Positions 1 to 64,000 of a DNA stretch of 64,000 bases are shown piece by piece (position 1 is the stretch's first letter; the number at the start of each line of letters is the position of its first letter). Position numbers and translations under genes: made by a program. Below the pieces are notes generated by a model. That model was not told the origin of the DNA, searched no databases, and saw only the letters and a program-made list of their open reading frames with translations. Origin of the DNA: Nautiliaceae bacterium (lineage in GTDB: Bacteria; Campylobacterota; Campylobacteria; Campylobacterales; Nautiliaceae); NCBI GenBank assembly GCA_039831155.1, contig JBDONT010000041.1:1-64000 (forward strand), in the 5' to 3' direction.

Positions 1-51
1 CTTGGAGGTATTATAGGATTTGTGCAGTATTTTATTGTTACTAATATGTAA
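1..51 (+). CDS. 3' end of a membrane protein truncated by the window edge (DUF445-like C-terminus)
   Basis: Frame 1 reads LGGIIGFVQYFIVTNM*. The hydrophobic LGGxIGxxQ end resembles DUF445 proteins; only 16 codons are visible. Confidence 0.35.
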   Translation, partial: LGGIIGFVQYFIVTNM

Positions 52-89
52 TTGTTTTAAGGCATAATTCCCTTAAAAAAAGGGGAATT

Positions 90-431
90 ATGGCAATTAT
101 TAAAGATTATTTTGAAATTATACTTGCCGTTATAATATTTTGCATGATTTTGGTTATGAAATATGATTTTTATCATATATTGGCACTGCTACTTGAACTT
201 ATGGTTATTATTGAAGTTATGCAGATGCTTTTTGTTTTTTTTAAAAAGCAGAGAATTAAAATACGCTTTATGGTTGACGCTTCGATTATTTTCTTTATCA
301 GAGAACTTCTTATTGTGGTTACTACTCATAAGTCTTTAAAAATAGTAATGTTATATGTGGGATTGATTGGAGTGTTTTTCTTTTTTAGGTATTTAGCACT
401 TAATGTGACATATTACGATAACGATAATTAA
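90..431 (+). CDS. Phosphate-starvation-inducible PsiE-like membrane protein
   Basis: 113 aa, about 4 hydrophobic segments, 'I..RF.VDA.I.F..RE.L' pattern of PsiE-like proteins; SD AGGGG upstream. Confidence 0.6.
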   Translation: MAIIKDYFEIILAVIIFCMILVMKYDFYHILALLLELMVIIEVMQMLFVFFKKQRIKIRFMVDASIIFFIRELLIVVTTHKSLKIVMLYVGLIGVFFFFRYLALNVTYYDNDN

Positions 432-553
432 AATCTATAAAATTAACTGATTTTAAGTATCTGTCACCGAAAGGGCAGGAATGTAGATTTTTAATAAATA
501 ATTTTAAGTTTTAAGTAATTAATTTTAAAAAAAGAAAAAGGGAAAAAGAAAAA

Positions 554-3148
554 TTACTGAAGCGTTAAGCTCAGCATTTTTCTTACGTAGTCTTCCGGCA
601 TTGTGTGGAAGTATAGGTAGCTGTATACTTTATCTTCTTTTCCTGCAAGTTTTTTCTCAATTATTTCAAGATACTCTTCTTTTGTTGGAATTCTACCAAG
701 AAGAGCCGTTATCGCTGCAAGTTCTGCACTTCCTAGATAAACTTTTGCGCCTTTACCCATTCTGTTATCAAAGTTTCTTGTAGAAGTTGAGAATACGTTT
801 GCATTATCAGCTACTCTTGCTTGGTTACCCATACAAAGTGAACATCCTGGAATCTCAATTCTAGCTCCAGCTTGTCCGAATATTGCATAGTATCCTTCTT
901 CTGTTAATTGTTCTTTATCCATTTTTGTTGGAGGTGCAATCCATAGTCTAACTGGTACTTGACCTTCACCTTTTAAAATTTCACCAGCAGCTCTATAGTG
1001 ACCGATATTTGTCATACAACTTCCGATAAATACTTCATCAATTTTATGAGGTCTGTTTTTATCTGCCAGTACTTCGCTAATTGTTGCAACGTCATCCGGG
1101 TCGTTTGGACACGCTACGATTGGTTCGGTAATTTCATTTAAATCAATTTCAATTACCGCCGCATATTCAGCGTTTTCATCTCTTCTAAGTAGTTTTGGAT
1201 TTTCTAGCCACTCTTTCATTTTATCAATTCTTCTTTGGATTGTTCTTTTGTCTTCATATCCGGCATCAATCATAGCTTCAAGCATTTTAATGTTTGATTT
1301 TAGGTATTCCGCAACTTGTTCTTCGCTTACGTCAACTGTACAAGCCGCTGCACTTCTTTCTGCACTAGCGTCTGCAAGCTCAAATGCTTGTTCTACTGTT
1401 AGGTTTCTTATGATGTCACCTTCAATTTCAAGGATTCTACCGTTAAAGATATTCTTTTTGTTTTTCTTTTCAACCGTAAGTAGACCTTGTTTAATTGCAA
1501 AATATGGAATTGCGTTAACTAAATCTCTTAAAGTGATTCCAGGCTGAAGCTCACCTTTAAATCTAACAAGTACTGATTCAGGTACGTTTAGAGGCATACT
1601 TCCTGTAACTGCTGCAAATGCTACAAGTCCGCTTCCAGCAGGAAAACTAATACCAATTGGGAACCTTGTATGAGAGTCTCCTCCTGTTCCAAGAGTATCT
1701 GGTAAAATCATTCTATTTAGCCAAGAGTGAATTACACCATCACCCGGTTTTAGTGATACCCCACCTCTAGATGTAATGAATTCTGGAAGTGTGTGATGAA
1801 GTTCGATATCAGCCGGTTTTGGATAAGCAGCTGTATGACAGAAACTTTGCATTACTAAATCTGCATTAAATCCAAGTGCTGCAAGTTCTTTAATCTCATC
1901 TCTTGTCATTGCACCTGTTGTATCTTGACTTCCCACTGTTGTACAAGTAGGCTCAACATACATTCCAGGTCTTACACCTTCCATTCCACACGCTTTACCG
2001 ATTATTTTTTGAGCAAGTGTATATCCTACGCCTTTTTTGTCTTCCGGTTGTTCCGGGCGAGTGAATATATCAGTTTCCGGTTCCATTCCAAGTGATTCTC
2101 TTGCTTTTTTAGTTAGGTTTTTACCGATAATTAAAGGAACTCTACCACCGGCTCTTACTTCATCCGGAAGAGTATTCGGTTTTAGTTTAAATTCACTTAC
2201 AACCTCTCCGTTTTTTAGGATTTTTCCTTCATAAGGTCTGATTTCGATGATATCACCCATTTCAAAATTTTCTACCGGTGCTTCAATCGGAAGTGCTCCT
2301 GCGTCTTCACATGTATTGAAGAAAATTGGAGCAATTACCCCACCGATTACAACACCACCTCTTTTTTTATTCGGAACGTATGGAATTTCTTCACCGATAT
2401 GCCAAATTACGCTGTTTGCGGCAGATTTTCTACTACTTCCTGTACCAACTACATCACCTACGAATGCTACCGGAAGACCTGTTTTTTTAAGTTCTTGGAT
2501 TTTTTCGATTGCATCCGGCATTTTTGCTTTTAGCATACTAAGTGCGTGAAGTGGAATATCACTTCTTGTAAATGCTTCGCTTGCCGGAGATAAATCATCT
2601 GTGTTTGTTTCACCAGGTACTCTAAATACTACTGCTTTAATTGATTCCGGTAGAGGTTTTTTAGAAGTAAACCACTCAGCGTTTGCCCAGCTTTCCATTA
2701 CTTCTTGAGCATATTTGTTTCCGGCTTTTGCAAGTTCTTCTACGTCGTGGAACATATCGTATACAAGTAGAGTATTTTTAAGTTGGTTTGCAGCTTCTTT
2801 AGCTACTTCTTCGTCTTCATGGCTTAACGCGTCGATTAGAGGTTTTACGTTGTATCCACCAAGCATAGTACCTAAAATTTCAACCGCTCTTTTTTTAGAA
2901 ATAGCAGGAGATGAAGTTTTACCCTGAACGATATCGTTTAAAAATGCGGCTTTTACATATGCAGCGTCATCAACACCGGGATTGATGTGATTTAAGAATA
3001 AATCCATTAAATATTCTTCTTCCGGAATCGGAACCATTTTAAGTAGTTCTACAAGTTCAGCCGTTTGTTTAGCTGTAAGTGGTAATGGAGGAATTCCAAG
3101 TTTTGCTCTCTCTTCAGTGTGTTTTTTGTATTCTTCAATGAAGCTCAT
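554..3148 (-). CDS. acnB: Aconitate hydratase B
   Basis: 864 aa; N-terminal HEAT-like domain ([10 protein letters not shown]), [41 protein letters not shown]. Confidence 0.98.
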
Positions 3149-3268
3149 GAGAATCCTTTTTTGTTTGAATTATAACTCTAAATTTTACGAATTGTGACAC
3201 AAAACGCATTATTAAATAAAGATGTGTGTGAAAACGTAACATTTAAAAAAAAATCCCCTTATAAAATG

Positions 3269-3277
3269 TGATATAAT
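3269..3277 (+). promoter_or_regulatory. Extended -10 sigma-70 promoter for the kdsD operon
   Basis: TGATATAAT (TGnTATAAT) 19 nt before the GTG start at 3297. Confidence 0.6.
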
Positions 3278-3296
3278 TACATTAAAAAGGTAAAAA

Positions 3297-4241
3297 GTGG
3301 ATTTTGAAAAAATTGCTAAAGAAGTTCTTGAGATAGAGGCGAACGAGCTTTTAAAAGCCGATGTAAAAGGTATAAAAAAAGCGATTGAAATAGCATATAA
3401 CACAAAAGGTAAATTAATAGTAACCGGTGTTGGGAAATCCGGGCTAATCGGTTCAAAAATTGCCGCAACCCTTGCAAGTACCGGGACTCCTAGTTTTTTT
3501 ATACATCCAACAGAAGCACTTCACGGAGACCTTGGAATGATTACTAAAAACGATAGCGTTTTGGCTATTAGTTATTCCGGAGAAAGTGAAGAACTTATTA
3601 AAATTTTACCTCATATCAAAAGATTTGAAGTGCCTTTAATAGCAATGACCGGAAAAAAAGAGTCTACTTTAGCAAAATACGCAGATTGTGTTTTGAATAT
3701 TCACGTAAATAAAGAAGCCTGCCCGCTTAACGTAGCCCCTACAAGCTCAACGACGCTAACTCTTGCTATGGGAGATGCTTTAGCCGTATGTCTTATGAAA
3801 AAAAGAAATTTTACAAAAGAGGATTTCGCTTCGTTTCATCCGGGAGGAAGTCTTGGTAAGAGGCTTTTTGTAAAAGTTAAAGACTTAATGAAAACCTCTT
3901 TTCCTGTTGCAGATGAGAATGACTCTTTAAAAGATGCGATTATTAAAATGACCGAAGGGAAGCTGGGACACGTTTTGTTTTTGGAAGGCAATAAAATAAA
4001 GGCTATTTTAAGCGACGGTGACCTTAGACGTGCGATGATGAGTGAAGGATTTGATTTGGAAAAAAAAGCGATAGAATTTGCAACGAAAAATCCAAAAACA
4101 ATATCTCAAGAACTTTTGGCAAGCGATGCTTTAAAATTTATGGAAGATAATAAAATTCAGTTTTTACCGGTTGTTAACGACAACAAAGAAGTAATAGGCG
4201 TTATACATATACACGATTTGGTAGAAGCCGGAATAAAATAA
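3297..4241 (+). CDS. kdsD: KpsF/GutQ family arabinose-5-phosphate isomerase
   Basis: SIS domain (GVGKSG, HPTEALHGDLG, APTSSTT, HPGGSLG) plus a CBS pair. Confidence 0.92.
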   Translation: MDFEKIAKEVLEIEANELLKADVKGIKKAIEIAYNTKGKLIVTGVGKSGLIGSKIAATLASTGTPSFFIHPTEALHGDLGMITKNDSVLAISYSGESEELIKILPHIKRFEVPLIAMTGKKESTLAKYADCVLNIHVNKEACPLNVAPTSSTTLTLAMGDALAVCLMKKRNFTKEDFASFHPGGSLGKRLFVKVKDLMKTSFPVADENDSLKDAIIKMTEGKLGHVLFLEGNKIKAILSDGDLRRAMMSEGFDLEKKAIEFATKNPKTISQELLASDALKFMEDNKIQFLPVVNDNKEVIGVIHIHDLVEAGIK

Positions 4242-4251
4242 AGGAAAGAAA

Positions 4252-5010
4252 ATGAGATTAAACAAATTTATAAGTCATCATACGACTTATTCAAGACGTG
4301 AGGCCGATAAGTTGATTTTTGATGGAAAAGTAAAAGTTAACGGAAGGGTTATTAAAGAACCGGGCTTTGAAGTGGAAGACGGAGATAAAGTAGCCGTAAA
4401 CGGCAAACCGGTTAAAAAAAGTACAAAATACACTTGTATTGTTTATAATAAACCAAGAGGTGAGCTTGTAACCAAAAAAGACGACAGAGGAAGAAAAACT
4501 ATTTATGATTCTCTTTCTAAAAAATACAGACATTTTATACCGGTTGGAAGACTCGATTTTAACAGTGAGGGGCTTTTAATATTAACTGACTCTCCAAAAG
4601 TCGCCCACGCTCTTATGAATTCGGATTTGCCTAGGGTTTATAAGCTGAAAATTAAAGGTGAAGTGACAGAAGAGATGATAAAAGCTATGCAAGAGGGTGT
4701 GGAAGTCGGAGAAGAGGGGGCACACGAAGAGAGTGAAATTAAAAAAATGAAACTAAAACCTTTTTTAAGTGCTCAAATTATTAAAAATTCCCCGAAATAT
4801 TCTACTCTTAAAGTTGCGATAGGAGAAGGTAAAAATAGAGAACTTCGTAGGTTTTTTGCAAACTTTGGAAGTGAGGTTTTGGATTTAAAAAGGCTATCTT
4901 ACGGCTGGATAAGTCTAAACGCTTTGCCAACAGGTAAAACAAGATATTTCGATAAAAGAGAATATAAACTTTTAAAAGAGTTTTTAAATAAATATTCAAA
5001 GGAGAAATAA
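4252..5010 (+). CDS. rRNA pseudouridine synthase (RluB/RsuA family)
   Basis: S4 domain (RLNKFI, SRREAD), GRLD catalytic motif, EGKNRELRR. Confidence 0.9.
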   Translation: MRLNKFISHHTTYSRREADKLIFDGKVKVNGRVIKEPGFEVEDGDKVAVNGKPVKKSTKYTCIVYNKPRGELVTKKDDRGRKTIYDSLSKKYRHFIPVGRLDFNSEGLLILTDSPKVAHALMNSDLPRVYKLKIKGEVTEEMIKAMQEGVEVGEEGAHEESEIKKMKLKPFLSAQIIKNSPKYSTLKVAIGEGKNRELRRFFANFGSEVLDLKRLSYGWISLNALPTGKTRYFDKREYKLLKEFLNKYSKEK

Positions 5011-5396
5011 TGCAACAACTTACTTTCAAAACAAATTATAAATCCGAAATTATAAATATTACCGAAGAAGTAAAAGAAGCCGTTATAAAAAGTGGGGTAA
5101 AAAATGGAATAGTGACTGTGTTTTGTCCTCACTCCACTGCTAGTGTTATTATTTTTGAAAAAAGCGATGCAGTGTTAAAAAGAGATTTATTAGGGATGTT
5201 AAAAGAGATAGTTCCTATGAAAGAGTATTCCCACTCAAACGCAAGAGCTCATTTAAAAGCCGCTTTTTTAAGAAGTAATTTAACGCTTATCGTTGATAAT
5301 GCAAAAGTGCTATTAGGAGATTGGCAAGATATATTTTTGGTTGAATTTGACGGACCAAGAGAGAGGAAAATTTTGATAAAGGCTGTAAATGGTTAG
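5010..5396 (+). CDS. YjbQ/UPF0047 family protein
   Basis: PHSTA, NARAHLKA, LGDWQDIFLVEFDGPRER motifs. Confidence 0.9.
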   Translation: MQQLTFKTNYKSEIINITEEVKEAVIKSGVKNGIVTVFCPHSTASVIIFEKSDAVLKRDLLGMLKEIVPMKEYSHSNARAHLKAAFLRSNLTLIVDNAKVLLGDWQDIFLVEFDGPRERKILIKAVNG

Positions 5397-7005
5397 CCCG
5401 GTTATAGTTGTTATTGCACTTTTATTTATTGCACTTAGTTTTAATATTCCATTTGCAAGGTATAAAATTCCTCCGATTATAGGATATATTTTTACTGGTG
5501 TTATTGTAAGCAATATTTTTCATATAGATAAACATACAATAGAGCTTATTGCCGAAATGGGAATTGTATTTTTGATGTTTATGATAGGGCTTGAGTTTTC
5601 TCCCGAAAAACTTAAGTCTATGAAAAAAGAGGTATTTGGATTCGGTATAGCTGAAATAATGCTTGTTGGTGGTGTCTTTGGACTGTTCTTTTGGCTTGTA
5701 CTGGATGTGGATGTTAGGATAGCTTTTATTATAGGAAGTGCCATAGCACTTAGTTCTACGGCTATTGTCCTTAAACTTTTAAATGAAAACAGGGAAATTT
5801 CAAAACCTTACGGAAGAATTTCGCTTGGAATTTTACTTTTTCAGGATATTGCAGTAATTCCTATTTTAATAGCGATATCTATTATTGTTAATAAGGATGC
5901 AGATTTTACCCAGCTTATTCTAAAAACATTAAGTGGATTTATAGCTTTGGGGGCTTTTATTTGGATATACGGAAAATATATAGCACCTTTTATTATTTCA
6001 CAGGCGACAAAAACAAAATCGGATGAAATTTTTATAGCAACTGTTTTGTTGGTTGTTTTAACGGCAGCAGAAACGGCTCATTTTTTCGGACTTAGTTATT
6101 CTCTAGGGGCATTTTTAGCCGGTATGATTTTGAGTGAGACTAAGTATAAATATCAAATTGAAGCCGACTTGGTTCCTTTTAGAGATATTTTACTAGGAGT
6201 TTTTTTTATTTCCGTAGGTTTAATGGTAAATATTAATTTTGTAATTCATAATATCTTTTCAATTTTGCTAATGACAGTTGGTTTTATGCTTGTTAAAGCA
6301 TTGGTTATTTATTTAATGCTTAAATTCTTTGTAAAGCATAATCGTGTGGCAATTAAGAGTGCTTTTACTCTTTCTCAAATAGGTGAATTTGCTTTTGTAA
6401 TTTTTGCTCTTATGAGCAGACACAATTTAGTAGATAACTCTTTACTTCAAAAACTGGTGGTTGTAACTGTTATTTCTATGGTACTTACTCCTTTTATAAT
6501 CAGATATATTTATAAAATTGCAGATATCTTTGATAAAGATAAGCAGAGTTTCGAAGAGTTTGAAGTTGTGCCGGCTGAAGTGAGTGGACATATTATATTG
6601 ATAGGGTATGATAAAATAGGGAAAAGGGTGGCAAAAAAACTTACAAATGCAGGAGTGCCTTATATTGCAATTGACAAGCAGATAGAAGAGGTTAAAAGTG
6701 GACTTGAAAACGGAGATAATGTAATATTCGGTAACGCCGCTAATAGAAAAGTTTTGGAAAGTCTGGACGTTCAAAATGCTTCGGCGGTTATCATATCTAC
6801 ACAAAATGAAGAACATACACGATTAATTACACAAAACTTACTTGATATTAACCGAAATTTGAATATAATTGTACTCTCCGATTTAGAAAAGGAGAAAGAA
6901 TTTGATACGTCTTGTAACGTATATGTGGTGAATAAAAGTAAGGAATTGGCAGAACAGTTGGCACGAATCGCTTTAAAATTAACTAAAAGGAGAAGAAATG
7001 GTTAA
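5389..7005 (+). CDS. CPA2 cation:proton antiporter with TrkA-N domain (KefB/KefC-like)
   Basis: About 12 TM segments, GILLFQD, LSQIGEFAFV, C-terminal KTN/RCK domain. Confidence 0.9.
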   Translation: MVSPVIVVIALLFIALSFNIPFARYKIPPIIGYIFTGVIVSNIFHIDKHTIELIAEMGIVFLMFMIGLEFSPEKLKSMKKEVFGFGIAEIMLVGGVFGLFFWLVLDVDVRIAFIIGSAIALSSTAIVLKLLNENREISKPYGRISLGILLFQDIAVIPILIAISIIVNKDADFTQLILKTLSGFIALGAFIWIYGKYIAPFIISQATKTKSDEIFIATVLLVVLTAAETAHFFGLSYSLGAFLAGMILSETKYKYQIEADLVPFRDILLGVFFISVGLMVNINFVIHNIFSILLMTVGFMLVKALVIYLMLKFFVKHNRVAIKSAFTLSQIGEFAFVIFALMSRHNLVDNSLLQKLVVVTVISMVLTPFIIRYIYKIADIFDKDKQSFEEFEVVPAEVSGHIILIGYDKIGKRVAKKLTNAGVPYIAIDKQIEEVKSGLENGDNVIFGNAANRKVLESLDVQNASAVIISTQNEEHTRLITQNLLDINRNLNIIVLSDLEKEKEFDTSCNVYVVNKSKELAEQLARIALKLTKRRRNG

Positions 7006-7810
7006 AAAAGCACTTTTCCCGGCGGCGGGTTACGGTACTAGATTCTTACCGGCTACAAAATCGGTACCAAAAGAGATGTTACCTATAGTAAACAAACCTT
7101 TAATTCATTACGGGATAGTGGAATGTATGAATGCGGGGATATTCGAAATGGGGTTCGTTACCGGAAGAAATAAACGTTCGATTATAGATTATTTAGATTA
7201 CAATCCGGAACTTGAAGGTAAAATCAAAGGAACAAGTAAAGAACAACTATTAAAAGAAACTATGGAAATGATTAGTAAGTGCACGTTTACTTACGTCAGA
7301 CAAAAAGAGATGTTAGGATTAGGTCATGCTGTTTTAACGGGGGAACCTTTAATAGGAAACAATCCTTTTGCAGTGATATTAGCGGACGACTTATGCGAAG
7401 GCGAAGTTATGTCCCAAATGGTAAAACTTTATAATAAATATAAATGCTCTATTATAGCTATAGAAGAAGTACCTAAAGAGGAAGTTGACAAATACGGAGT
7501 TATTAAAGGGAAAAAAATAGAAGAAGGCGTATTTTTAGTAGAAGATATGGTTGAAAAACCTGAACCTAATAAAGCTCCTAGCAACTTAGCGATTATCGGT
7601 AGATATATTTTAACACCGGATATTTTCGATTTATTAAGAGTGACAAAACCTGGAAAAGGTGGAGAAATTCAATTAACCGACGCACTTTTAAGACAAGCGA
7701 AAGAGGGAATGGTAATTGCTTATAAATTTAAAGGAAAAAGATTCGATTGCGGTAGCGTAAAAGGTTTCGTAGAAGCTACGAACTATTTTTATAATAAGGA
7801 ATTTAAATAA
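6998..7810 (+). CDS. galU: UTP--glucose-1-phosphate uridylyltransferase
   Basis: PAAGYGTRFLPATKSVPKEMLP, GLGHAV, VEKP, GEIQLTDA. Confidence 0.96.
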   Translation: MVKKALFPAAGYGTRFLPATKSVPKEMLPIVNKPLIHYGIVECMNAGIFEMGFVTGRNKRSIIDYLDYNPELEGKIKGTSKEQLLKETMEMISKCTFTYVRQKEMLGLGHAVLTGEPLIGNNPFAVILADDLCEGEVMSQMVKLYNKYKCSIIAIEEVPKEEVDKYGVIKGKKIEEGVFLVEDMVEKPEPNKAPSNLAIIGRYILTPDIFDLLRVTKPGKGGEIQLTDALLRQAKEGMVIAYKFKGKRFDCGSVKGFVEATNYFYNKEFK

Positions 7811-9582
7811 TGTGTGGAATTGTTGGGTGTATTAATATTAATAATCCACAAAAATTTTTAATAGAGGGATTAAGAGAGTTGGAGTATAGAGGATACGATA
7901 GTGCCGGTGTGGCTTTAATGGATAAAAACGAATTAAAAGTAGTTAAAGCCGTAGGTAAACTTAAAAATTTAGAATCTAAACTAAAAAAACTCTCTTTTTC
8001 CGACCCTTTTTCGGGTATAGGTCATACCAGATGGGCGACTCACGGTAAACCTACAGAAATTAACGCTCATCCTCATATAGGAAAATTTAGTGCGGTAGTC
8101 CATAACGGGATTATCGAAAATTATCAAGAAATTAAAAAATTTTTAGAAGAAAAAAACATTGAATTTATTTCTCAAACCGATACGGAAGTAATTGTAAAAC
8201 TCTTTGAATTTTATTATGAAAACTCCTCTTTAGAAGCTTTTAAAAAAGTATTGGAAAAAATAAAAGGAGCTTATGCCGTTTTACTTATAACTAAAAAAGA
8301 ACCTAATAAAATATTTTTTGTAAAAAAAGGTTCGCCTCTTATTATAGCTAAAAATGAAAAAGGAGTCTTTTTTGCATCTTCGGACGCTCCTTTAATCGGA
8401 TATGCAAAAAAAGCTCATTACTTAGAAGATGAAGAGTGGGGATATGTGGAGGATGATAAAATTTTTCTATATCATAACGATAAATTAATTTCTCCTTCTT
8501 TTAAAGAACTGCCTTGTGATAAAGAATCGGCTAAAAAGCAAGGTTTTAGATTTTATATGGAAAAAGAGATTTATGAACAATACGACGTATTAAAAGAAAC
8601 CGTATTAGGTAGAAATACTATTAACGGAATAAAATTCGATGAGCTTGATAGAAAATTTTTTGAGGGTATTGATAATATTATAATAAGTGCTTGCGGGACT
8701 AGTTATCACGCTGGGCTTGTGGGTAAATATTTGCTTGAAAGGGATGCAAAAATTAGGACGAATGTGGAAGTGGCGAGCGAACTTAGATATCGTGAACCGT
8801 TTTTAAGCAAAAATACTCTTTTTATCGTTATTTCTCAAAGCGGAGAGACTGCAGATACGCTAGAGACTCTTAAAATGGCAAAAAAAGCCGGACTTAAAAC
8901 ATTGGCTCTTTGTAATGTGGATAATTCTTCTATCGTAAGAGAAGCTGATAAAACTATTCTTTTAAGAGCTGGGATTGAAAAGGGGGTGGCTTCGACAAAA
9001 GCGTTTGCCACACAAGTTATGACCCTTTGGATGCTTAGTAACTATTTAGCCGGTAAGAATGAGTACGAAGCTATAAATGAAGCTATTGAAGCGGTAAAAG
9101 TCGACGGAGCTTTACATGAGAAAATAAAAAGATTATCTAAAAGATACTTGCATGGACACGGCTTTTTCTTTATAGGAAGGGATGTTTTTTATCCTTTGGC
9201 ACTTGAGGGTGCGTTAAAACTTAAAGAAATAAGTTATATTCACGCAGAAGGGTATCCGGCAGGAGAGATGAAACACGGTCCTATTGCTTTGGCTGACCCG
9301 GAGCTTTTTGTGGTGGCACTTCTTAGTAAAAATATTCTTTTTGAAAAAACAAAATCAAACATAGAAGAGCTTGCCAGCAGAGATGCTACTATTTTAACTA
9401 TTTCCAGCGAATATATAGAAATGACTGATGATTTTATAAAAATTAGTGATACGAATCATCCTATGGTAGAATTTTTTGAGATGATGATAGTCACTCAATT
9501 ATTAGCACTAGAAGTTGCCATTAGAATGGGGAATGATGTAGATATGCCAAGAAATTTAGCCAAATCCGTAACGGTTGAATAA
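7810..9582 (+). CDS. glmS: Glutamine--fructose-6-phosphate aminotransferase (isomerizing)
   Basis: N-terminal MCGIVG, GHTRWATHG, SQSGETADT, C-terminal PRNLAKSVTVE. Confidence 0.97.
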   Translation: MCGIVGCININNPQKFLIEGLRELEYRGYDSAGVALMDKNELKVVKAVGKLKNLESKLKKLSFSDPFSGIGHTRWATHGKPTEINAHPHIGKFSAVVHNGIIENYQEIKKFLEEKNIEFISQTDTEVIVKLFEFYYENSSLEAFKKVLEKIKGAYAVLLITKKEPNKIFFVKKGSPLIIAKNEKGVFFASSDAPLIGYAKKAHYLEDEEWGYVEDDKIFLYHNDKLISPSFKELPCDKESAKKQGFRFYMEKEIYEQYDVLKETVLGRNTINGIKFDELDRKFFEGIDNIIISACGTSYHAGLVGKYLLERDAKIRTNVEVASELRYREPFLSKNTLFIVISQSGETADTLETLKMAKKAGLKTLALCNVDNSSIVREADKTILLRAGIEKGVASTKAFATQVMTLWMLSNYLAGKNEYEAINEAIEAVKVDGALHEKIKRLSKRYLHGHGFFFIGRDVFYPLALEGALKLKEISYIHAEGYPAGEMKHGPIALADPELFVVALLSKNILFEKTKSNIEELASRDATILTISSEYIEMTDDFIKISDTNHPMVEFFEMMIVTQLLALEVAIRMGNDVDMPRNLAKSVTVE

Positions 9583-9595
9583 GGACTTAAAAAAT

Positions 9596-11632
9596 ATGAA
9601 AACAATAAAAAGTGAAATGATAAAACTATTCCTACTTTCGGGAATAGGACTTTTTATTTTACTTTACGTATTTTATAAATCGGTAACTTATTTTATAATA
9701 CAGCAAGAATATCAAAAAGTGAAACTGCTAGTTCATACTCTTGTTTATACTAGAGATTATTTAGCAAAATTAGCTCCTTACGTAGAACTGAAAAGTAACT
9801 ATTTTCATCCTTTTGCCATTACACCCGCTTATGTTGTGGGACAAATAACCGCTATGATAAAAGAAGACGAACATTTCGAAATAAGACAAACTTCCGACAG
9901 ATATAGAGATATTTTAAACAAAGCTTCAAAATATGATTTGGAAGCCATAGAATTTTTAAAAAAACATCCTCAAAAAGAGGATTATTTCGTTTTAAAAAAT
10001 ATAAACGATAGAGAGTATTTTTTTTACGCATATCCTTTAAGAGTGGAAAAAAATTGCCTTAAATGTCACGGAAATATTAAAGAAATTCCGCAAGAGCTTT
10101 ATAAAAAACTAATAAAATACTATGGAAACAGAGCATTCGGTTATAAACTCGGAGAATTAAGAGGTATTATTTCTATTAAATTTCCTTTTAATGTAGTAAA
10201 GGAAAAAATTAATAGATTGTTTTTAAAATTAGCTCTTTTTTTACTTGTAATTTATATTATAGGAATAATCGTTTTTTTGAGAATCAATTCTTTAATACTA
10301 AAAGATATCAAAAAGATAAACTCTTTTATGAAAGAAAATTTAAGCAAAAATATTTTTAGACCTATGAAAGAAAAATTTTTCTTTATCGAATTCGAATTAA
10401 TTAAAAATCAAATTAATGAAACGGTCAAATCTATTAAAACGTTTAAAAGAGAATCTTATAATAATATGTATTACAATAACTTAACAGGTTATCCCAATAG
10501 AATTAAATTAAAAGAAGTCTTAAAACGAAAAAAAACTCCCATTATAGTAATAGATATAGATTCTTTTAAAGAGATAAACTATTTTTACGGAGAAAACTTT
10601 GCGGATACTTTAATCTTACAAGTAGCTAAAAGGTTGGAAAAATTAAACCCTTTTCATACTAAAATAGATCAATTCGTAATTTTAAGTAAAATAAGAAACA
10701 AAGACGAAATTTACAACTTTTCAAAAAAAGTATTAGAAATATTGGAAGAACCTTATATAATATATGGAATAAAAATCTTTGTAAAATTCAGAATAGGTAT
10801 TTCATTTTGCAAAAAAGAGTTTAAAGAAGCGGTAACCGCTTTAGAATCGACAAGATTTTTAAATAAAGATATAGTCTTCGCCTCGGAAGTGGAACATTTA
10901 AAAAAACAATCGAAACAACATTTGGAATGGATTAAGAAATTAAAAGATGCGATAAAAGAAGATAGAATAATACCCCATTTCCAACCTATAGTGAATAAAG
11001 AATTAAAAGTTTGCAAATATGAAGTTTTAATGAGAATAAAAGACGAAAAAGGAAAAATAATTTCTCCGAGTGTGTTTTTGGAAGTTGCTAAAAAATCACG
11101 TCTTTATTTTGATTTGATAAAAATTATGCTTAATAAGGTTTTTGATATTTTTGAAACTAATAATAAAGAATTTTCTTTAAACTTAACTATGTTGGATATG
11201 CAAAATAAAGAAATTAGAAACTTTATAATAGAAAAACTTAAAACTTTTCCGGAACCTTCAAGAGTGAACTTCGAAATAGTCGAGAGTGAAGATATAAAAA
11301 AATCGGAAGAAACATTCGAATTTATCAAACAATTAAAATCTTTCGGTTGCAAAATCTTAATAGACGATTTCGGAAGCGGGTATGCTAATTTCGATTATCT
11401 CTTTTTATTAAACGCCAACGGGATAAAAATAGACGGAAGTCTAATAAGAAATATTTTAAACGATAGAAACTCTCAAATTATCGTTAAGACGATAATTGCT
11501 TTTGCAAAAGAGGTTAATATGCAAGTAATTGCCGAATATGTCGAAACAAAAGAGATTTTCGAGTATTTAAAATCTTTAGGAGTTGATTGTTTTCAGGGGC
11601 ATTTTTATTCACCTTCAAAAGAGAATTTATAA
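9596..11632 (+). CDS. Membrane sensor: periplasmic DUF3365-like heme-c domain, degenerate GGDEF and EAL (c-di-GMP phosphodiesterase)
   Basis: Two TM segments flank a domain with CLKCH; LTGYPNR and DIDSFKEIN but TKIDQF replaces GGDEF; EVLMR, DDFGSGY, KIDGS, AEYVET. ATG 9596 chosen over TTG 9575. Confidence 0.85.
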   Translation: MKTIKSEMIKLFLLSGIGLFILLYVFYKSVTYFIIQQEYQKVKLLVHTLVYTRDYLAKLAPYVELKSNYFHPFAITPAYVVGQITAMIKEDEHFEIRQTSDRYRDILNKASKYDLEAIEFLKKHPQKEDYFVLKNINDREYFFYAYPLRVEKNCLKCHGNIKEIPQELYKKLIKYYGNRAFGYKLGELRGIISIKFPFNVVKEKINRLFLKLALFLLVIYIIGIIVFLRINSLILKDIKKINSFMKENLSKNIFRPMKEKFFFIEFELIKNQINETVKSIKTFKRESYNNMYYNNLTGYPNRIKLKEVLKRKKTPIIVIDIDSFKEINYFYGENFADTLILQVAKRLEKLNPFHTKIDQFVILSKIRNKDEIYNFSKKVLEILEEPYIIYGIKIFVKFRIGISFCKKEFKEAVTALESTRFLNKDIVFASEVEHLKKQSKQHLEWIKKLKDAIKEDRIIPHFQPIVNKELKVCKYEVLMRIKDEKGKIISPSVFLEVAKKSRLYFDLIKIMLNKVFDIFETNNKEFSLNLTMLDMQNKEIRNFIIEKLKTFPEPSRVNFEIVESEDIKKSEETFEFIKQLKSFGCKILIDDFGSGYANFDYLFLLNANGIKIDGSLIRNILNDRNSQIIVKTIIAFAKEVNMQVIAEYVETKEIFEYLKSLGVDCFQGHFYSPSKENL

Positions 11633-11663
11633 TTTGATATAATTTCGTAAAAAAGGATAGTTT

Positions 11664-12827
11664 ATGTTTGAAAAGCTGGTTGAAAATATTAAAGGGTATA
11701 AAAAGCCACTTGCATTCGGAATAGCAAGAGTGGATTTTGGGCAAGTGAATCGTAATAAAGTTCTTCAAGCTACGTACCCTTTAATTAATTGGAATGAAAA
11801 CTTAGGAAGTGCCGCCGTATTTATTAAAAGTTTAATTGATAACGGAATTGATGTTGATTTTAGCGATTCTGAATTTGTAGCTCCCGTAACAAAAGAGTTT
11901 GTTAATACCGCTCTTGAATATTTCGGAGAAGAACTTGTAAATGAAGCAAAAGGAGATAAACATAAAAATATTCAAGTTCTAAAAGTTTTAAAAGAGATTT
12001 TTGATGATGAGGTAATGGATAATTATAGAATCTGCTTTTTATTCGAAGATACAAATCCAAAAAGCGTTGAAGCTGTTTATTTAAAATTATATGCTCTATC
12101 TCAAAGAAAAGTTCCTTTAAGAAGTATTAATTTAAACGGAGCTTTTGGAATTCTTACAAACTGTGCGTGGGTTGGAAATGTTCCGATTGAGCTTGATTAT
12201 TTAAGAGAGAATGAAATTGAACTTAAATTAAAAGACGCTTATCCGGAAGTTGAATATGTGGATAAATTCCCAAGATTTTTATCTCATATCATTCCGGACG
12301 ATAATACAAGAATTTTGGATACTGCAAAAGTTAGAATGGGAGCTCAACTTGCAGCCGGAACTACAGTAATGCCCGGAGCTAGTTATATTAACTTTAATGC
12401 CGGTACTGAAGGCCCTGTAATGGTTGAAGGTAGAATAAGCTCATCTGCCGTTGTAAAAGAGGGTGCGGATGTAGGTGGAGGAGCTTCAATTTTAGGAGTA
12501 TTATCCGGAACAAATGGAAATCCTATTACAATCGGTAAAAACACTCTTCTTGGAGCAAATTCCGTTACCGGAATTCCTCTAGGAGACGGATGTATTGTAG
12601 ATGCCGGAATAGCAGTGCTTGAAGGTACTAAAATTTGGATAAGTGAAGATGAATTTGAAAAAATCAAAGAAGTAAATCCGGAATGGAAAGCCGAATATAA
12701 AGAGTATTTCAAAGGTTTAGAGCTTGCTGGACTTAACGGTATTCATTACAGATTTGATACAACAAAAGGAAAAATGATAGCATTTAGAAGCAGACGTGAA
12801 GTAAAATTAAACGAAGAGCTTCACTAA
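11664..12827 (+). CDS. dapD: Tetrahydrodipicolinate N-succinyltransferase (Campylobacter/actinobacterial type)
   Basis: VDKFPR, VRMGAQLAAGTTVM, NFNAGT, VEGRISS, GGGASILGVLSG; TGATATAAT at 11635-11643 upstream. Confidence 0.92.
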   Translation: MFEKLVENIKGYKKPLAFGIARVDFGQVNRNKVLQATYPLINWNENLGSAAVFIKSLIDNGIDVDFSDSEFVAPVTKEFVNTALEYFGEELVNEAKGDKHKNIQVLKVLKEIFDDEVMDNYRICFLFEDTNPKSVEAVYLKLYALSQRKVPLRSINLNGAFGILTNCAWVGNVPIELDYLRENEIELKLKDAYPEVEYVDKFPRFLSHIIPDDNTRILDTAKVRMGAQLAAGTTVMPGASYINFNAGTEGPVMVEGRISSSAVVKEGADVGGGASILGVLSGTNGNPITIGKNTLLGANSVTGIPLGDGCIVDAGIAVLEGTKIWISEDEFEKIKEVNPEWKAEYKEYFKGLELAGLNGIHYRFDTTKGKMIAFRSRREVKLNEELH

Positions 12828-12925
12828 TTCCTTTTTTTAAGGAAAAAATTAAAAGCAAAAGTCTGTTTTTTTTGGTATAATTTCGAACTTAAATTTTGCA
12901 TCTAAAATTCAATAAAGGAAATAGT

Positions 12926-13111
12926 ATGGCAAGAAAATGTGAAATCTGTGGTAAAGGTCCACAATTCGGAAATAGAGTAAGCCACTCAAATAGAAAAACC
13001 AGACATAAATTCAGTCCGAACATTCAAAATGTTAGAATTGAAATTAACGGTGTAAGAAGAAGAATTAAAATTTGTACAAGCTGTCTAAAAAGCTTGAAAA
13101 AATCAGTATAA
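12926..13111 (+). CDS. rpmB: 50S ribosomal protein L28
   Basis: MARKCEICGKGPQFGNRVSHS...PNIQ...ICTSCL; SD AAGGA before ATG 12926. Confidence 0.96.
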   Translation: MARKCEICGKGPQFGNRVSHSNRKTRHKFSPNIQNVRIEINGVRRRIKICTSCLKSLKKSV

Positions 13112-13133
13112 TTTCCCCTCTCGCGGGGTTAAA

Positions 13134-14276
13134 ATGAATGAACCTATCGAAAATTTTTTTAAAAAACTAGCTAATTTCTTACATTGGCAAAGAAGTCCTA
13201 AACCTGAAGTTGATTTATCTTCCGAAATATGGGGAGAGCTTAAACCTTTCAGAACTCCTATTATTCTTACTATTTTAATTACACTTTTTGGAACGTTAGG
13301 TTATATATGGATTGATAATTTTTCTTTAATGGATGCTATTTATCAAACCGGTATTACTTTTACAACGGTAGGATTTGGGGAAATAGCTCCGATTTCGCCT
13401 CTTGGGAGATTGTTTACTATATTTTTAATTATTGCCGGTTTCGCTATTTTTTCTTATGCTGTGGGGATTTTAGTTGAAGTTATAAATAAAGGCCGGCTTT
13501 TAGCACTGCTTAAGGAGAATAGAATGTTATATAAAATAGCCAGACTTAAAAACCATATGGTGATATGTTATCATAACGATTATACCGTAGAACTTACAAA
13601 AGAACTTAGAAAAGCCCATATTTCTTTTGTTGTTATAGATAATAGTGAAAATTTAGAAGGGATTGCGAAAAAATACAAATACCCATATTTTGTAAAAGCA
13701 GACCCTCATACTACTCTTGCTATAAAAAAAGCTCACTTAAGCAGTGCAAAAGGTGTAATTACGTTATCTAAAAACGTAACGGATAATATTGCCGTTGTAA
13801 GTTCGGTTAGACTTTATGAAAAAGATTTAAAAAGACAGCCTTATTATATTTTATCCGTTGCTAATTCTGATGAAGAAATAGAAAAACTAGTAAGACTAGG
13901 AGCGAATGAAGTTCTCTCTCCTACTAAGCTTATAGCAAAACGTATGACGGCAGTTACCGTTGATCCGGATGTAAAGAATATTTTGGAAGAGTTTGTTTAT
14001 TCGGTTGATACTCCTTTGGATTTGGAAGAGATAACAGTTAGTAAAAAATCGTGGGTTGCTTATAAAAAACTAAAAGAAGTTCATTTAAGGGAACTTTTTA
14101 ACGTAACTATTGTGGGGATAAAAGAGGAAAACGGAAAATTTATACCTATTCCGAAAGGGGATGTAATATTAAAACCTAATGATGTTTTGCTTGTAATAGG
14201 TACGGGTAAAGATATGAGAAAAGCCAGAAAAGTAATAAGAAGTTCAAAAAAACCTAAAGAGATAGATTTTATATAG
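13134..14276 (+). CDS. Potassium channel family protein with TrkA-N/TrkA-C (RCK) domains
   Basis: TTVGFGE selectivity filter between two TM helices; C-terminal RCK domains. Confidence 0.9.
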   Translation: MNEPIENFFKKLANFLHWQRSPKPEVDLSSEIWGELKPFRTPIILTILITLFGTLGYIWIDNFSLMDAIYQTGITFTTVGFGEIAPISPLGRLFTIFLIIAGFAIFSYAVGILVEVINKGRLLALLKENRMLYKIARLKNHMVICYHNDYTVELTKELRKAHISFVVIDNSENLEGIAKKYKYPYFVKADPHTTLAIKKAHLSSAKGVITLSKNVTDNIAVVSSVRLYEKDLKRQPYYILSVANSDEEIEKLVRLGANEVLSPTKLIAKRMTAVTVDPDVKNILEEFVYSVDTPLDLEEITVSKKSWVAYKKLKEVHLRELFNVTIVGIKEENGKFIPIPKGDVILKPNDVLLVIGTGKDMRKARKVIRSSKKPKEIDFI

Positions 14277-14284
14277 GAGAAGAT

Positions 14285-15466
14285 ATGAAAAAGTTTAGAA
14301 TTACCCCTATTAACGGAGGAGTTTGTGCAGTAGATGGAATTTACGCCTCCGGAGTTAATGCAGGATTTAAAAAAGAGGGATTTGACTTAGGATTTATAAG
14401 AAGTGAAGAGGAAATGAACGTAGCTTATCTTTTCACTACCAACCGTTTTAGGGCGGCTCCTATTAAATACGTTTTGAAAAACAATATTACAACTAGCAAT
14501 TTTATTTTAGTCAATTCTAAAAACGCAAACGCTTTAACCGGAGACGAAGGGATTAAGGATATTGAAGAGATTTTAGGATATTTAGCGGATAAAATAGAAC
14601 TCAAAAATCCTATTATGAGTTCAACCGGTGTTATAGGTGTAAGACTTGATAAGAAAAAAATAAAATCGGGAGTCGATAAATTCGATTTTTCGCAAAAAGA
14701 TTCGACCAAATTCGCCAAAGCTATAATGACAACAGACTCTTTTCATAAAGAGATAGCTTTCGAAGTAGAAGGAGAGTTTGGAACGTTTAGAATAGGTGGA
14801 GTGGCTAAAGGTGCCGGGATGATAAACCCTCAAATGGCTACGATGCTTTGCTTTATTACAACCGATGCAAATATTCCTCAAGATGAAATGATAGAGGCTT
14901 TAAAAGAAGTAAATGAAAAAAGTTTTAACGCTATTAGTGTAGACGGAGACACTTCTACAAATGACAGTGTGTTTTTAATGAGTACGAAAAAAGCTCCTTA
15001 TGACAAAGAGGCTTTTAGAGAAGCTTTAAAACAGGTTATGTTAAAACTAGCCCTTGATATCGTAAAAGACGGAGAAGGTGCTACAAAATTGGTAGCTTTT
15101 AAAGTAAGTGGGGCAAAAACTAAACAAGAAGCAAAAATAGCGGCAAAAGCTTTGATAAACTCTTTACTTATGAAAACGGCTCTTTTTGGGGAAGACCCTA
15201 ACTGGGGAAGAATAGCTTCTACTATAGGTGCTAGCGGAGTTGAGTGTGATGAAAACAGACTTAGTATTAAAATAGGGGATGTTTTAGTGTATGATAAAGG
15301 AAATATACTCTTTACAAAAGAGATAGAAGAAAAAGCTCATCAAGTAATGAAAAAGGACTCTTTTTCTATTAGTGTGGATTTAGGGGTAGGGAACGGAAAG
15401 TTTACGGCTTATGGATGTGATTTGAGTTATGATTATGTAAAAATCAATGCAGAGTATAGAACTTAA
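14285..15466 (+). CDS. argJ: Bifunctional ornithine acetyltransferase/N-acetylglutamate synthase
   Basis: STGVIG, AIMTTD, KGAGMINPQMATML, DGDTSTND, DGEGATK, DPNWGRI, INAEYRT. Confidence 0.97.
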   Translation: MKKFRITPINGGVCAVDGIYASGVNAGFKKEGFDLGFIRSEEEMNVAYLFTTNRFRAAPIKYVLKNNITTSNFILVNSKNANALTGDEGIKDIEEILGYLADKIELKNPIMSSTGVIGVRLDKKKIKSGVDKFDFSQKDSTKFAKAIMTTDSFHKEIAFEVEGEFGTFRIGGVAKGAGMINPQMATMLCFITTDANIPQDEMIEALKEVNEKSFNAISVDGDTSTNDSVFLMSTKKAPYDKEAFREALKQVMLKLALDIVKDGEGATKLVAFKVSGAKTKQEAKIAAKALINSLLMKTALFGEDPNWGRIASTIGASGVECDENRLSIKIGDVLVYDKGNILFTKEIEEKAHQVMKKDSFSISVDLGVGNGKFTAYGCDLSYDYVKINAEYRT

Positions 15467-15486
15467 AAAATTTTTTCTTTTTTCTC

Positions 15487-15515
15487 TTGATTTTTGGAAA
15501 AAGTTTTATTATAAT
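15487..15515 (+). promoter_or_regulatory. Sigma-70 promoter of the tRNA pair
   Basis: TTGATT (15487-92), 17 nt, TATAAT (15510-15). Confidence 0.6.
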
Positions 15516-15531
15516 TTCAGCACTTAAACAT

Positions 15532-15607
15532 TCCGGCGTAGCTCAGTCGGTAGAGCAGACGGCTGTTAACCGTCGGGTCAGAGGTTCGAGTCCTCTCGCC
15601 GGAGCCA
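15532..15607 (+). tRNA. tRNA-Asn (GTT)
   Basis: Cloverleaf: TCCGGCG acceptor stem, anticodon arm GACGG-CTGTTAA-CCGTC, GGTTCGAGTCC T-arm, encoded CCA. Confidence 0.97.
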
Positions 15608-15663
15608 TTCAAGTTTAACTATTTTAGTGTTTGACACTATTTTCTTCTATATTCCACGCATAT

Positions 15664-15740
15664 GCCGGCGTAGCTCAGTTGGCTAGAGCAGCTGATTTGT
15701 AATCAGCAGGTCGGGGGTTCGAGTCCCTTCGCCGGCTCCA
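15664..15740 (+). tRNA. tRNA-Thr (TGT)
   Basis: GCCGGCG acceptor stem, anticodon arm GCTGA-TTTGTAA-TCAGC, GGTTCGAGTCC, encoded CCA. Confidence 0.97.
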
Positions 15741-15741
15741 T

Positions 15742-16557
15742 TTATATAATAGACAAATACCTCTCAATCCCATCGGGTGCTAGTGTTAGTACGTCTTTAA
15801 AATTTTGAGAAGCTAATATGTTTGCCGCAGTTGAGATACCTCCGGTTATTCCTAAGTTAGGTAGTTTTTTAAATAGTTTAATTGCTTCTTCGTCATCTAC
15901 TAAAACAACATCGTCAATTAAATTTAAATCAAGTATTTTAGGAATAAACCCGGCACCTATGCCTTGAATTTTGTGTGGTTTAACGGGTAGAGTTTTATTT
16001 TTTAGTTTGTTGTAAATTACAGGGGAGTTTATAGACTCTACGGCTATAATTTTAGTTCCTAAAGGTTTTAATATTTTTGCTATTCCACTAATGCTTCCTC
16101 CACTTCCTACGGCACATACGAAATATTTGGGAATGCTTGTTTGAGAAATTATCTCAAGTCCTGTTATCTCTTGAGAAGAAGGGTTTAGAGGGTTTTCAAA
16201 TTGGTTTGTATAATAGGCGTTGTTTTCTTTTACGTATTTTTTAGCTTCTTTTATGGCGTCGTTTATGTTTCCGTCAGTAAGTATTAAATTAGCTCCGTAT
16301 AGTTTTAAGAGTTTTTGTCTTTCTATCGAGAAGCTTTTTGGCATAAATATAGTTGCTTTTATATTAAATTTTTTGGCGTAAAAAGCCAGTGCGATTCCAG
16401 TGTTTCCACTTGTAACTTCCACTATTTCTTTATACCCTTTTAAAAAAGCCTCTTTACACATAAACAGAGCCGGTCTGTCTTTTGTGCTTCCTGCCGGGTT
16501 TTTGTATTCAAGTTTTATTTTTATGTTGTTTAGTTCAAAAATTGGGGTGTTAAACAT
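15742..16557 (-). CDS. PLP-dependent cysteine synthase family protein (CysK/CysM-like)
   Basis: KLEYKNPAGSTKDR, TSGNTGIALA, NQFENP, GSGGS, HKIQGIGAGFIP, ERYLS; short at 271 aa. Confidence 0.88.
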   Translation of the reverse strand: MFNTPIFELNNIKIKLEYKNPAGSTKDRPALFMCKEAFLKGYKEIVEVTSGNTGIALAFYAKKFNIKATIFMPKSFSIERQKLLKLYGANLILTDGNINDAIKEAKKYVKENNAYYTNQFENPLNPSSQEITGLEIISQTSIPKYFVCAVGSGGSISGIAKILKPLGTKIIAVESINSPVIYNKLKNKTLPVKPHKIQGIGAGFIPKILDLNLIDDVVLVDDEEAIKLFKKLPNLGITGGISTAANILASQNFKDVLTLAPDGIERYLSII

Positions 16558-17533
16558 TTTTTTCTCCTAGCCACATATTTATACTTAAATTTTGAATAAA
16601 CGGGATTTTGTGAGAATTTATAAGTATAGATTTAAGAGGAGTTTTGTTTATTTTTTCTAAAAATTTTAAAAATTTGAACTCTTTTAAAAATCTTTTATTC
16701 CATTCGTTTTGATAATTTTTTTTATGCAAAATTGCATTTGCAAGAATTTTTGCCGAGTGCATAGCGTAATAAATTCCTTCAAAACTTAAAGGCATCACCT
16801 GGCCGGCCGCATCTCCTACGAAATAGACGTTTTTGTGTTGGATGATAATATTTTCTTCCCAAGTTGGAATTTTGTAGCCTTTGGGTTTTAGATTTATATT
16901 TAAATATTTGCATAAATTTAAAAAATTTTCTTTCTTTACGCTTCCTATGTGAGTTGAGTTTTCCTTAGGAAAAGCCCAACCGTAAAATTCACCTCCTAAC
17001 TCTTTGTCAAAAAAGAACTTACAAGTTTGGGTTTTGTATTTTGATGTAATTCCATAATGGGTTATGGTGTAAGGAATAGGAGGTAGGTTTAATAGTTTTC
17101 TTGTAGTTGAATTAACTCCGTCAGCTGCTATTAAGATATCGAATTCAAACGGAACTAACTCTTTGTTAAATTCTATAAAGGCTCTGTTTTCTGTAATTTT
17201 TTTTAATCTTCCGTAAAAGAGTTTGGCTCCTCTTATTTGTGCTAATTTTCTTAAATAGGCGTCAAACTCTTTTCTGTTTACTATAGAGAGATTTTTTCCT
17301 TTTAAATCTATGGGGATTATAGAATTTTTATAAATCATTTCTATTTTTGAAAAAGAGTGCTTTATGAGTTTTTTATCTAAGTTAAATTCTTCAAACAGTT
17401 TGGTTTTTACACCTCCTCCACATGGTTTGTCAAAATCTTTTTTGTATTGGATTAAAGTTACGTCAAAAAAGGGAGAGAGTTCTTTAGCCGTTATGCTTCC
17501 GGCCGGACCTCCACCTATGATTAGGATTTTCAC
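16550..17533 (-). CDS. Geranylgeranyl reductase family FAD-dependent oxidoreductase
   Basis: GGGPAG, KPCGGG, RKEFDAYL, ADGVNS, YGWAFPK, VGDAAG...EGIYYA. Confidence 0.85.
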   Translation of the reverse strand: MKILIIGGGPAGSITAKELSPFFDVTLIQYKKDFDKPCGGGVKTKLFEEFNLDKKLIKHSFSKIEMIYKNSIIPIDLKGKNLSIVNRKEFDAYLRKLAQIRGAKLFYGRLKKITENRAFIEFNKELVPFEFDILIAADGVNSTTRKLLNLPPIPYTITHYGITSKYKTQTCKFFFDKELGGEFYGWAFPKENSTHIGSVKKENFLNLCKYLNINLKPKGYKIPTWEENIIIQHKNVYFVGDAAGQVMPLSFEGIYYAMHSAKILANAILHKKNYQNEWNKRFLKEFKFLKFLEKINKTPLKSILINSHKIPFIQNLSINMWLGEKNV

Positions 17534-17973
17534 TGTGCTTTATCCTTTTTGTAGTTAAAAGGAAGGGAGGAGTTTTTTTCTTTTAAGATTTCTACTGCAG
17601 CCCAGTTGGCTTCTTTGTAATGAAGTTTAAAATTAGGAAGTGTATTTAGTTTAGAAAGAGGCATTAATTTTACGTTTGTGAGATGATGAGTTTTTATAAA
17701 TTCTTCTACGTGTTTTTTAGATAAAAAAAAGTAGCTTACGAGAATATATCCTAAATATACGGTTACGAATATAATCTGAGCTATTTTAAACTCTTTTTTT
17801 CTAAACGAGGCGAAGAAAAAGAAAATAATAATTATAAAATAGATTAAGTTAAATTTATTTAAAGCAAAAAGAGCGAATATTTTTATATTCGCTTCGGTTG
17901 ATGTTAAAAGAAACTTAAGTACATACGGAACAAAAAAACCGATAATAGATATTATAATAAAAACAGCGTTCAT
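17530..17973 (-). CDS. Hypothetical membrane protein
   Basis: 147 aa, 3 hydrophobic segments, overlaps both neighbours in operon fashion. Confidence 0.6.
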   Translation of the reverse strand: MNAVFIIISIIGFFVPYVLKFLLTSTEANIKIFALFALNKFNLIYFIIIIFFFFASFRKKEFKIAQIIFVTVYLGYILVSYFFLSKKHVEEFIKTHHLTNVKLMPLSKLNTLPNFKLHYKEANWAAVEILKEKNSSLPFNYKKDKAQ

Positions 17974-18242
17974 TAGATTGGAAATACTCTGATTTTATCG
18001 GTATTTAGATTTTTTCTAAGGGTTTCTTCAATAGCAAAAAGCGTTGCACCTCCGGCACTGCTACACGCTGCACAAGCCCCTCCGTAACGAATGAAAACGT
18101 GAGTTTCTCCGTTACTTTCTCTTACGTCCAATACTTCTGCATATCCACCGTCAAAAGCAAGCATTGGTAAAATGTCCTTTTTTATAACTTCTTCTATCGC
18201 CTCTATTTTTTCTTTTAAGTTCATTTCTTCAAAATTTTTCAT
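17973..18242 (-). CDS. NifU C-terminal (Nfu) domain protein
   Basis: LPMLAFDGG...GGACAACSS (CxxC), TL.AIE..L. Confidence 0.88.
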   Translation of the reverse strand: MKNFEEMNLKEKIEAIEEVIKKDILPMLAFDGGYAEVLDVRESNGETHVFIRYGGACAACSSAGGATLFAIEETLRKNLNTDKIRVFPI

Positions 18243-18287
18243 TTAAATCCTTTTTTTATTTCAATATATCTAAAATTTTTTAAAATA

Positions 18288-18611
18288 TCAAGTAAGCTTT
18301 ACCCCGAATCTAATCGGTCCATGTGCTCCAAATACCAAAAAACTCTCAACATCTGCCGTTTTACTAGGACCTGATATAAAAACTCCGGGACTATCAATAA
18401 GCTCCATTGCCTCTTGCATAGTTTTTACAAACCTTTTTGGCATCTTTACCGCAACTTTTTCGCTTAAAAAAAGCTCTTTTTTATACTCCCTAACCCAGAT
18501 AGCCCCGTTTTCTACAATTCCAAACTCAGCCTCACTCACATACCATCCATCTGGAATTTCTTCTAAAACCTCTCCTCCAGCGAGTTTTAGGTTTTTTATA
18601 AATTCATCCAT
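18288..18611 (-). CDS. lutC: LUD-domain lactate utilization protein C (compact)
   Basis: GIVENGAI, FISGPSKTADVE, GAHGP; follows lutB. Confidence 0.8.
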   Translation of the reverse strand: MDEFIKNLKLAGGEVLEEIPDGWYVSEAEFGIVENGAIWVREYKKELFLSEKVAVKMPKRFVKTMQEAMELIDSPGVFISGPSKTADVESFLVFGAHGPIRFGVKLT

Positions 18612-19887
18612 TTATAAACCTTTGTGGTGGAATATTAGGAAGTTCTTTATACATACTCCATTCTTTAAGGGCTTTTTTCAAAATTGATTTTGGAGTTAGG
18701 CGGATAATTTTACTAAATAGCTTAAAAGCAAAAGGTGAATGAAAGGAAGCCTCTATAAATTTAAAAGCAAAATTCTCTTTTATCACATATTCTCTCATTT
18801 TTACAAGTTGTTTGCTAAAAGGAATTTTAACAGGGCATACCATCTCACAGCTATTACATAAAGTACAAGCAAACGGCAAATCTTTATACTCTTCTTTATC
18901 GTTAAGTGGTGCAAGCAGGCTTCCGATTGGTCCCGGGATTACGTATCTATATGCGTGACCTCCCGAGCGACGAAACACCGGGCATGTTGTAAGGCAAGCC
19001 GAGCATCTTATACATTTTAGAGTCTCTTTAAATTGAGTATTAAGCCTCTCAAACCTTCCGTTATCTACTAAAACAATAACCCTTCTACCATCTTCTTTTT
19101 TACCAAAAATTGAAGTGTAGGTAGTTATTTTTTGTCCGGTTGCGTTTCTTGCAAGTATCCTCAAAAAAACTCCCAAATCCTTCATACTTGGCACAATCTT
19201 CTCAACACCAACACTTATAATATGAAGTTTTGGCAATACTGCTCCAAGGTCTGCGTTTCCTTCGTTTGTACAAACTACTGCCCATCCTTTATTTGCTACT
19301 AAAAAGTTAGCTCCACTAATCCCAGCATCTGCACTTAAAAATTCATTTCTTAATAATTTTCTTATTTTGTGAGTTAGATATGTAGGGTCTGTATTGGTCT
19401 CCCCTAAAATTTCAGCCACCTCCTCTTTTGTCGTATGAATTGCCGGTAAGACTATATGAGATGGTTTTTCTCCTCTTAGTTGTACTATTCTCTCCCCTAA
19501 ATCCGTATCAATAACCTTAATTCCTTTTTTTTCCAAAAATTCATTTAACCCACACTCTTCTGTTAGCATTGATTTTGATTTTACTACTTTTTTTGCGTTA
19601 ATCTCTTTTAAAAGATTAAAAACAATTTCGTTATGTTCTTTTGCGTCTTTTGCGAAAAACAGTTCAATACCTTCTTTTTTTGCATTTTTTATAAACTCTT
19701 CAATATACTCTTGAAGGTTATTTATCACTTCATCTTTTATTTTACTTGCTTTTTCTCTTAACTCTTCCCACTCTTTTACCTCTTTTATTGCTTTATCTCT
19801 TTTTTGTCTTATCGTCCAAAGGGCTTTGTCGTGGCGTGGTCCTTTTTGTTTGTAAAATTTTACGGCAAGCTCATAGTGCTTCATCAA
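18604..19887 (-). CDS. lutB: Lactate utilization Fe-S protein B (LutB/YkgF/LldF)
   Basis: KSKSMLTEE, TDLGE, PSHIVLPAIH, TNEGN, CIRCSACLTTCP, CTLCNSCEMVCPVKI. Confidence 0.92.
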   Translation of the reverse strand: MMKHYELAVKFYKQKGPRHDKALWTIRQKRDKAIKEVKEWEELREKASKIKDEVINNLQEYIEEFIKNAKKEGIELFFAKDAKEHNEIVFNLLKEINAKKVVKSKSMLTEECGLNEFLEKKGIKVIDTDLGERIVQLRGEKPSHIVLPAIHTTKEEVAEILGETNTDPTYLTHKIRKLLRNEFLSADAGISGANFLVANKGWAVVCTNEGNADLGAVLPKLHIISVGVEKIVPSMKDLGVFLRILARNATGQKITTYTSIFGKKEDGRRVIVLVDNGRFERLNTQFKETLKCIRCSACLTTCPVFRRSGGHAYRYVIPGPIGSLLAPLNDKEEYKDLPFACTLCNSCEMVCPVKIPFSKQLVKMREYVIKENFAFKFIEASFHSPFAFKLFSKIIRLTPKSILKKALKEWSMYKELPNIPPQRFING

Positions 19888-20569
19888 TACACTCCCAGAT
19901 AATTTCGCTTATATGTTTTATTTCTATATTATTGCCGTCTTTTTTTGCAATTGAGTTAAGGTGCATAAGACAGGAAAAATCAACTCCGGTTATAACATCC
20001 GGGTTTTTGCTAAGCAAATCATCAAGCTTATTTCTTCCCATTACATAACTTATAAATCCTTCTTTTAAACTAAACACTCCTCCAAACCCACAGCACTCAT
20101 CCCGGCTTGCTTCAACTACTTCACATCCTAAAACTTCTTTTATTTTATTAAAATAAGGGATATTAAGTTCACTCGCAGCACCTTCAAAGAGGTGTCTTAA
20201 AGAGTGACAAGAGTTGTGAAGGGCTATCTTTTTTGGATAGTTTTTCGCAAGGTTTTTTACTTTTAAAATATCGTGTAAAAATTCACAAAGCTCAAATGTT
20301 TTTTTGCTAACTTCAAGATTTTGGCTTCTTATAGTGCTAACACAACTGCTGCTTGGGCTTACTACATAATCAAAATCTTTAAATATTTCATTAAATTTTT
20401 GAGGCAAAGTGGTAGGATGTCCTGAATTAATAAAAGGTTGCCCGCAACATGTCTGCCCTCTTGGCACTTTTACATCAAGGTTAAAATATCTTAAAATTAA
20501 AAGGGTCTTTTTTGCAATTTCCGGATTTAGTTCGTTTATATAGCATGGAACGTGGAGGGCTATTTTCAT
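19871..20569 (-). CDS. lutA: Lactate utilization protein A (LutA/YkgE, two CCG domains)
   Basis: QTCCGQP, HNSCHSLR, ECCGFGGVFS, SCLMHL. Confidence 0.9.
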   Translation of the reverse strand: MKIALHVPCYINELNPEIAKKTLLILRYFNLDVKVPRGQTCCGQPFINSGHPTTLPQKFNEIFKDFDYVVSPSSSCVSTIRSQNLEVSKKTFELCEFLHDILKVKNLAKNYPKKIALHNSCHSLRHLFEGAASELNIPYFNKIKEVLGCEVVEASRDECCGFGGVFSLKEGFISYVMGRNKLDDLLSKNPDVITGVDFSCLMHLNSIAKKDGNNIEIKHISEIIWECIDEAL

Positions 20570-21129
20570 AAATTTTCCTTTGGCAAGGGTAATCCAAGTT
20601 CATTTAAAGGAAGATAATTAAAATAATATCTACAACCCATCATAATAATATAATCAAGTGTATCTTTATATTCCGGTTTTTTAAACCAATCGTTTAAAAT
20701 ATAAAGATATTCAATCTTTATATTTAATGGAGCAAAAAGTTTTAAATATTGTTTTTTCTTAAAATCACACGTTTGAAGTTTCTCATCCACACTTCCTGCA
20801 ACTTCTTGATATTTAACTTCTATAATAAAAGCCGTATTATTTAAAATTACATAAATAGCATCATCAGGTAGCAATTGTTTAGATAAAATTTTTCTCCAAT
20901 CTACTCCGTAATATTCAAGATAAGTATATAAAGCGTGTTTTTTGAAAGCATCTGCAACTTTTTCTTTATTATAAAATATTTCATACCATTTATTTTTATT
21001 CTTTTTGGTGTAAGGAGTTTCTTTTATCTCATATCCAGGTAAATTTTTAATAAAAGTTATCAAATCAGTCTTTCCTTCGAAATAAAGACCAGTTTTTGTA
21101 TTATACCCTCCAATTCCTCCTCTTATCAT
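20566..21129 (-). CDS. PD-(D/E)XK nuclease, probable type II restriction endonuclease
   Basis: LLPDDA...IIEVKYQ...GSVDEKLQ motif; overlaps an upstream Dam-type MTase by 4 nt. Confidence 0.7.
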   Translation of the reverse strand: MIRGGIGGYNTKTGLYFEGKTDLITFIKNLPGYEIKETPYTKKNKNKWYEIFYNKEKVADAFKKHALYTYLEYYGVDWRKILSKQLLPDDAIYVILNNTAFIIEVKYQEVAGSVDEKLQTCDFKKKQYLKLFAPLNIKIEYLYILNDWFKKPEYKDTLDYIIMMGCRYYFNYLPLNELGLPLPKENL

Positions 21130-21983
21130 AAATAATTCCTTATTAAAACTTCTGATATTTTCCCTCTGTTGTTAGCTTTTGAGTTAATAGACCTATTAGC
21201 AAACACTTTTTCAATCTTAAATTTTTTATAAAGGTTATTAATAAACTCAGTATCGGAATTACTCTCTAATACAAAACACCTTTTTTGTGAAAGAATATCG
21301 AAAGTTTCAAAAAGTTCTATTTGTTCTTTTTCCAAAAATTCTTCTTGAGTATAGGAAGTGAAATTGGAAGTTTTATTTAAAGGATAATAGGGAGGATCGA
21401 AATAAATAAAATCCTCTTTTTGTGCATATTCTAAAACTTTTTTATAATCAGAATGTTTTATTATTGTGTTTTGTAAAGCTTTTGATACTAGTAAAATATT
21501 ATTTTCATCAAGGATTTTAGGGTTTTTATATTTACCCATAGGAACATTAAAATAGCCTTTTTTATTTACTCTATAAAGACCATTAAAGCACGTTTTATTT
21601 AAATATATAAATCTAGCAGCTTTTATAATATTATCTAAATTTTTATAATTATCAGTTTTATCAAGTTCCCTGATTTGATAATAAAAATCTTTATTATGCT
21701 TGGATTTGAATTCTTTTAATTTTTCTATTAATTCATTTGGGTAGTCTCTTATTATTTTATAAGTATTTATGAGCTCTTCATTTATATCGAATAAAAAAAC
21801 TTTTTTATTTTTTAAAATTCCTAAATTGTAGAGTTCAAAGAACAAAGCTCCACCACCTACAAAGGGTTCAAAGTAATTATTAAAGTTTTTTGGAATATAC
21901 TTTAAAAGTTCCGGAATAAGTTGTCTTTTCCCTCCAACCCATTTTATAAAAGGTTTTGCAATTTGAAAAAGAGAATAAGTCAT
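21126..21983 (-). CDS. Dam-family (D12 class, alpha group) N6-adenine DNA methyltransferase
   Basis: KPFIKWVGGK, EPFVGGGA, NKTCFNGLYRVN..G.FNVPMG, DPPY. Confidence 0.93.
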   Translation of the reverse strand: MTYSLFQIAKPFIKWVGGKRQLIPELLKYIPKNFNNYFEPFVGGGALFFELYNLGILKNKKVFLFDINEELINTYKIIRDYPNELIEKLKEFKSKHNKDFYYQIRELDKTDNYKNLDNIIKAARFIYLNKTCFNGLYRVNKKGYFNVPMGKYKNPKILDENNILLVSKALQNTIIKHSDYKKVLEYAQKEDFIYFDPPYYPLNKTSNFTSYTQEEFLEKEQIELFETFDILSQKRCFVLESNSDTEFINNLYKKFKIEKVFANRSINSKANNRGKISEVLIRNYL

Positions 21984-22025
21984 TTTATTCCTTATTGAAT
22001 AGAGAAGAGAGTCTCATTCTCTTCC

Positions 22026-25000
22026 TTAGTCCATATCGTTTGGGTCAAGTGGTGGGCGATTGTCTTTTGGCGTTACAAGCCAGAAATGTCTAACTTCACT
22101 TCTAAAATTATCTAAAATAAATTTAGCCTTTTTACTTCCGGTTGCGTTGTAGTATTCGATTAGCCTTTTTTTAAGGTAAAGTTTTGGTTTTTCATTTTCA
22201 TCAATGTCAATTCTTCTAATTTCGATAAGTTCTGGGTTTATTTTATCTACAAATTCGTGTTCTTTATCGTATACAAACGCAACACCACCAGTCATCCCGG
22301 CACCGAAGTTTATACCTGTTTTACCAAGGATTATAACTTCACCACCTGTCATATATTCACACGGATGGTCTCCCGTACCTTCTACAATAGCTACAGCACC
22401 TGAATTTCTAACGGCAAATCTCTCTCCCACTTCTCCGGCAATGAAAAGTTTTCCGGCAGTTGCACCGTATAAACAAGTATTTCCAGCACCGGCTCCTTTT
22501 TCCGGAGTTATTACGATTTTTCCACCGGCCATACCTTTACCTACATAGTCGTTGGCAACTCCTTTTAGGTTTAGAGTAACACCTTTGCTTAAGAATACCC
22601 CAAAACTCTGACCTGCAGTACCTTTTAGGTTAAATACTATACTATCATCCGGCAGACCTTCGTCTCCGTAGTATTTGGCAATAACTCCACTAATTCTAGC
22701 ACCGAAACTTCTGTTTAGGTTGCATATTGTAGTGTTAATTACAGATTTGTGGTTTGGATTTTTGATTGTTTCCATTACTTCTTGAAGAAGTTTTTGTTCG
22801 TATTCGTTTTTGTCAAACGGTTTGTTTTCTTTTTGTTTCGTATCAACTCCCTCTACTTTTTCAAACAGTTTAGAAAAATCGAATTTTTTAGCAAGAGGGA
22901 TATCTTTTGTTTGGATTAAATAGTTTTTACCTATAATATCATCTAATTTTTCATATCCCATTTTTGCCAAGTATTCTCTTACGTCTTCGGCTAAAGCAAT
23001 AATATAATTTTTAACTTTTTCTACGTTACCTTTAAATTTAGCTCTATAAGCTTCGTCTTGAGTGGTAATTCCGACCGGACATTTATTTGTTTGACAGCTT
23101 CTACAGAAAATACAATCAACTGCCATTAATAAACTTGTACCGAACGCATAGTATTCAGCTCCTAGAAGTGCTGCAAAGATTACGTCTCTTCCAACTTTTA
23201 AAGCACCGTCTGTTTCAAGTGCTACGTATTCTCTTAAATGATTTGCTTTTAGTGCGTTGTGTGCTTCGATAAGTCCTAATTCCCAAGGGTTTCCGGCATG
23301 ACGAATAGATGTAATAGGAGCGGCACCCGTTCCACCTTCGCTACCACTGATAACAATTTGGTCTGCATACGCTTTAGCCACTCCTGCCGCGATTGTTCCA
23401 ACTCCTGCTGTTGATACTAGTTTTACGCTGATAGTTGCACTAGGGTTAATTTGTTTTAAATCGAATATAAGTTGAGCTAAATCTTCAATTGAATATATAT
23501 CGTGATGAGGTGGTGGTGAAATTAACGTTTTTCCAGGTGTTGTATGTCTAAGTTTAGCGATATAAGTTGTTACTTTAAATCCAGGAAGTTGACCACCTTC
23601 TCCCGGTTTTGCACCTTGAGCTACTTTAATCTGAATCTCTTGGGCATTTACCAGATATTCCGGAGTTACACCAAATCTACCTGATGCCACTTGTCTGATT
23701 TTGCTTTGTTTTATGGTTTTGTTTCTTGCTTTGTCTTCTCCACCTTCACCTGAATTTGTTCTAGCTCCAAGAGAGTTCATAGCTTCGGCTAAAATTTCGT
23801 GAGCTTCTTTGCTTAAAGCACCTATACTCATAGCGGCACCGATAAATCTTTTTATGATGTTTTCACGTGGTTCTACTTTTTCTATTGGAATCGGTTTTCT
23901 ATCACTTTTAATTTCCAGAAAATCTCTAATATATGTAGGGCGTCTGTTTTCTACAAGGTTTTTAAACTCTTCGTAATCTTCTTTTTTGCCAGATTTTATA
24001 GCTTTTAAAAACGCTCTTGTAACTTGAGGTGTAATTTCGTGATACTCTTCACCTTTTCTTTGTTTTATAACTCCGCCCGCAATTAGTTTATCTTCTTCAA
24101 AAGCTTTTTGATGTCTTGTGTTTATTCTATCTTCAATGTCTTTGTAAGTAAGTCCAGGAAGTAGGGTTTTACTTCCTATAAAGCACTCTTGTTGTATTTC
24201 GTTGCTTAAGCCTATAATATCAAAAAGGGCTGAATTTCTGTAACTTGCAATTGTTGAGATACCCATTTTTGACATAATTTTTAAAATACCTTTATTAAGG
24301 GCGGAGTGAACGTTAAATAGTGCGTCGTCTCTATTTAATCCTTTTTCATCGCAGATTTGACATACCGTTTTAAATAACAGATACGGATAAATAGCAGTGG
24401 CTCCGTATGCAATCATTACGGCTGCGTCGTGAGGGTTCGTAACTTCCGATGTCATTGCCACTATACTTGTTAAGTGTCTTACTTTGTTGTCAAGAAGTTT
24501 TTTGTGAAGTCTTCCTATTACCATAGCCATAGGTATGGTTTTATGCTCTTTATCCACTCCACTGTCGTCTAAGAAAATAATTCTTACTCCGTTTTTTACA
24601 TCTTCTACTATTTTGTCGGTTAATTTTTCAAGGGATTCTTTTAGGTTGTCTTTAAATGTTGTCGAGTATGTTGCGTTTTTGTAATCACTCTCAAATCTAG
24701 GAGAGGTTTCATCCCCGAAACTTTTTAAAACGTTTAGTTTTGTTTGAGTAAGAATCGGTGTGCTTGTTTTGATCCTTTTAGCGTGTTCCGGTGCTTCGTC
24801 AAGGATGTTGTGAATTTCTCCGAATCCAGTGTTTAAGCTCATTACTATTTTTTCTCTTAAACTGTCAATCGGTGGGTTTGTAACTTGAGCGAATTTTTGA
24901 CGGAAAAAGTCGTTAAAGCTTCTAAACGGATAATCGCTAAAGCACGCAAGTGGCGTATCGTCTCCCATGCTTCCGGTCGGTTCTTTTGCATCTTCTATCA

Positions 25001-26402
25001 TAGGGGTTATTATTAGGTTGATAATCTCTTTTGTAATACCGGCGTATCTTTGTTTGTGAATAAGGTTTTCTATTTTTATTTCTTCATCTATGGTATAGGG
25101 ATTATCTATATATTCTTGCAGATAAACCATATTTTCATTAAGCCATTTTGTATAAGGGTTGCTTGATTTTAAATATTCGTCGATATCTTTATTTTTAAGA
25201 ATCACACCGAATTTCGTATCAACTCCTATTATTTGACCGGATTTTAGTTTTCCTCTTTCTACTATTTCATCTTCTTCAAAATCAATTACCCCATATTCGC
25301 TTGCAATTAAAATTGTATCGTCTTTTGTAATTACGTATTTTGCCGGTCTTAGCCCGTTTCTATCAAGTACGACTCCTATATATCTTCCGTCCGTTACACT
25401 AACAGCAGCCGGACCGTCCCACGCTTCAAAACGGGTTGAAAAGTATTCATAAAAGGCTTTAAGTTCACTATCAAGATACGGAGCGTTTTGCCACGGCATA
25501 GGAATTAGGGTTCTTATAGCTTTAAAGAAGTCCATTCCGTTCATTATTAAAAACTCAATCATTCTATCAAGTGAGCTACTGTCACTTTCGTCAAATCTTA
25601 CAATTGGTAATAATTTTTTGAGTTCTTCTTGAGTAAACACTTCTGATTTGATTGATTCAGATTTAATTAATGCGTTAATTCTGTTTGCTTGAATAGAGTT
25701 TATTTCACCGTTATGTGCTATGAATCTAAACGGTTGAGCTAGTCTCCATTCAGGGAGCGTGTTTGTAGAGAATCTTTGGTGAAACAGGGCAAACGATATT
25801 TTAAAGTCTTTATCTGCCAAATCCGGATAAAATTCTTTAATATGATTTGGCATTAATAAGCCTTTGTAGGCTATTTTTTTAGAACTGAATGTAGGGATAT
25901 AGAAATCTTTGTCTTCAATTGCGTTTTCAATCTCTTTTCTTGTTAAATATAAAAGTTCTTCAAATCTTTTAATGGCGATAATTGAATTAGGCACGATAAA
26001 AGCGTGGTAAATTTTAGGAAGTGTTTTTAGGGCGAGTTCACCTAAAGCGGATTTGTTAATAGGTACTTCTCTCCATAACGCTACTTTTAAATCGTTTTTT
26101 TCACAAAATTCTTCTACTATTTCTTTTTGTTTTTCATTTTTTAGGAAAATAACTCCCATTCCGAAAATTTTAGGAAGGTCTATACCGTTTTGTTTTGCTA
26201 TTTTTTTGAAAAATTCTTTAGGGAGGGAAAATAAAAGACCGCTCCCGTCTCCGCTTTTTCCGTCGGCGGCTATGGCACCTCTGTGCATCATTCTCTCAAG
26301 TGCTTCAAGAGCTTGATGTACCATTTTATGAGTTTCTTTGCCTTTAATATTAGCGATTACTCCGAAACCGCAATTATCTTTAAATTCTAACGTTTTTGAC
26401 AT
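22026..26402 (-). CDS. gltB: Glutamate synthase large subunit
   Basis: N-terminal CGFG, HQRFSTNT, HNGEIN, WDGPA, QVASGRFGV, QGAKPGEGGQLPG, CxxCxxCxxxxCP, GXGXG domain. Confidence 0.98.
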   Translation of the reverse strand: MSKTLEFKDNCGFGVIANIKGKETHKMVHQALEALERMMHRGAIAADGKSGDGSGLLFSLPKEFFKKIAKQNGIDLPKIFGMGVIFLKNEKQKEIVEEFCEKNDLKVALWREVPINKSALGELALKTLPKIYHAFIVPNSIIAIKRFEELLYLTRKEIENAIEDKDFYIPTFSSKKIAYKGLLMPNHIKEFYPDLADKDFKISFALFHQRFSTNTLPEWRLAQPFRFIAHNGEINSIQANRINALIKSESIKSEVFTQEELKKLLPIVRFDESDSSSLDRMIEFLIMNGMDFFKAIRTLIPMPWQNAPYLDSELKAFYEYFSTRFEAWDGPAAVSVTDGRYIGVVLDRNGLRPAKYVITKDDTILIASEYGVIDFEEDEIVERGKLKSGQIIGVDTKFGVILKNKDIDEYLKSSNPYTKWLNENMVYLQEYIDNPYTIDEEIKIENLIHKQRYAGITKEIINLIITPMIEDAKEPTGSMGDDTPLACFSDYPFRSFNDFFRQKFAQVTNPPIDSLREKIVMSLNTGFGEIHNILDEAPEHAKRIKTSTPILTQTKLNVLKSFGDETSPRFESDYKNATYSTTFKDNLKESLEKLTDKIVEDVKNGVRIIFLDDSGVDKEHKTIPMAMVIGRLHKKLLDNKVRHLTSIVAMTSEVTNPHDAAVMIAYGATAIYPYLLFKTVCQICDEKGLNRDDALFNVHSALNKGILKIMSKMGISTIASYRNSALFDIIGLSNEIQQECFIGSKTLLPGLTYKDIEDRINTRHQKAFEEDKLIAGGVIKQRKGEEYHEITPQVTRAFLKAIKSGKKEDYEEFKNLVENRRPTYIRDFLEIKSDRKPIPIEKVEPRENIIKRFIGAAMSIGALSKEAHEILAEAMNSLGARTNSGEGGEDKARNKTIKQSKIRQVASGRFGVTPEYLVNAQEIQIKVAQGAKPGEGGQLPGFKVTTYIAKLRHTTPGKTLISPPPHHDIYSIEDLAQLIFDLKQINPSATISVKLVSTAGVGTIAAGVAKAYADQIVISGSEGGTGAAPITSIRHAGNPWELGLIEAHNALKANHLREYVALETDGALKVGRDVIFAALLGAEYYAFGTSLLMAVDCIFCRSCQTNKCPVGITTQDEAYRAKFKGNVEKVKNYIIALAEDVREYLAKMGYEKLDDIIGKNYLIQTKDIPLAKKFDFSKLFEKVEGVDTKQKENKPFDKNEYEQKLLQEVMETIKNPNHKSVINTTICNLNRSFGARISGVIAKYYGDEGLPDDSIVFNLKGTAGQSFGVFLSKGVTLNLKGVANDYVGKGMAGGKIVITPEKGAGAGNTCLYGATAGKLFIAGEVGERFAVRNSGAVAIVEGTGDHPCEYMTGGEVIILGKTGINFGAGMTGGVAFVYDKEHEFVDKINPELIEIRRIDIDENEKPKLYLKKRLIEYYNATGSKKAKFILDNFRSEVRHFWLVTPKDNRPPLDPNDMD

Positions 26403-26512
26403 AACATTCCTTTAAGAGGTTATTAATCCGATTTTATAATTTGCTAATTATAACATAAATTGTTTTTTTCAAAATAATTTTATCGCAATGTTTAAAGTTT
26501 CCGGACTTTATT

Positions 26513-26521
26513 TGTTATAAT
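26513..26521 (+). promoter_or_regulatory. Extended -10 promoter, probably giving a leaderless recO mRNA
   Basis: TGTTATAAT then 6 nt then ATG 26528; no SD. Confidence 0.6.
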
Positions 26522-26527
26522 TTTCAA

Positions 26528-27145
26528 ATGAAAGGATTTGTTTTAAGCACTGTTAAAGTAAGAGAAGAGGATTTGATAGTTAGAGTTTTAACCCGAAAAG
26601 AGGTTTTGAGCCTTTATAGGTTTTACGGGGCTAGGCACTCTTATATTAATGTAGGGTTTTTAATTGATTTTCAAGTTGAAGAGAGTTATAAAACCACTAT
26701 TAAAAGATTAAGAAACGTAGTGCAAGTTCCTTTTAAATTTTTATTTAATCAAGAAAAAACTCTCTTTTTTAAAGAGTATATAAGACTTTTGAATAAACAT
26801 TTCATCGATGTTAGTAAAGTTGACGGATTTTATTTTAATTCTTTATTAAATCTTTGTAAACATTTGGATAAAAGAGACGTAAAAAGAGCGATAATCGAAC
26901 ATTATGTCTCTTTATTGCAAAAAGAGGGAAGACTCCATAAAGAGTTTGAGTGTTTTTTGTGTGAAAAAAAGATTGAAAGCAGAATCGCTTTGGTTCGAAG
27001 CTTTTTACCGGCACATGAAAAATGTGTATTATCTGAGGGATTTGAAATACAAAAAGTAAAACTTCTTTTTGAAGAGAAAAAATCTTTATTATTTAGTGAT
27101 GATGAAATAGAGAGACTTTGGAAAATTGTGGAATTAGGAATATAG
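26528..27145 (+). CDS. recO: Recombination protein RecO (Campylobacterota type)
   Basis: M.GF.L....V..EDLIV..L, YRFYGARHS, EGRLH..CFLC...HEKC zinc site. Confidence 0.85.
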   Translation: MKGFVLSTVKVREEDLIVRVLTRKEVLSLYRFYGARHSYINVGFLIDFQVEESYKTTIKRLRNVVQVPFKFLFNQEKTLFFKEYIRLLNKHFIDVSKVDGFYFNSLLNLCKHLDKRDVKRAIIEHYVSLLQKEGRLHKEFECFLCEKKIESRIALVRSFLPAHEKCVLSEGFEIQKVKLLFEEKKSLLFSDDEIERLWKIVELGI

Positions 27146-27156
27146 CGGAGGGAAAA

Positions 27157-28296
27157 ATGAGAGTTTTAATTGTCGGGGCCGGAATTATAGGAATGACACT
27201 GGCTTATGAATGGCTTAAAAAAAGAAGCGGGGATGAGATAATTATTATAGATAAAGAATCGCACGAAGCGTTTCACGCAAGTGGTAAAAACAGCGGTGTT
27301 TTACACGCCGGGTTTTATTATAGCAGTGATTCTTTAAAAGCTAAATTAACGGCTAGAGGTAATAAACTTATGAAAGAGTTTTGTTATTCTCATAATATAC
27401 TTGTAAACGAAACCGGAAAACTTGTAGTGGCTAAAAACGAGAATGAAATTGAAACTCTTTTCGAGCTTGAAAAAAGAAGTAAAGCCAATAACGCCGGGGC
27501 TTATATTATAAGTGAAAAAGAAGTGTATGAAATAGACTCAAACGCTAAAACTTGCCAATACGCTCTTTATTCGCCAAATACGGCCAGTGTAAATCCGAGG
27601 GAAGTTTGTAAAGTTTTAAGAACCGAACTTGAAAAAAAAGGGGTTAGGTTTATATTTAATACACCTTATGAAAAATTTAAAGAGAGTTACGACTTTTTAA
27701 TAAATGCAGCCGGACTTTATGCCGATAAGATAGCTCATCAAAACGGTGTGGGGCTTGAATATACTATGCTTCCTTTTAAAGGGCTTTATAGAAAATATTT
27801 GGGTGAGGATAAAATAAAAACTCAAATATATCCGGTACCTAATATAAAAAATCCTTTTTTGGGAGTGCATTTTACTATAATGGCTGATAATACCATAAAA
27901 ATAGGGCCTACTGCAATTCCTGCTTTTTGGAGAGAAAACTATACTATGACAAGTAGGTTTAATTTAAGCGAAATGATAGAAATTTTAACTCTTGAAGCTA
28001 AACTTTTCTTTAGTAACGCTTTTGGATTTAGGGATTTAGCCCTTTATGAGATGAGATACTATATTCCTAGTAATTTAATTAATGAAGCCAAAAAATTGGT
28101 AAAAAGATTGAGAGGTGATTTTAAACCTTTAACCCCGGGAATTAGGGCTCAACTTTTAAATAAAGAAACAAACGAACTTGTGATGGACTTTTTGATTGAA
28201 AAAAAAGAGAATCAAATACATATTTTAAATGCGGTTTCACCGGCTTTTACGGCAAGTTTTGCTTTTAGCGAGTATATTTTGAAGAATGTCATTTAA
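27157..28296 (+). CDS. lhgO: L-2-hydroxyglutarate oxidase family FAD oxidoreductase
   Basis: GAGIIG, HASGKNSGVLHAGFYY...SLKA, YPVP...PFLGVHFT, GPTA, GIRAQ, NAVSPAFT; ATG 27157 after SD GGAGG. Confidence 0.85.
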   Translation: MRVLIVGAGIIGMTLAYEWLKKRSGDEIIIIDKESHEAFHASGKNSGVLHAGFYYSSDSLKAKLTARGNKLMKEFCYSHNILVNETGKLVVAKNENEIETLFELEKRSKANNAGAYIISEKEVYEIDSNAKTCQYALYSPNTASVNPREVCKVLRTELEKKGVRFIFNTPYEKFKESYDFLINAAGLYADKIAHQNGVGLEYTMLPFKGLYRKYLGEDKIKTQIYPVPNIKNPFLGVHFTIMADNTIKIGPTAIPAFWRENYTMTSRFNLSEMIEILTLEAKLFFSNAFGFRDLALYEMRYYIPSNLINEAKKLVKRLRGDFKPLTPGIRAQLLNKETNELVMDFLIEKKENQIHILNAVSPAFTASFAFSEYILKNVI

Positions 28297-28320
28297 ATGT
28301 AATAGTAACTGATTATAATT

Positions 28321-28347
28321 TTAAGCGGAATGTTTTTTTGCCGATAT
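28321..28347 (+). promoter_or_regulatory. Putative sigma-28 (FliA) promoter of the bcs operon
   Basis: TTAA-N15-GCCGATAT versus consensus TAAA-N15-GCCGATAA; followed by SD AAGGAG and ATG 28367. Confidence 0.65.
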
Positions 28348-28366
28348 AAGAGGGAAGGAGTTATTA

Positions 28367-28555
28367 ATGAATAATACTTTTTTAAAATTTCATTTGGAAG
28401 ACAGAAAAGAAGATATGAAAAAGAAATGGAAAATATTGGGTTATTTGGACGCTTTGGAAAAAGAAGCTTTTGAAAACAAGCATATAGTTCTGCCGGAAAA
28501 AGAAGTTAAAAGATATTCTATTTCCAGACTTAGAAAAATATTCGGGGCGGTGTAA
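28367..28555 (+). CDS. Small protein heading the bcs operon (possible BcsR analogue)
   Basis: 62 aa, strong SD AAGGAG, stop abuts the bcsA GTG; KKWKIL resembles the BcsR KRWPLL motif (weak). Confidence 0.6.
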   Translation: MNNTFLKFHLEDRKEDMKKKWKILGYLDALEKEAFENKHIVLPEKEVKRYSISRLRKIFGAV

Positions 28556-30910
28556 GTGGAAAAAATATTAAAGATTTTATTTGTAGTTTCTTTTGTATTG
28601 TTGGTTTTAATAGTTTCAGCATATTCGCCGGATATAGTGCAGTTGGAGTTTTTTATAACGATATTTATTTTAAATTTGGTATTGGTACTTTATTCTAAAT
28701 TAAGAAAACAAGAAAACGAATATATTAAATTATTTTTAATAGTATCGGCTTTCACTTTTTCTTTAAGATATTTATACTGGAGAACTTTGTATACGTTGAA
28801 TTTCGATAATATTTTTAATGCGTTGGGCTCTTTATCTTTATATTTAGCGGAGGTTTATTCGTTTTTCGTATTTTTGCTTGGAGCTTTTATAGCATTAAGA
28901 ATTTATGATAGAAAAAGTATACCTATTGATGATATACCGCCGGAAAAGTTACCGACCGTTGATATTTATATTCCTACTTATGACGAGCCTTTGGAAGTTA
29001 TTAAGCCTACTACTTTAGCTGCAAGTGTAATGGATTATCCTAGAGATAAATTTAATATTTATATTTTAGATGACGGGGGTACGGAACAAAAAAGATTTCC
29101 GGATTTGGAAAAAGTAAAAAAAGAAGCTGAAGAAGAGATTATAGAAAAATATAAAAAAATTTATATGAAAAAATATAAAAATTGGGATGAGGAAAAAATC
29201 ATTCAAAAAATTAAAGAAGACAAAAAAGATGAAATAAAAGCTCATCAGGAAAAAGAAGTGGAAACGGCTAAAAAAAAGGGTGAAGCCGCTCAAAAAAGAA
29301 AAAAAATGTTGGAAGAATTTGCGGCTATTGCCGGAGAAAACGTTCATTATTTAACAAGAAAAAGAAATGAACACGCAAAAGCCGGGAATATTAACGAAGC
29401 TTTAAAACATACAAACGGAGATATTATTTTAATTCTTGATTGTGACCACGTACCTACTCAAAATTTTTTAAGAGAGACGGTCGGATTTTTTATAAAAAAT
29501 CCGAAACTTTTCTTAGTTCAAACTCCTCATAAATTTTATAATCAAGACCCTATTGAAAAGAATCTTAGAATATTTAGACAAGTTCCTAATGAAAACGAAA
29601 TGTTTTACGGATTTATTCAAAAAGGTCTTGATTTTTGGGATGCTTCTTTCTTTTGCGGGTCTGCGGCTATGCTTAGAAGAAAATATTTGGAAGAGGTTGG
29701 AGGGATTGCCGGGGATACGATTACAGAGGATGCCGAAACGGCTTTAGAACTTCATTCTAGAGGTTATCATAGTTATTATTATCCTAAAGGAATGGTATTC
29801 GGATTGCAACCGGAAACTTTTTCCGCATTTGTGGTTCAAAGGTCTAGATGGGCTCAAGGTATGATACAAATATTTTTATTAAAAAATCCTTTATTTAAAA
29901 AAGGTTTGAAATGGTATCAAAAACTGGGTTATTTAAATGCCAACGTGTTTTGGTTTTTCGGACTTGCTAGATTTACGTTTTTAATAGTACCTCTGTTTTT
30001 TATCTTTTTTAATTTAAAAATTTATGATGCGACTTTAGCGGATGTTATTTCTTATTCTTTACCGCATTTTTTCTTTTCCGTACTGTTGAGTTATTATTTG
30101 TATTCTAAATATAGATGGCCGTTTTTTTCCGAAGTTTACGAATCTTTACAGAGTCTCTTTTTATTACCGGCTATTATTTCGGTTATTTTAGCTCCGAGGT
30201 CGCCGACTTTTATCGTTACTCCAAAAGGGGAGAATATCGAAAAAGATTTCGTAACGCCTTTTTATAAACCTATTTTCTTTTTATTTAATATAACCGTTAT
30301 AGGTATTATGATAGGTATTTATAAATATGTTCAAAATCCTGACCAAAGAGGGACGTTGGCGGTATTAGGTTTTTGGATGTGTTTTAATATTTTGTATTTG
30401 GGAGTAGGAATGATAGTCGCTCACGAAAAGCCGGAAAAAAGAACTTTTCATAGAATTCCCGCTAATGATGAGGCGATAGTTTATATTAATCATAAGGCGT
30501 ACGAAGGGACGGTTAGGGATATATCTTTAACAGGTATTTGGATAGAGGTTCATAAGGATATTTCCCATCTTTTAAAGGATTATGTATGGGATAAAAAACT
30601 TAAATTTTTAATTAAAGACGAATACGGGATAATGTTTGCGGTGGAAGGGCAAGTGGTTAATGCCAATGCCCATAATATAAGAATGAAATTCGTTTTTGCC
30701 AATATAGACCAAGAGAAAAAAATTACTCAACTTGTATATGCTTCAAGTTCCAGATGGAAGTTGTTTATGCAAGAAAAAGCGGTTAGTCCTTTTTATTCTA
30801 TAATGTTTTTATTCAAATTGATATTTAGAGATTTCGGAAGAGCTTATATAGAGGTAGTGAAGACTTTTTATAAAGATTTATTAGGTATAATTTCGTTTAA
30901 AAGAACTTAA
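28556..30910 (+). CDS. bcsA: Cellulose synthase catalytic subunit (GT2 + PilZ)
   Basis: RYLYWR, DDG, HAKAGN, DCDH, QTPH, FFCGS, TED, QRSRW, FxVTPK gating loop, PilZ RxxxR (RTFHR) and DISLTG. Confidence 0.95.
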   Translation: MEKILKILFVVSFVLLVLIVSAYSPDIVQLEFFITIFILNLVLVLYSKLRKQENEYIKLFLIVSAFTFSLRYLYWRTLYTLNFDNIFNALGSLSLYLAEVYSFFVFLLGAFIALRIYDRKSIPIDDIPPEKLPTVDIYIPTYDEPLEVIKPTTLAASVMDYPRDKFNIYILDDGGTEQKRFPDLEKVKKEAEEEIIEKYKKIYMKKYKNWDEEKIIQKIKEDKKDEIKAHQEKEVETAKKKGEAAQKRKKMLEEFAAIAGENVHYLTRKRNEHAKAGNINEALKHTNGDIILILDCDHVPTQNFLRETVGFFIKNPKLFLVQTPHKFYNQDPIEKNLRIFRQVPNENEMFYGFIQKGLDFWDASFFCGSAAMLRRKYLEEVGGIAGDTITEDAETALELHSRGYHSYYYPKGMVFGLQPETFSAFVVQRSRWAQGMIQIFLLKNPLFKKGLKWYQKLGYLNANVFWFFGLARFTFLIVPLFFIFFNLKIYDATLADVISYSLPHFFFSVLLSYYLYSKYRWPFFSEVYESLQSLFLLPAIISVILAPRSPTFIVTPKGENIEKDFVTPFYKPIFFLFNITVIGIMIGIYKYVQNPDQRGTLAVLGFWMCFNILYLGVGMIVAHEKPEKRTFHRIPANDEAIVYINHKAYEGTVRDISLTGIWIEVHKDISHLLKDYVWDKKLKFLIKDEYGIMFAVEGQVVNANAHNIRMKFVFANIDQEKKITQLVYASSSRWKLFMQEKAVSPFYSIMFLFKLIFRDFGRAYIEVVKTFYKDLLGIISFKRT

Positions 30911-30924
30911 AGGAGGAAAGGAAA

Positions 30925-31419
30925 ATGGCTCTTTTTAAAAAAGCTAAAATAGAAAAAAAAGTTCAAGAGGAGGTTATCGATACCGGATTGGTTCCTGAAG
31001 AGTTGGTTAATGTAAAACAAAGAGACGTTTTAAATAGTTTTTTAAGTAGTGTATTGGAAGTTGGTGATGAAAGTGATTATGAATATTTATGTGATATTTC
31101 CGCTAAGGCTTTTTATAAAAAAAACGCTCTTTTTTTAGAATCTATAATAGAAACTAGCGGAGATGATGTAAAAGTTGCATTTGAATATTTAAATTATTTT
31201 TTGCAAACTTTCGGATTAGGAAGTTTTCAAGCTCTTATTAAGGAAGATGATAAAGAGATAATAGTTTATCATTATAATTCTCCTTTTGATGAGATTTATG
31301 AAAAGGATTATTTTTTAAAAGAATTTTATAGATTGTTTTTTGATGTTTTATTAGATACGAAGACAGACGTAGTTGAAAGGAAAGAGGATGATAAGAAAAT
31401 TTTTGTTATTAATATTTAG
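30925..31419 (+). CDS. BcsD-like (cellulose synthase subunit D / V4R-TRAPP fold) protein
   Basis: 164 aa; LNYFLQTFGLGSFQALIKEDDKEIIVYHYNSP...FLKEFY aligns by eye with BcsD LN..L...GWG.V.L.....L.I.H..LP...LEGLY; located inside the bcs operon. Confidence 0.55.
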   Translation: MALFKKAKIEKKVQEEVIDTGLVPEELVNVKQRDVLNSFLSSVLEVGDESDYEYLCDISAKAFYKKNALFLESIIETSGDDVKVAFEYLNYFLQTFGLGSFQALIKEDDKEIIVYHYNSPFDEIYEKDYFLKEFYRLFFDVLLDTKTDVVERKEDDKKIFVINI

Positions 31420-33508
31420 TTTTATTGCATTTTCGTATGCGAAAAGTAACGTATTAAAGTTATCGGACCTTTATCCGGATCAAAAAATTTTAAGAGGTTC
31501 GCAAGGGGGGACGGTTCTTACAATCCCTATCCCCGATAGGGTAAAAATAAAAAAAGCTATGATTCATATAGAATATATCCCGTCTAAAGCTTTAGTGAAG
31601 CAAAGAAGCGTTTTAACCGCAATGTTTAACGGAGTGGCTTTGTATCAACAAAGATTAGACCCTAATATAGACATTTATTCTTATGATATTTCAATTCCTT
31701 TGTATTTGATTAAAGATATTAATAAATTTAAAATTTTTGTAACTCAACATTATTGTATGGATTGTTGTGAAAATGGTTCTTCTCCTGAACTTTGGACCGA
31801 AATTTTGTGGGATAAGAGTTATTTGAAAATAAATTACGATTATAAAAAAATGAATAATGATTTATTAACATATAGAGATTATGTGTTGGATTATAAAAAT
31901 TTTAGTCCGATTTCTATAGGTATTATGACCGAAACGGATAGTGACGATTATTTAACTATGGGAGCTAGAATCAGCGGTTATTTAGGAAGTGTTATAAAAT
32001 ATAGAAAAATTTATATAAAAAGAGTTGAAAACATTAATAAAGATATGGATATCTTTTTGATAGGAAGTACGGATTATGTTAAACAAGTTTTAAAAATAAA
32101 AAAAGATATTCCTAATATTTTCGTAATGAAAAATCCTAAATACCCGAATAGAGCGATTATAGTGCTGAATGCGGAAGATAAAACGGAATTGAGAAATATT
32201 ATAGATTCTTTTATTTCCATACCGAAAAATCTTTTAATGGGTAAAAGTATAGATGTTTCTAAATATAAAAAACCTCTTATAGACGCTTATGAATCTCCTT
32301 TATATATTCCGTTGGGTAAAAAGGTTTATTTTAGCGATTTAGGATATGACGATTTAAAATTTTATCATCCTAGTTATCAATATACGGTAAATTTTAATAT
32401 GCCTCCGGATGTTTTTATGATTTCTCAAAAGAAATTTACTTTCCATCTTTTTTACAATTATAACGAAGCGGTTAAAGACTCCTCCGCAATTAATATATTC
32501 ATAAACGGAAAATTCGTAACCGCTTTAAAAGCGGATAAGACATACGGTACTTTATTAGAAGATGCGGAATTGAGAATACCGGTTTATATGTTAAAACCCG
32601 GGAAAAATTCGATTACTATTCAATATGCTTTACAAGCCCCGGGAGGAGGACGTTGTCAAAGACCTAACGGTTTATTGATGCAAGGTACCGTTTTTTCAAG
32701 TAAATCTTATATAGAGCTTCCTAGATTTCCTCATTGGAGGGAAATGGCTTATATGGAATTGTTTACTACAACCGCTTATCCTTTTTCGATTTATCCGGAT
32801 TTAAAAGGGACTCAAATATATATTGCGGAAAAAAGTAAAAATTTGGTTTCGGCTATGTATACTTTAATGGCTTATATAGGAGAGAAAACATTTGTTCCTT
32901 TATATAACGTTTCGGTTGTAAGTTCTCAAGAGGATATTAAGAAATCAAGTAACGTAATTGCGATAGGAGCTAATTTACCTAAAGAATTTTATAAAAATAC
33001 TCCTATAATGTTTGATGACGATAAAATTACCTTAAGATTTAACGCATTTAAAAAGATAGAAGATACGTTAAAAAACAGGCTTTTAGGTATGAAAGAAAAC
33101 GAGAATTTACAAACTATTATAAAATTGAAAGACGATTTAATTAATGAAACGGTTTTTACGGAAGGTAGGTCTCCTTATGGTGGAGATAAAACATTTTTGA
33201 TTATCACTTCAAAAAGTGATAAAGATATTTTAAAAAGTATTAAAAATTTATACGAACCGAAATTTGCAGGATATATTAAAGGCGATTTGGTTATAATAGA
33301 CAATAAAAAAGATAACGTATATTATGCTGATGTCGGAAAAAAATATTATGTAGGGCATTTACCTTGGTTCGAGTATTTTATGTTTAAAATAGGTTTTTCT
33401 TATCCGATGTTGGTATTAATGTTTTTAATTGTGGCTATGACTATAGTCGTAGTATTAAAATTATTACTTGATTTAAGATTAAAATTTAAAGAGAAAGAGT
33501 GGCAATGA
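31388..33508 (+). CDS. bcsB: Cellulose synthase periplasmic co-catalytic subunit B
   Basis: Signal peptide, two repeated CBD/flavodoxin-like halves, C...PELWT and second Cys, YPFS, YYVGHLPW before the C-terminal TM anchor; ATG 31388. Confidence 0.88.
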   Translation: MIRKFLLLIFSFIAFSYAKSNVLKLSDLYPDQKILRGSQGGTVLTIPIPDRVKIKKAMIHIEYIPSKALVKQRSVLTAMFNGVALYQQRLDPNIDIYSYDISIPLYLIKDINKFKIFVTQHYCMDCCENGSSPELWTEILWDKSYLKINYDYKKMNNDLLTYRDYVLDYKNFSPISIGIMTETDSDDYLTMGARISGYLGSVIKYRKIYIKRVENINKDMDIFLIGSTDYVKQVLKIKKDIPNIFVMKNPKYPNRAIIVLNAEDKTELRNIIDSFISIPKNLLMGKSIDVSKYKKPLIDAYESPLYIPLGKKVYFSDLGYDDLKFYHPSYQYTVNFNMPPDVFMISQKKFTFHLFYNYNEAVKDSSAINIFINGKFVTALKADKTYGTLLEDAELRIPVYMLKPGKNSITIQYALQAPGGGRCQRPNGLLMQGTVFSSKSYIELPRFPHWREMAYMELFTTTAYPFSIYPDLKGTQIYIAEKSKNLVSAMYTLMAYIGEKTFVPLYNVSVVSSQEDIKKSSNVIAIGANLPKEFYKNTPIMFDDDKITLRFNAFKKIEDTLKNRLLGMKENENLQTIIKLKDDLINETVFTEGRSPYGGDKTFLIITSKSDKDILKSIKNLYEPKFAGYIKGDLVIIDNKKDNVYYADVGKKYYVGHLPWFEYFMFKIGFSYPMLVLMFLIVAMTIVVVLKLLLDLRLKFKEKEWQ

Positions 33509-34440
33509 AAAAATTATTATTAATTTTTTTTCTTTTATTCTCTTTTTTGTTTGCAACGGATGTTACTAAATTTATAAAATATAATTCTTATGTAATAGAC
33601 CCTTACAATCATAATAGGGTAACTTCAGAAGCTCAAGGATACGGACTTTTATATGCTTATTTGACTAATAATAAAAAATTATTCGATTCTATGTGGCGTT
33701 GGACTAAAACTCATATGCAAAGAAGAGATTCTCTTTTTGCTTGGAATTATAATAACGGTAGAGTTATAGATTATAATAATGCGACCGACGGAGATTTGTT
33801 TATAGCTTATTCTCTTTTAAGAGCATCTTATAAATGGCATAATGTCGGATACTATGAAGAAAGTAGAAAAATAATAAAAGAATTGAAAAGATATATTTTG
33901 GAGATTAACAATAATATGATTTTATTACCCGGTAAACATGGATTTGTTAAAGAAAACGGTATAGAAGTTTTTCCGGCTTATTATATTAAATTTATTTTCG
34001 ATAGGTTTTACGATGAAACTAATGATATTACTTGGAAATATATTGCCGATTATACGGAAGTATTATATAATCAAAGATTAAGCGATAGAATGTTGTTTTC
34101 TTTTTTCAATAAGAATTTTTCCAATGTCTCCGTAGTTACTATGGACGTTTATAGAGTGATTTTATATCAATATTTAAGTAACGGGCATATAGAGTTTTTA
34201 AAGAACTCTTTTAAAGAAATTAATAAATTTTTTATTAATAACGGATATATTCCTTTAGAATATAGATTTTCTTCTCTTACTCAAACCAGAACGGAATCGC
34301 CTTATTGTGTATACGGGTTGTTTTATTTATTATATGACAATAAAGCTTATTTAAAAAAATATTTGGATTTGAAAAAAGTTGATAAAAAAAATTATTTTTG
34401 TAGTTTTTTAGATTTTTTCTTACAAAAGGGGATTGAATGA
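33505..34440 (+). CDS. bcsZ: Glycoside hydrolase family 8 endoglucanase
   Basis: Signal peptide, TSEAQGYGL, LFAW, NNATDGDLFIAYSL, LLPG..GF, D..R base motif. Confidence 0.9.
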   Translation: MKKLLLIFFLLFSFLFATDVTKFIKYNSYVIDPYNHNRVTSEAQGYGLLYAYLTNNKKLFDSMWRWTKTHMQRRDSLFAWNYNNGRVIDYNNATDGDLFIAYSLLRASYKWHNVGYYEESRKIIKELKRYILEINNNMILLPGKHGFVKENGIEVFPAYYIKFIFDRFYDETNDITWKYIADYTEVLYNQRLSDRMLFSFFNKNFSNVSVVTMDVYRVILYQYLSNGHIEFLKNSFKEINKFFINNGYIPLEYRFSSLTQTRTESPYCVYGLFYLLYDNKAYLKKYLDLKKVDKKNYFCSFLDFFLQKGIE

Positions 34441-37400
34441 AAAAGGTGGTGTTGTTAATTTGTGTAATAGTTGAGCTTTTTGCTTATTCTTTAGTAGTAA
34501 ACGATAAATCCGATGCAAATAAATTAAAAAAAGCAGGAATGAATTGTGTGTTGGATAAAAATAATAATTATTATAGATGTGCAACGTCGAATGATATAGC
34601 TCAATTAAAAAGGATTCAACAATATATAGCTAAGACTTATAAAATAAATGCTTTTATAGCTCAAGATAGTGATACTGCAAATATGGTGGATGTGAAGAAG
34701 ATAACTTCTCCTTTAAAGAAAAGAAGTAATAAAAAATTAAAAACGACAGATATTAAGAAAACCGGTTGGTGTTTGCAAATAAGCAGTTCCACTTCAAAAA
34801 ACAGTATTTTAAGAATTTTTAAAAAATATAGAGATTACCCTTTAGCAAGAGTTGAAAAAATAGGTGGATATTATGTTCTAAGAATAGGAGAAGGAAGTTA
34901 TTCAGATATCATTTCTTTAAAAGACGAGATAAATAAAGGAATTGTAAGAAAATGTGATTATATTCCTCAAAGAATCGTAATTTCAAATGTTGAAAGTAAT
35001 TCTCTTGACAATAAACCCGCTTTGAAAATTACTCAAGCTAAAAGTATAGAAAAGAAAATAATCAATAAAGTAAGCGACCAAAACGGTTCTAAAGGAGACG
35101 ACCAGGGGGTATTGATATCAAGAATGTATAAAGCTTTGAATGCGGGAGATTTAATTACCGCAAAGAATATAGCCGGCGGTCTTATAGATACTAATCCTCA
35201 AGATGCTTATAATGTTTTAGGAATAGTTTCTATGAAAATGGGTAAATGGGATAAAGCTTGTGAATATTTGAAAAAAACATCGAATAAGAAACTTGCCGAT
35301 ACGGCTTGTTATACTTATAATTTAAAAGCCGGATATTCTTATTTGCAAAAAAATCCTTCCGTAGCCCTTGAATTTTTTCAAAACGCTCAAACCTATAAAA
35401 ATAATAAAGACGTGTTGTTAGGAATGGGATATGCTTATTTAAATATGAATCAATTATCCAAAGCATTGGAAATTTTTCAATCTCTTTATGAAAAATATCC
35501 TAATGATAAAGCGGTGATAGGGGGGTATATAGCTGCTTTATATAATGCTAAAGATTATAATAAATTGGAAGAGTTAAAGCGTAAATTGCCTGCCGATTAT
35601 GCTTCTTTGTTTAAAAAATACGATACTTATATAGCTTTAAATAAAGTTAACGAACTTTTGAAAAAGAAAAAATATATGCAAGCGGAGAGTATTTTATTGG
35701 ATTTGTATAAAAAAAATCCGGATAATGTAAACGTACTTTTAACATTAGGAAATTTATATTTTCAAACGAATCAATTGGATAAAGCGGAGAATTTTTATAA
35801 TAACGTTTTATTAATTAATTCGGATAATATTTATGCTCTTCAAGGTTTAAGAGGGATAGCCGCTAAAAGAGGAGATTTTAAAAAAGCTTTAGAATATTCG
35901 GATAAACTAAGGGCTTTAGGTATTGATGTGGACGATACGAAAATAAAAAGTCTTTATTATTTAAGATTAGCTAGAGAATCTATGAAAGCTAAAGATTGTC
36001 AAAATGCTTATAAATATGCTACGTTAGCTAAAAAAGAGGATGAAACTTTAGCTGAAGCTTATATGATTTTAGGAGATTATTATACGTTTTGTCAGAAAGA
36101 TAAAAGAAGAGCTTTTTTAAATTATGAAAAAGGTTATCAGTATGCTAAAAATAATTTTGATATGAAGTTGAAATTTTTATATTCTCTTTTACATTATGAT
36201 ATGTTTACTCAAATTAAAATAGTGTTAGAAACTATAGACCCTTCTAAATTAACTCCTGTACAAAAAGAAGATTTAAGAAAATTTTATTCGGCTCTTTATG
36301 TTAAGTTCGCTTCTTATAAATTCAAAAATAAAGAGTATAAAACAGCTATTAAAGTTTGTGAAGAGGGGTTGAAGTATGATAGTGCCAATCCCGCTTTATA
36401 TGAGATAGCCGGTTGGAGCTGTTTTAGATTAAAAAATTATAAATGTGCTAAAGATTATTTTCAAAAATCGGTTGCTTTGAGTAATAGTGAAAAAACTAAA
36501 TACGCTTTGGCTTTGGCTTATTTAAATTTAGGAGAAAAGGAAAAAGCGGTTAAAATTTTGGATTCGATAGCTTCTACGAAAGATCCTGATTTAAGAGTAA
36601 AAATTGCAGATGCTTATGTCTCTTTAGGGGAAGTTTCAAAAGCCGAAAGACTTTTAAAAAGTATAAGAATAAAAACTAGAAGCGTTCAGCCTCAATATAC
36701 TCCTCAAGATGTTCCGGTGCCTATAATAAAAAAACAAGATAACGGAGAGTTTTTCCCTGATGTCTTAGATAGTAAAGCTAATGATTTATTTTATAAAAAG
36801 ACGGTTTTGATGAGTATTAACGATTTAAAACCGGTTTATGTAAAAAATAAATATACTTCTAAGTTAAAAGAGGAGTATCAAGAGTTACAAGAGAAAATTT
36901 TGTTATCGAAAAGTAATTATTTGAATAATGTTGAAGTAGGATTAAATTTAAGAACGAAAAGCGGGACTACCGGTTTGGGACAACTTAGTGATTTGCTGTT
37001 TTACTTTAAAGGGGATTATTTTTTAGGAACAAAGAAAAAAATATACGCTAAATTAGGTTTTTTGAATTTATCTAGCGGTAATGTGGAAAATTATGCTCAA
37101 GTAGGAGCGAGCGGAGGATATTTTATTGACGATTGGTTGACGGATTATACGGGGTTTATGCCTAAAATAGGATTCTCATATAGTGGGGAAAAGATTTTTA
37201 ATATAGAATTAGGAACCACTCCTATAGGAGATAACCCTATTTCTTATGCTTATGTAGGTAGACTTGCGGTGGGAGCTAGAAAAAAAAGTGAAAAATATTT
37301 ATTGACTTTTTCAAGAAGTGCAGTAAAAGACTCTATTTTATCTTATGTAGGAAACAATGACCCTTACAGTGATAGAAGTTGGGGAAGAGTATTGGATAAC

Positions 37401-37976
37401 GAGGTAAAATTCGAATATGAGAAAACATTGGATAAAAATGATTCTATGTTTTATGTTGCTTTTTCTATAGGTTATTTGGATGGAGAAAATGTAAATGAAA
37501 ACGAAAAATATGAAATAAATTTATTTCCTTTAAAGTATTGGGGAAATAATATTTTGGATTATGATTACTTAGGACTCTTTAGTATGGTTCAAATATATAA
37601 ACATAATGAAAATAGCTTTTTATATTATAGAGGGGGATATTTTTCTCCTAAAAGTTTTTTTCTATTTGCACCTAGATATGAAGGGTATGCGTTTGACGAT
37701 GAAAAACAACTGGGAGTTAAAGCGTTTATAATGGGTGGTCCTCTTTTTTATGATGAGGATAACGCTCAAATGTCGTTAGCTTTGGAAGCCGGTATTTATG
37801 CTAAATATATTTTATCCGATTCTATCGTTTTAAAAGGAGGAGCGGATTTGAGACGTTCGGGAGATTATACCGATGTGTATGTTAATTTTGCTTTACAATA
37901 TTATTTCGGAAAAAAATTGTATATTACGAAATCAGAATTAAATCATAATATGAAGGAGATGTTAAGAACATGGTAA
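34437..37976 (+). CDS. bcsC: BcsC-like outer-membrane export protein: N-terminal SPOR-like domain(s), TPR array, C-terminal beta-barrel
   Basis: Signal peptide, many TPRs; barrel motifs R.KSGT.GL..L, LGTTP.G, R.AVKDS.LSY.G..DPY...WG.V, GGYFSP. Confidence 0.85.
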   Translation: MKKVVLLICVIVELFAYSLVVNDKSDANKLKKAGMNCVLDKNNNYYRCATSNDIAQLKRIQQYIAKTYKINAFIAQDSDTANMVDVKKITSPLKKRSNKKLKTTDIKKTGWCLQISSSTSKNSILRIFKKYRDYPLARVEKIGGYYVLRIGEGSYSDIISLKDEINKGIVRKCDYIPQRIVISNVESNSLDNKPALKITQAKSIEKKIINKVSDQNGSKGDDQGVLISRMYKALNAGDLITAKNIAGGLIDTNPQDAYNVLGIVSMKMGKWDKACEYLKKTSNKKLADTACYTYNLKAGYSYLQKNPSVALEFFQNAQTYKNNKDVLLGMGYAYLNMNQLSKALEIFQSLYEKYPNDKAVIGGYIAALYNAKDYNKLEELKRKLPADYASLFKKYDTYIALNKVNELLKKKKYMQAESILLDLYKKNPDNVNVLLTLGNLYFQTNQLDKAENFYNNVLLINSDNIYALQGLRGIAAKRGDFKKALEYSDKLRALGIDVDDTKIKSLYYLRLARESMKAKDCQNAYKYATLAKKEDETLAEAYMILGDYYTFCQKDKRRAFLNYEKGYQYAKNNFDMKLKFLYSLLHYDMFTQIKIVLETIDPSKLTPVQKEDLRKFYSALYVKFASYKFKNKEYKTAIKVCEEGLKYDSANPALYEIAGWSCFRLKNYKCAKDYFQKSVALSNSEKTKYALALAYLNLGEKEKAVKILDSIASTKDPDLRVKIADAYVSLGEVSKAERLLKSIRIKTRSVQPQYTPQDVPVPIIKKQDNGEFFPDVLDSKANDLFYKKTVLMSINDLKPVYVKNKYTSKLKEEYQELQEKILLSKSNYLNNVEVGLNLRTKSGTTGLGQLSDLLFYFKGDYFLGTKKKIYAKLGFLNLSSGNVENYAQVGASGGYFIDDWLTDYTGFMPKIGFSYSGEKIFNIELGTTPIGDNPISYAYVGRLAVGARKKSEKYLLTFSRSAVKDSILSYVGNNDPYSDRSWGRVLDNEVKFEYEKTLDKNDSMFYVAFSIGYLDGENVNENEKYEINLFPLKYWGNNILDYDYLGLFSMVQIYKHNENSFLYYRGGYFSPKSFFLFAPRYEGYAFDDEKQLGVKAFIMGGPLFYDEDNAQMSLALEAGIYAKYILSDSIVLKGGADLRRSGDYTDVYVNFALQYYFGKKLYITKSELNHNMKEMLRTW

Positions 37977-38701
37977 TACCTATAGTTTCGTTAAAAGGTG
38001 GAGTTGGAAAGTCAACGGTTTCTATAAATTTATCCGATATGTTGGCTTTGGAAGAAAAAACTATCTTAATAGATACGGATCAACAAAACAGTATAGCTTC
38101 GTTGTTTTGTAAAAGATATAAAGCCGGATTTTCCGAGTTGATTTTTGAAGAAGCTAAGCTAGACGATGTGATTATGGAAATAGAAGAAAATAAAAATTTA
38201 CATATTATTCCTACTGGAAGGTACGTAATAGAACATCCTATTATTTATGAAGAAGAATTTCATTCCGAAAAATTGAAAAAAATTATTGTAGAACTTGAAA
38301 AAAGATATAAATATTTGATATTCGATACTTCACCTAGGATATCTAAGCCTGTTATTTCTTTATTAGGTGTTGCTGATTTTTTTATTATCGTGATTACACC
38401 TGATCCGGCAAGTGTCGCTTCTTTAAAAATCTTTTTGGAAACTTTAGAGGAAAAGAATATAACGGCTGACTATTCCATAATAGTAAACGGTATGCAACCG
38501 GATCAAATTTCGGAAGACTTTTTTGCTTTTATTCAAGCTATTTCTCATAATAATATTTTAGGTACCCTTCCTAGAGACGGGACGGTTTTGGAGGCTGCGG
38601 GAGAATGTACGACCGTTAGATTGTATGATGATACTAGTGCTTTTGCTAAAAATATAGAAAAAGTGGTTGTAAATTTGAAAAAAAGGTTACAAAATTTGTA
38701 A
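37970..38701 (+). CDS. bcsQ: ParA/MinD-like ATPase, probable BcsQ
   Basis: Deviant Walker A VSLKGGVGKST, IDTD.QN, PDPAS (BcsQ-like); last gene of the bcs cluster. Confidence 0.75.
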   Translation: MVIPIVSLKGGVGKSTVSINLSDMLALEEKTILIDTDQQNSIASLFCKRYKAGFSELIFEEAKLDDVIMEIEENKNLHIIPTGRYVIEHPIIYEEEFHSEKLKKIIVELEKRYKYLIFDTSPRISKPVISLLGVADFFIIVITPDPASVASLKIFLETLEEKNITADYSIIVNGMQPDQISEDFFAFIQAISHNNILGTLPRDGTVLEAAGECTTVRLYDDTSAFAKNIEKVVVNLKKRLQNL

Positions 38702-39008
38702 AAAAGCGGCGATTTTAATAAAGGACGGTTTTTTAAGCGGATATCCGTCCGATTTATTAATAGGAGAAAAAGTTTATAAAGATTATGATTTAAAATTTAT
38801 ATGTGAAATAAAAAAAGTTAATATTGTCATAGGTACTTATATGCCAAGTGGGCTTATTAAGAAATTGAGGGATAAGGGTGTTATGTTTTTGAAAATAAAC
38901 TCTTTAAACGAACTTGATGGATTTGATTATGATATAATCGTTCCGAAAGAGTTTAATATAAAAAGAGGGTGGGGATGTGCCAAGGGATTTAAATTTAAAG
39001 GAGAATAA
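38694..39008 (+). CDS. Uncalled ~104-codon ORF with no canonical start (ATT start, pseudogene or frameshift extension)
   Basis: Stop-free frame 38679-39008 (ICKKAAILIKDGFLSGYPSDLLIG...VNIVIGTYMPSGLIKKLRDKGV...RGWGCAKGFKFKGE*); its TAA overlaps the next ATG. Confidence 0.45.
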   Translation: MCKKAAILIKDGFLSGYPSDLLIGEKVYKDYDLKFICEIKKVNIVIGTYMPSGLIKKLRDKGVMFLKINSLNELDGFDYDIIVPKEFNIKRGWGCAKGFKFKGE

Positions 39009-39196
39009 TGGAAAAGTTAAATCAAGCGGTAGAAAAAATTAAAAATAGTGATTTAAATGATTTTGAAAAAGAGAATGTTATTAATCATTTAGTTGAATGG
39101 TATAACGAAAAGAAAAGTTTAGCTTATATTGAAGAAAAGCTGGAAGAAGTTTGGGAAAAAATTCTTCCTATCTTAAATGAAGCAGGATTAATCTAA
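39008..39196 (+). CDS. Small hypothetical helical protein
   Basis: 62 aa, SD AAGGAG, amphipathic helices. Confidence 0.6.
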   Translation: MEKLNQAVEKIKNSDLNDFEKENVINHLVEWYNEKKSLAYIEEKLEEVWEKILPILNEAGLI

Positions 39197-40611
39197 CGAA
39201 TAATCACTGCTTTTATTTCCGTCATATCTTCAATTGCAAATTTTGGACCTTCTCTTCCGATTCCACTTAATTTAACTCCACCGTAAGGCTGAATATCAAA
39301 TCTTAATGTCGGAATGTCGTTTATAACAACTCCTCCGGCTTCAAAATCATCAATAGCCCTTTGCATTAAATCGATTCTGTTACTAAACATTGAATATTGA
39401 AGTCCGTATGGGGAATTGTTCATTTTTTCTACGGCTTCATCGTAATTTTTTACTTTTACTAAACTAACAATCGGGGCAAAAACCTCTTCGCATACGATTT
39501 TCATATCATCTGTAACATCTGCTAGAATGGTTGGTTCTAGGATGTTTCCTTTTCTTTTTCCACCGGCTATGATTCTGGCACCTTCTTTTACTGCACTTTG
39601 AATCCAGTTTTCCGCTCTTATTGCCGCTTCTTCATTAATTAAAGGTCCCATAAACGTATCTTCGTCAAACGGATTTCCAACTTTTAGTTTGCTTGCCTCT
39701 TTTCCTAATTTTTCTGCAAATTCATAATAAATTTTTTCATCTACATAAATTCTTTGAAGAGAGATACAAACTTGCCCACTGTTTGCAAACGCTCCAATTG
39801 CACATCTTGTGGCTGCGTGGTCTAAGTCTGCCGTGCTTTCTACGAACGTTGCCGCGTTTCCACCTAGTTCTAGGGTTACTTTTTTAATTCCGGCACTTTG
39901 AAGGATAATTTTTCCAACCGGTACGCTTCCGGTAAATGATATTTTTCTAGGAATCGGGCTTGTAACAAGAGTACTTCCGACATCTGCATCTCCATATACT
40001 ACGCTTAGTGCATCCGGAATTGCATATTCGCTGTCTATAAAGAGTTTAGCAAAAGCATAAGCCGTATAAGGAGCTTCGGGGGTTGGTTTAAGTACAACGC
40101 TGTTACCTGCAATTAGTGCCGGGGCTAGTTTATGAGCTACCAGATTTAAAGGAAAGTTAAAAGGCGTAATAGCCACTACTACACCAACCGGTACTCTTTT
40201 ATAAAATGAAGTTGTTTTAAATCCGCTAGGCGTTGCGTCCGTAGGAATTGTCTCTCCTATGATTCTATATCCTTCAGCCGCACATATTTTTAGGTTTTCT
40301 ATACATCTTTGAACTTCAATTTTTGCTTGTGAGATTGGTTTTGCCACTTCAAGCGTTATATATTTTGCAAACTCCTCTTTTTTTTCTTCAAGTTTTTTGG
40401 CAACATCCTCAATCCACGCAATTCTTTGTGAAAGATTTGATTTTTTTGTATTTTCAAAAGCTTTTTTTGCTACTTCAAGGGCTTTTTTAGCATCTTCAAC
40501 GGAGCATTTTACGTATTTTGTGGTTACTTTTTTTGTATAAGGGTTTATAATCTCTTCAACTTCTCCGTCAAACTCTTTTGAGCCTATGAGTTTTTTTGCT
40601 ATCAATTCCAT
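39193..40611 (-). CDS. Aldehyde dehydrogenase family protein (lactaldehyde dehydrogenase/GapN-like)
   Basis: ITPFNFP, FTGS, LELGGN, GQVCIS, EEVFAP, PYGGVKLSGIGREG. Confidence 0.93.
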   Translation of the reverse strand: MELIAKKLIGSKEFDGEVEEIINPYTKKVTTKYVKCSVEDAKKALEVAKKAFENTKKSNLSQRIAWIEDVAKKLEEKKEEFAKYITLEVAKPISQAKIEVQRCIENLKICAAEGYRIIGETIPTDATPSGFKTTSFYKRVPVGVVVAITPFNFPLNLVAHKLAPALIAGNSVVLKPTPEAPYTAYAFAKLFIDSEYAIPDALSVVYGDADVGSTLVTSPIPRKISFTGSVPVGKIILQSAGIKKVTLELGGNAATFVESTADLDHAATRCAIGAFANSGQVCISLQRIYVDEKIYYEFAEKLGKEASKLKVGNPFDEDTFMGPLINEEAAIRAENWIQSAVKEGARIIAGGKRKGNILEPTILADVTDDMKIVCEEVFAPIVSLVKVKNYDEAVEKMNNSPYGLQYSMFSNRIDLMQRAIDDFEAGGVVINDIPTLRFDIQPYGGVKLSGIGREGPKFAIEDMTEIKAVIIR

Positions 40612-40686
40612 CTTCTCTCCTTTATTGGTATTGTAGTAATAATATCAAATTTTTGATAAAATTATCCCAAAAAAGGATTATAAATT

Positions 40687-41601
40687 ATGAATGAGGCAAA
40701 ATTTATCTGGATGGACGGGGAATTTATTCCTTGGAGTGAAGCTAAAGTTCACGTTTTAACCCATACTCTTCATTACGGAAACGGTGTTTTTGAGGGTACA
40801 AGAGCTTATCAAACGGAAGAGGGACTTGCGATTTTTAGACTTCAAGACCATATAAAAAGACTTTTAAATTCTGCAAAAATCGTAAAAATAGATGTTCCTT
40901 TTTCTCAAGAAGAACTTGAAGAATCTCAACTTGAACTGCTAAGACGCAATGAATTTAAAGGAAACGTTTACATAAGACCTCTTATATTTTTAGGGTATGG
41001 AAAAATGGGGCTTTATCATATAGGAGCACCTGTTCATGTAAGTATTGCCGCTTGGGAGTGGGGTGCTTATCTTGGAGAAGAGGGGCTTGAAAAAGGTATT
41101 AGAGTAAAAGTGTCTTCAATTGTTAGAAATCCGGTAAAATCGACATTTGGTAAAGCAAAAGCTGTTGCTAATTATCTAAATTCGCAAATGGCAAAATTTG
41201 AAGCAGTAGAAGCCGGATATGAAGAGGCTTTAATGCTTGATGATGAAGGGTTTATAGCAGAAGGTAGTGGGGAGTGTTTTTTTATTGTAAGAGACGGGGT
41301 TTTAATTACTCCTCCAAATGACAATTCTCTTGAATCGATTACTCAAGCGACCGTTCTTGAACTTGCAAGAGATAGAGGAATTCCTGTTGAGAGAAGAAGA
41401 ATTACAAGAGATGAGGTTTATATTGCGGATGAGGCGTTCTTTACCGGTACGGCTGCAGAAGTTACTCCGATTAGAGAGGTTGACGGAAGAATTATCGGAA
41501 GCGGTAAAAGAGGAGAAATTACAAAAGAACTTCAAGACGCTTATTTTGACGTAGTATATGGAAGAGACAAAAACTATAAACACTATTTAACTTATATCTA
41601 A
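40687..41601 (+). CDS. ilvE: Branched-chain amino acid aminotransferase
   Basis: LHYGNGVFEG, YIRP, AKAVANYLNS, EGSGE, GTAAEVTP. Confidence 0.96.
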   Translation: MNEAKFIWMDGEFIPWSEAKVHVLTHTLHYGNGVFEGTRAYQTEEGLAIFRLQDHIKRLLNSAKIVKIDVPFSQEELEESQLELLRRNEFKGNVYIRPLIFLGYGKMGLYHIGAPVHVSIAAWEWGAYLGEEGLEKGIRVKVSSIVRNPVKSTFGKAKAVANYLNSQMAKFEAVEAGYEEALMLDDEGFIAEGSGECFFIVRDGVLITPPNDNSLESITQATVLELARDRGIPVERRRITRDEVYIADEAFFTGTAAEVTPIREVDGRIIGSGKRGEITKELQDAYFDVVYGRDKNYKHYLTYI

Positions 41602-41662
41602 TAAAAAAAGGATAAAATCTTTTAAGAGATTTTTTCTCTTAATTTATATTGAAAGGAAATGA

Positions 41663-42730
41663 ATGCCGGCAGACTTAAACGGTTGGATGAATAACAACAA
41701 TAAAAACAGTTCAAACTCTAATAATGAGCATCCTAAATTCGAACCTCCTAAATTTATTCAAGGTGGAAGTGGATTTGGAATAGTTATAGTTGCTTTTTTA
41801 GTAATATTCGGTTTAATGTTTAAACCGTGGGTTATTGTAAATGAAGGAGAGGTTGGGATTTTATCTACAACCGGTAAATTTTCTCCGGAACCTTTAAATC
41901 CGGGTCTTCATTTTTACGTACCTATCGTTCAGAAGGTTATTTTAGTGGATACCAAGGTTCATATGATTAGTTATAAAAGAAATCAAGAGTTAGGTACTAT
42001 GCCGGATAGATACGGGACTATAAAAGTGTATCCGGCTATTAACGTACTTGATGCAAGAGGTCTTCCTATTACGGTAGAGTTGTCAGTCAGTTACAGACTA
42101 AATCCTAGAGAAGCCGCTTATGTGGTAAAGACTTACGGGCTTAACTGGGAAGATAAAATTATAAATCCTATCGTAAGGGATGTCGTAAGAAACGTAATAG
42201 GTAAATACCCGGCTGAAGAGTTGCCTACTAAAAGAAACGAAATTGCAGCCAGAATTGAAAATCAAATAAGAGAACAGTTATTAAAAATTGACCATAAACC
42301 GGTGATTTTCGAAAGTTTTCAGTTAAGAGATATTATTTTGCCTGAAAATATCAAAAGACAAATCGAAAGAGTTCAAATCGCAAAACAAGAATCTGAAAGA
42401 GCCAAATATGAAGTTTTAAGGGCAAAACAGGAGGCTGAAAGAAAAGCGGCTATAGCAAAAGGTATAGCAGACGCTAAAAAAATTGAAGCTCAAGGTAAAG
42501 CGGAAGCTATGCTTATAGAGTCAAAAGCCCAGGCTAAAGCAAATAAAATTATAAGCGAATCTTTAACTAACAATTTATTAAAACTAAAAGCACTTGAAGT
42601 GCAAAATAAATTTAATGAAGCTTTAAAAGTAAATAGAGATGCTAAAATTTTCTTAACGCCAGGTGGTGCTGTGCCTAATATTTGGATGAATATTGACGAT
42701 AAGAAAAAAGCAATATCTACGGCTAAATAA
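41663..42730 (+). CDS. SPFH/prohibitin family membrane protein
   Basis: N-terminal TM, PGLHF..P..Q, SPFH domain, coiled coil with AEA-type repeats. Confidence 0.9.
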
Positions 42731-42738
42731 GGACTAAA

Positions 42739-43398
42739 ATGGTAGATTTTAAAAAAAACGGAGGCCTTGTTCCCGTTATCGTTCAGGATGTGGATACAAA
42801 TGAAGTTTTAATGCTGGCTTATATGAATGAAGAAGCGTTAGAACTTACAAAAAAAACCGGTTTTGCCCACTATTTTTCAAGAAGCAGAAACAAACTGTGG
42901 AAAAAGGGAGAAAGCAGTGGGCATACTCAAGAGGTAAAAGATATTTTAATAGACTGCGATAACGATACTATTTTATTAAAAGTTAAACAAAACGGAGTCG
43001 CTTGTCATACGGGTAGAAAGTCTTGTTTTTTTACCAGACTTGAAAATAATGAAGTTATACTCGACAAAGAAAAAGAAATAGAGTATAATTTCATTGATAA
43101 GCTGTATCATACACTGCTTGATAGAAAAAATGCCGACCCACAAACTTCATATGTTTCTTCTTTATACCACAAAGGTGAAAATTCACTTCTTAAAAAGGTA
43201 GCGGAAGAAGCTGCTGAATTTTGTTTTGCAGTAAAAGATGATAATAAAAAAGAGATTATTTATGAAGCGGCAGACCTTGCTTTTCATACTTTAATCGCTC
43301 TTGCTTTAAAAAATATTCACCCGGAAGCCATTTTAGAAGAGCTTAAAAGAAGAGAGGGTGTAAGTGGAATAGAAGAGAAAAGGAATCGTAAAAAATGA
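42739..43398 (+). CDS. hisIE: Phosphoribosyl-AMP cyclohydrolase / phosphoribosyl-ATP pyrophosphatase
   Basis: SRSR..LW.KGESSGH, DCDND, CHTG..SCF; KKVAEE, YEAADL. Confidence 0.96.
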
Positions 43399-43946
43399 TT
43401 CCTTATTTTACTATTCTGCACTGGCTTGATATTGTATTTTTTTTAGTTTTATTTATATTTTTAGTTATTATCTCCGTTAAAGCTGCAAATAACAACACAA
43501 AACTGCTTGTTAGTATGATATTCGCTTCTTTTTTGGTTACGGCATTCGGAGCGGTTTTGGGGTTGATTGTTTTAGAAAAGTATACGAAAAAAGCAAAACT
43601 TTTGGATATAAAACAAAGAAGGGTTTTGCTTAATGAAACTTTAGTTTTAAAAGGTAGAGTTAAAAATATAGGTAAGTTTAAAATTAATTACTGTAAGCTG
43701 GAAATTAAGCTGGTTAATAACGGCTGGGGTGGAGGTTTTACGAAGGGGACTTTTTTTAAACCTGGTGGATTAAATATCTTCGGAAGTAAAGATAAAGCCC
43801 AGGCAAGACCAAACACCATAAAAGCTACGAGGGTTATTATTAAAGACGGATTATTGCCGGGAGAAATTAAAAACTTCTCTGCGACAATTCCATATCCTCC
43901 GTATTTTAAAAACACTTACTTAAACTATAAACTCTACTGTCATTGA
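43395..43946 (+). CDS. DUF2393-like membrane protein
   Basis: Two N-terminal TM helices, G.V.N.GK....C, C-terminal Cys; follows hisIE. Confidence 0.6.
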
Positions 43947-43975
43947 GTTGTAAAATTATAAAAATAAGGGAAAAA

Positions 43976-45376
43976 ATGACATTTAAAGATTTTAATTTAA
44001 AAGAAGAATTATTAAGAAGATTAGAAGAGATTGGATTTGAAAAACCGAGTCCAATTCAAGAAAAAGCCATTCCTATGGTATTAGAGGGTAAAGATATAGT
44101 AGCTCAAGCTCAAACCGGTACCGGTAAAACCGCCGCTTTTGGACTTCCTATTCTTAATATGCTAAAAAAAGCTCAAAAGGCTTTAATTATTACACCTACC
44201 CGTGAGCTTGCTATTCAAGTTAGCGAAGAGATATTTAGATTCGGAAAATATTTGGGAATTCACACTGCAACCGTTTATGGAGGAAGCAGTTATTCAAGAC
44301 AAATTAACCATATTAAAAACTCTGAAGTAATAGTTGCGACTCCGGGAAGACTTATTGACCTTTTAAGCAGTGGTAAAATTGATATTTCTCCGGAATATGT
44401 AGTGTTGGATGAGGCGGATGAAATGCTTGATATGGGGTTTTTGGATGATATTAAAGAGATTTTTAAATATGTACCAAATGACAGACAAACACTTCTATTT
44501 AGTGCGACTATGCCAAAACCAATCTTAGCTCTTGCAAAAAGCATTTTAAAAGAGCCGGAATTTATAAAAATTACAAAAAAAGAAGTCACAAACGAAAATA
44601 TTAAAGAGTTTTTTTACGTAATTGACGAACACGAAAGAAACGACGCTTTAATAAGATTAATCGATTATAAACAGCCGAATAAAGCAATTGTATTTTGTAG
44701 AACAAAAAAAGATGTTGATTTGGTAGCCGAATTTTTAAGCGGAGTGGGATTTGATGCAAAAGGTCTTCACGGCGATATGGACCAGAGAAAAAGAGAAGAG
44801 GTGATAAAAGGCTTTAAAGGTAATAAAATAGAAATACTTGTAGCAACCGATGTAGCTGCAAGAGGGCTTGATGTAAATGATGTAACTCACGTATTTAATT
44901 ATCATCTACCACTTGACCCGGAAAGTTATGTTCATAGAATAGGAAGAACCGGAAGAGCCGGAAAAGAAGGTATGGCAGTTTCTCTTGTAACTCCTCACGA
45001 ATTTAGAGCACTTAGTAAAATTCAAAAAATTTCTAAAATAGAATTAAAAGAAGTTCCGACATTAGAAGACGTTAAAAACACTGAAATTCAAAAAATACTT
45101 GAAAAAATCAGCTCAATTGAGCCGAACGACAAATCAATAGAAATCGTGGAAGTTTTACAAAACGATTTTGATTTGTTTACAATCGCAATTAAATTTGCGA
45201 GTATGTTATTCGAAAAAGAATCTGACGGAAAAGAAAAAATCGGTAAAAGTCTAAAAGAAGCCAAAAGGCTGCTTGAGAGAAGCCAAAATTCTAAAAGTGG
45301 AAACGACAGAGACAGAAGAAGAGGTAGAAGAGGAAACTTTAGAAGCGGCAGAAACTCTAGAGGTAGAAGAAGATAG
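43976..45376 (+). CDS. DEAD-box RNA helicase
   Basis: Q motif, AQTGTGKT, PTRELA, DEAD, SAT, HRIGRTGR, Arg/Gly-rich tail; ATG 43976. Confidence 0.96.
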   Translation: MTFKDFNLKEELLRRLEEIGFEKPSPIQEKAIPMVLEGKDIVAQAQTGTGKTAAFGLPILNMLKKAQKALIITPTRELAIQVSEEIFRFGKYLGIHTATVYGGSSYSRQINHIKNSEVIVATPGRLIDLLSSGKIDISPEYVVLDEADEMLDMGFLDDIKEIFKYVPNDRQTLLFSATMPKPILALAKSILKEPEFIKITKKEVTNENIKEFFYVIDEHERNDALIRLIDYKQPNKAIVFCRTKKDVDLVAEFLSGVGFDAKGLHGDMDQRKREEVIKGFKGNKIEILVATDVAARGLDVNDVTHVFNYHLPLDPESYVHRIGRTGRAGKEGMAVSLVTPHEFRALSKIQKISKIELKEVPTLEDVKNTEIQKILEKISSIEPNDKSIEIVEVLQNDFDLFTIAIKFASMLFEKESDGKEKIGKSLKEAKRLLERSQNSKSGNDRDRRRGRRGNFRSGRNSRGRRR

Positions 45377-45380
45377 TCTT

Positions 45381-45773
45381 CTACTTTTTTAATACGTGTT
45401 TATCTAAAACCACACATCCAAAAAGCCCTTCGAATACTTTAATATCATTTAATTTTCCTACAACTTTAATTTCGTGTTTTCTTTTGTCTTTTAATATCGT
45501 TTCACTTTCAAATTCAACTATGTCTCCAACCTTAACCGGTGCCATAAATTCACACTGACTTCTAACAAGCACTACAAACGGTTCGTTTACCGTAGCCATT
45601 GCACAAAAATCTGCAGCTCCGAACGTAAATCCTCCGTGAATAAGTCCCTCTTCATCAACTGCCATATCTTCTGTGGCTTCTAGCCTTACTTTTGCACTAC
45701 CTTCTTTTATTTCTATGAGTTGACCGAATTTTTTATTAAATTTTAAGTGAGTGTTTAATTGAGGTGCTTCCAT
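45381..45773 (-). CDS. PaaI/hot-dog fold thioesterase
   Basis: GLIHGGFTFGAAD, F.APVK.GD. Confidence 0.85.
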   Translation of the reverse strand: MEAPQLNTHLKFNKKFGQLIEIKEGSAKVRLEATEDMAVDEEGLIHGGFTFGAADFCAMATVNEPFVVLVRSQCEFMAPVKVGDIVEFESETILKDKRKHEIKVVGKLNDIKVFEGLFGCVVLDKHVLKK

Positions 45774-46391
45774 CTATTCTCCTATCAGTTTTTTTATTAT
45801 TTTATCTAAATCGGTTTGAATAAATAAAGGGGAAAATTGTTTCATATAAGGATGAGAGGTTGTAAAATAGCTTTTATCAAAAAGATTTATCGCAAATTCA
45901 TAAGGGATATTGTTTTGGTCTAAATAGAATTTATTTAATAAAAAGTCGTTTATCATTCCTAGTTTACTGCCTATTATAAGCAGAAGTTTGGCGTTAAAAA
46001 ATTTTACAAAATCTACCATTTTAAACTCGTCTTTTACCGGTACTAAAATTCCTCCGGCTCCTTCAATAAGCAGTATATCGCATAGAGGTTTTATTTTGTT
46101 ATAGGCTTTTTTTATTTTTTCAAAGTCTACTTCTCCACTCACATAAGGGGCTGCCGGGAGTTTGTGTAGGATTGGGACTATATCGTTTAAAGAGATAGAA
46201 TTAAAATCCGGATTTAAGGACTTAACGGTATTTAGGAGTTTTAGACCGTCTTGGGGATGGTTTTCAACTCCGGTTTCAATAGGTTTAAAGGCTCCTACTT
46301 TATATCCTTTTTTTGCCAGTGCTTTTAATAATAAAACGGTTGAATGGGTTTTTCCTTGATTTGTGTTGTTTGCAGATATAAAAATATTCAT
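45774..46391 (-). CDS. bioD: Dethiobiotin synthase
   Basis: NTNQGKT, FKPIETG, PAAP, IEGAGG, LG.IN. Confidence 0.93.
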   Translation of the reverse strand: MNIFISANNTNQGKTHSTVLLLKALAKKGYKVGAFKPIETGVENHPQDGLKLLNTVKSLNPDFNSISLNDIVPILHKLPAAPYVSGEVDFEKIKKAYNKIKPLCDILLIEGAGGILVPVKDEFKMVDFVKFFNAKLLLIIGSKLGMINDFLLNKFYLDQNNIPYEFAINLFDKSYFTTSHPYMKQFSPLFIQTDLDKIIKKLIGE

Positions 46392-46406
46392 CTCTCTCCT
46401 TTAAAG

Positions 46407-46425
46407 TGATATAATAATTATAGCA
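46407..46425. promoter_or_regulatory. Overlapping divergent extended -10 promoters (APC permease / bioD)
   Basis: TGATATAAT on + (46407-15) and TGCTATAAT on - (46417-25), 1 bp apart. Confidence 0.55.
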
Positions 46426-46436
46426 AAGGAGATTTT

Positions 46437-47738
46437 ATGGCTAGAAAAATCGGATTTTTAGAAGCGTTTAGTATAGGTGTTGGAGGAATGGTTGGTGGAG
46501 GTATTTTTGCAGTTTTGGGGTTCACGATAGATTTGGCAAAGGGTGCGGCTCCCGTTGCTTTTTTAATTGCCGGTATTATTGCTCTTATTACTTCTTACTC
46601 TTACGCAAAATTATCGGTTACTTATTTAAGTGAAGGTGGGAGTATTGAGTATATAGTCCAGGCGTTTGGGAATAATCTTTTCTCTTCTATTGTTAATAAT
46701 TTGCTGTTAATTAGTTATGTAATAATGCTTAGTTTGTATGCTTATGCGTTCGGGAGTTATGCAAGTGCTCTTTTTTTCTCTCAAAAGGTGGAGTGGTTTC
46801 ATAAACTATGTGCTAGTGGGGTTATTGTTTTATTTGTGATGATAAACTTAATGGGTGCTTTTTTAACCGGAAAAGCTGAAGATTTGATGGTTTTTATAAA
46901 GGTTGCTATTTTATTGATATTTGTGGGAGTTGGGATTTTCAGTGCCGATTTTTCAAGGCTTTCTCTTGCTTATTGGGAGAGTGGTATTAAGATAATGACG
47001 GGAGGATTTATTATATTTTTGGCGTATGAGGGATTTGAGCTTATAGCAAATACGGCAAAAGATGTAAAAGAGCTTCAAAAAACTCTGCCGAGGGCTTTTT
47101 ATGCTTCAGTGTTGTTTGTTATATTTTTGTATGTAAGTATTGCTATTGTAACGGTTGGCAATGTTAGTTTTGAAGAAGCTAAAAAAGCTCAAGATTACGT
47201 TCTTGCAATAGCAACCGAGCCGTTTTTCGGTAAAGCCGGTTTTATCGTAATTTCGGTAGCGGCTCTTCTTTCTACTGCAAGTGCGATTAACGCTACTTTA
47301 TACGGAGGAGGAAGAGTCGGGTATTTGATTGCTAAATTGGGCGAGATTCCAAGTGAATTTGCAAAGAGAGTGAAAGAGGGGTATGAGGGAATGATTATTT
47401 TAGGTTTGCTTGCTATTATTTTCGCTACCAGTTTTGATATTCAAAATATTTCTGTTGCCGGAAGTTTAGGGTTTTTGATAATATTCGGATTAGTGAATCT
47501 TGCTAATTATAAATTAAAAGATAAAACAAAGGCAAACCCTTTTATAGCTTTTTTAGGTTTTATACTCTGTTTTACAGCGGCTTTTATTTTGGTGTTTTAT
47601 AATTTAAAACATTTTCCAGAAGCTTTAAAAAGTAGTTTGCTTGTTGTAGTGATAGTTGTGATTTTTAGTTTTGTTTATAATAAACTGGGTAAAAAAATGC
47701 ACTCTATTTTGGATGAAGATTTAAGAAAAGGTAGCTGA
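46437..47738 (+). CDS. APC family amino acid permease
   Basis: GGMVGGGIF, about 12 TM segments, FLAYEGFE, ASAINA. Confidence 0.9.
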   Translation: MARKIGFLEAFSIGVGGMVGGGIFAVLGFTIDLAKGAAPVAFLIAGIIALITSYSYAKLSVTYLSEGGSIEYIVQAFGNNLFSSIVNNLLLISYVIMLSLYAYAFGSYASALFFSQKVEWFHKLCASGVIVLFVMINLMGAFLTGKAEDLMVFIKVAILLIFVGVGIFSADFSRLSLAYWESGIKIMTGGFIIFLAYEGFELIANTAKDVKELQKTLPRAFYASVLFVIFLYVSIAIVTVGNVSFEEAKKAQDYVLAIATEPFFGKAGFIVISVAALLSTASAINATLYGGGRVGYLIAKLGEIPSEFAKRVKEGYEGMIILGLLAIIFATSFDIQNISVAGSLGFLIIFGLVNLANYKLKDKTKANPFIAFLGFILCFTAAFILVFYNLKHFPEALKSSLLVVVIVVIFSFVYNKLGKKMHSILDEDLRKGS

Positions 47739-48793
47739 TGGCTGATGATATGGAAAAAACCGAAGAGCCCACCTCCAAAAAGCTAGAAGACGCCCGGAAA
47801 GAGGGAAATGTCCCCAAATCTATGGATACGACCGGATTTGTGGTTTTACTGATAGGAATTTTGATTTTAATTTTTTATTTAAAATATGTGGTTCATTATT
47901 TGGAGAGGTTTTATAGGTATTATGTCTCTTTTATAGGAATTGAGCTAACTAAAAACATAATTTTTGAAATTTTATTAAATACGGCTTTTAACGTCATTAT
48001 TCTTTTGGCTCCTATTTTAGGGGCGGTTTTGTTAGCCGGGGTTATAGGGAATGTGATGCAGTTTGGATTTTTGTTTACTACAAAGCCTATAATGCCTAAG
48101 TTTGACAAGATTAATCCCATTAAAGGGTTAAAAAGAATTTTTTCTATGAAAACGGTTGTTGAAGGAATAAAGATTACTTTAAAAGTGGCGGTGGCTTTTG
48201 GAGTCGGGGGGTGGCTTTTTTTTAAGTTTTTTTTGGAAATTCCAAAACTTGAACTTATGAGCTTTTATGAACAGATTAAATGGTTTGAGAATAAGGCTTT
48301 AATTATAATATTTTCTATGTTGGCTGTTTTTTTGGTATTTGCGACACTTGATTTTATTTATCAAAGATACAGTTATAAAAAATCTCTTCGTATGAGTAAG
48401 CAAGAGATAAAAGACGAATATAAACAAACCGAAGGTAACCCGGAAATTAAAGCCAAAATAAGACAACTTCAAAGAGAAATGGCTAAAAAAAGAATGATGA
48501 GCGAAATTCCAAAAGCCGATGTCGTAATTACAAACCCGACTCACTATGCAGTTGCAGTAAGATACGATAAAACAAAAGACGAAGCCCCAAGAGTAATTGC
48601 AAAGGGTGTGGATAATCTGGCTTTAAAAATTAAAGAGATAGCAAGAGAACACGATATTATGATAGTTGAAAATCCTCCTTTAGCAAGAGAACTTTATAAA
48701 TTGGTGGATGTGGATGAGGTTATTCCTCAAAAATTATATAAAGCGGTAGCCGAAATTTTAGCTTACGTATATAGAGCAAAAGGCAAGGTTTAG
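47738..48793 (+). CDS. flhB: Flagellar export protein FlhB
   Basis: EKTEEPT..K..AR.EG.V.KS, INP..G, MS..EIK.E.K..EG.P, NPTH autocleavage site. Confidence 0.97.
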   Translation: MADDMEKTEEPTSKKLEDARKEGNVPKSMDTTGFVVLLIGILILIFYLKYVVHYLERFYRYYVSFIGIELTKNIIFEILLNTAFNVIILLAPILGAVLLAGVIGNVMQFGFLFTTKPIMPKFDKINPIKGLKRIFSMKTVVEGIKITLKVAVAFGVGGWLFFKFFLEIPKLELMSFYEQIKWFENKALIIIFSMLAVFLVFATLDFIYQRYSYKKSLRMSKQEIKDEYKQTEGNPEIKAKIRQLQREMAKKRMMSEIPKADVVITNPTHYAVAVRYDKTKDEAPRVIAKGVDNLALKIKEIAREHDIMIVENPPLARELYKLVDVDEVIPQKLYKAVAEILAYVYRAKGKV

Positions 48794-48820
48794 TTATAAT
48801 TTCAATAAAAAGGCTTGAGA

Positions 48821-49771
48821 ATGGATATTTATAAACAGATTTGGAATGAGATTGAAAAAGCCGATAATATTATGCTTATAGCTCATATAAATCCGGACGG
48901 GGATGCTTTGGGGAGCAGTTTGAGTCTTTATCCTATTTTGAAAAAAATGGGTAAAAAAGTAACTGTTTTTAACTCCACAAAACCTTTGCCGGATTATTTG
49001 GATTTTTTGCCTAATTTTAATAAAGTAACCGATAAATTAACTAAAAAAATAGACTTGACAATATCTTTTGACTGTGGAAGTTTTGATAGATTGGGACTTA
49101 AAGAGAAACCCTCTTTTTTAATTAATATAGACCATCATATTTCAAATACCAAGTACGGAGATATCAATCTTATAGAGCCTAATTATGCTTCAACTTCTCA
49201 AGTTGTTTATGATTTGTTAAAAGCTAATAATGTAGAAATTTTAAAAGAGAGTGCGATTTGTATTTATACGGCTCTTGTAACGGATACGGGGAGTTTTCAG
49301 TATGAGAGTGTAAACGATAAAGTGTTTGAATGTGCGGCTGATTTGGTAAGATGTGGAGTTAAGCCGGATTATATTTCTAAAATGCTTTTCCAAAGAGACA
49401 GACTCTCGCGTCTTAGACTACTTGCAAAAGCTTATGAGACTATACAGATGTGTTGTGAAGGGAGAGTAGCTTTTGTGGAAGTGACTCGTGAGATGATGGA
49501 AATAACCGGAGCTATAAAAGAAGATACCGATACTATCGTAAACAGTGTGAGGGCTTTGGCTACTGTGGAAGTTGCCGTAATGCTTAGAGAAGATGAAGAG
49601 GGTATAAAAATAAGTCTAAGAAGTAAAAATTGTTCCGATGTCAGTAAAGTTGCCGTAAAATACGGAGGAGGTGGACATATAAGAGCTGCCGGTGCTACTT
49701 TAAAAGGGGAGTTTGATTTTGAAAAAGTAAAAGAGATGTTGAAAAAAGATTTAAAAGAGATTCTTTGTTAA
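48821..49771 (+). CDS. nrnA: DHH/DHHA1 phosphoesterase (NrnA-like nanoRNase/pAp phosphatase)
   Basis: H.NPDGD, IDHH, TDTGSF, SLRS, GGGGH..AAG. Confidence 0.88.
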   Translation: MDIYKQIWNEIEKADNIMLIAHINPDGDALGSSLSLYPILKKMGKKVTVFNSTKPLPDYLDFLPNFNKVTDKLTKKIDLTISFDCGSFDRLGLKEKPSFLINIDHHISNTKYGDINLIEPNYASTSQVVYDLLKANNVEILKESAICIYTALVTDTGSFQYESVNDKVFECAADLVRCGVKPDYISKMLFQRDRLSRLRLLAKAYETIQMCCEGRVAFVEVTREMMEITGAIKEDTDTIVNSVRALATVEVAVMLREDEEGIKISLRSKNCSDVSKVAVKYGGGGHIRAAGATLKGEFDFEKVKEMLKKDLKEILC

Positions 49772-49817
49772 CTTCCAATTAACTCCTCTTTTATAGAATT
49801 TTGAAAAAAGGAAACAG

Positions 49818-51146
49818 ATGAAAAAGTTGTGGATTTTAATTTTACTTGCTATTGCAGGGGGTGTGGGGTTTGTATATTTTTCGCCTATGTTCGAAAAAAC
49901 ACCACCTACTATAGAAATTGAAACAAACGGGTTTAGCAATTTAAAAAAGCCTCTTAAAATTATTTTAAAAGACGATTCGGGAATTAAGTATTATAGAATT
50001 ACTATGATAGGCGGTAATAATGTAACCGAACTTGCTACTATGACAAATCCGTCTATGGGTAAAGAAGTCGTTTTAGGGGTAAAACTCCCTAAAACAAACG
50101 CAAAAGAGATAAAAATAAACGTAGTGGCTGTGGATAATTCTAAATGGCACTTTTTTGCCGGTAATGAAGCTAGTAAAAGTGTGGTTTTAAAAGTTGACAC
50201 AGAACCTCCTACTACCGAAATTATAAACAACTCTTATGCGATAGGAAAAGGTGGGAGTGCGGCTGCAGTCGTAAAAGTCAGTGATGAAAATTTAAAAGAC
50301 GCTTATGTACTTGTAAATGGAAAATATAAATTTAAACTGACCCCTTTTGTGAAGAAAAACTATTACGTAACGCTTCTTGCGTGGCCTATTTACGAAAACT
50401 CTTTTGATGCCGAACTTGTAGCAGAAGATATGGCTGGTAATGTTGTAAAAGAGCATATTCCGTATTACTGGAGAAAATATAAATACCCTAAAGCTAAAAT
50501 TAAGCTTAGTGACAGATTTATTAAAAATGTTGCTGTGAGAGTGCTTGAAAAGATGAATTTAAGTGTACCAAGCGATCCGGTTGAAATATTTAAAAAAGTA
50601 AATGAATACGTAAGAAGTTTAAATGAAAAAGAGATTCACGATATTACGAGTAAAGTGTATGAAGATAAAATAAATTACTTTTCTCTTGCCAGATTTAATC
50701 CTCTTCCCGGGAGTGCCGTTAGGGCTTATTTTGGGGAAAAGAGAACGTATTATTATCATAACGAAGCTATTTCAAAAGCCATTCATAAGGGAATAGATTT
50801 GGCAAAAATTAAAAGGGCTAAAATTTATTCGAGCAATTACGGAAAAGTGGTAAGTGCTAAATATATAGGAATATACGGGAATACTTTGATTGTGTATCAT
50901 AAACTTGGTCTTTATACGCTTTATGGTCATACGTCGGTATTTAAGGTTAAAATGGGAGATAGGGTAAGAAGAGGCGAAGTAATAGCCAGAACCGGTTCGA
51001 CGGGGGCAGTATTCGGTGACCATTTGCATTTTGGGGTTTATATCCAAGGATATGCCGTAAATCCTAAGGAGTGGATGGATTCTCACTGGATAAAAGTAAA
51101 TATTACGAATATTATAAACTCTTCAAAAAGGATTATCAATAAATGA
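49818..51146 (+). CDS. M23 family metallopeptidase
   Basis: N-terminal anchor, HKGIDLA, YGN, LYGH, HLHF. Confidence 0.9.
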   Translation: MKKLWILILLAIAGGVGFVYFSPMFEKTPPTIEIETNGFSNLKKPLKIILKDDSGIKYYRITMIGGNNVTELATMTNPSMGKEVVLGVKLPKTNAKEIKINVVAVDNSKWHFFAGNEASKSVVLKVDTEPPTTEIINNSYAIGKGGSAAAVVKVSDENLKDAYVLVNGKYKFKLTPFVKKNYYVTLLAWPIYENSFDAELVAEDMAGNVVKEHIPYYWRKYKYPKAKIKLSDRFIKNVAVRVLEKMNLSVPSDPVEIFKKVNEYVRSLNEKEIHDITSKVYEDKINYFSLARFNPLPGSAVRAYFGEKRTYYYHNEAISKAIHKGIDLAKIKRAKIYSSNYGKVVSAKYIGIYGNTLIVYHKLGLYTLYGHTSVFKVKMGDRVRRGEVIARTGSTGAVFGDHLHFGVYIQGYAVNPKEWMDSHWIKVNITNIINSSKRIINK

Positions 51147-51670
51147 GGCAAAAGAGTATAAGAGTTTTTGAAGTTGACGATTTTGAACGTTTAAAAAGCG
51201 TAGTTGAATCTAAATACGAACTTCTCAAAAATCACTTTTTTTTGTTAAAGGAAAGAAACAGGGAAATTGAAGAGTTTTTAAAAGAAAAAGGACTCAAGTT
51301 TTTAATCGTAAACGAAGAAGGTTTTACTCCTTGTAAGGAAATAACGCCTCAAATTAAAGTAATTGAAAAAGAAATAATTAGGGAAGTAAAAAAAGAGACC
51401 GTTATTTATGATAAAATAATACGTAGTGGTGAAGAGATAAAAAGCGATAATAATTTAATTTTTTTAAACAGAATAAACGCCGGTGCAAAAATTATATGCA
51501 GTGGGAATGTGGAAATTTATGCGGAGTGTGAAGGCTTTGTAGATTGCAAAGGCGATGTTTTGATTGTAAAGAAAAATCAAAAAGGTACGATTTTTTTTAA
51601 AGGAGAAGAGATTAAAGAAGTTGAAAAACTGACGCTTTTTACTAAAAATTTTAAGAAGGTTTTACAATGA
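51143..51670 (+). CDS. minC: Septum site-determining protein MinC
   Basis: IRSGEEI...IN.GA.I...GNV C-terminal beta-helix; position before lpxC as in Helicobacter. Confidence 0.8.
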   Translation: MRQKSIRVFEVDDFERLKSVVESKYELLKNHFFLLKERNREIEEFLKEKGLKFLIVNEEGFTPCKEITPQIKVIEKEIIREVKKETVIYDKIIRSGEEIKSDNNLIFLNRINAGAKIICSGNVEIYAECEGFVDCKGDVLIVKKNQKGTIFFKGEEIKEVEKLTLFTKNFKKVLQ

Positions 51671-52545
51671 AGCAAAGAACTATAAAAAAACCGGTTGAGG
51701 CTAGAGGAATAGGATTACATAAAGGTTTACCGGTAAAATTGAGACTTGAGCCGATGGCGGAAAACAGCGGGATAGTTTTTTATAGAAGCGATAAGGGAGT
51801 TACTATTCCTTTGAGTCCGGAGTATGTAGTGGATACCAAAATGGCTACCGTAATAGGAAAAGACGGAGTTGTAGTATCTACTATAGAACATTTAATGAGT
51901 GCCGTTTACGCTTTTGGAATTGATAATTTAAGAATTGTCGTAGATAATGATGAAATTCCTATAATGGATGGAAGTGCCATTAGTTTCGTAATGATGATAG
52001 AAGAGGCGGGAATAGAAGAGTTAAATGCTCCTAAAAAATTTATTAAAATTACTAAAGAGGTAAAAATTGAAGAGAAAGAAAAATTTGCCGTTTTAAAACC
52101 TAGCGAAGATATCAGTTTTGAATTTGAAATTAACTTTGCCCATCCGGCTATAGGTAATCAAAAATATCTTTTTGATTTTTCCACTCAAAACTATATTGAC
52201 GAAATAGCCAGGGCTAGGACGTTTGGGTTTTTAAAAGAAGTTCAGTATTTAAGAAGTATAGGACTAGCCCTTGGCGGCAGTCTTGATAACGCTATAGTAC
52301 TTGATGATAAAGGTATTTTAAACGACTCTTTAAGATTTCCGGATGAGTTTGTAAGACATAAAATTTTAGACGCTATCGGGGATATGAGTTTAATGGGAGC
52401 TAATTTTATAGGAGAGTATAAAGCCTTTGCAAGCGGACATCATTTAAATCATCTTTTAACGAAAAAAGTTGTGGAAGAAAATGCTTATGAGATAGTTACT
52501 TTTGAAAAAGAAGGAGAAAAAGCTCTTGCAAAAGCCTTTAGTTGA
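51667..52545 (+). CDS. lpxC: UDP-3-O-acyl-N-acetylglucosamine deacetylase
   Basis: QRTI, GIGLH.G, TIEHLMSA, DGSA, ARTFGF, HKILDAIGD. Confidence 0.97.
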   Translation: MKQRTIKKPVEARGIGLHKGLPVKLRLEPMAENSGIVFYRSDKGVTIPLSPEYVVDTKMATVIGKDGVVVSTIEHLMSAVYAFGIDNLRIVVDNDEIPIMDGSAISFVMMIEEAGIEELNAPKKFIKITKEVKIEEKEKFAVLKPSEDISFEFEINFAHPAIGNQKYLFDFSTQNYIDEIARARTFGFLKEVQYLRSIGLALGGSLDNAIVLDDKGILNDSLRFPDEFVRHKILDAIGDMSLMGANFIGEYKAFASGHHLNHLLTKKVVEENAYEIVTFEKEGEKALAKAFS

Positions 52546-52981
52546 TGTGGTTGTAATTCCTATTTCAAAGCCTTTTTTACTGGGGGTTTATAAAGATAAT
52601 AAACTTATAAAAAAAATTGAAAAAGAAGGAATGACAAGCGATTTGTTACCGGAGATTTTTGATTCTCTTTTAAAAGAGTTTAATATTAAGTCGATTATTT
52701 ACGCAAAAGGTCCCGGAAGTTATATGGCGATAAAACTTGCTTATGTCTTTTTTAAGACGTTACAAATAGTAAAAGGAATTAAATTGTTTGCAGTTGAGGG
52801 GTTTTATTTTAATAAAAATAGTCCTATTAAAGCTGCCGGGAGTAGTTATTTTGTTAAAAAAGAGGGTATAATTACACTTAGTAAAAATGAAAAAGAGGGT
52901 GTTTTTTCTCTTCCGGATAAGTTGAATTTTGATGATTTTAGCGAAGATGTAGAACCTCTTTATATATTAAAAGCAGTATAA
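52526..52981 (+). CDS. TsaB-like (glycoprotease family) protein
   Basis: GPGSYMAIK, P.Y C-terminus; conserved lpxC-thrB position; TTG 52526 after SD AAGGAG preferred to 52502. Confidence 0.7.
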   Translation: MQKPLVDVVVIPISKPFLLGVYKDNKLIKKIEKEGMTSDLLPEIFDSLLKEFNIKSIIYAKGPGSYMAIKLAYVFFKTLQIVKGIKLFAVEGFYFNKNSPIKAAGSSYFVKKEGIITLSKNEKEGVFSLPDKLNFDDFSEDVEPLYILKAV

Positions 52982-52989
52982 GGGTGTAA

Positions 52990-53871
52990 ATGGTTATAAC
53001 AGTTCCGGCAACAAGTGCTAATTTGGGTTCAGGATTTGATACGTTAGGTCTTGCGATTAATTTAAGAAATGAAATAGAAATAACTCCTAGCGAATATACC
53101 AGTATAGAGATTTACGGAGAAAATGCCGATTATTTAAGAACCTTAAAAAGAAACTATTTTGTGGAGATTTTTAACGAACATTATAGAAATTTAACCGGTA
53201 AAGAGGGTAAATTTAAATTTAAATTTAATAATAAAATTCCTCTCTCTCGTGGTCTTGGGAGTTCGTCAGCCGTTATTATAGCTGCAATTACGGCTGCTTA
53301 TGATGCTGCTCAAGTACCTTATAAAAAGGACAGAATTATTAACCTTGCACTTGCTTATGAGCCTCATCCGGATAATATTACACCGGCGGCTCTTGGGGGA
53401 TTTTGTGTGGCGAAACTTAAAAAAAACCGTGTCTATTTTTTAAAAAAATTTATTCCTACATATTTAAGAGCCGTAATAGTTATTCCTAATAAAACCATTT
53501 CCACTCAAAAAAGCCGTACGGCTTTAAAAACCCATTACTCATTAAAAGATATAGTTACGAATATTTCAAGTTCTTCTATGATTACGGCGGCTTTTTTTAG
53601 TGAAAAGTTCGATATTTTAAGAAATGTAGTCGAAGATAAGATTCATCAGGAAAACAGAATGAAAGCAGTACCGGAACTGTTTAGAGTAAGGGAAATTGCC
53701 CTTAGAGAGGGGGCTTTGATGTCTACTCTTAGTGGAAGTGGGTCTACGTTTTTTAACCTGGCTTATAAAGACGACGCTTATAGTATTTATAATGTGCTTA
53801 GGGATAATTTTAAAGATTTTAACGTAAAAATACTTCAATTTGACAATGTGGGAGTAAAAGTATACAATTAA
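52990..53871 (+). CDS. thrB: Homoserine kinase
   Basis: PATSANLG.GFD.LG, IPLSRGLGSSS, HPDN, SGSGST. Confidence 0.96.
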   Translation: MVITVPATSANLGSGFDTLGLAINLRNEIEITPSEYTSIEIYGENADYLRTLKRNYFVEIFNEHYRNLTGKEGKFKFKFNNKIPLSRGLGSSSAVIIAAITAAYDAAQVPYKKDRIINLALAYEPHPDNITPAALGGFCVAKLKKNRVYFLKKFIPTYLRAVIVIPNKTISTQKSRTALKTHYSLKDIVTNISSSSMITAAFFSEKFDILRNVVEDKIHQENRMKAVPELFRVREIALREGALMSTLSGSGSTFFNLAYKDDAYSIYNVLRDNFKDFNVKILQFDNVGVKVYN

Positions 53872-53895
53872 AAGTGGAAAGTGGAAAATGGAAAA
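53871..53895 (+). repeat. Heptamer tandem repeat AAA(G/A)TGG x3.5, left arm of an inverted pair
   Basis: AAAGTGG AAAGTGG AAAATGG AAAA, includes the ylxR ATG. Confidence 0.8.
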
Positions 53896-54136
53896 ACATA
53901 AGCCTATTAGAATGTGTGTGGTTTGCAGAAAAAGATTTTTTCAATCGGAACTTAATAGGCTGCAGTGTGAAAACTCTAAATTGATAAAGTTTAGAGGGAG
54001 TGGAAGAAGTTTTTATGTGTGTAAAAATTGCGTTTCTCATAAAAAGTTTATTCAATATATCTCTAAAAAGTGTAATTTTTCAAAAGAGAATGCAAAAGAA
54101 CAAATTTTCCATTTTCCATTTTCCATTATAAATTAA
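53888..54136 (+). CDS. YlxR/DUF448 family RNA-binding protein
   Basis: P.RMCVVCR, L.R, GRSFYVC..C; precedes infB. Confidence 0.85.
54105..54127 (+). repeat. Heptamer tandem repeat TTTTCCA x3, right arm of the inverted pair
   Basis: TTTTCCA TTTTCCA TTTTCCA TT, reverse complement of 53873-53895 apart from two G:U positions. Confidence 0.8.
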
Positions 54137-54149
54137 AAAAGGAGTTTAC

Positions 54150-56588
54150 TTGAAAATAAAAGTATCAGAGGTAGCAAGAGAATTAGGATTAAAAGCGAAA
54201 GAGGTTGTTGAAATTGCAAAAGAGATAGGAATTGAAGCTAAAGTAAGAGGTGAAATTACAGCTATGGAAGCTGCAAAAATTCAGGAACATTTCTTAAATG
54301 TAGGTAAGAAAAAAGAAGAAAAAAAAGAGGTAAAAGAGGAGAAGCCACAACAAGTAAAAAAAGAGGAAAAACCAAGACGCAGAAGAAGAAACTCTTTTAA
54401 TGATTTAGTAAACAGAACTCAAGGTAGCATTAAAGTAGTTAAAAAAGCGGAACCTAAAGTGGAAAAGGTTGAAAAAGAACCGGAAATTAAAGAAAAAGTT
54501 AAAGAAGAGAAGCCAAAACCAAAAGTTCAAAAACCTAAAAAACCACAACCGGCTAAAAAAAGAGAGGAAAAAGAACTTCAAATAAATGTAGATTTGGCTG
54601 AAATGGATGTAATTGAAGAAAATCAAGTGGAACTTTTGGATTTGTATTTTAATGACGTAAACCTTAAAAATGATGAAGAGCTTGAAGAAAAAGCGAAAAC
54701 AAAAACTCAAGCCCAAAAACAGAAAAAACAACCTCCAAAAAGAAGAAAACCTAGTGAAAACAATATTACAAAAGAGGTAGCTAAAAAGAAAAAGAAAAAA
54801 AAGAAAAAAGAAGCTGAAGTTAAAACGGTAAAAATTCCTAAAGAAGTAAGGGTTTATGAGTTTGCAGAAGCTATTAATAAACCTCTTGAAAAAGTGATTG
54901 AAGCTTTAAGAGAACTTGGAGAAGAGAGAGATAAAAACGACTTTTTAGGTGAAGAGTATATCGAAACTTTGGCTGAAGAGTTTGGGGTTGATGTAGAAAT
55001 TTATGACCCTCTGGCTGAATTTGATTACGTTAAAAAATATGATTCTATTAAAGACGATGAAAAAGATTTGGTTGAAAGACCACCTATTGTTACTATTATG
55101 GGACATGTTGACCACGGTAAAACAAGTCTGCTTGATAAAATCAGAAATTCTCGCGTAGCAGCAAAAGAAGCCGGTGGAATTACTCAACATATTGGTGCTT
55201 ATATGGTTGAAAAAGACGGTAAGAAAATTACGTTTATCGATACCCCGGGACACGAAGCGTTTACGGAAATGAGAGCAAGAGGAGCTCAAGTTACGGATAT
55301 AGCTATTATTGTTGTAGCCGCAGATGACGGTGTAATGCCTCAAACAAGAGAAGCGATAGCTCACGCACAGGCTGCAAACGTACCGTTTATTATTGCAGTA
55401 AATAAGATAGATAAACCTCAAGCAAATCCGGATTTAGTAAAATCTCAACTTGCAGAAATGGGTATTACTCCGGTTGAATGGGGTGGAGATTATGAGTTTG
55501 TAAACGTTTCTGCAAAAACCGGCGAAGGAATAGACGATTTACTTGAGACTATTTTACTTCAAGCTGAAATGATGGAATTAAAAGCAAACCCGAAAAGAAA
55601 AGCAAAAGCCGTTGTTATTGAAAGTAGAGTTGAAAAAGGGAAAGGACCGGTTGCGACTATTATCGTTAAAAACGGAACCCTTAAAAAATCAGACAGTTTT
55701 GTATGTGGTAAAACATACGGAAGAGTAAGACTTATCATTGACGACCTTGGTAAACAGAAAAAAGAGGTGCTTCCTGGTGAGCCGGCAGAAATTACGGGAT
55801 TTGATGAAGTACCGATGGCGGGGGATGTTTTAGTTGCAGTAGATAGCGATAAAGTAGCTAAAGAAACGGCCGAAAAATGGAAAGAGTTCCTAGAACAAAG
55901 AGAAAAATCGAAATCTACAAAAGCGACTCTTGAAGATTTACAAAAAATGATACTAGAAGGTGAGCTTAAAAAACTTCCGGTAATTATAAAAGCCGATACT
56001 CAAGGAAGTGTGGAGGCTATTAAAGGTAGTCTTGCTAAACTTAAAAATGATGAGGTTAAAGTGGATGTTATTCACAGTGATGTAGGGGCAATTACTGAAA
56101 ATGACGTAATACTAGCAAAAGCAACGGAACCTCACGCAATTATTTTAGGATTTAACGTACGTCCTACGAGTCAAGCTAAAAACAAAGCAAAACAAGAGGG
56201 AATAGAAATTAGAACCTATTCGATTATTTATGATTTAATTGATGATGTAAAAGAACTTTTATCGGGTCTAATGACACCGAAAATTAAAGAAGAAGTTACG
56301 GCTACCGTAGAAGTTAGAGACGTATTTAACGTACCTCGTGTCGGAACCGTTGCCGGATGTTACGTACAAGACGGTGTTGTTCACAGGGGAGATTATGTAC
56401 GTGTAATTAGAGACGGAGTTGTAATTTACGATAGCAAACTAGCTTCACTTAAAAGATTTAAAGACGACGTTAAAGAAGTCGGTAAAGGTTTTGAGTGTGG
56501 TATTATGGTAGAAGGATATAACGACGTAAAAGTTGGAGATATTTTAGAGACTTACCAAAAAATAGAAGAAAAAGCTAAGTTTGAATAA
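54150..56588 (+). CDS. infB: Translation initiation factor IF-2
   Basis: [44 protein letters not shown]. Confidence 0.98.
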
Positions 56589-57399
56589 AGATATTATTAG
56601 TAAAGATATAATAAAATCGGTCCTAAAAGAGCTTATAAATACTCTTTTAGGGCTTAAAGTTAATAATATAAATTTGATAGATGAAGAGTTTGAGAGAGTA
56701 GAATCAAGAAGAGCCGATATAGTTGCAGTTGCAGATAATGATAAGATTATTCATATTGAGATTCAATCTGCTTATGATAAGTTGATGCCTCTTCGTATGC
56801 TTAGATATTATAGCGATATAAAAATGAGATTTATAAATTATCCTATTTATCAATATGTTGTTTTTTTAGGTAAAGGAAATTTAAAAAATACTTTAGAAGA
56901 TGTAAAACTTAATTACTCTTTTGAGCTTATTGATATGAAAAAAATAGATTGTGAAGTGTTTTTAGATAAAGATAATCCTAATGATTTAGTGTTGGCGATT
57001 TTATGTGATTTTAAAGGAAAAAATCCGAAAAATGTGGTAGAATATATAATAAATAAACTCATTTCCATAACGGATGAAAGAGGTTTTAAAAAGTATATGT
57101 TAATTTTGGAGGAGTTTAGTTCTTTAAGAGACCTTAGAGAAATTGTGAAGGAGAGGGAAATGTTTATTACTAATAAAGTAAAATTTGAGGATTTACCAAG
57201 TTATGAAATAGGAATGGAAAAAGGATTTCAAGACGGGATGGAAAAAGGAATTGAAAAAGGAATTGAAAAAGGAATTTTAGCTCTTTATAAGATAACCGGG
57301 GATATTTCTTTAATAAAAAAAGAATTAGGAATTGAAGAGAATAAAATTTTTGCAGTTTTGGAAAAAAACGGTATAAAGGTAAAAAATGAAAAGCATTAA
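56581..57399 (+). CDS. Rpn/YhgA-like PD-(D/E)XK nuclease ('putative transposase')
   Basis: RRAD...HIEIQS...MPLRMLRY; C-terminal G(M/I)EKG repeats; inserted between infB and rbfA. Confidence 0.8.
57160..57399 (+). CDS. Putative internally translated small C-terminal Rpn product (RpnS-like), 79 aa
   Basis: In-frame ATG 57160 with AAGGAG 6 nt upstream, just before the GxEKG repeat region. Confidence 0.5.
   Translation: MFITNKVKFEDLPSYEIGMEKGFQDGMEKGIEKGIEKGILALYKITGDISLIKKELGIEENKIFAVLEKNGIKVKNEKH
57241..57276 (+). repeat. 12-bp tandem repeat GAAAAAGGAATT x3 (encodes EKGI)
   Basis: Three perfect copies read directly. Confidence 0.9.
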
Positions 57400-57727
57400 A
57401 GTTCAAAGAAAAGAGTCCCTTTTAAAAGAGATAATTCCGGAAGTTTTATCTCAAATGGGGGATAGTAGAATCAGAGGGCTTGGTGTTGTTGATGTAGTTT
57501 GTTCTCGTGACGGAAGCGATGCAAAAGTTTATCTTGAAAAAAGTTATTTTAATGAAAAAGAGCAAAAAGAGTCTCTTAAAAAACTAAAACAAGCCCGTGG
57601 GTATATTCAATCTCAAGTTTTAAAAGCGACTGGGTGGTATAAAGTACCGAATTTAACTTTTACTTTTGATGATTTACTAGAGCACGAAAACAAAATGGAA
57701 GAGTTGTTTGAAAAAATAAAAAAATGA
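57386..57727 (+). CDS. rbfA: Ribosome-binding factor A
   Basis: D.R...L.V..V..S.D...AKVY, A.GYI, P.LTF..D. Confidence 0.9.
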   Translation: MKSIKVQRKESLLKEIIPEVLSQMGDSRIRGLGVVDVVCSRDGSDAKVYLEKSYFNEKEQKESLKKLKQARGYIQSQVLKATGWYKVPNLTFTFDDLLEHENKMEELFEKIKK

Positions 57728-58527
57728 TGTTTGTTACAGACCTTGATAAGACTTTTTTAAGAAGTGATTTGAGTGTTAGTGAATTTAGCAAACAAGTTTG
57801 GAATGGTTTTAAATATCCTATTACAATTGCAACGGCTAGGAGTTATAAAGGAAGTGTAGGACTTTTAAAGGGGTTGGAACTTAAATATCCTTTGATTTTA
57901 CTTGACGGGGCTATGATTGCAAAGCCAGATGGAGAGATTATAGAAATTAATGCTATTGAGAAGTTTCTTGGAGATGAAATTATTTATGAAGTTTATAAAA
58001 ATTTTAAAGATTATCCTTTAATTGTGGGATTTAATGAGATTGGAGATGAGAAGTTTTTGTATCCTAAGGATTTAAATCCTTATCAAAAGCATCTTTTGCA
58101 AAATTATAAAAACGATAGCAGGGTTTTAAATATTGAAAAATTGAAAGCTTTGAATTATAATCTTAAAATGGTGTATCTTGGGGAAAAAGAGTTTCTGGAA
58201 AAAGTGGAAAATTTTATAAAAGATAAGTTTTATGTGGAAACGAAACTCATCGAAGATGCGTACGGACCTTATTATTTTTTAACTATCTTGGATAAAGAAG
58301 CAGACAAAGCAAGCGGGCTTAAACATCTTGAAGAAATTGTGGGAATCGATAAGGAAAAAGTTGTGGTATTTGGGGATAATTTAAATGATATTGGAATGTT
58401 TGAGTGGGCGGGAAAGAGCATAGCCGTAAAAAACGCTCTTGATGAAGTTAAAAAAAAAGCTGATATCGTATTGCCTCATACGAATGATGAGGATGCAGTA
58501 GCAAGATACTTGAGTAAAGTTGTGTAA
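57724..58527 (+). CDS. Cof-type HAD hydrolase
   Basis: DLDKT motif I, ATAR, K..G, FGDNLND..M, N.EDAVA. Confidence 0.9.
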   Translation: MMFVTDLDKTFLRSDLSVSEFSKQVWNGFKYPITIATARSYKGSVGLLKGLELKYPLILLDGAMIAKPDGEIIEINAIEKFLGDEIIYEVYKNFKDYPLIVGFNEIGDEKFLYPKDLNPYQKHLLQNYKNDSRVLNIEKLKALNYNLKMVYLGEKEFLEKVENFIKDKFYVETKLIEDAYGPYYFLTILDKEADKASGLKHLEEIVGIDKEKVVVFGDNLNDIGMFEWAGKSIAVKNALDEVKKKADIVLPHTNDEDAVARYLSKVV

Positions 58528-58557
58528 ATTTGATATAATTAATAAAAAAGGGATTAA

Positions 58558-58998
58558 ATGGGAAATTTAAAAGATGTAATTAAAAATATAGTAGAAGATA
58601 ACGGGTGTGAGCTTTATGATATCGATATCGCTCAAGAAGGCGACCATAAATATTATAGAGTTTATATTACAAAGCCGGGGGGAGTTAATTTAAACGACTG
58701 TGCTAAAATCAATAACCTTTTATCTCCTATTTTCGATATAGAAGACCCGGTGGAGGGGAAATATTTCTTAGAAGTATCAAGTCCCGGACTTGAGAGAAAG
58801 CTTACAAAACCGGAGCATTTTGAAAAGAGTATCGGAGAAAATGTAAAAGCGACTCTTAACGACGGTACTAAAATCAAAGGTCAGCTTAAAAGTTTTGCTG
58901 ATAATGTAGCAGAAATAGGAAAAGAAAAAGTAAACTTTAACGATATTAAAAAAGCCAAAACTTATATAGAATGGAATAAATATAAGTTTGATGAATAA
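58558..58998 (+). CDS. rimP: Ribosome maturation factor RimP
   Basis: RVYI...GGV.L.DC, Y.LEVSSPGLER.L; own TGATATAAT at 58531-39. Confidence 0.94.
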   Translation: MGNLKDVIKNIVEDNGCELYDIDIAQEGDHKYYRVYITKPGGVNLNDCAKINNLLSPIFDIEDPVEGKYFLEVSSPGLERKLTKPEHFEKSIGENVKATLNDGTKIKGQLKSFADNVAEIGKEKVNFNDIKKAKTYIEWNKYKFDE

Positions 58999-59953
58999 TT
59001 TTTTGCTCGAAGCTTCACTTAACGAAGCCTGGAAATATCAGTTTTTAACCTATCCGAATCCGGCTGTGGGGGCGGCGATAATTGTAAAAAACACTCTCTT
59101 CGTATCAGCTCACAAAAAAGCCGGTTTTCCTCACGCCGAAGTAAATGTTTTGTGGGAGGCTTACAAAGCTTTTCATTATACTCCGAATCTTAAAAGCTCA
59201 CAAGAAATCCATCAATTTTTAATCAAAAACCACAACGGCTTTTTTAAAGAAGCTAATATCTTCGTAACCTTAGAGCCTTGTTCTCATATTGGAAAAACCC
59301 CCTCTTGTGCTAATCTTTTAAGTGTTTTAAAGCCAAAGAGTGTAGCTATCGGCTATCTTGACCCGATTATTGAGCATAGCGGTGGGGTAGAAATTCTCAA
59401 AAATGCAGGGATTGATGTAAAAGTTTTAAATGATAAGAGATGTTATGATTTGATTGAACCTTTTATTAAGTGGCAAAAGAGGTTTGTATTTTTTAAACTT
59501 GCCCAGAGTTTAAACGGATCAATTACGGGAGGGTATATAAGTAGCGAAACTTCACTTAACTGGGTGCACAAAATAAGAGATAAGATAGATTTACTTGTAA
59601 TTGGTGGAAATACCGTAAGAATTGACAGACCTACTCTTGATAGCAGACGTGTAAAAGGGAAATCTCCGGATGTTTTGATTTATAGCAAAGAAAAAAAGTT
59701 TGATAAAACAATCCCTCTTTTTAATGTTGAAAGAAAAGTTTTTATTGAGGATACTCTTGATAAAATTAATGATTATAAGTTTATAATGATTGAGGGGGGA
59801 GAGAGGCTTTATAATGAGCTAAAAGATATGGTAGATTGGAAAGTTTTTATTGTATCTCCTAAAATGTATGATAGAATAAATTATAAAAGTGAAGATAAAT
59901 TTGAAATTTTACATACTCTTAAAAATGATGATTTGATTGTATTCGGGAGGTAA
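58991..59953 (+). CDS. ribD: Riboflavin biosynthesis deaminase/reductase
   Basis: PNPAVGA, HAE, TLEPCSH.GKTPSC, KLAQSLNG, GGNTVR.D.P.L. Confidence 0.93.
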   Translation: MNNFLLEASLNEAWKYQFLTYPNPAVGAAIIVKNTLFVSAHKKAGFPHAEVNVLWEAYKAFHYTPNLKSSQEIHQFLIKNHNGFFKEANIFVTLEPCSHIGKTPSCANLLSVLKPKSVAIGYLDPIIEHSGGVEILKNAGIDVKVLNDKRCYDLIEPFIKWQKRFVFFKLAQSLNGSITGGYISSETSLNWVHKIRDKIDLLVIGGNTVRIDRPTLDSRRVKGKSPDVLIYSKEKKFDKTIPLFNVERKVFIEDTLDKINDYKFIMIEGGERLYNELKDMVDWKVFIVSPKMYDRINYKSEDKFEILHTLKNDDLIVFGR

Positions 59954-59954
59954 T

Positions 59955-60968
59955 GTGTTTAAAATACATCAGAGAAGGTATCTTGGTAATAAAGCGAAAG
60001 TATTGGATTTAATTGAAGATGTAATTAGAAAAAATATAGGGGAGTTTCATTCTTTTTGTGACATTTTTGCAGGGACGGGAAGTGTCGGGGCATATTTCAA
60101 TGATGAAAATAAAAAGATTATATTAAATGATTTTTTATATCACAATTATGTAACTATAAATGCTTTTTTAAGCAGTGAAAATTTTGATGAAAAAAAAATA
60201 AAAGATTTAATAAATGAGTTAAATCAATTAGAATCAAAAGAAGAAAATTATTTTTCTATAAATTTCGGAGGTAGGTATTTTTGTAAAAAAAATGCAATTA
60301 AAATAGGTGCGATTAGAGAAAAGATAAAAGAGTGGTTTGTAAGTGGGGCAATAAATAGAAAAGAAAAAAATATTTTATTAACCTCACTTATTTACTCTAT
60401 AGATAAAATTGCAAATACGGTAGGGCATTATGATGCGTATATAAAAAAAGAAATAAAAGAAAAAGATTTGATTTTAAAAGTGCTTGAAATTGATAATGAA
60501 AAAAATAAAAAGAATGAAATCTATAATATGGACGCAAATGTTTTAATTAGAGAAATTGAATGTGATGTTTTATATATAGACCCTCCGTATAATAGCAGAC
60601 AATATTCGAACATGTATCATGTTTTGGAGAATTTAGCCCTTTGGCAAAAACCGGAAGTAAAGGGAGTGGCAAAGAAATTTGATACGAGTCATTTAAAAAG
60701 TGGATATAATCAAAAAAATGCGATAAATTTTTTTGAGGATTTAATTTTAAATGCAAAAGCTCAATATATTTTACTTAGTTATAATAATATGGGTAATAAA
60801 GGACATAGCAGAAGCAATGCAAGAATTAGTGATGAAGATATTTTAAAAGTTTTAAGACAAAGAGGTAAAGTAGAAATTTTTGAAAAAGAGTATAAAGAAT
60901 TTACAACAGGCAAAAGTAAAAGAGGAGAAAATAAAGAGAGAGTGTTTTTTGTGGAGATTGTGAAGTGA
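59955..60968 (+). CDS. D12-class N6-adenine DNA methyltransferase (type IIS-associated)
   Basis: RRYLGNK, DIFAGTGSVG, ANTVGHY, DPPYN.RQY...YH.LE; GTG 59955 after SD GGAGG. Confidence 0.9.
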   Translation: MFKIHQRRYLGNKAKVLDLIEDVIRKNIGEFHSFCDIFAGTGSVGAYFNDENKKIILNDFLYHNYVTINAFLSSENFDEKKIKDLINELNQLESKEENYFSINFGGRYFCKKNAIKIGAIREKIKEWFVSGAINRKEKNILLTSLIYSIDKIANTVGHYDAYIKKEIKEKDLILKVLEIDNEKNKKNEIYNMDANVLIREIECDVLYIDPPYNSRQYSNMYHVLENLALWQKPEVKGVAKKFDTSHLKSGYNQKNAINFFEDLILNAKAQYILLSYNNMGNKGHSRSNARISDEDILKVLRQRGKVEIFEKEYKEFTTGKSKRGENKERVFFVEIVK

Positions 60969-61570
60969 ATAAAAATATATGTAACATAGTAGAAAATTTA
61001 AATTTTATATTAAATCCCAAAAATATATATATAGAATTTAAAAATTCTAATATTAAGTGTAAAAGTTCTTTGAAGGATTATGATATACGAGTAGTTTATA
61101 ACAATAATTTAAGAATATTTGAACCTTATAATTTTTATTTGGATTTGAAAAATTTTAGTTTACTATATTGTAAAAAAGAAAATTTGAAAGTTTTTTGTAT
61201 ATTTGTAAATCAGTACACATTAAGAGATTTTAATGAATTTATTATAAGCAACCAAAATGAATATATAGAAAATTTGAAAGATACAATAGGAAAATATATA
61301 AAATTAGAAAAATATATTATTAAAAAATGTAAATATATTGGTAATTTATATTGTTATAATAGTAAATTAAATAGAAATTTAATAAGTTTAAATAATTTTT
61401 TGAAAAAAAATAAAAAGAATTATATTTTTATAGTGAATAACGAATATGTTATTTTTGAAAAATATAAAAATGCTAATTTATATTTATATGATTTACATTT
61501 TAATAGTAGCTTGTCTTTTTCAGAAATAAACTTTTTTTATGATTTTATTCAAAAAGGTAAAAAATTATGA
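60965..61570 (+). CDS. Hypothetical protein (very AT-rich) inside the R-M cluster
   Basis: 201-aa ORF overlapping both neighbours by 4 nt; no motif recognised. Confidence 0.55.
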   Translation: MNKNICNIVENLNFILNPKNIYIEFKNSNIKCKSSLKDYDIRVVYNNNLRIFEPYNFYLDLKNFSLLYCKKENLKVFCIFVNQYTLRDFNEFIISNQNEYIENLKDTIGKYIKLEKYIIKKCKYIGNLYCYNSKLNRNLISLNNFLKKNKKNYIFIVNNEYVIFEKYKNANLYLYDLHFNSSLSFSEINFFYDFIQKGKKL

Positions 61571-63282
61571 AACTATGGTCAATTTCAACAACCTTAAGAA
61601 ACCCGTATAGATTCAAAGATTTTTTAAAAGTTTTAGCAGAATTAGAAGGAAAAGAGTGGAATAAAAATACTCAAATGGAATTTCAGATAAGATTAATTCA
61701 AAACAGATTATACGGACTTACAAATCAGTTTTTAAAAGATTTGCCAAAAGAATTAGAAGAAAAGTTTTTAGACTTTAATAAGCCTTTGAGTTTTAAAACG
61801 GCAAAAAAGATATTTGAAATTAAAAATTATACCGACCCTTCAATGAGAGGGAGAACTTCATTTAAACCGTTGGAAAAATTTGGGGCAGTATCAGTTATTA
61901 ACGGTAAAGTTACAATTACGAAACTGGGAAAATGGATTTTAAGTGAAGAGTTTGATATAAATAAATTTTTTTTAAAATCTCTTTTAAAATGGCAATATGC
62001 AAATCCTTTAGATAGAGATTTTAGGGATTTTGATATTAAACCTTTTGTAGCTACATTGGAATTAATTGATAAAGTTAATAAATTTTGTATTGAAAATGGT
62101 AAAAAAGCAAAGGGAATATCATTTTGGGAATTTGAGATTTTTGTATTAAGTTTAAGTCATTATAAAAATATAGATTTGCATGTAATGGAATTAATTGCTT
62201 TTAGGGAAGAATTGGAAAAGCAAAAGGATTTTAGAAAAAAAGAAAGGTTTTATAAAGAATTTAAAAATGAATATTTAAAAGATTTTTCAAATAAAAAGCA
62301 TTTAAGGGACTATGCTGGTAATGTAATAAGATATTTTAGATTGACAAATTTATTATATTTAAGAGGAGGTGGCTTTTATATTGATATAGATTATAGAAAA
62401 AAAGAAGTTGTTGAATTTATAATAAATAACATTAAATCATCAAAAGAAGAGTTTGATAACAAATTTAAATATATAGATTATTTGTCTGATATTAATGTTC
62501 CAAATTTCAATTTTGAAGAAAAAGAATTTATTATAAGGGATATTTTAGAAATTACAAATAAATATTCTTTACATGATTTAGAAAAAAAAGATATGTCGGA
62601 ATTAAAACAAATTTTACAAGAAATAAGATTACAAAAGCAAAAACAAATTTTTCAACAAATTAAACAAATTGAAAAAACAATTGAAAACTTAAAAAATTAT
62701 AGAAATCATCCTATTTTAAAGCCAAGTATTGCTCTTGAAAAATTTATAACCGAAGCTTTATTAATAATAAACGATGCGTTAAAAATAAAGCCTAATTATA
62801 TTTCAGGTGACGATGGTGAAATTATTTTTACTGCTCCAGCAGAGACTCCGGATATTGAATGTTTTTATCAGTCTTTTAATTCAATTTGTGAAGTTACTAA
62901 TTTAACAAGTAGAGACCAATGGTATAATGAGGGACAACCTGTAATGAGGCATTTAAGAGATTTTGAAAATAAATATTCAAATTCTTATGCTCTTTTTGTT
63001 GCTCCTAAATTGCATAAAGACACAATTAATACTTTTTGGTTTGCCGTAAAATATGAATATGAAGGTAAAAAACAAAAAATTGTTCCTTTAACAGTTTCTC
63101 AAATAATTGAAATTTTAGAGGTAATAAAAGTTTTAAAAGAAAACGGAAAAAGATTAACTCATTTACAATTTAAAGAAATGCTGGATGAAATTGTGAATGT
63201 AAATAATTATTCTAATTCACAAGAATGGGTAAATACAATTCCTAAAATCATTGAAAAATATAAGGAAAAATTATGCAGTTAA
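61567..63282 (+). CDS. AlwI-family type IIS restriction/nicking endonuclease
   Basis: WSISTT.RNP.R, KWQY.NP, DYA....RYFR.T, C-terminal PD.E...EVT.....QW..E..PV.RH catalytic domain. Confidence 0.85.
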   Translation: MKLWSISTTLRNPYRFKDFLKVLAELEGKEWNKNTQMEFQIRLIQNRLYGLTNQFLKDLPKELEEKFLDFNKPLSFKTAKKIFEIKNYTDPSMRGRTSFKPLEKFGAVSVINGKVTITKLGKWILSEEFDINKFFLKSLLKWQYANPLDRDFRDFDIKPFVATLELIDKVNKFCIENGKKAKGISFWEFEIFVLSLSHYKNIDLHVMELIAFREELEKQKDFRKKERFYKEFKNEYLKDFSNKKHLRDYAGNVIRYFRLTNLLYLRGGGFYIDIDYRKKEVVEFIINNIKSSKEEFDNKFKYIDYLSDINVPNFNFEEKEFIIRDILEITNKYSLHDLEKKDMSELKQILQEIRLQKQKQIFQQIKQIEKTIENLKNYRNHPILKPSIALEKFITEALLIINDALKIKPNYISGDDGEIIFTAPAETPDIECFYQSFNSICEVTNLTSRDQWYNEGQPVMRHLRDFENKYSNSYALFVAPKLHKDTINTFWFAVKYEYEGKKQKIVPLTVSQIIEILEVIKVLKENGKRLTHLQFKEMLDEIVNVNNYSNSQEWVNTIPKIIEKYKEKLCS

Positions 63283-64000
63283 ATATAGTGTATAACGATG
63301 ATTGCTTAAATGTTTTAAATGATAATACAAAAATTGAAGATGAGTCGGTGCAACTTATTTTTGCTGACCCACCATATAATTTAAGTGGAAACGGATTAAA
63401 ACTTTTAGGTAATAAAACGGGTGGTGATTATTTTATGATTAATGAAGATTGGGATAAAATGGAAGAGAGGGAGTATTTTGATTTTACAAATGAATGGATA
63501 AGGGCTTCAAAAAGAATATTAAAACCAAACGGTAGTATATTTATATGTTGTAGTTATCATAATATCGGGGAATGTATGCTTGGGCTTAAAAACAATGGGT
63601 TTGAAGTAAAAAATATAATTACATGGCAAAAAACTAATGCAATGCCAAATTTAACAAGAAGAGTTTTGACTCATTCGACGGAATTTATAATTTGGGTGGT
63701 AAACGGAAAAAATTGGATATTTAATTATGAAGTTTTAAAGAAACTAAATCCGGAAAAAACAAAAGATGGTAAAAGTAAGCAGATGAGAGATGTTTGGCAA
63801 ATTTCTCTTTGTCAAGGAAAAGAGAGATTAAAAGATGAAAACGGAAAAGCTTTGCATCCGACTCAAAAACCGGAAGAACTGTTAAAAAGGATAATTTTAG
63901 GATTTTCAAATGAAGAAGATATAGTGTTAGACCCATTTGCCGGAAGTGGAACGACATTAGTTGTAGCTAAACGTTTTAATAGAAAATTTATTGGAATTGA
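63273..64000 (+). CDS. Beta-class amino DNA methyltransferase (DpnA/CcrM-like), truncated at the window end
   Basis: Not in the ORF track; own translation MQLNIVYNDDCL...IFADPPYNL...WQKTNAMPN...HPTQKPE.LL..II...DPFAGSGTT...FIGI. Confidence 0.9.
   Translation, partial: MQLNIVYNDDCLNVLNDNTKIEDESVQLIFADPPYNLSGNGLKLLGNKTGGDYFMINEDWDKMEEREYFDFTNEWIRASKRILKPNGSIFICCSYHNIGECMLGLKNNGFEVKNIITWQKTNAMPNLTRRVLTHSTEFIIWVVNGKNWIFNYEVLKKLNPEKTKDGKSKQMRDVWQISLCQGKERLKDENGKALHPTQKPEELLKRIILGFSNEEDIVLDPFAGSGTTLVVAKRFNRKFIGI

Follow-up and report, generated by a model that had tools for sequence, protein, structure and literature searches.

Does the genome of a Nautiliaceae bacterium (GCA_039831155.1), a member of the Campylobacterota, encode a complete cellulose secretion (Bcs) system, and if so, is that system new? 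The question was raised by a group of adjacent genes in the first 64,000 nucleotides of contig JBDONT010000041.1 (hereafter the window). The original prediction, made from the letters of the window, described a complete and intact bcs locus of an atypical, distinct and possibly thermophilic type that would make unmodified cellulose and was perhaps exchanged with vent Aquificota.

Organization of the bcs operon

The locus consists of seven genes on one strand (Table 1), with successive junctions of 0, +14, -47, -10, -4 and -7 bases. The prediction of seven tightly coupled genes, with catalytic and PilZ motifs preserved in the synthase, was borne out: the coordinates proved exact, all seven ORFs are intact, and the family matches and BcsA motifs given below agree with a complete system. 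Since every one of the seven ORFs has an assignment, the operon contains no acetylation gene and no proline-rich gene (BcsH/BcsP), as had also been predicted.

A promoter-like site falls within the 70-base gap 3' of the L-2-hydroxyglutarate oxidase gene; it is a weak indication, because the scan gave 61 sites where 57.9 were expected from shuffled sequence. The leader ATG is preceded by a ribosome-binding-like stretch, GGGAAGGAG, and a terminator-like hairpin begins 37 bases 3' of the bcsQ stop codon.

Table 1 Features of the bcs locus, in window coordinates
Feature	Position	Strand	Description
Seven-gene bcs operon, Nautiliaceae bacterium GCA_039831155.1, JBDONT010000041.1	28367-38701	+	ORF list
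Promoter-like site TTTAAA-16-TATAAT	28292-28319	+	10/12 consensus matches; upstream of leader ORF
Leader gene (P0002), 62 aa	28367-28555	+	Intact ORF
bcsA, 784 aa	28556-30910	+	GT2 catalytic subunit of cellulose synthase; PilZ domain (c-di-GMP receptor) at the C-terminus
D-like gene (P0001), 164 aa	30925-31419	+	BcsD/V4R fold by predicted model
bcsB, 711 aa	31373-33508	+	Periplasmic co-polymerase, PF03170
bcsZ, 313 aa	33499-34440	+	GH8 endoglucanase, PF01270
bcsC, 1179 aa	34437-37976	+	TPR-rich periplasmic scaffold and C-terminal outer-membrane barrel
bcsQ-like gene, 243 aa	37970-38701	+	SIMIBI (MinD/ParA-type) ATPase; last gene in operon
Terminator-like hairpin	38738-38751	+	5-pair stem followed by ATTTATT; weak pattern match
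Segment missing at the same site in two complete same-genus genomes	28297-38840		G043, G031

Core proteins

BcsA passed TIGR03030, an equivalog-domain model of the UDP-forming cellulose synthase, with 840.3 bits (cut-off 699.1), and scored 33.9 bits against the PilZ family PF07238 (cut-off 22.5), with further matches to PF13632, PF00535 and PF03552. Its catalytic motifs were found at DDG172, HAKAGN273, DCD295, FFCGS365, TED390 and QRSRW428, and the PilZ c-di-GMP motifs at RTFHR629 (RxxxR) and DISLTG655 (D/NxSxxG). A K/E-rich insert occupies about residues 171-250 (47.5% K+E).

The rest of the Bcs core is co-encoded with BcsA, namely BcsB, a GH8 BcsZ and a BcsC with TPRs and a barrel. BcsB matched PF03170 above the Pfam cut-off (284.4 bits, residues 25-607) and is hydrophobic at both ends, with a signal-like segment at the N-terminus and a membrane anchor at the C-terminus. 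BcsZ, with a signal-like N-terminus, matched PF01270 (105.7 bits), and BcsC matched PF05420 (BCSC_C; 114.2 bits, residues 912-1078) together with many TPR families, both above the Pfam cut-offs. The last protein of the operon passed PF06564 (CBP_BcsQ) with 42.5 bits (cut-off 21.3), but fits the generic AAA_31 family (PF13614) better, at 87 bits. Its deviant Walker A sequence KGGVGK is invariant in 11 orthologues, and it shares 22% identity (E 2e-6) with E. coli K-12 BcsQ over the readable part of that sequence. Among the operon proteins only BcsA reached an NCBIfam equivalog cut-off; the scores of the others were 589.9 bits for the best BcsB model (cut-off 1098), 110 for BcsZ against NF008305 (299), 53.4 for BcsC against NF008520 (858) and 78.8 for the BcsQ-like ATPase against TIGR03371 (157.85).

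The protein encoded between bcsA and bcsB

The 164-aa protein P0001 had been labelled BcsD-like, a label that direct family searches did not support and that predicted fold and family profile supported indirectly. P0001 had no Pfam or NCBIfam match even at E 10, the whole genome gave no PF03500 (Cellsynth_D) match at E 1, and P0001 neither matched PF02830 (V4R) nor carried cysteines at the positions conserved among its own relatives. It lacks a signal peptide and begins with a conserved MALFKK. The AF2 model (pLDDT 74.3, pTM 0.73) aligned with five BcsD structures in VIA-align at Z 12.0-12.4 (rmsd 2.2-3.6 Å, 117-127 residues) and with the V4R sensors MopR, PoxR and DmpR at Z 11.0-11.8, consistent with a BcsD/V4R fold in the predicted model. 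The highest Z scores, together with the lowest rmsd (2.2 Å over 117 residues), were obtained with BcsD structures; BcsD and V4R scores are nevertheless tied, so the fold alone cannot tell a scaffold from a ligand sensor.

Relatives of P0001 comprise five close homologues and, among 1.84 billion proteins, 31 representative clusters. PF02830 was matched by 20 of the 31 family members (best E 2e-16), and PF03500 by 17 of 31 with E values no higher than 1 (the best being 1.3e-4); the orthologue from L002, one of the Aquificota, scored 20.8 bits against PF03500, for which the cut-off is 23. In hhalign comparisons the 31-sequence family matched six canonical BcsD proteins with 82.5% probability (E 9.8e-6, 124 columns) and V4R proteins with 97.5% (E 8.6e-12), while canonical BcsD and V4R compared directly did not match each other (0.7%). 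By sequence, the D-like family thus appears to stand midway from V4R domains to canonical BcsD. For the five close, cysteine-less relatives of P0001 the probability against BcsD was 5.7%; with neither PF03500 nor PF02830 matched by P0001 itself, its link to BcsD rests on the wider family and the predicted structure.

In their C-terminal half most family members show a C...E..C...C pattern, which we take to resemble the zinc site found in V4R sensors of the MopR type. Aquificota D-like proteins retain this Cys/Glu cluster, and P0001 and its closest relatives are without it; the Nautiliaceae copies appear from their sequences to have lost it. P0001 and the leader P0002 are the two fastest-evolving genes of the operon. 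Among 178 Aquificota genomes, 12 contain a full-length D-like match (E 1e-30 or better); in 12/12 the gene adjoins bcsB, with bcsA on its opposite side in 9/12. The D-like gene of one Aquificota genome (G513) contains six stop codons.

We infer that P0001 would scaffold or regulate the synthase from the cytosol in a BcsD-like manner. That it is instead a V4R-type ligand or metal sensor, gating the synthase by a small molecule, is a less likely but credible alternative: the family profile is stronger to V4R than to BcsD, PF02830 is matched by most members, the C...E..C...C pattern is widespread among them, and ligand-binding V4R sensor domains score close to BcsD against the model. Against this, the window copy and its closest relatives are cysteine-less at these positions yet under purifying selection (dN/dS 0.14 for P0001 against a diverged strain), D-like genes occur always within bcs operons, adjoining bcsB, and the best structural matches are to BcsD.

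The 62-aa leader

The leader P0002 is a predicted cytosolic, helical protein with a conserved LKxKWKI..FL motif and a C-terminal ISxLK helix; the AF2 model (pLDDT 70.6) places helices at residues 3-37 and 52-58. It had no Pfam, NCBIfam or PDB match. A leader lies directly 5' of bcsA in the Nautiliaceae loci L021 (73% identity) and L060 (35%) and in the Aquificota loci L045, L047, L048, L049 and L053, with A5, F8, K20, W21, K22 and I52 invariant in an alignment of eight sequences. Together with a dN/dS of 0.15 against a diverged strain, indicating purifying selection, the sequences point to a real gene, a conserved leader of bcsA.

The leader had been paired with the ATPase as an R/Q-like couple, a view that the comparisons did not support. 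Similarity to E. coli BcsR was not significant (hhalign probability 0.27% over 6 columns), PF10945 (BcsR) matched none of 10 leader orthologues at E 10, no BcsR chain in the PDB matched the leader at E 10, and in Aquifex aeolicus the leader stays with bcsA, not with bcsQ. By sequence, homology of the leader to BcsR or to the BcsP N-terminus was not supported. Its stop codon abuts the GTG start of bcsA, and the leader, translationally coupled in this way, would act on BcsA as BcsR and the BcsP N-terminus do.

Comparison with known Bcs systems

In the available text of PMC8892547, type I Bcs is defined by bcsD with bcsABZC, BcsQ being among the optional extras. By that definition the Nautiliaceae operon is type I-like. 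This removes the supposed oddity of combining BcsD with BcsQ and, with the leader-A-D-like-B-Z-C-Q order complete in seven Aquificota genomes (L002, L044, L045, L047, L049, L050 and L054), argues against a distinct new operon type. The predicted lack of bcsE and bcsG stood: neither BcsE (PF10995) nor BcsG (PF11658) had a match in the 96.7%-complete genome, both being matched in the E. coli control, and a type II system was rejected on this result.

As far as the source text extends, the operon shares with type I systems (Gluconacetobacter, Dickeya, Burkholderia) the bcsA/B/Z/C core, a protein of predicted BcsD fold, a BcsQ-like ATPase and the lack of BcsE and BcsG. The D-type protein is cytosolic in both, P0001 lacking a signal peptide and canonical BcsD being described as cytosolic in the consulted part of PMC9757748. 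However, P0001 fails the PF03500 cut-off and its family is nearer V4R in sequence; the D-like gene lies between bcsA and bcsB, with bcsQ last; proline-rich BcsH or BcsP is missing; and the hosts are Aquificota and Campylobacterota, whereas type I is placed in alpha-, beta- and gamma-Proteobacteria in the text available. In six canonical Pseudomonadota loci, bcsD follows bcsC in five, lies between two bcsQ-like genes in one, and occupies the A-B gap in none.

The E. coli type II BcsR-BcsQ arrangement, as given in the accessible parts of PMC11470070 and PMC8892547, is similar in having a protein of about 60 aa at the head of the operon, a SIMIBI ATPase, and bcsA further on. The LKxKW(K/P)(I/L)(I/L)-type motif of the leader resembles KRWPLL of BcsR, with no significant overall similarity. 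In contrast to E. coli, the leader here adjoins bcsA rather than bcsQ, which lies 9.4 kb downstream, and BcsE and BcsG were not found in the Nautiliaceae genome. V4R domain proteins (PF02830) and the MopR, PoxR and DmpR sensor domains share predicted fold and family homology with the D-like protein, but P0001 lacks the conserved cysteines and the PF02830 match, and D-like genes occur only inside bcs operons.

The closest counterparts are those of Aquificota (Hydrogenothermaceae MAGs, Sulfurihydrogenibium, Hydrogenothermus, Aquifex aeolicus), with order and content identical in the seven genomes and identities to the window proteins of 52-55% for BcsA, 37-47% for BcsB and 37-43% for BcsQ. They differ in retaining the Cys/Glu cluster of the D-like protein, in a shorter K/E-rich BcsA insert and in host phylum. 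Aquifex aeolicus (L053) carries a rearranged form of the operon. According to the part of PMC10086821 available to us, Aquifex aeolicus and Hydrogenothermus produce cellulose.

Distribution and phylogeny

Cellulose had been described as no recognised trait of the model members of this phylum, and the survey agrees: true BcsA was found in 2 of 401 sampled Campylobacterota genomes, and the bcs operon in 3 of 30 Nautiliaceae genomes, 15 of which are under 90% complete. The operon is patchy in the family, now present in some members only. Within the family it occupies a single site, with the L-2-hydroxyglutarate oxidase gene on one side and orf55 on the other. The two complete same-genus genomes G043 and G031 have an empty site (recO, L-2-hydroxyglutarate oxidase gene, about 310 bases, orf55, orf62b, aldehyde dehydrogenase, ilvE) with no bcs genes, nucleotide homology to them resuming at about window position 38841. 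G584, which belongs to a second genus, carries the operon at this site, following recO and the oxidase gene. Neither flank of the segment showed a direct repeat, an integrase or a tRNA.

In an 88-row BcsA tree the window protein fell in a 20-row clade (support 99), 18 rows of which are unlabelled metagenome proteins; the sister group of this clade (99) comprised 34 rows of Hydrogenothermaceae. A 23-row labelled tree, rooted on one long-branched Pseudomonadota outgroup, paired Nautiliaceae (100/100) with Hydrogenothermaceae (100/99), A. aeolicus being the next to join (89/96). Forcing the six Campylobacterota BcsA rows together cost 225 log-likelihood units (p-AU 5.8e-63), the clade in this AU test having been named only after the first tree was seen. 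A single Campylobacterota BcsA clade was thus rejected, the other Campylobacterota sequences forming a separate clade, and the predicted link to vent Aquificota holds. These trees support a putative transfer of the operon between a Hydrogenothermaceae-related Aquificota lineage and Nautiliaceae, in either direction; the direction is not fixed, because the Nautiliaceae BcsA are sister to Hydrogenothermaceae rather than nested inside, and because the root is a single long-branched outgroup.

An operon ancestral to Nautiliaceae and lost repeatedly, with any transfer running from Nautiliaceae to Aquificota or from a third lineage to both, seems to us unlikely. The shared site in the two genera (g1 and g2), the sister rather than nested position and the preponderance of unlabelled proteins in the clade would fit it; the outgroup root, by placing A. 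aeolicus outside the Nautiliaceae-Hydrogenothermaceae pair, the gene order found in both Hydrogenothermaceae and Aquifex, the rarity of the operon in the family, given the incomplete genomes among the 30, and the different clade of other Campylobacterota BcsA weigh against it.

Proposed function

We consider it likely that the locus is a functional synthase-dependent Bcs operon of a lineage common to Aquificota and a few Nautiliaceae. Product, linkage and c-di-GMP dependence are assigned by family membership only. BcsA would polymerise UDP-glucose upon c-di-GMP binding to its PilZ domain, tail-anchored BcsB would complete the inner-membrane machine, and the glucan, trimmed by the GH8 enzyme BcsZ, would cross the periplasm and outer membrane via BcsC. 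The leader, the 164-aa BcsD/V4R-fold protein and the BcsQ-like SIMIBI ATPase would serve as three cytosolic accessory proteins. Substrate could come from galU in the same window (7001-7777; 387.9 bits, above cut-off), and the signal from GGDEF proteins, with 22 domain matches above cut-off in the genome.

Synthesis of another beta-glucan, curdlan-like or mixed-linkage, is very improbable: BcsA shares only 36-54% of its residues with the named relatives compared and scores below the cut-off of the NCBIfam enterobacterial model NF008558 (546.5 against 992 bits), yet it passes TIGR03030, is co-encoded with BcsB, GH8 BcsZ and BcsC, and among the matches listed all source-named relatives are called cellulose synthase in NCBI, one of them from 'Nautilia sp.'. 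A decaying remnant, as loss of the operon from close relatives and the stop codons in G513 might suggest, is scarcely credible beside seven intact ORFs with overlapping junctions, dN/dS of 0.14-0.15 for the two fastest-evolving genes, and operon words in two metatranscriptome libraries that were not placed on sequence.

Those libraries, from one vent sample of one study, contained fractions of 0.81 and 0.70 of the words sampled from the operon; they are not placeable on sequence, so carried-over DNA is a possible source. They hint at transcription of the operon in the vent sample.

Possible origin of BcsD and significance

For the cellulose operon preferred here, a further joint reading can be offered, speculatively, in which the gene between bcsA and bcsB would be the ancestral form of BcsD. 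A V4R ligand sensor with a Cys/Glu cluster, probably zinc-binding, would have been recruited into a cellulose synthase operon and become BcsD; Aquificota copies would still be sensors, through which cellulose secretion responds to a small molecule, a metal or redox conditions, and Nautiliaceae copies and proteobacterial canonical BcsD would each independently have turned pure scaffold. For its part, the conserved 62-aa leader would be the ancestral counterpart of the BcsR/BcsP N-terminal plug for BcsA.

In other respects the core finding is unremarkable: the genes were already named by automatic annotation, and cellulose production by Aquificales is in print, to judge from the available text of PMC10086821. 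What is new is the 164-aa protein, whose family, by sequence comparison, appears to bridge BcsD and the V4R sensor fold. The origin and role of BcsD are still debated, and this bridge makes its derivation and binding partners directly testable. Proteins from thermophiles often suit structural work, for example on a synthase with its cytosolic partners. For the biology of these bacteria, the operon would mean that bcsD-type (type I-like) cellulose secretion reaches past Proteobacteria into two vent-dwelling phyla, and it may provide a concrete example of a 10-kb biofilm-matrix operon exchanged between phyla.

An intact cellulose secretion operon

The operon consists of seven ORFs whose successive junctions measure 0, +14, -47, -10, -4 and -7 bases. 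BcsA carries the motifs DDG, HAKAGN, DCD, FFCGS, TED and QRSRW together with the PilZ motifs RTFHR and DISLTG. Hydrophobic, signal-like N-terminal segments are present in BcsB, BcsZ and BcsC, with a membrane anchor at the BcsB end; no such segment was found in the leader, the D-like protein or the BcsQ-like ATPase, the last of which scored under the NCBIfam BcsQ cut-off (78.8 against 157.85). The ORF map, the family scans and the BcsA/PilZ motifs bear out the seven-gene cellulose operon of the original prediction, and the locus is a real, intact cellulose secretion operon that is probably active.

Features of the bcs locus and of the rest of the window
Feature	Window position	Strand	Family match or description
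galU	7001-7777		
galU and glmS-like gene	6998-9582		
685-aa EAL protein	9575-11632		Tll0287-like sensor domain; weak GGDEF (45 bits); strong EAL (205.8 bits)
D12-class adenine methyltransferase (second)	20566-21983	-	Adjoins an unassigned 187-aa ORF, beside LUD/CCG lactate-utilisation-type genes
bcs operon	28367-38701	+	Seven ORFs
Leader (gene 1)	28367-28555	+	62 aa
BcsA (gene 2)		+	TIGR03030, 840.3 bits (cut-off 699.1); PilZ domain
Insert in BcsA GT domain	29066-29305		Lys/Glu-rich (47.5% K+E), residues about 171-250
D-like protein (gene 3)	30925-31419	+	164 aa
BcsB (gene 4)		+	PF03170, 284 bits
BcsZ (gene 5)		+	GH8, PF01270, 105.7 bits
BcsC (gene 6)		+	TPR repeats; BCSC_C, 114 bits
BcsQ-like ATPase (gene 7)		+	MinD/ParA-type; Pfam BcsQ, 42.5 (cut-off 21.3), passed
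Two small ORFs	38841-39196		55 and 62 aa; no family match
Restriction-modification genes	59937-63282		D12-class adenine methyltransferase, unassigned 201-aa ORF, AlwI-type restriction endonuclease

The genome holding the window (1.53 Mb, 96.7% complete) contains 22 GGDEF domains scoring above the cut-off and one PilZ protein besides BcsA. With galU and GGDEF proteins both encoded, it is able to feed and switch the Bcs machine. Models for BcsE, BcsG and canonical BcsD gave no matches across this genome. A sequence search returned a BcsA 99% identical to that of the window, from an "uncultured Nautiliales bacterium". The insert in the BcsA GT domain lies between DDG and HAKAGN; its length far exceeds that seen in the Hydrogenothermaceae orthologue, and it breaks the TIGR03030 match into two stretches.

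The operon's sampled words were recovered at fractions of 0.81 and 0.70 in a pair of metatranscriptomic libraries made from a single hydrothermal-vent sample, and at 0.10-0.30 in seven runs, of vent or unlabelled origin, that are probably DNA; this is a hint, not proof, that the operon is transcribed. The IVYWREL fraction is 0.405 for 14 housekeeping ORFs of the window and 0.413 for the Bcs proteins. This fraction was reportedly related to growth temperature by Zeldovich and colleagues in 2007, and the values here would correspond to a temperature near 45 °C, a rough pointer to moderate thermophily.

Elsewhere in the window, the 685-aa protein, with its weak GGDEF and strong EAL matches, is likely a c-di-GMP phosphodiesterase. 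Its gene directly follows galU and the glmS-like gene and precedes the bcs operon by about 17 kb; the 3' part of the gene is spanned by the 10001-12000 bin, with a G+C of 0.264. The window's lowest G+C (0.23-0.26) coincides with the restriction-modification genes, which look like an acquired island.

Gene order and operon class

The bcs operon is present in three of 30 Nautiliaceae genomes, 15 of which are under 90% complete: the genome holding the window, a 99%-identical genome, and G584, from another genus. The complete A-D-like-B-Z-C-Q order recurs in seven Aquificota genomes (L002, from Hydrogenothermaceae, L044, L045, L047, L049, L050 and L054), whose BcsA proteins are 52-55% identical to the window's. 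A full-length match to the D-like protein was found in 12 of 178 Aquificota genomes. The gene adjoins bcsB in all 12 and has bcsA on its other side in nine, the other three being explained by a contig end or an Aquifex-type rearrangement.

In Aquifex aeolicus (L053, genome G404), D-like-B-Z-C-Q lie on one strand, with the leader and bcsA convergent just downstream on the opposite strand; the open D-like frame spans 292-330 aa, and the family-type start (MKFF...) lies inside it. In the Aquificota genome G513 (L032/L054), the D-like gene is broken by one TGA and five TAA codons and the BcsB match falls in two pieces, with bcsA, Z, C and Q apparently whole; this copy may be decaying, or may reflect an assembly error.

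Canonical bcsD occupies other positions in the six proteobacterial loci compared: after bcsC in five, between two bcsQ-like genes in one, and between bcsA and bcsB in none. A review (PMC8892547) defines type I systems as those with bcsD plus bcsABZC, BcsQ being optional, and places them in alpha-, beta- and gamma-Proteobacteria. By this definition the locus is formally type I-like; it differs from type I systems in its non-canonical D, distinctive gene order and non-proteobacterial hosts. The proposal of a distinct operon type is not upheld, since the order is not peculiar to the window genome.

Relatives of these proteins are already called cellulose synthase in public annotation, including those of "Nautilia sp.", Hydrogenothermus, Sulfurihydrogenibium and Aquifex aeolicus, and cellulose is produced by Aquifex aeolicus and Hydrogenothermus according to Roemling 2022 (PMC10086821). 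Literature searches returned no publication on cellulose synthase in Nautilia and, among the matches listed and judged by titles, none on bcsA in Campylobacterota.

Probable exchange with Aquificota and the chromosomal site

An 88-row BcsA tree placed the window sequence in a 20-row clade (support 99), 18 rows of which carry no organism label, and gave this clade a Hydrogenothermaceae clade of 34 rows as its sister (99). In a second tree, built from 23 labelled rows only, Nautiliaceae (100/100) grouped with Hydrogenothermaceae (100/99), and A. aeolicus branched outside the pair (89/96). Other Campylobacterota BcsA proteins fall elsewhere, in a second clade that also includes Aquifex pyrophilus and a Desulfobulbaceae sequence, and forcing the six Campylobacterota rows together was rejected (p-AU 5.8e-63; this grouping was chosen once the first tree was known). 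With this pairing and the rejection of a single Campylobacterota group, an exchange of the operon between Aquificota and Nautiliaceae, raised as a possibility in the original prediction, is well supported by the BcsA sequences. Transfer from Aquificota to Nautiliaceae is tentatively favoured as its direction.

Among 401 sampled Campylobacterota genomes, a strong BcsA match was found only in the window genome and in G301, whose locus reads leader-A-B-Z-C-Q, with no D-like gene. Matches with E near 1e-23 in about 35 Campylobacterota genomes were rejected as cellulose synthases, because all three scanned proved to be GH17-GT2 fusions without PilZ. Such fusions, of about 800-845 aa, are encoded at L009, L010 and L011 (genomes G167, G366 and G267), and may represent a different type of beta-glucan synthase.

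The operon of G584 occupies the same site as that of the window, directly after recO and an L-2-hydroxyglutarate oxidase gene. Two complete genomes of the window's genus read recO-oxidase-[about 310 bases]-orf55-orf62b-aldehyde dehydrogenase-ilvE at this site and contain no bcs genes. The two small ORFs downstream of the operon have counterparts (56-83% identity) in the corresponding position of operon-less genomes of the genus; kept in place there, they are, on this positional evidence, native genes bordering the inserted segment. The 10.5-kb segment has a slightly lower G+C (0.28-0.30) than its flanks (0.32-0.35), and no flanking direct repeats, integrase, tRNA or mobility genes were found. 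The shared site in two genera suggests either an old acquisition followed by losses, or recombination in the flanking sequence that spread the operon among members of the family. When the window is compared with L021, a Nautiliaceae strain, nucleotide identity is 95-98% in the flanks and 73-93% in the bcs genes (window 28390-32273); dS is 0.9-1.0 in the bcs genes (leader 0.92, D-like gene 1.0) and 0.18 in the neighbouring oxidase gene. The far greater divergence of the bcs genes than of the flanks favours recombination or allele replacement in the bcs region, in a mosaic pattern.

A D-like family as a probable link between BcsD and the V4R fold

The 164-aa D-like protein matched nothing among Pfam and NCBIfam models, even at E 10. 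Five close homologues were found among 5.8 billion clusters, a profile search of 1.84 billion proteins yielded 31 representative clusters, and a narrow alignment search of metagenomes yielded four loci. The AlphaFold2 model (pLDDT 74.3, pTM 0.73) had Orrella dioscoreae BcsD as its top Foldseek match among solved structures (E 3.3e-4). VIA-align superposed the model on five BcsD structures with Z 12.0-12.4 (rmsd 2.2-3.6 Å over 117-127 residues), on a par with the V4R-type sensor domains from MopR, PoxR and DmpR (Z 11.0-11.8); TRAPP Bet3 proteins gave Z 9-10.7.

When family members were scanned one by one, 20 of 31 matched the V4R model, with a best E of 2e-16, and 17 of 31 matched Cellsynth_D, with a best E of 1.3e-4; the window's own copy matched neither. 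By hhalign, the family aligned with canonical BcsD (six proteins, all from Pseudomonadota) at 82.5% probability (E 9.8e-6, 124 columns) and with ordinary V4R proteins (six, encoded in Aquificota genomes) at 97.5% (E 8.6e-12, 105 columns), and the two reference alignments matched each other at 0.68% (E 0.084, 38 columns). Matching both, the D-like family appears, on these small alignments, to be a sequence intermediate tying BcsD to the V4R fold. The BcsD link rests on the wider family, since the window protein's five close, Cys-less relatives reached 5.7% against BcsD on their own.

In most family members the C-terminal half contains a C...E..C...C pattern, which presumably resembles the zinc site of MopR; its cysteines are absent from the window's protein and its nearest relatives. 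The gene is under purifying selection (dN/dS 0.14 against a strain with dS 1.0). Literature searches found no publication joining BcsD with V4R in the library covered and, among the papers listed, none joining BcsD or CesD with Bet3, 4-vinyl reductase, H-NOX or MopR.

A conserved leader ORF upstream of bcsA

The stop codon of the leader directly abuts the bcsA GTG start. The leader has no family or PDB match, and its model is of uncertain fold (pTM 0.33). A similar small ORF lies just 5' of bcsA in two further Nautiliaceae lineages (L021, 73% identity; L060, the G584 locus, 35%), and in the Aquificota loci L045, L047, L048, L049 and that of Aquifex aeolicus. The clear form is present in five of the nine Aquificota loci with the bcsA 5' region to hand; among the remainder, L044 and L054 have longer divergent ORFs, L002 has a leader split over two frames, and the L050 region contains no leader ORF of 25 aa or more. 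Residues F8, K20, W21, K22 and I52 are invariant in an eight-sequence alignment, and dN/dS is 0.15. In A. aeolicus, where bcsA and D-like-B-Z-C-Q are separated and lie on opposite strands, the leader remains with bcsA, which makes BcsA a likelier partner for it than BcsQ.

According to Anso et al. 2024 (PMC11470070), BcsR of E. coli uses L25, F29 and L31 to plug a hydrophobic pocket located behind the BcsA GT and PilZ modules, and the BcsP N-terminus is homologous to BcsR. By analogy, the LKxKWKI motif of the leader could serve as a BcsR-like plug of BcsA; hhalign paired the leader with E. coli BcsR over six columns only (KKWKIL with KRWPLL, 0.27% probability), and we put the analogy forward as a hypothesis.

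The operon belongs to a variant of bcsD-type systems shared by Aquificota and Nautiliaceae; this variant occurs widely in public genomes, and, as far as our literature searches reach, no description of it was found. Within this variant, the points that deserve follow-up are the family bridging V4R and BcsD and the leader conserved upstream of bcsA.
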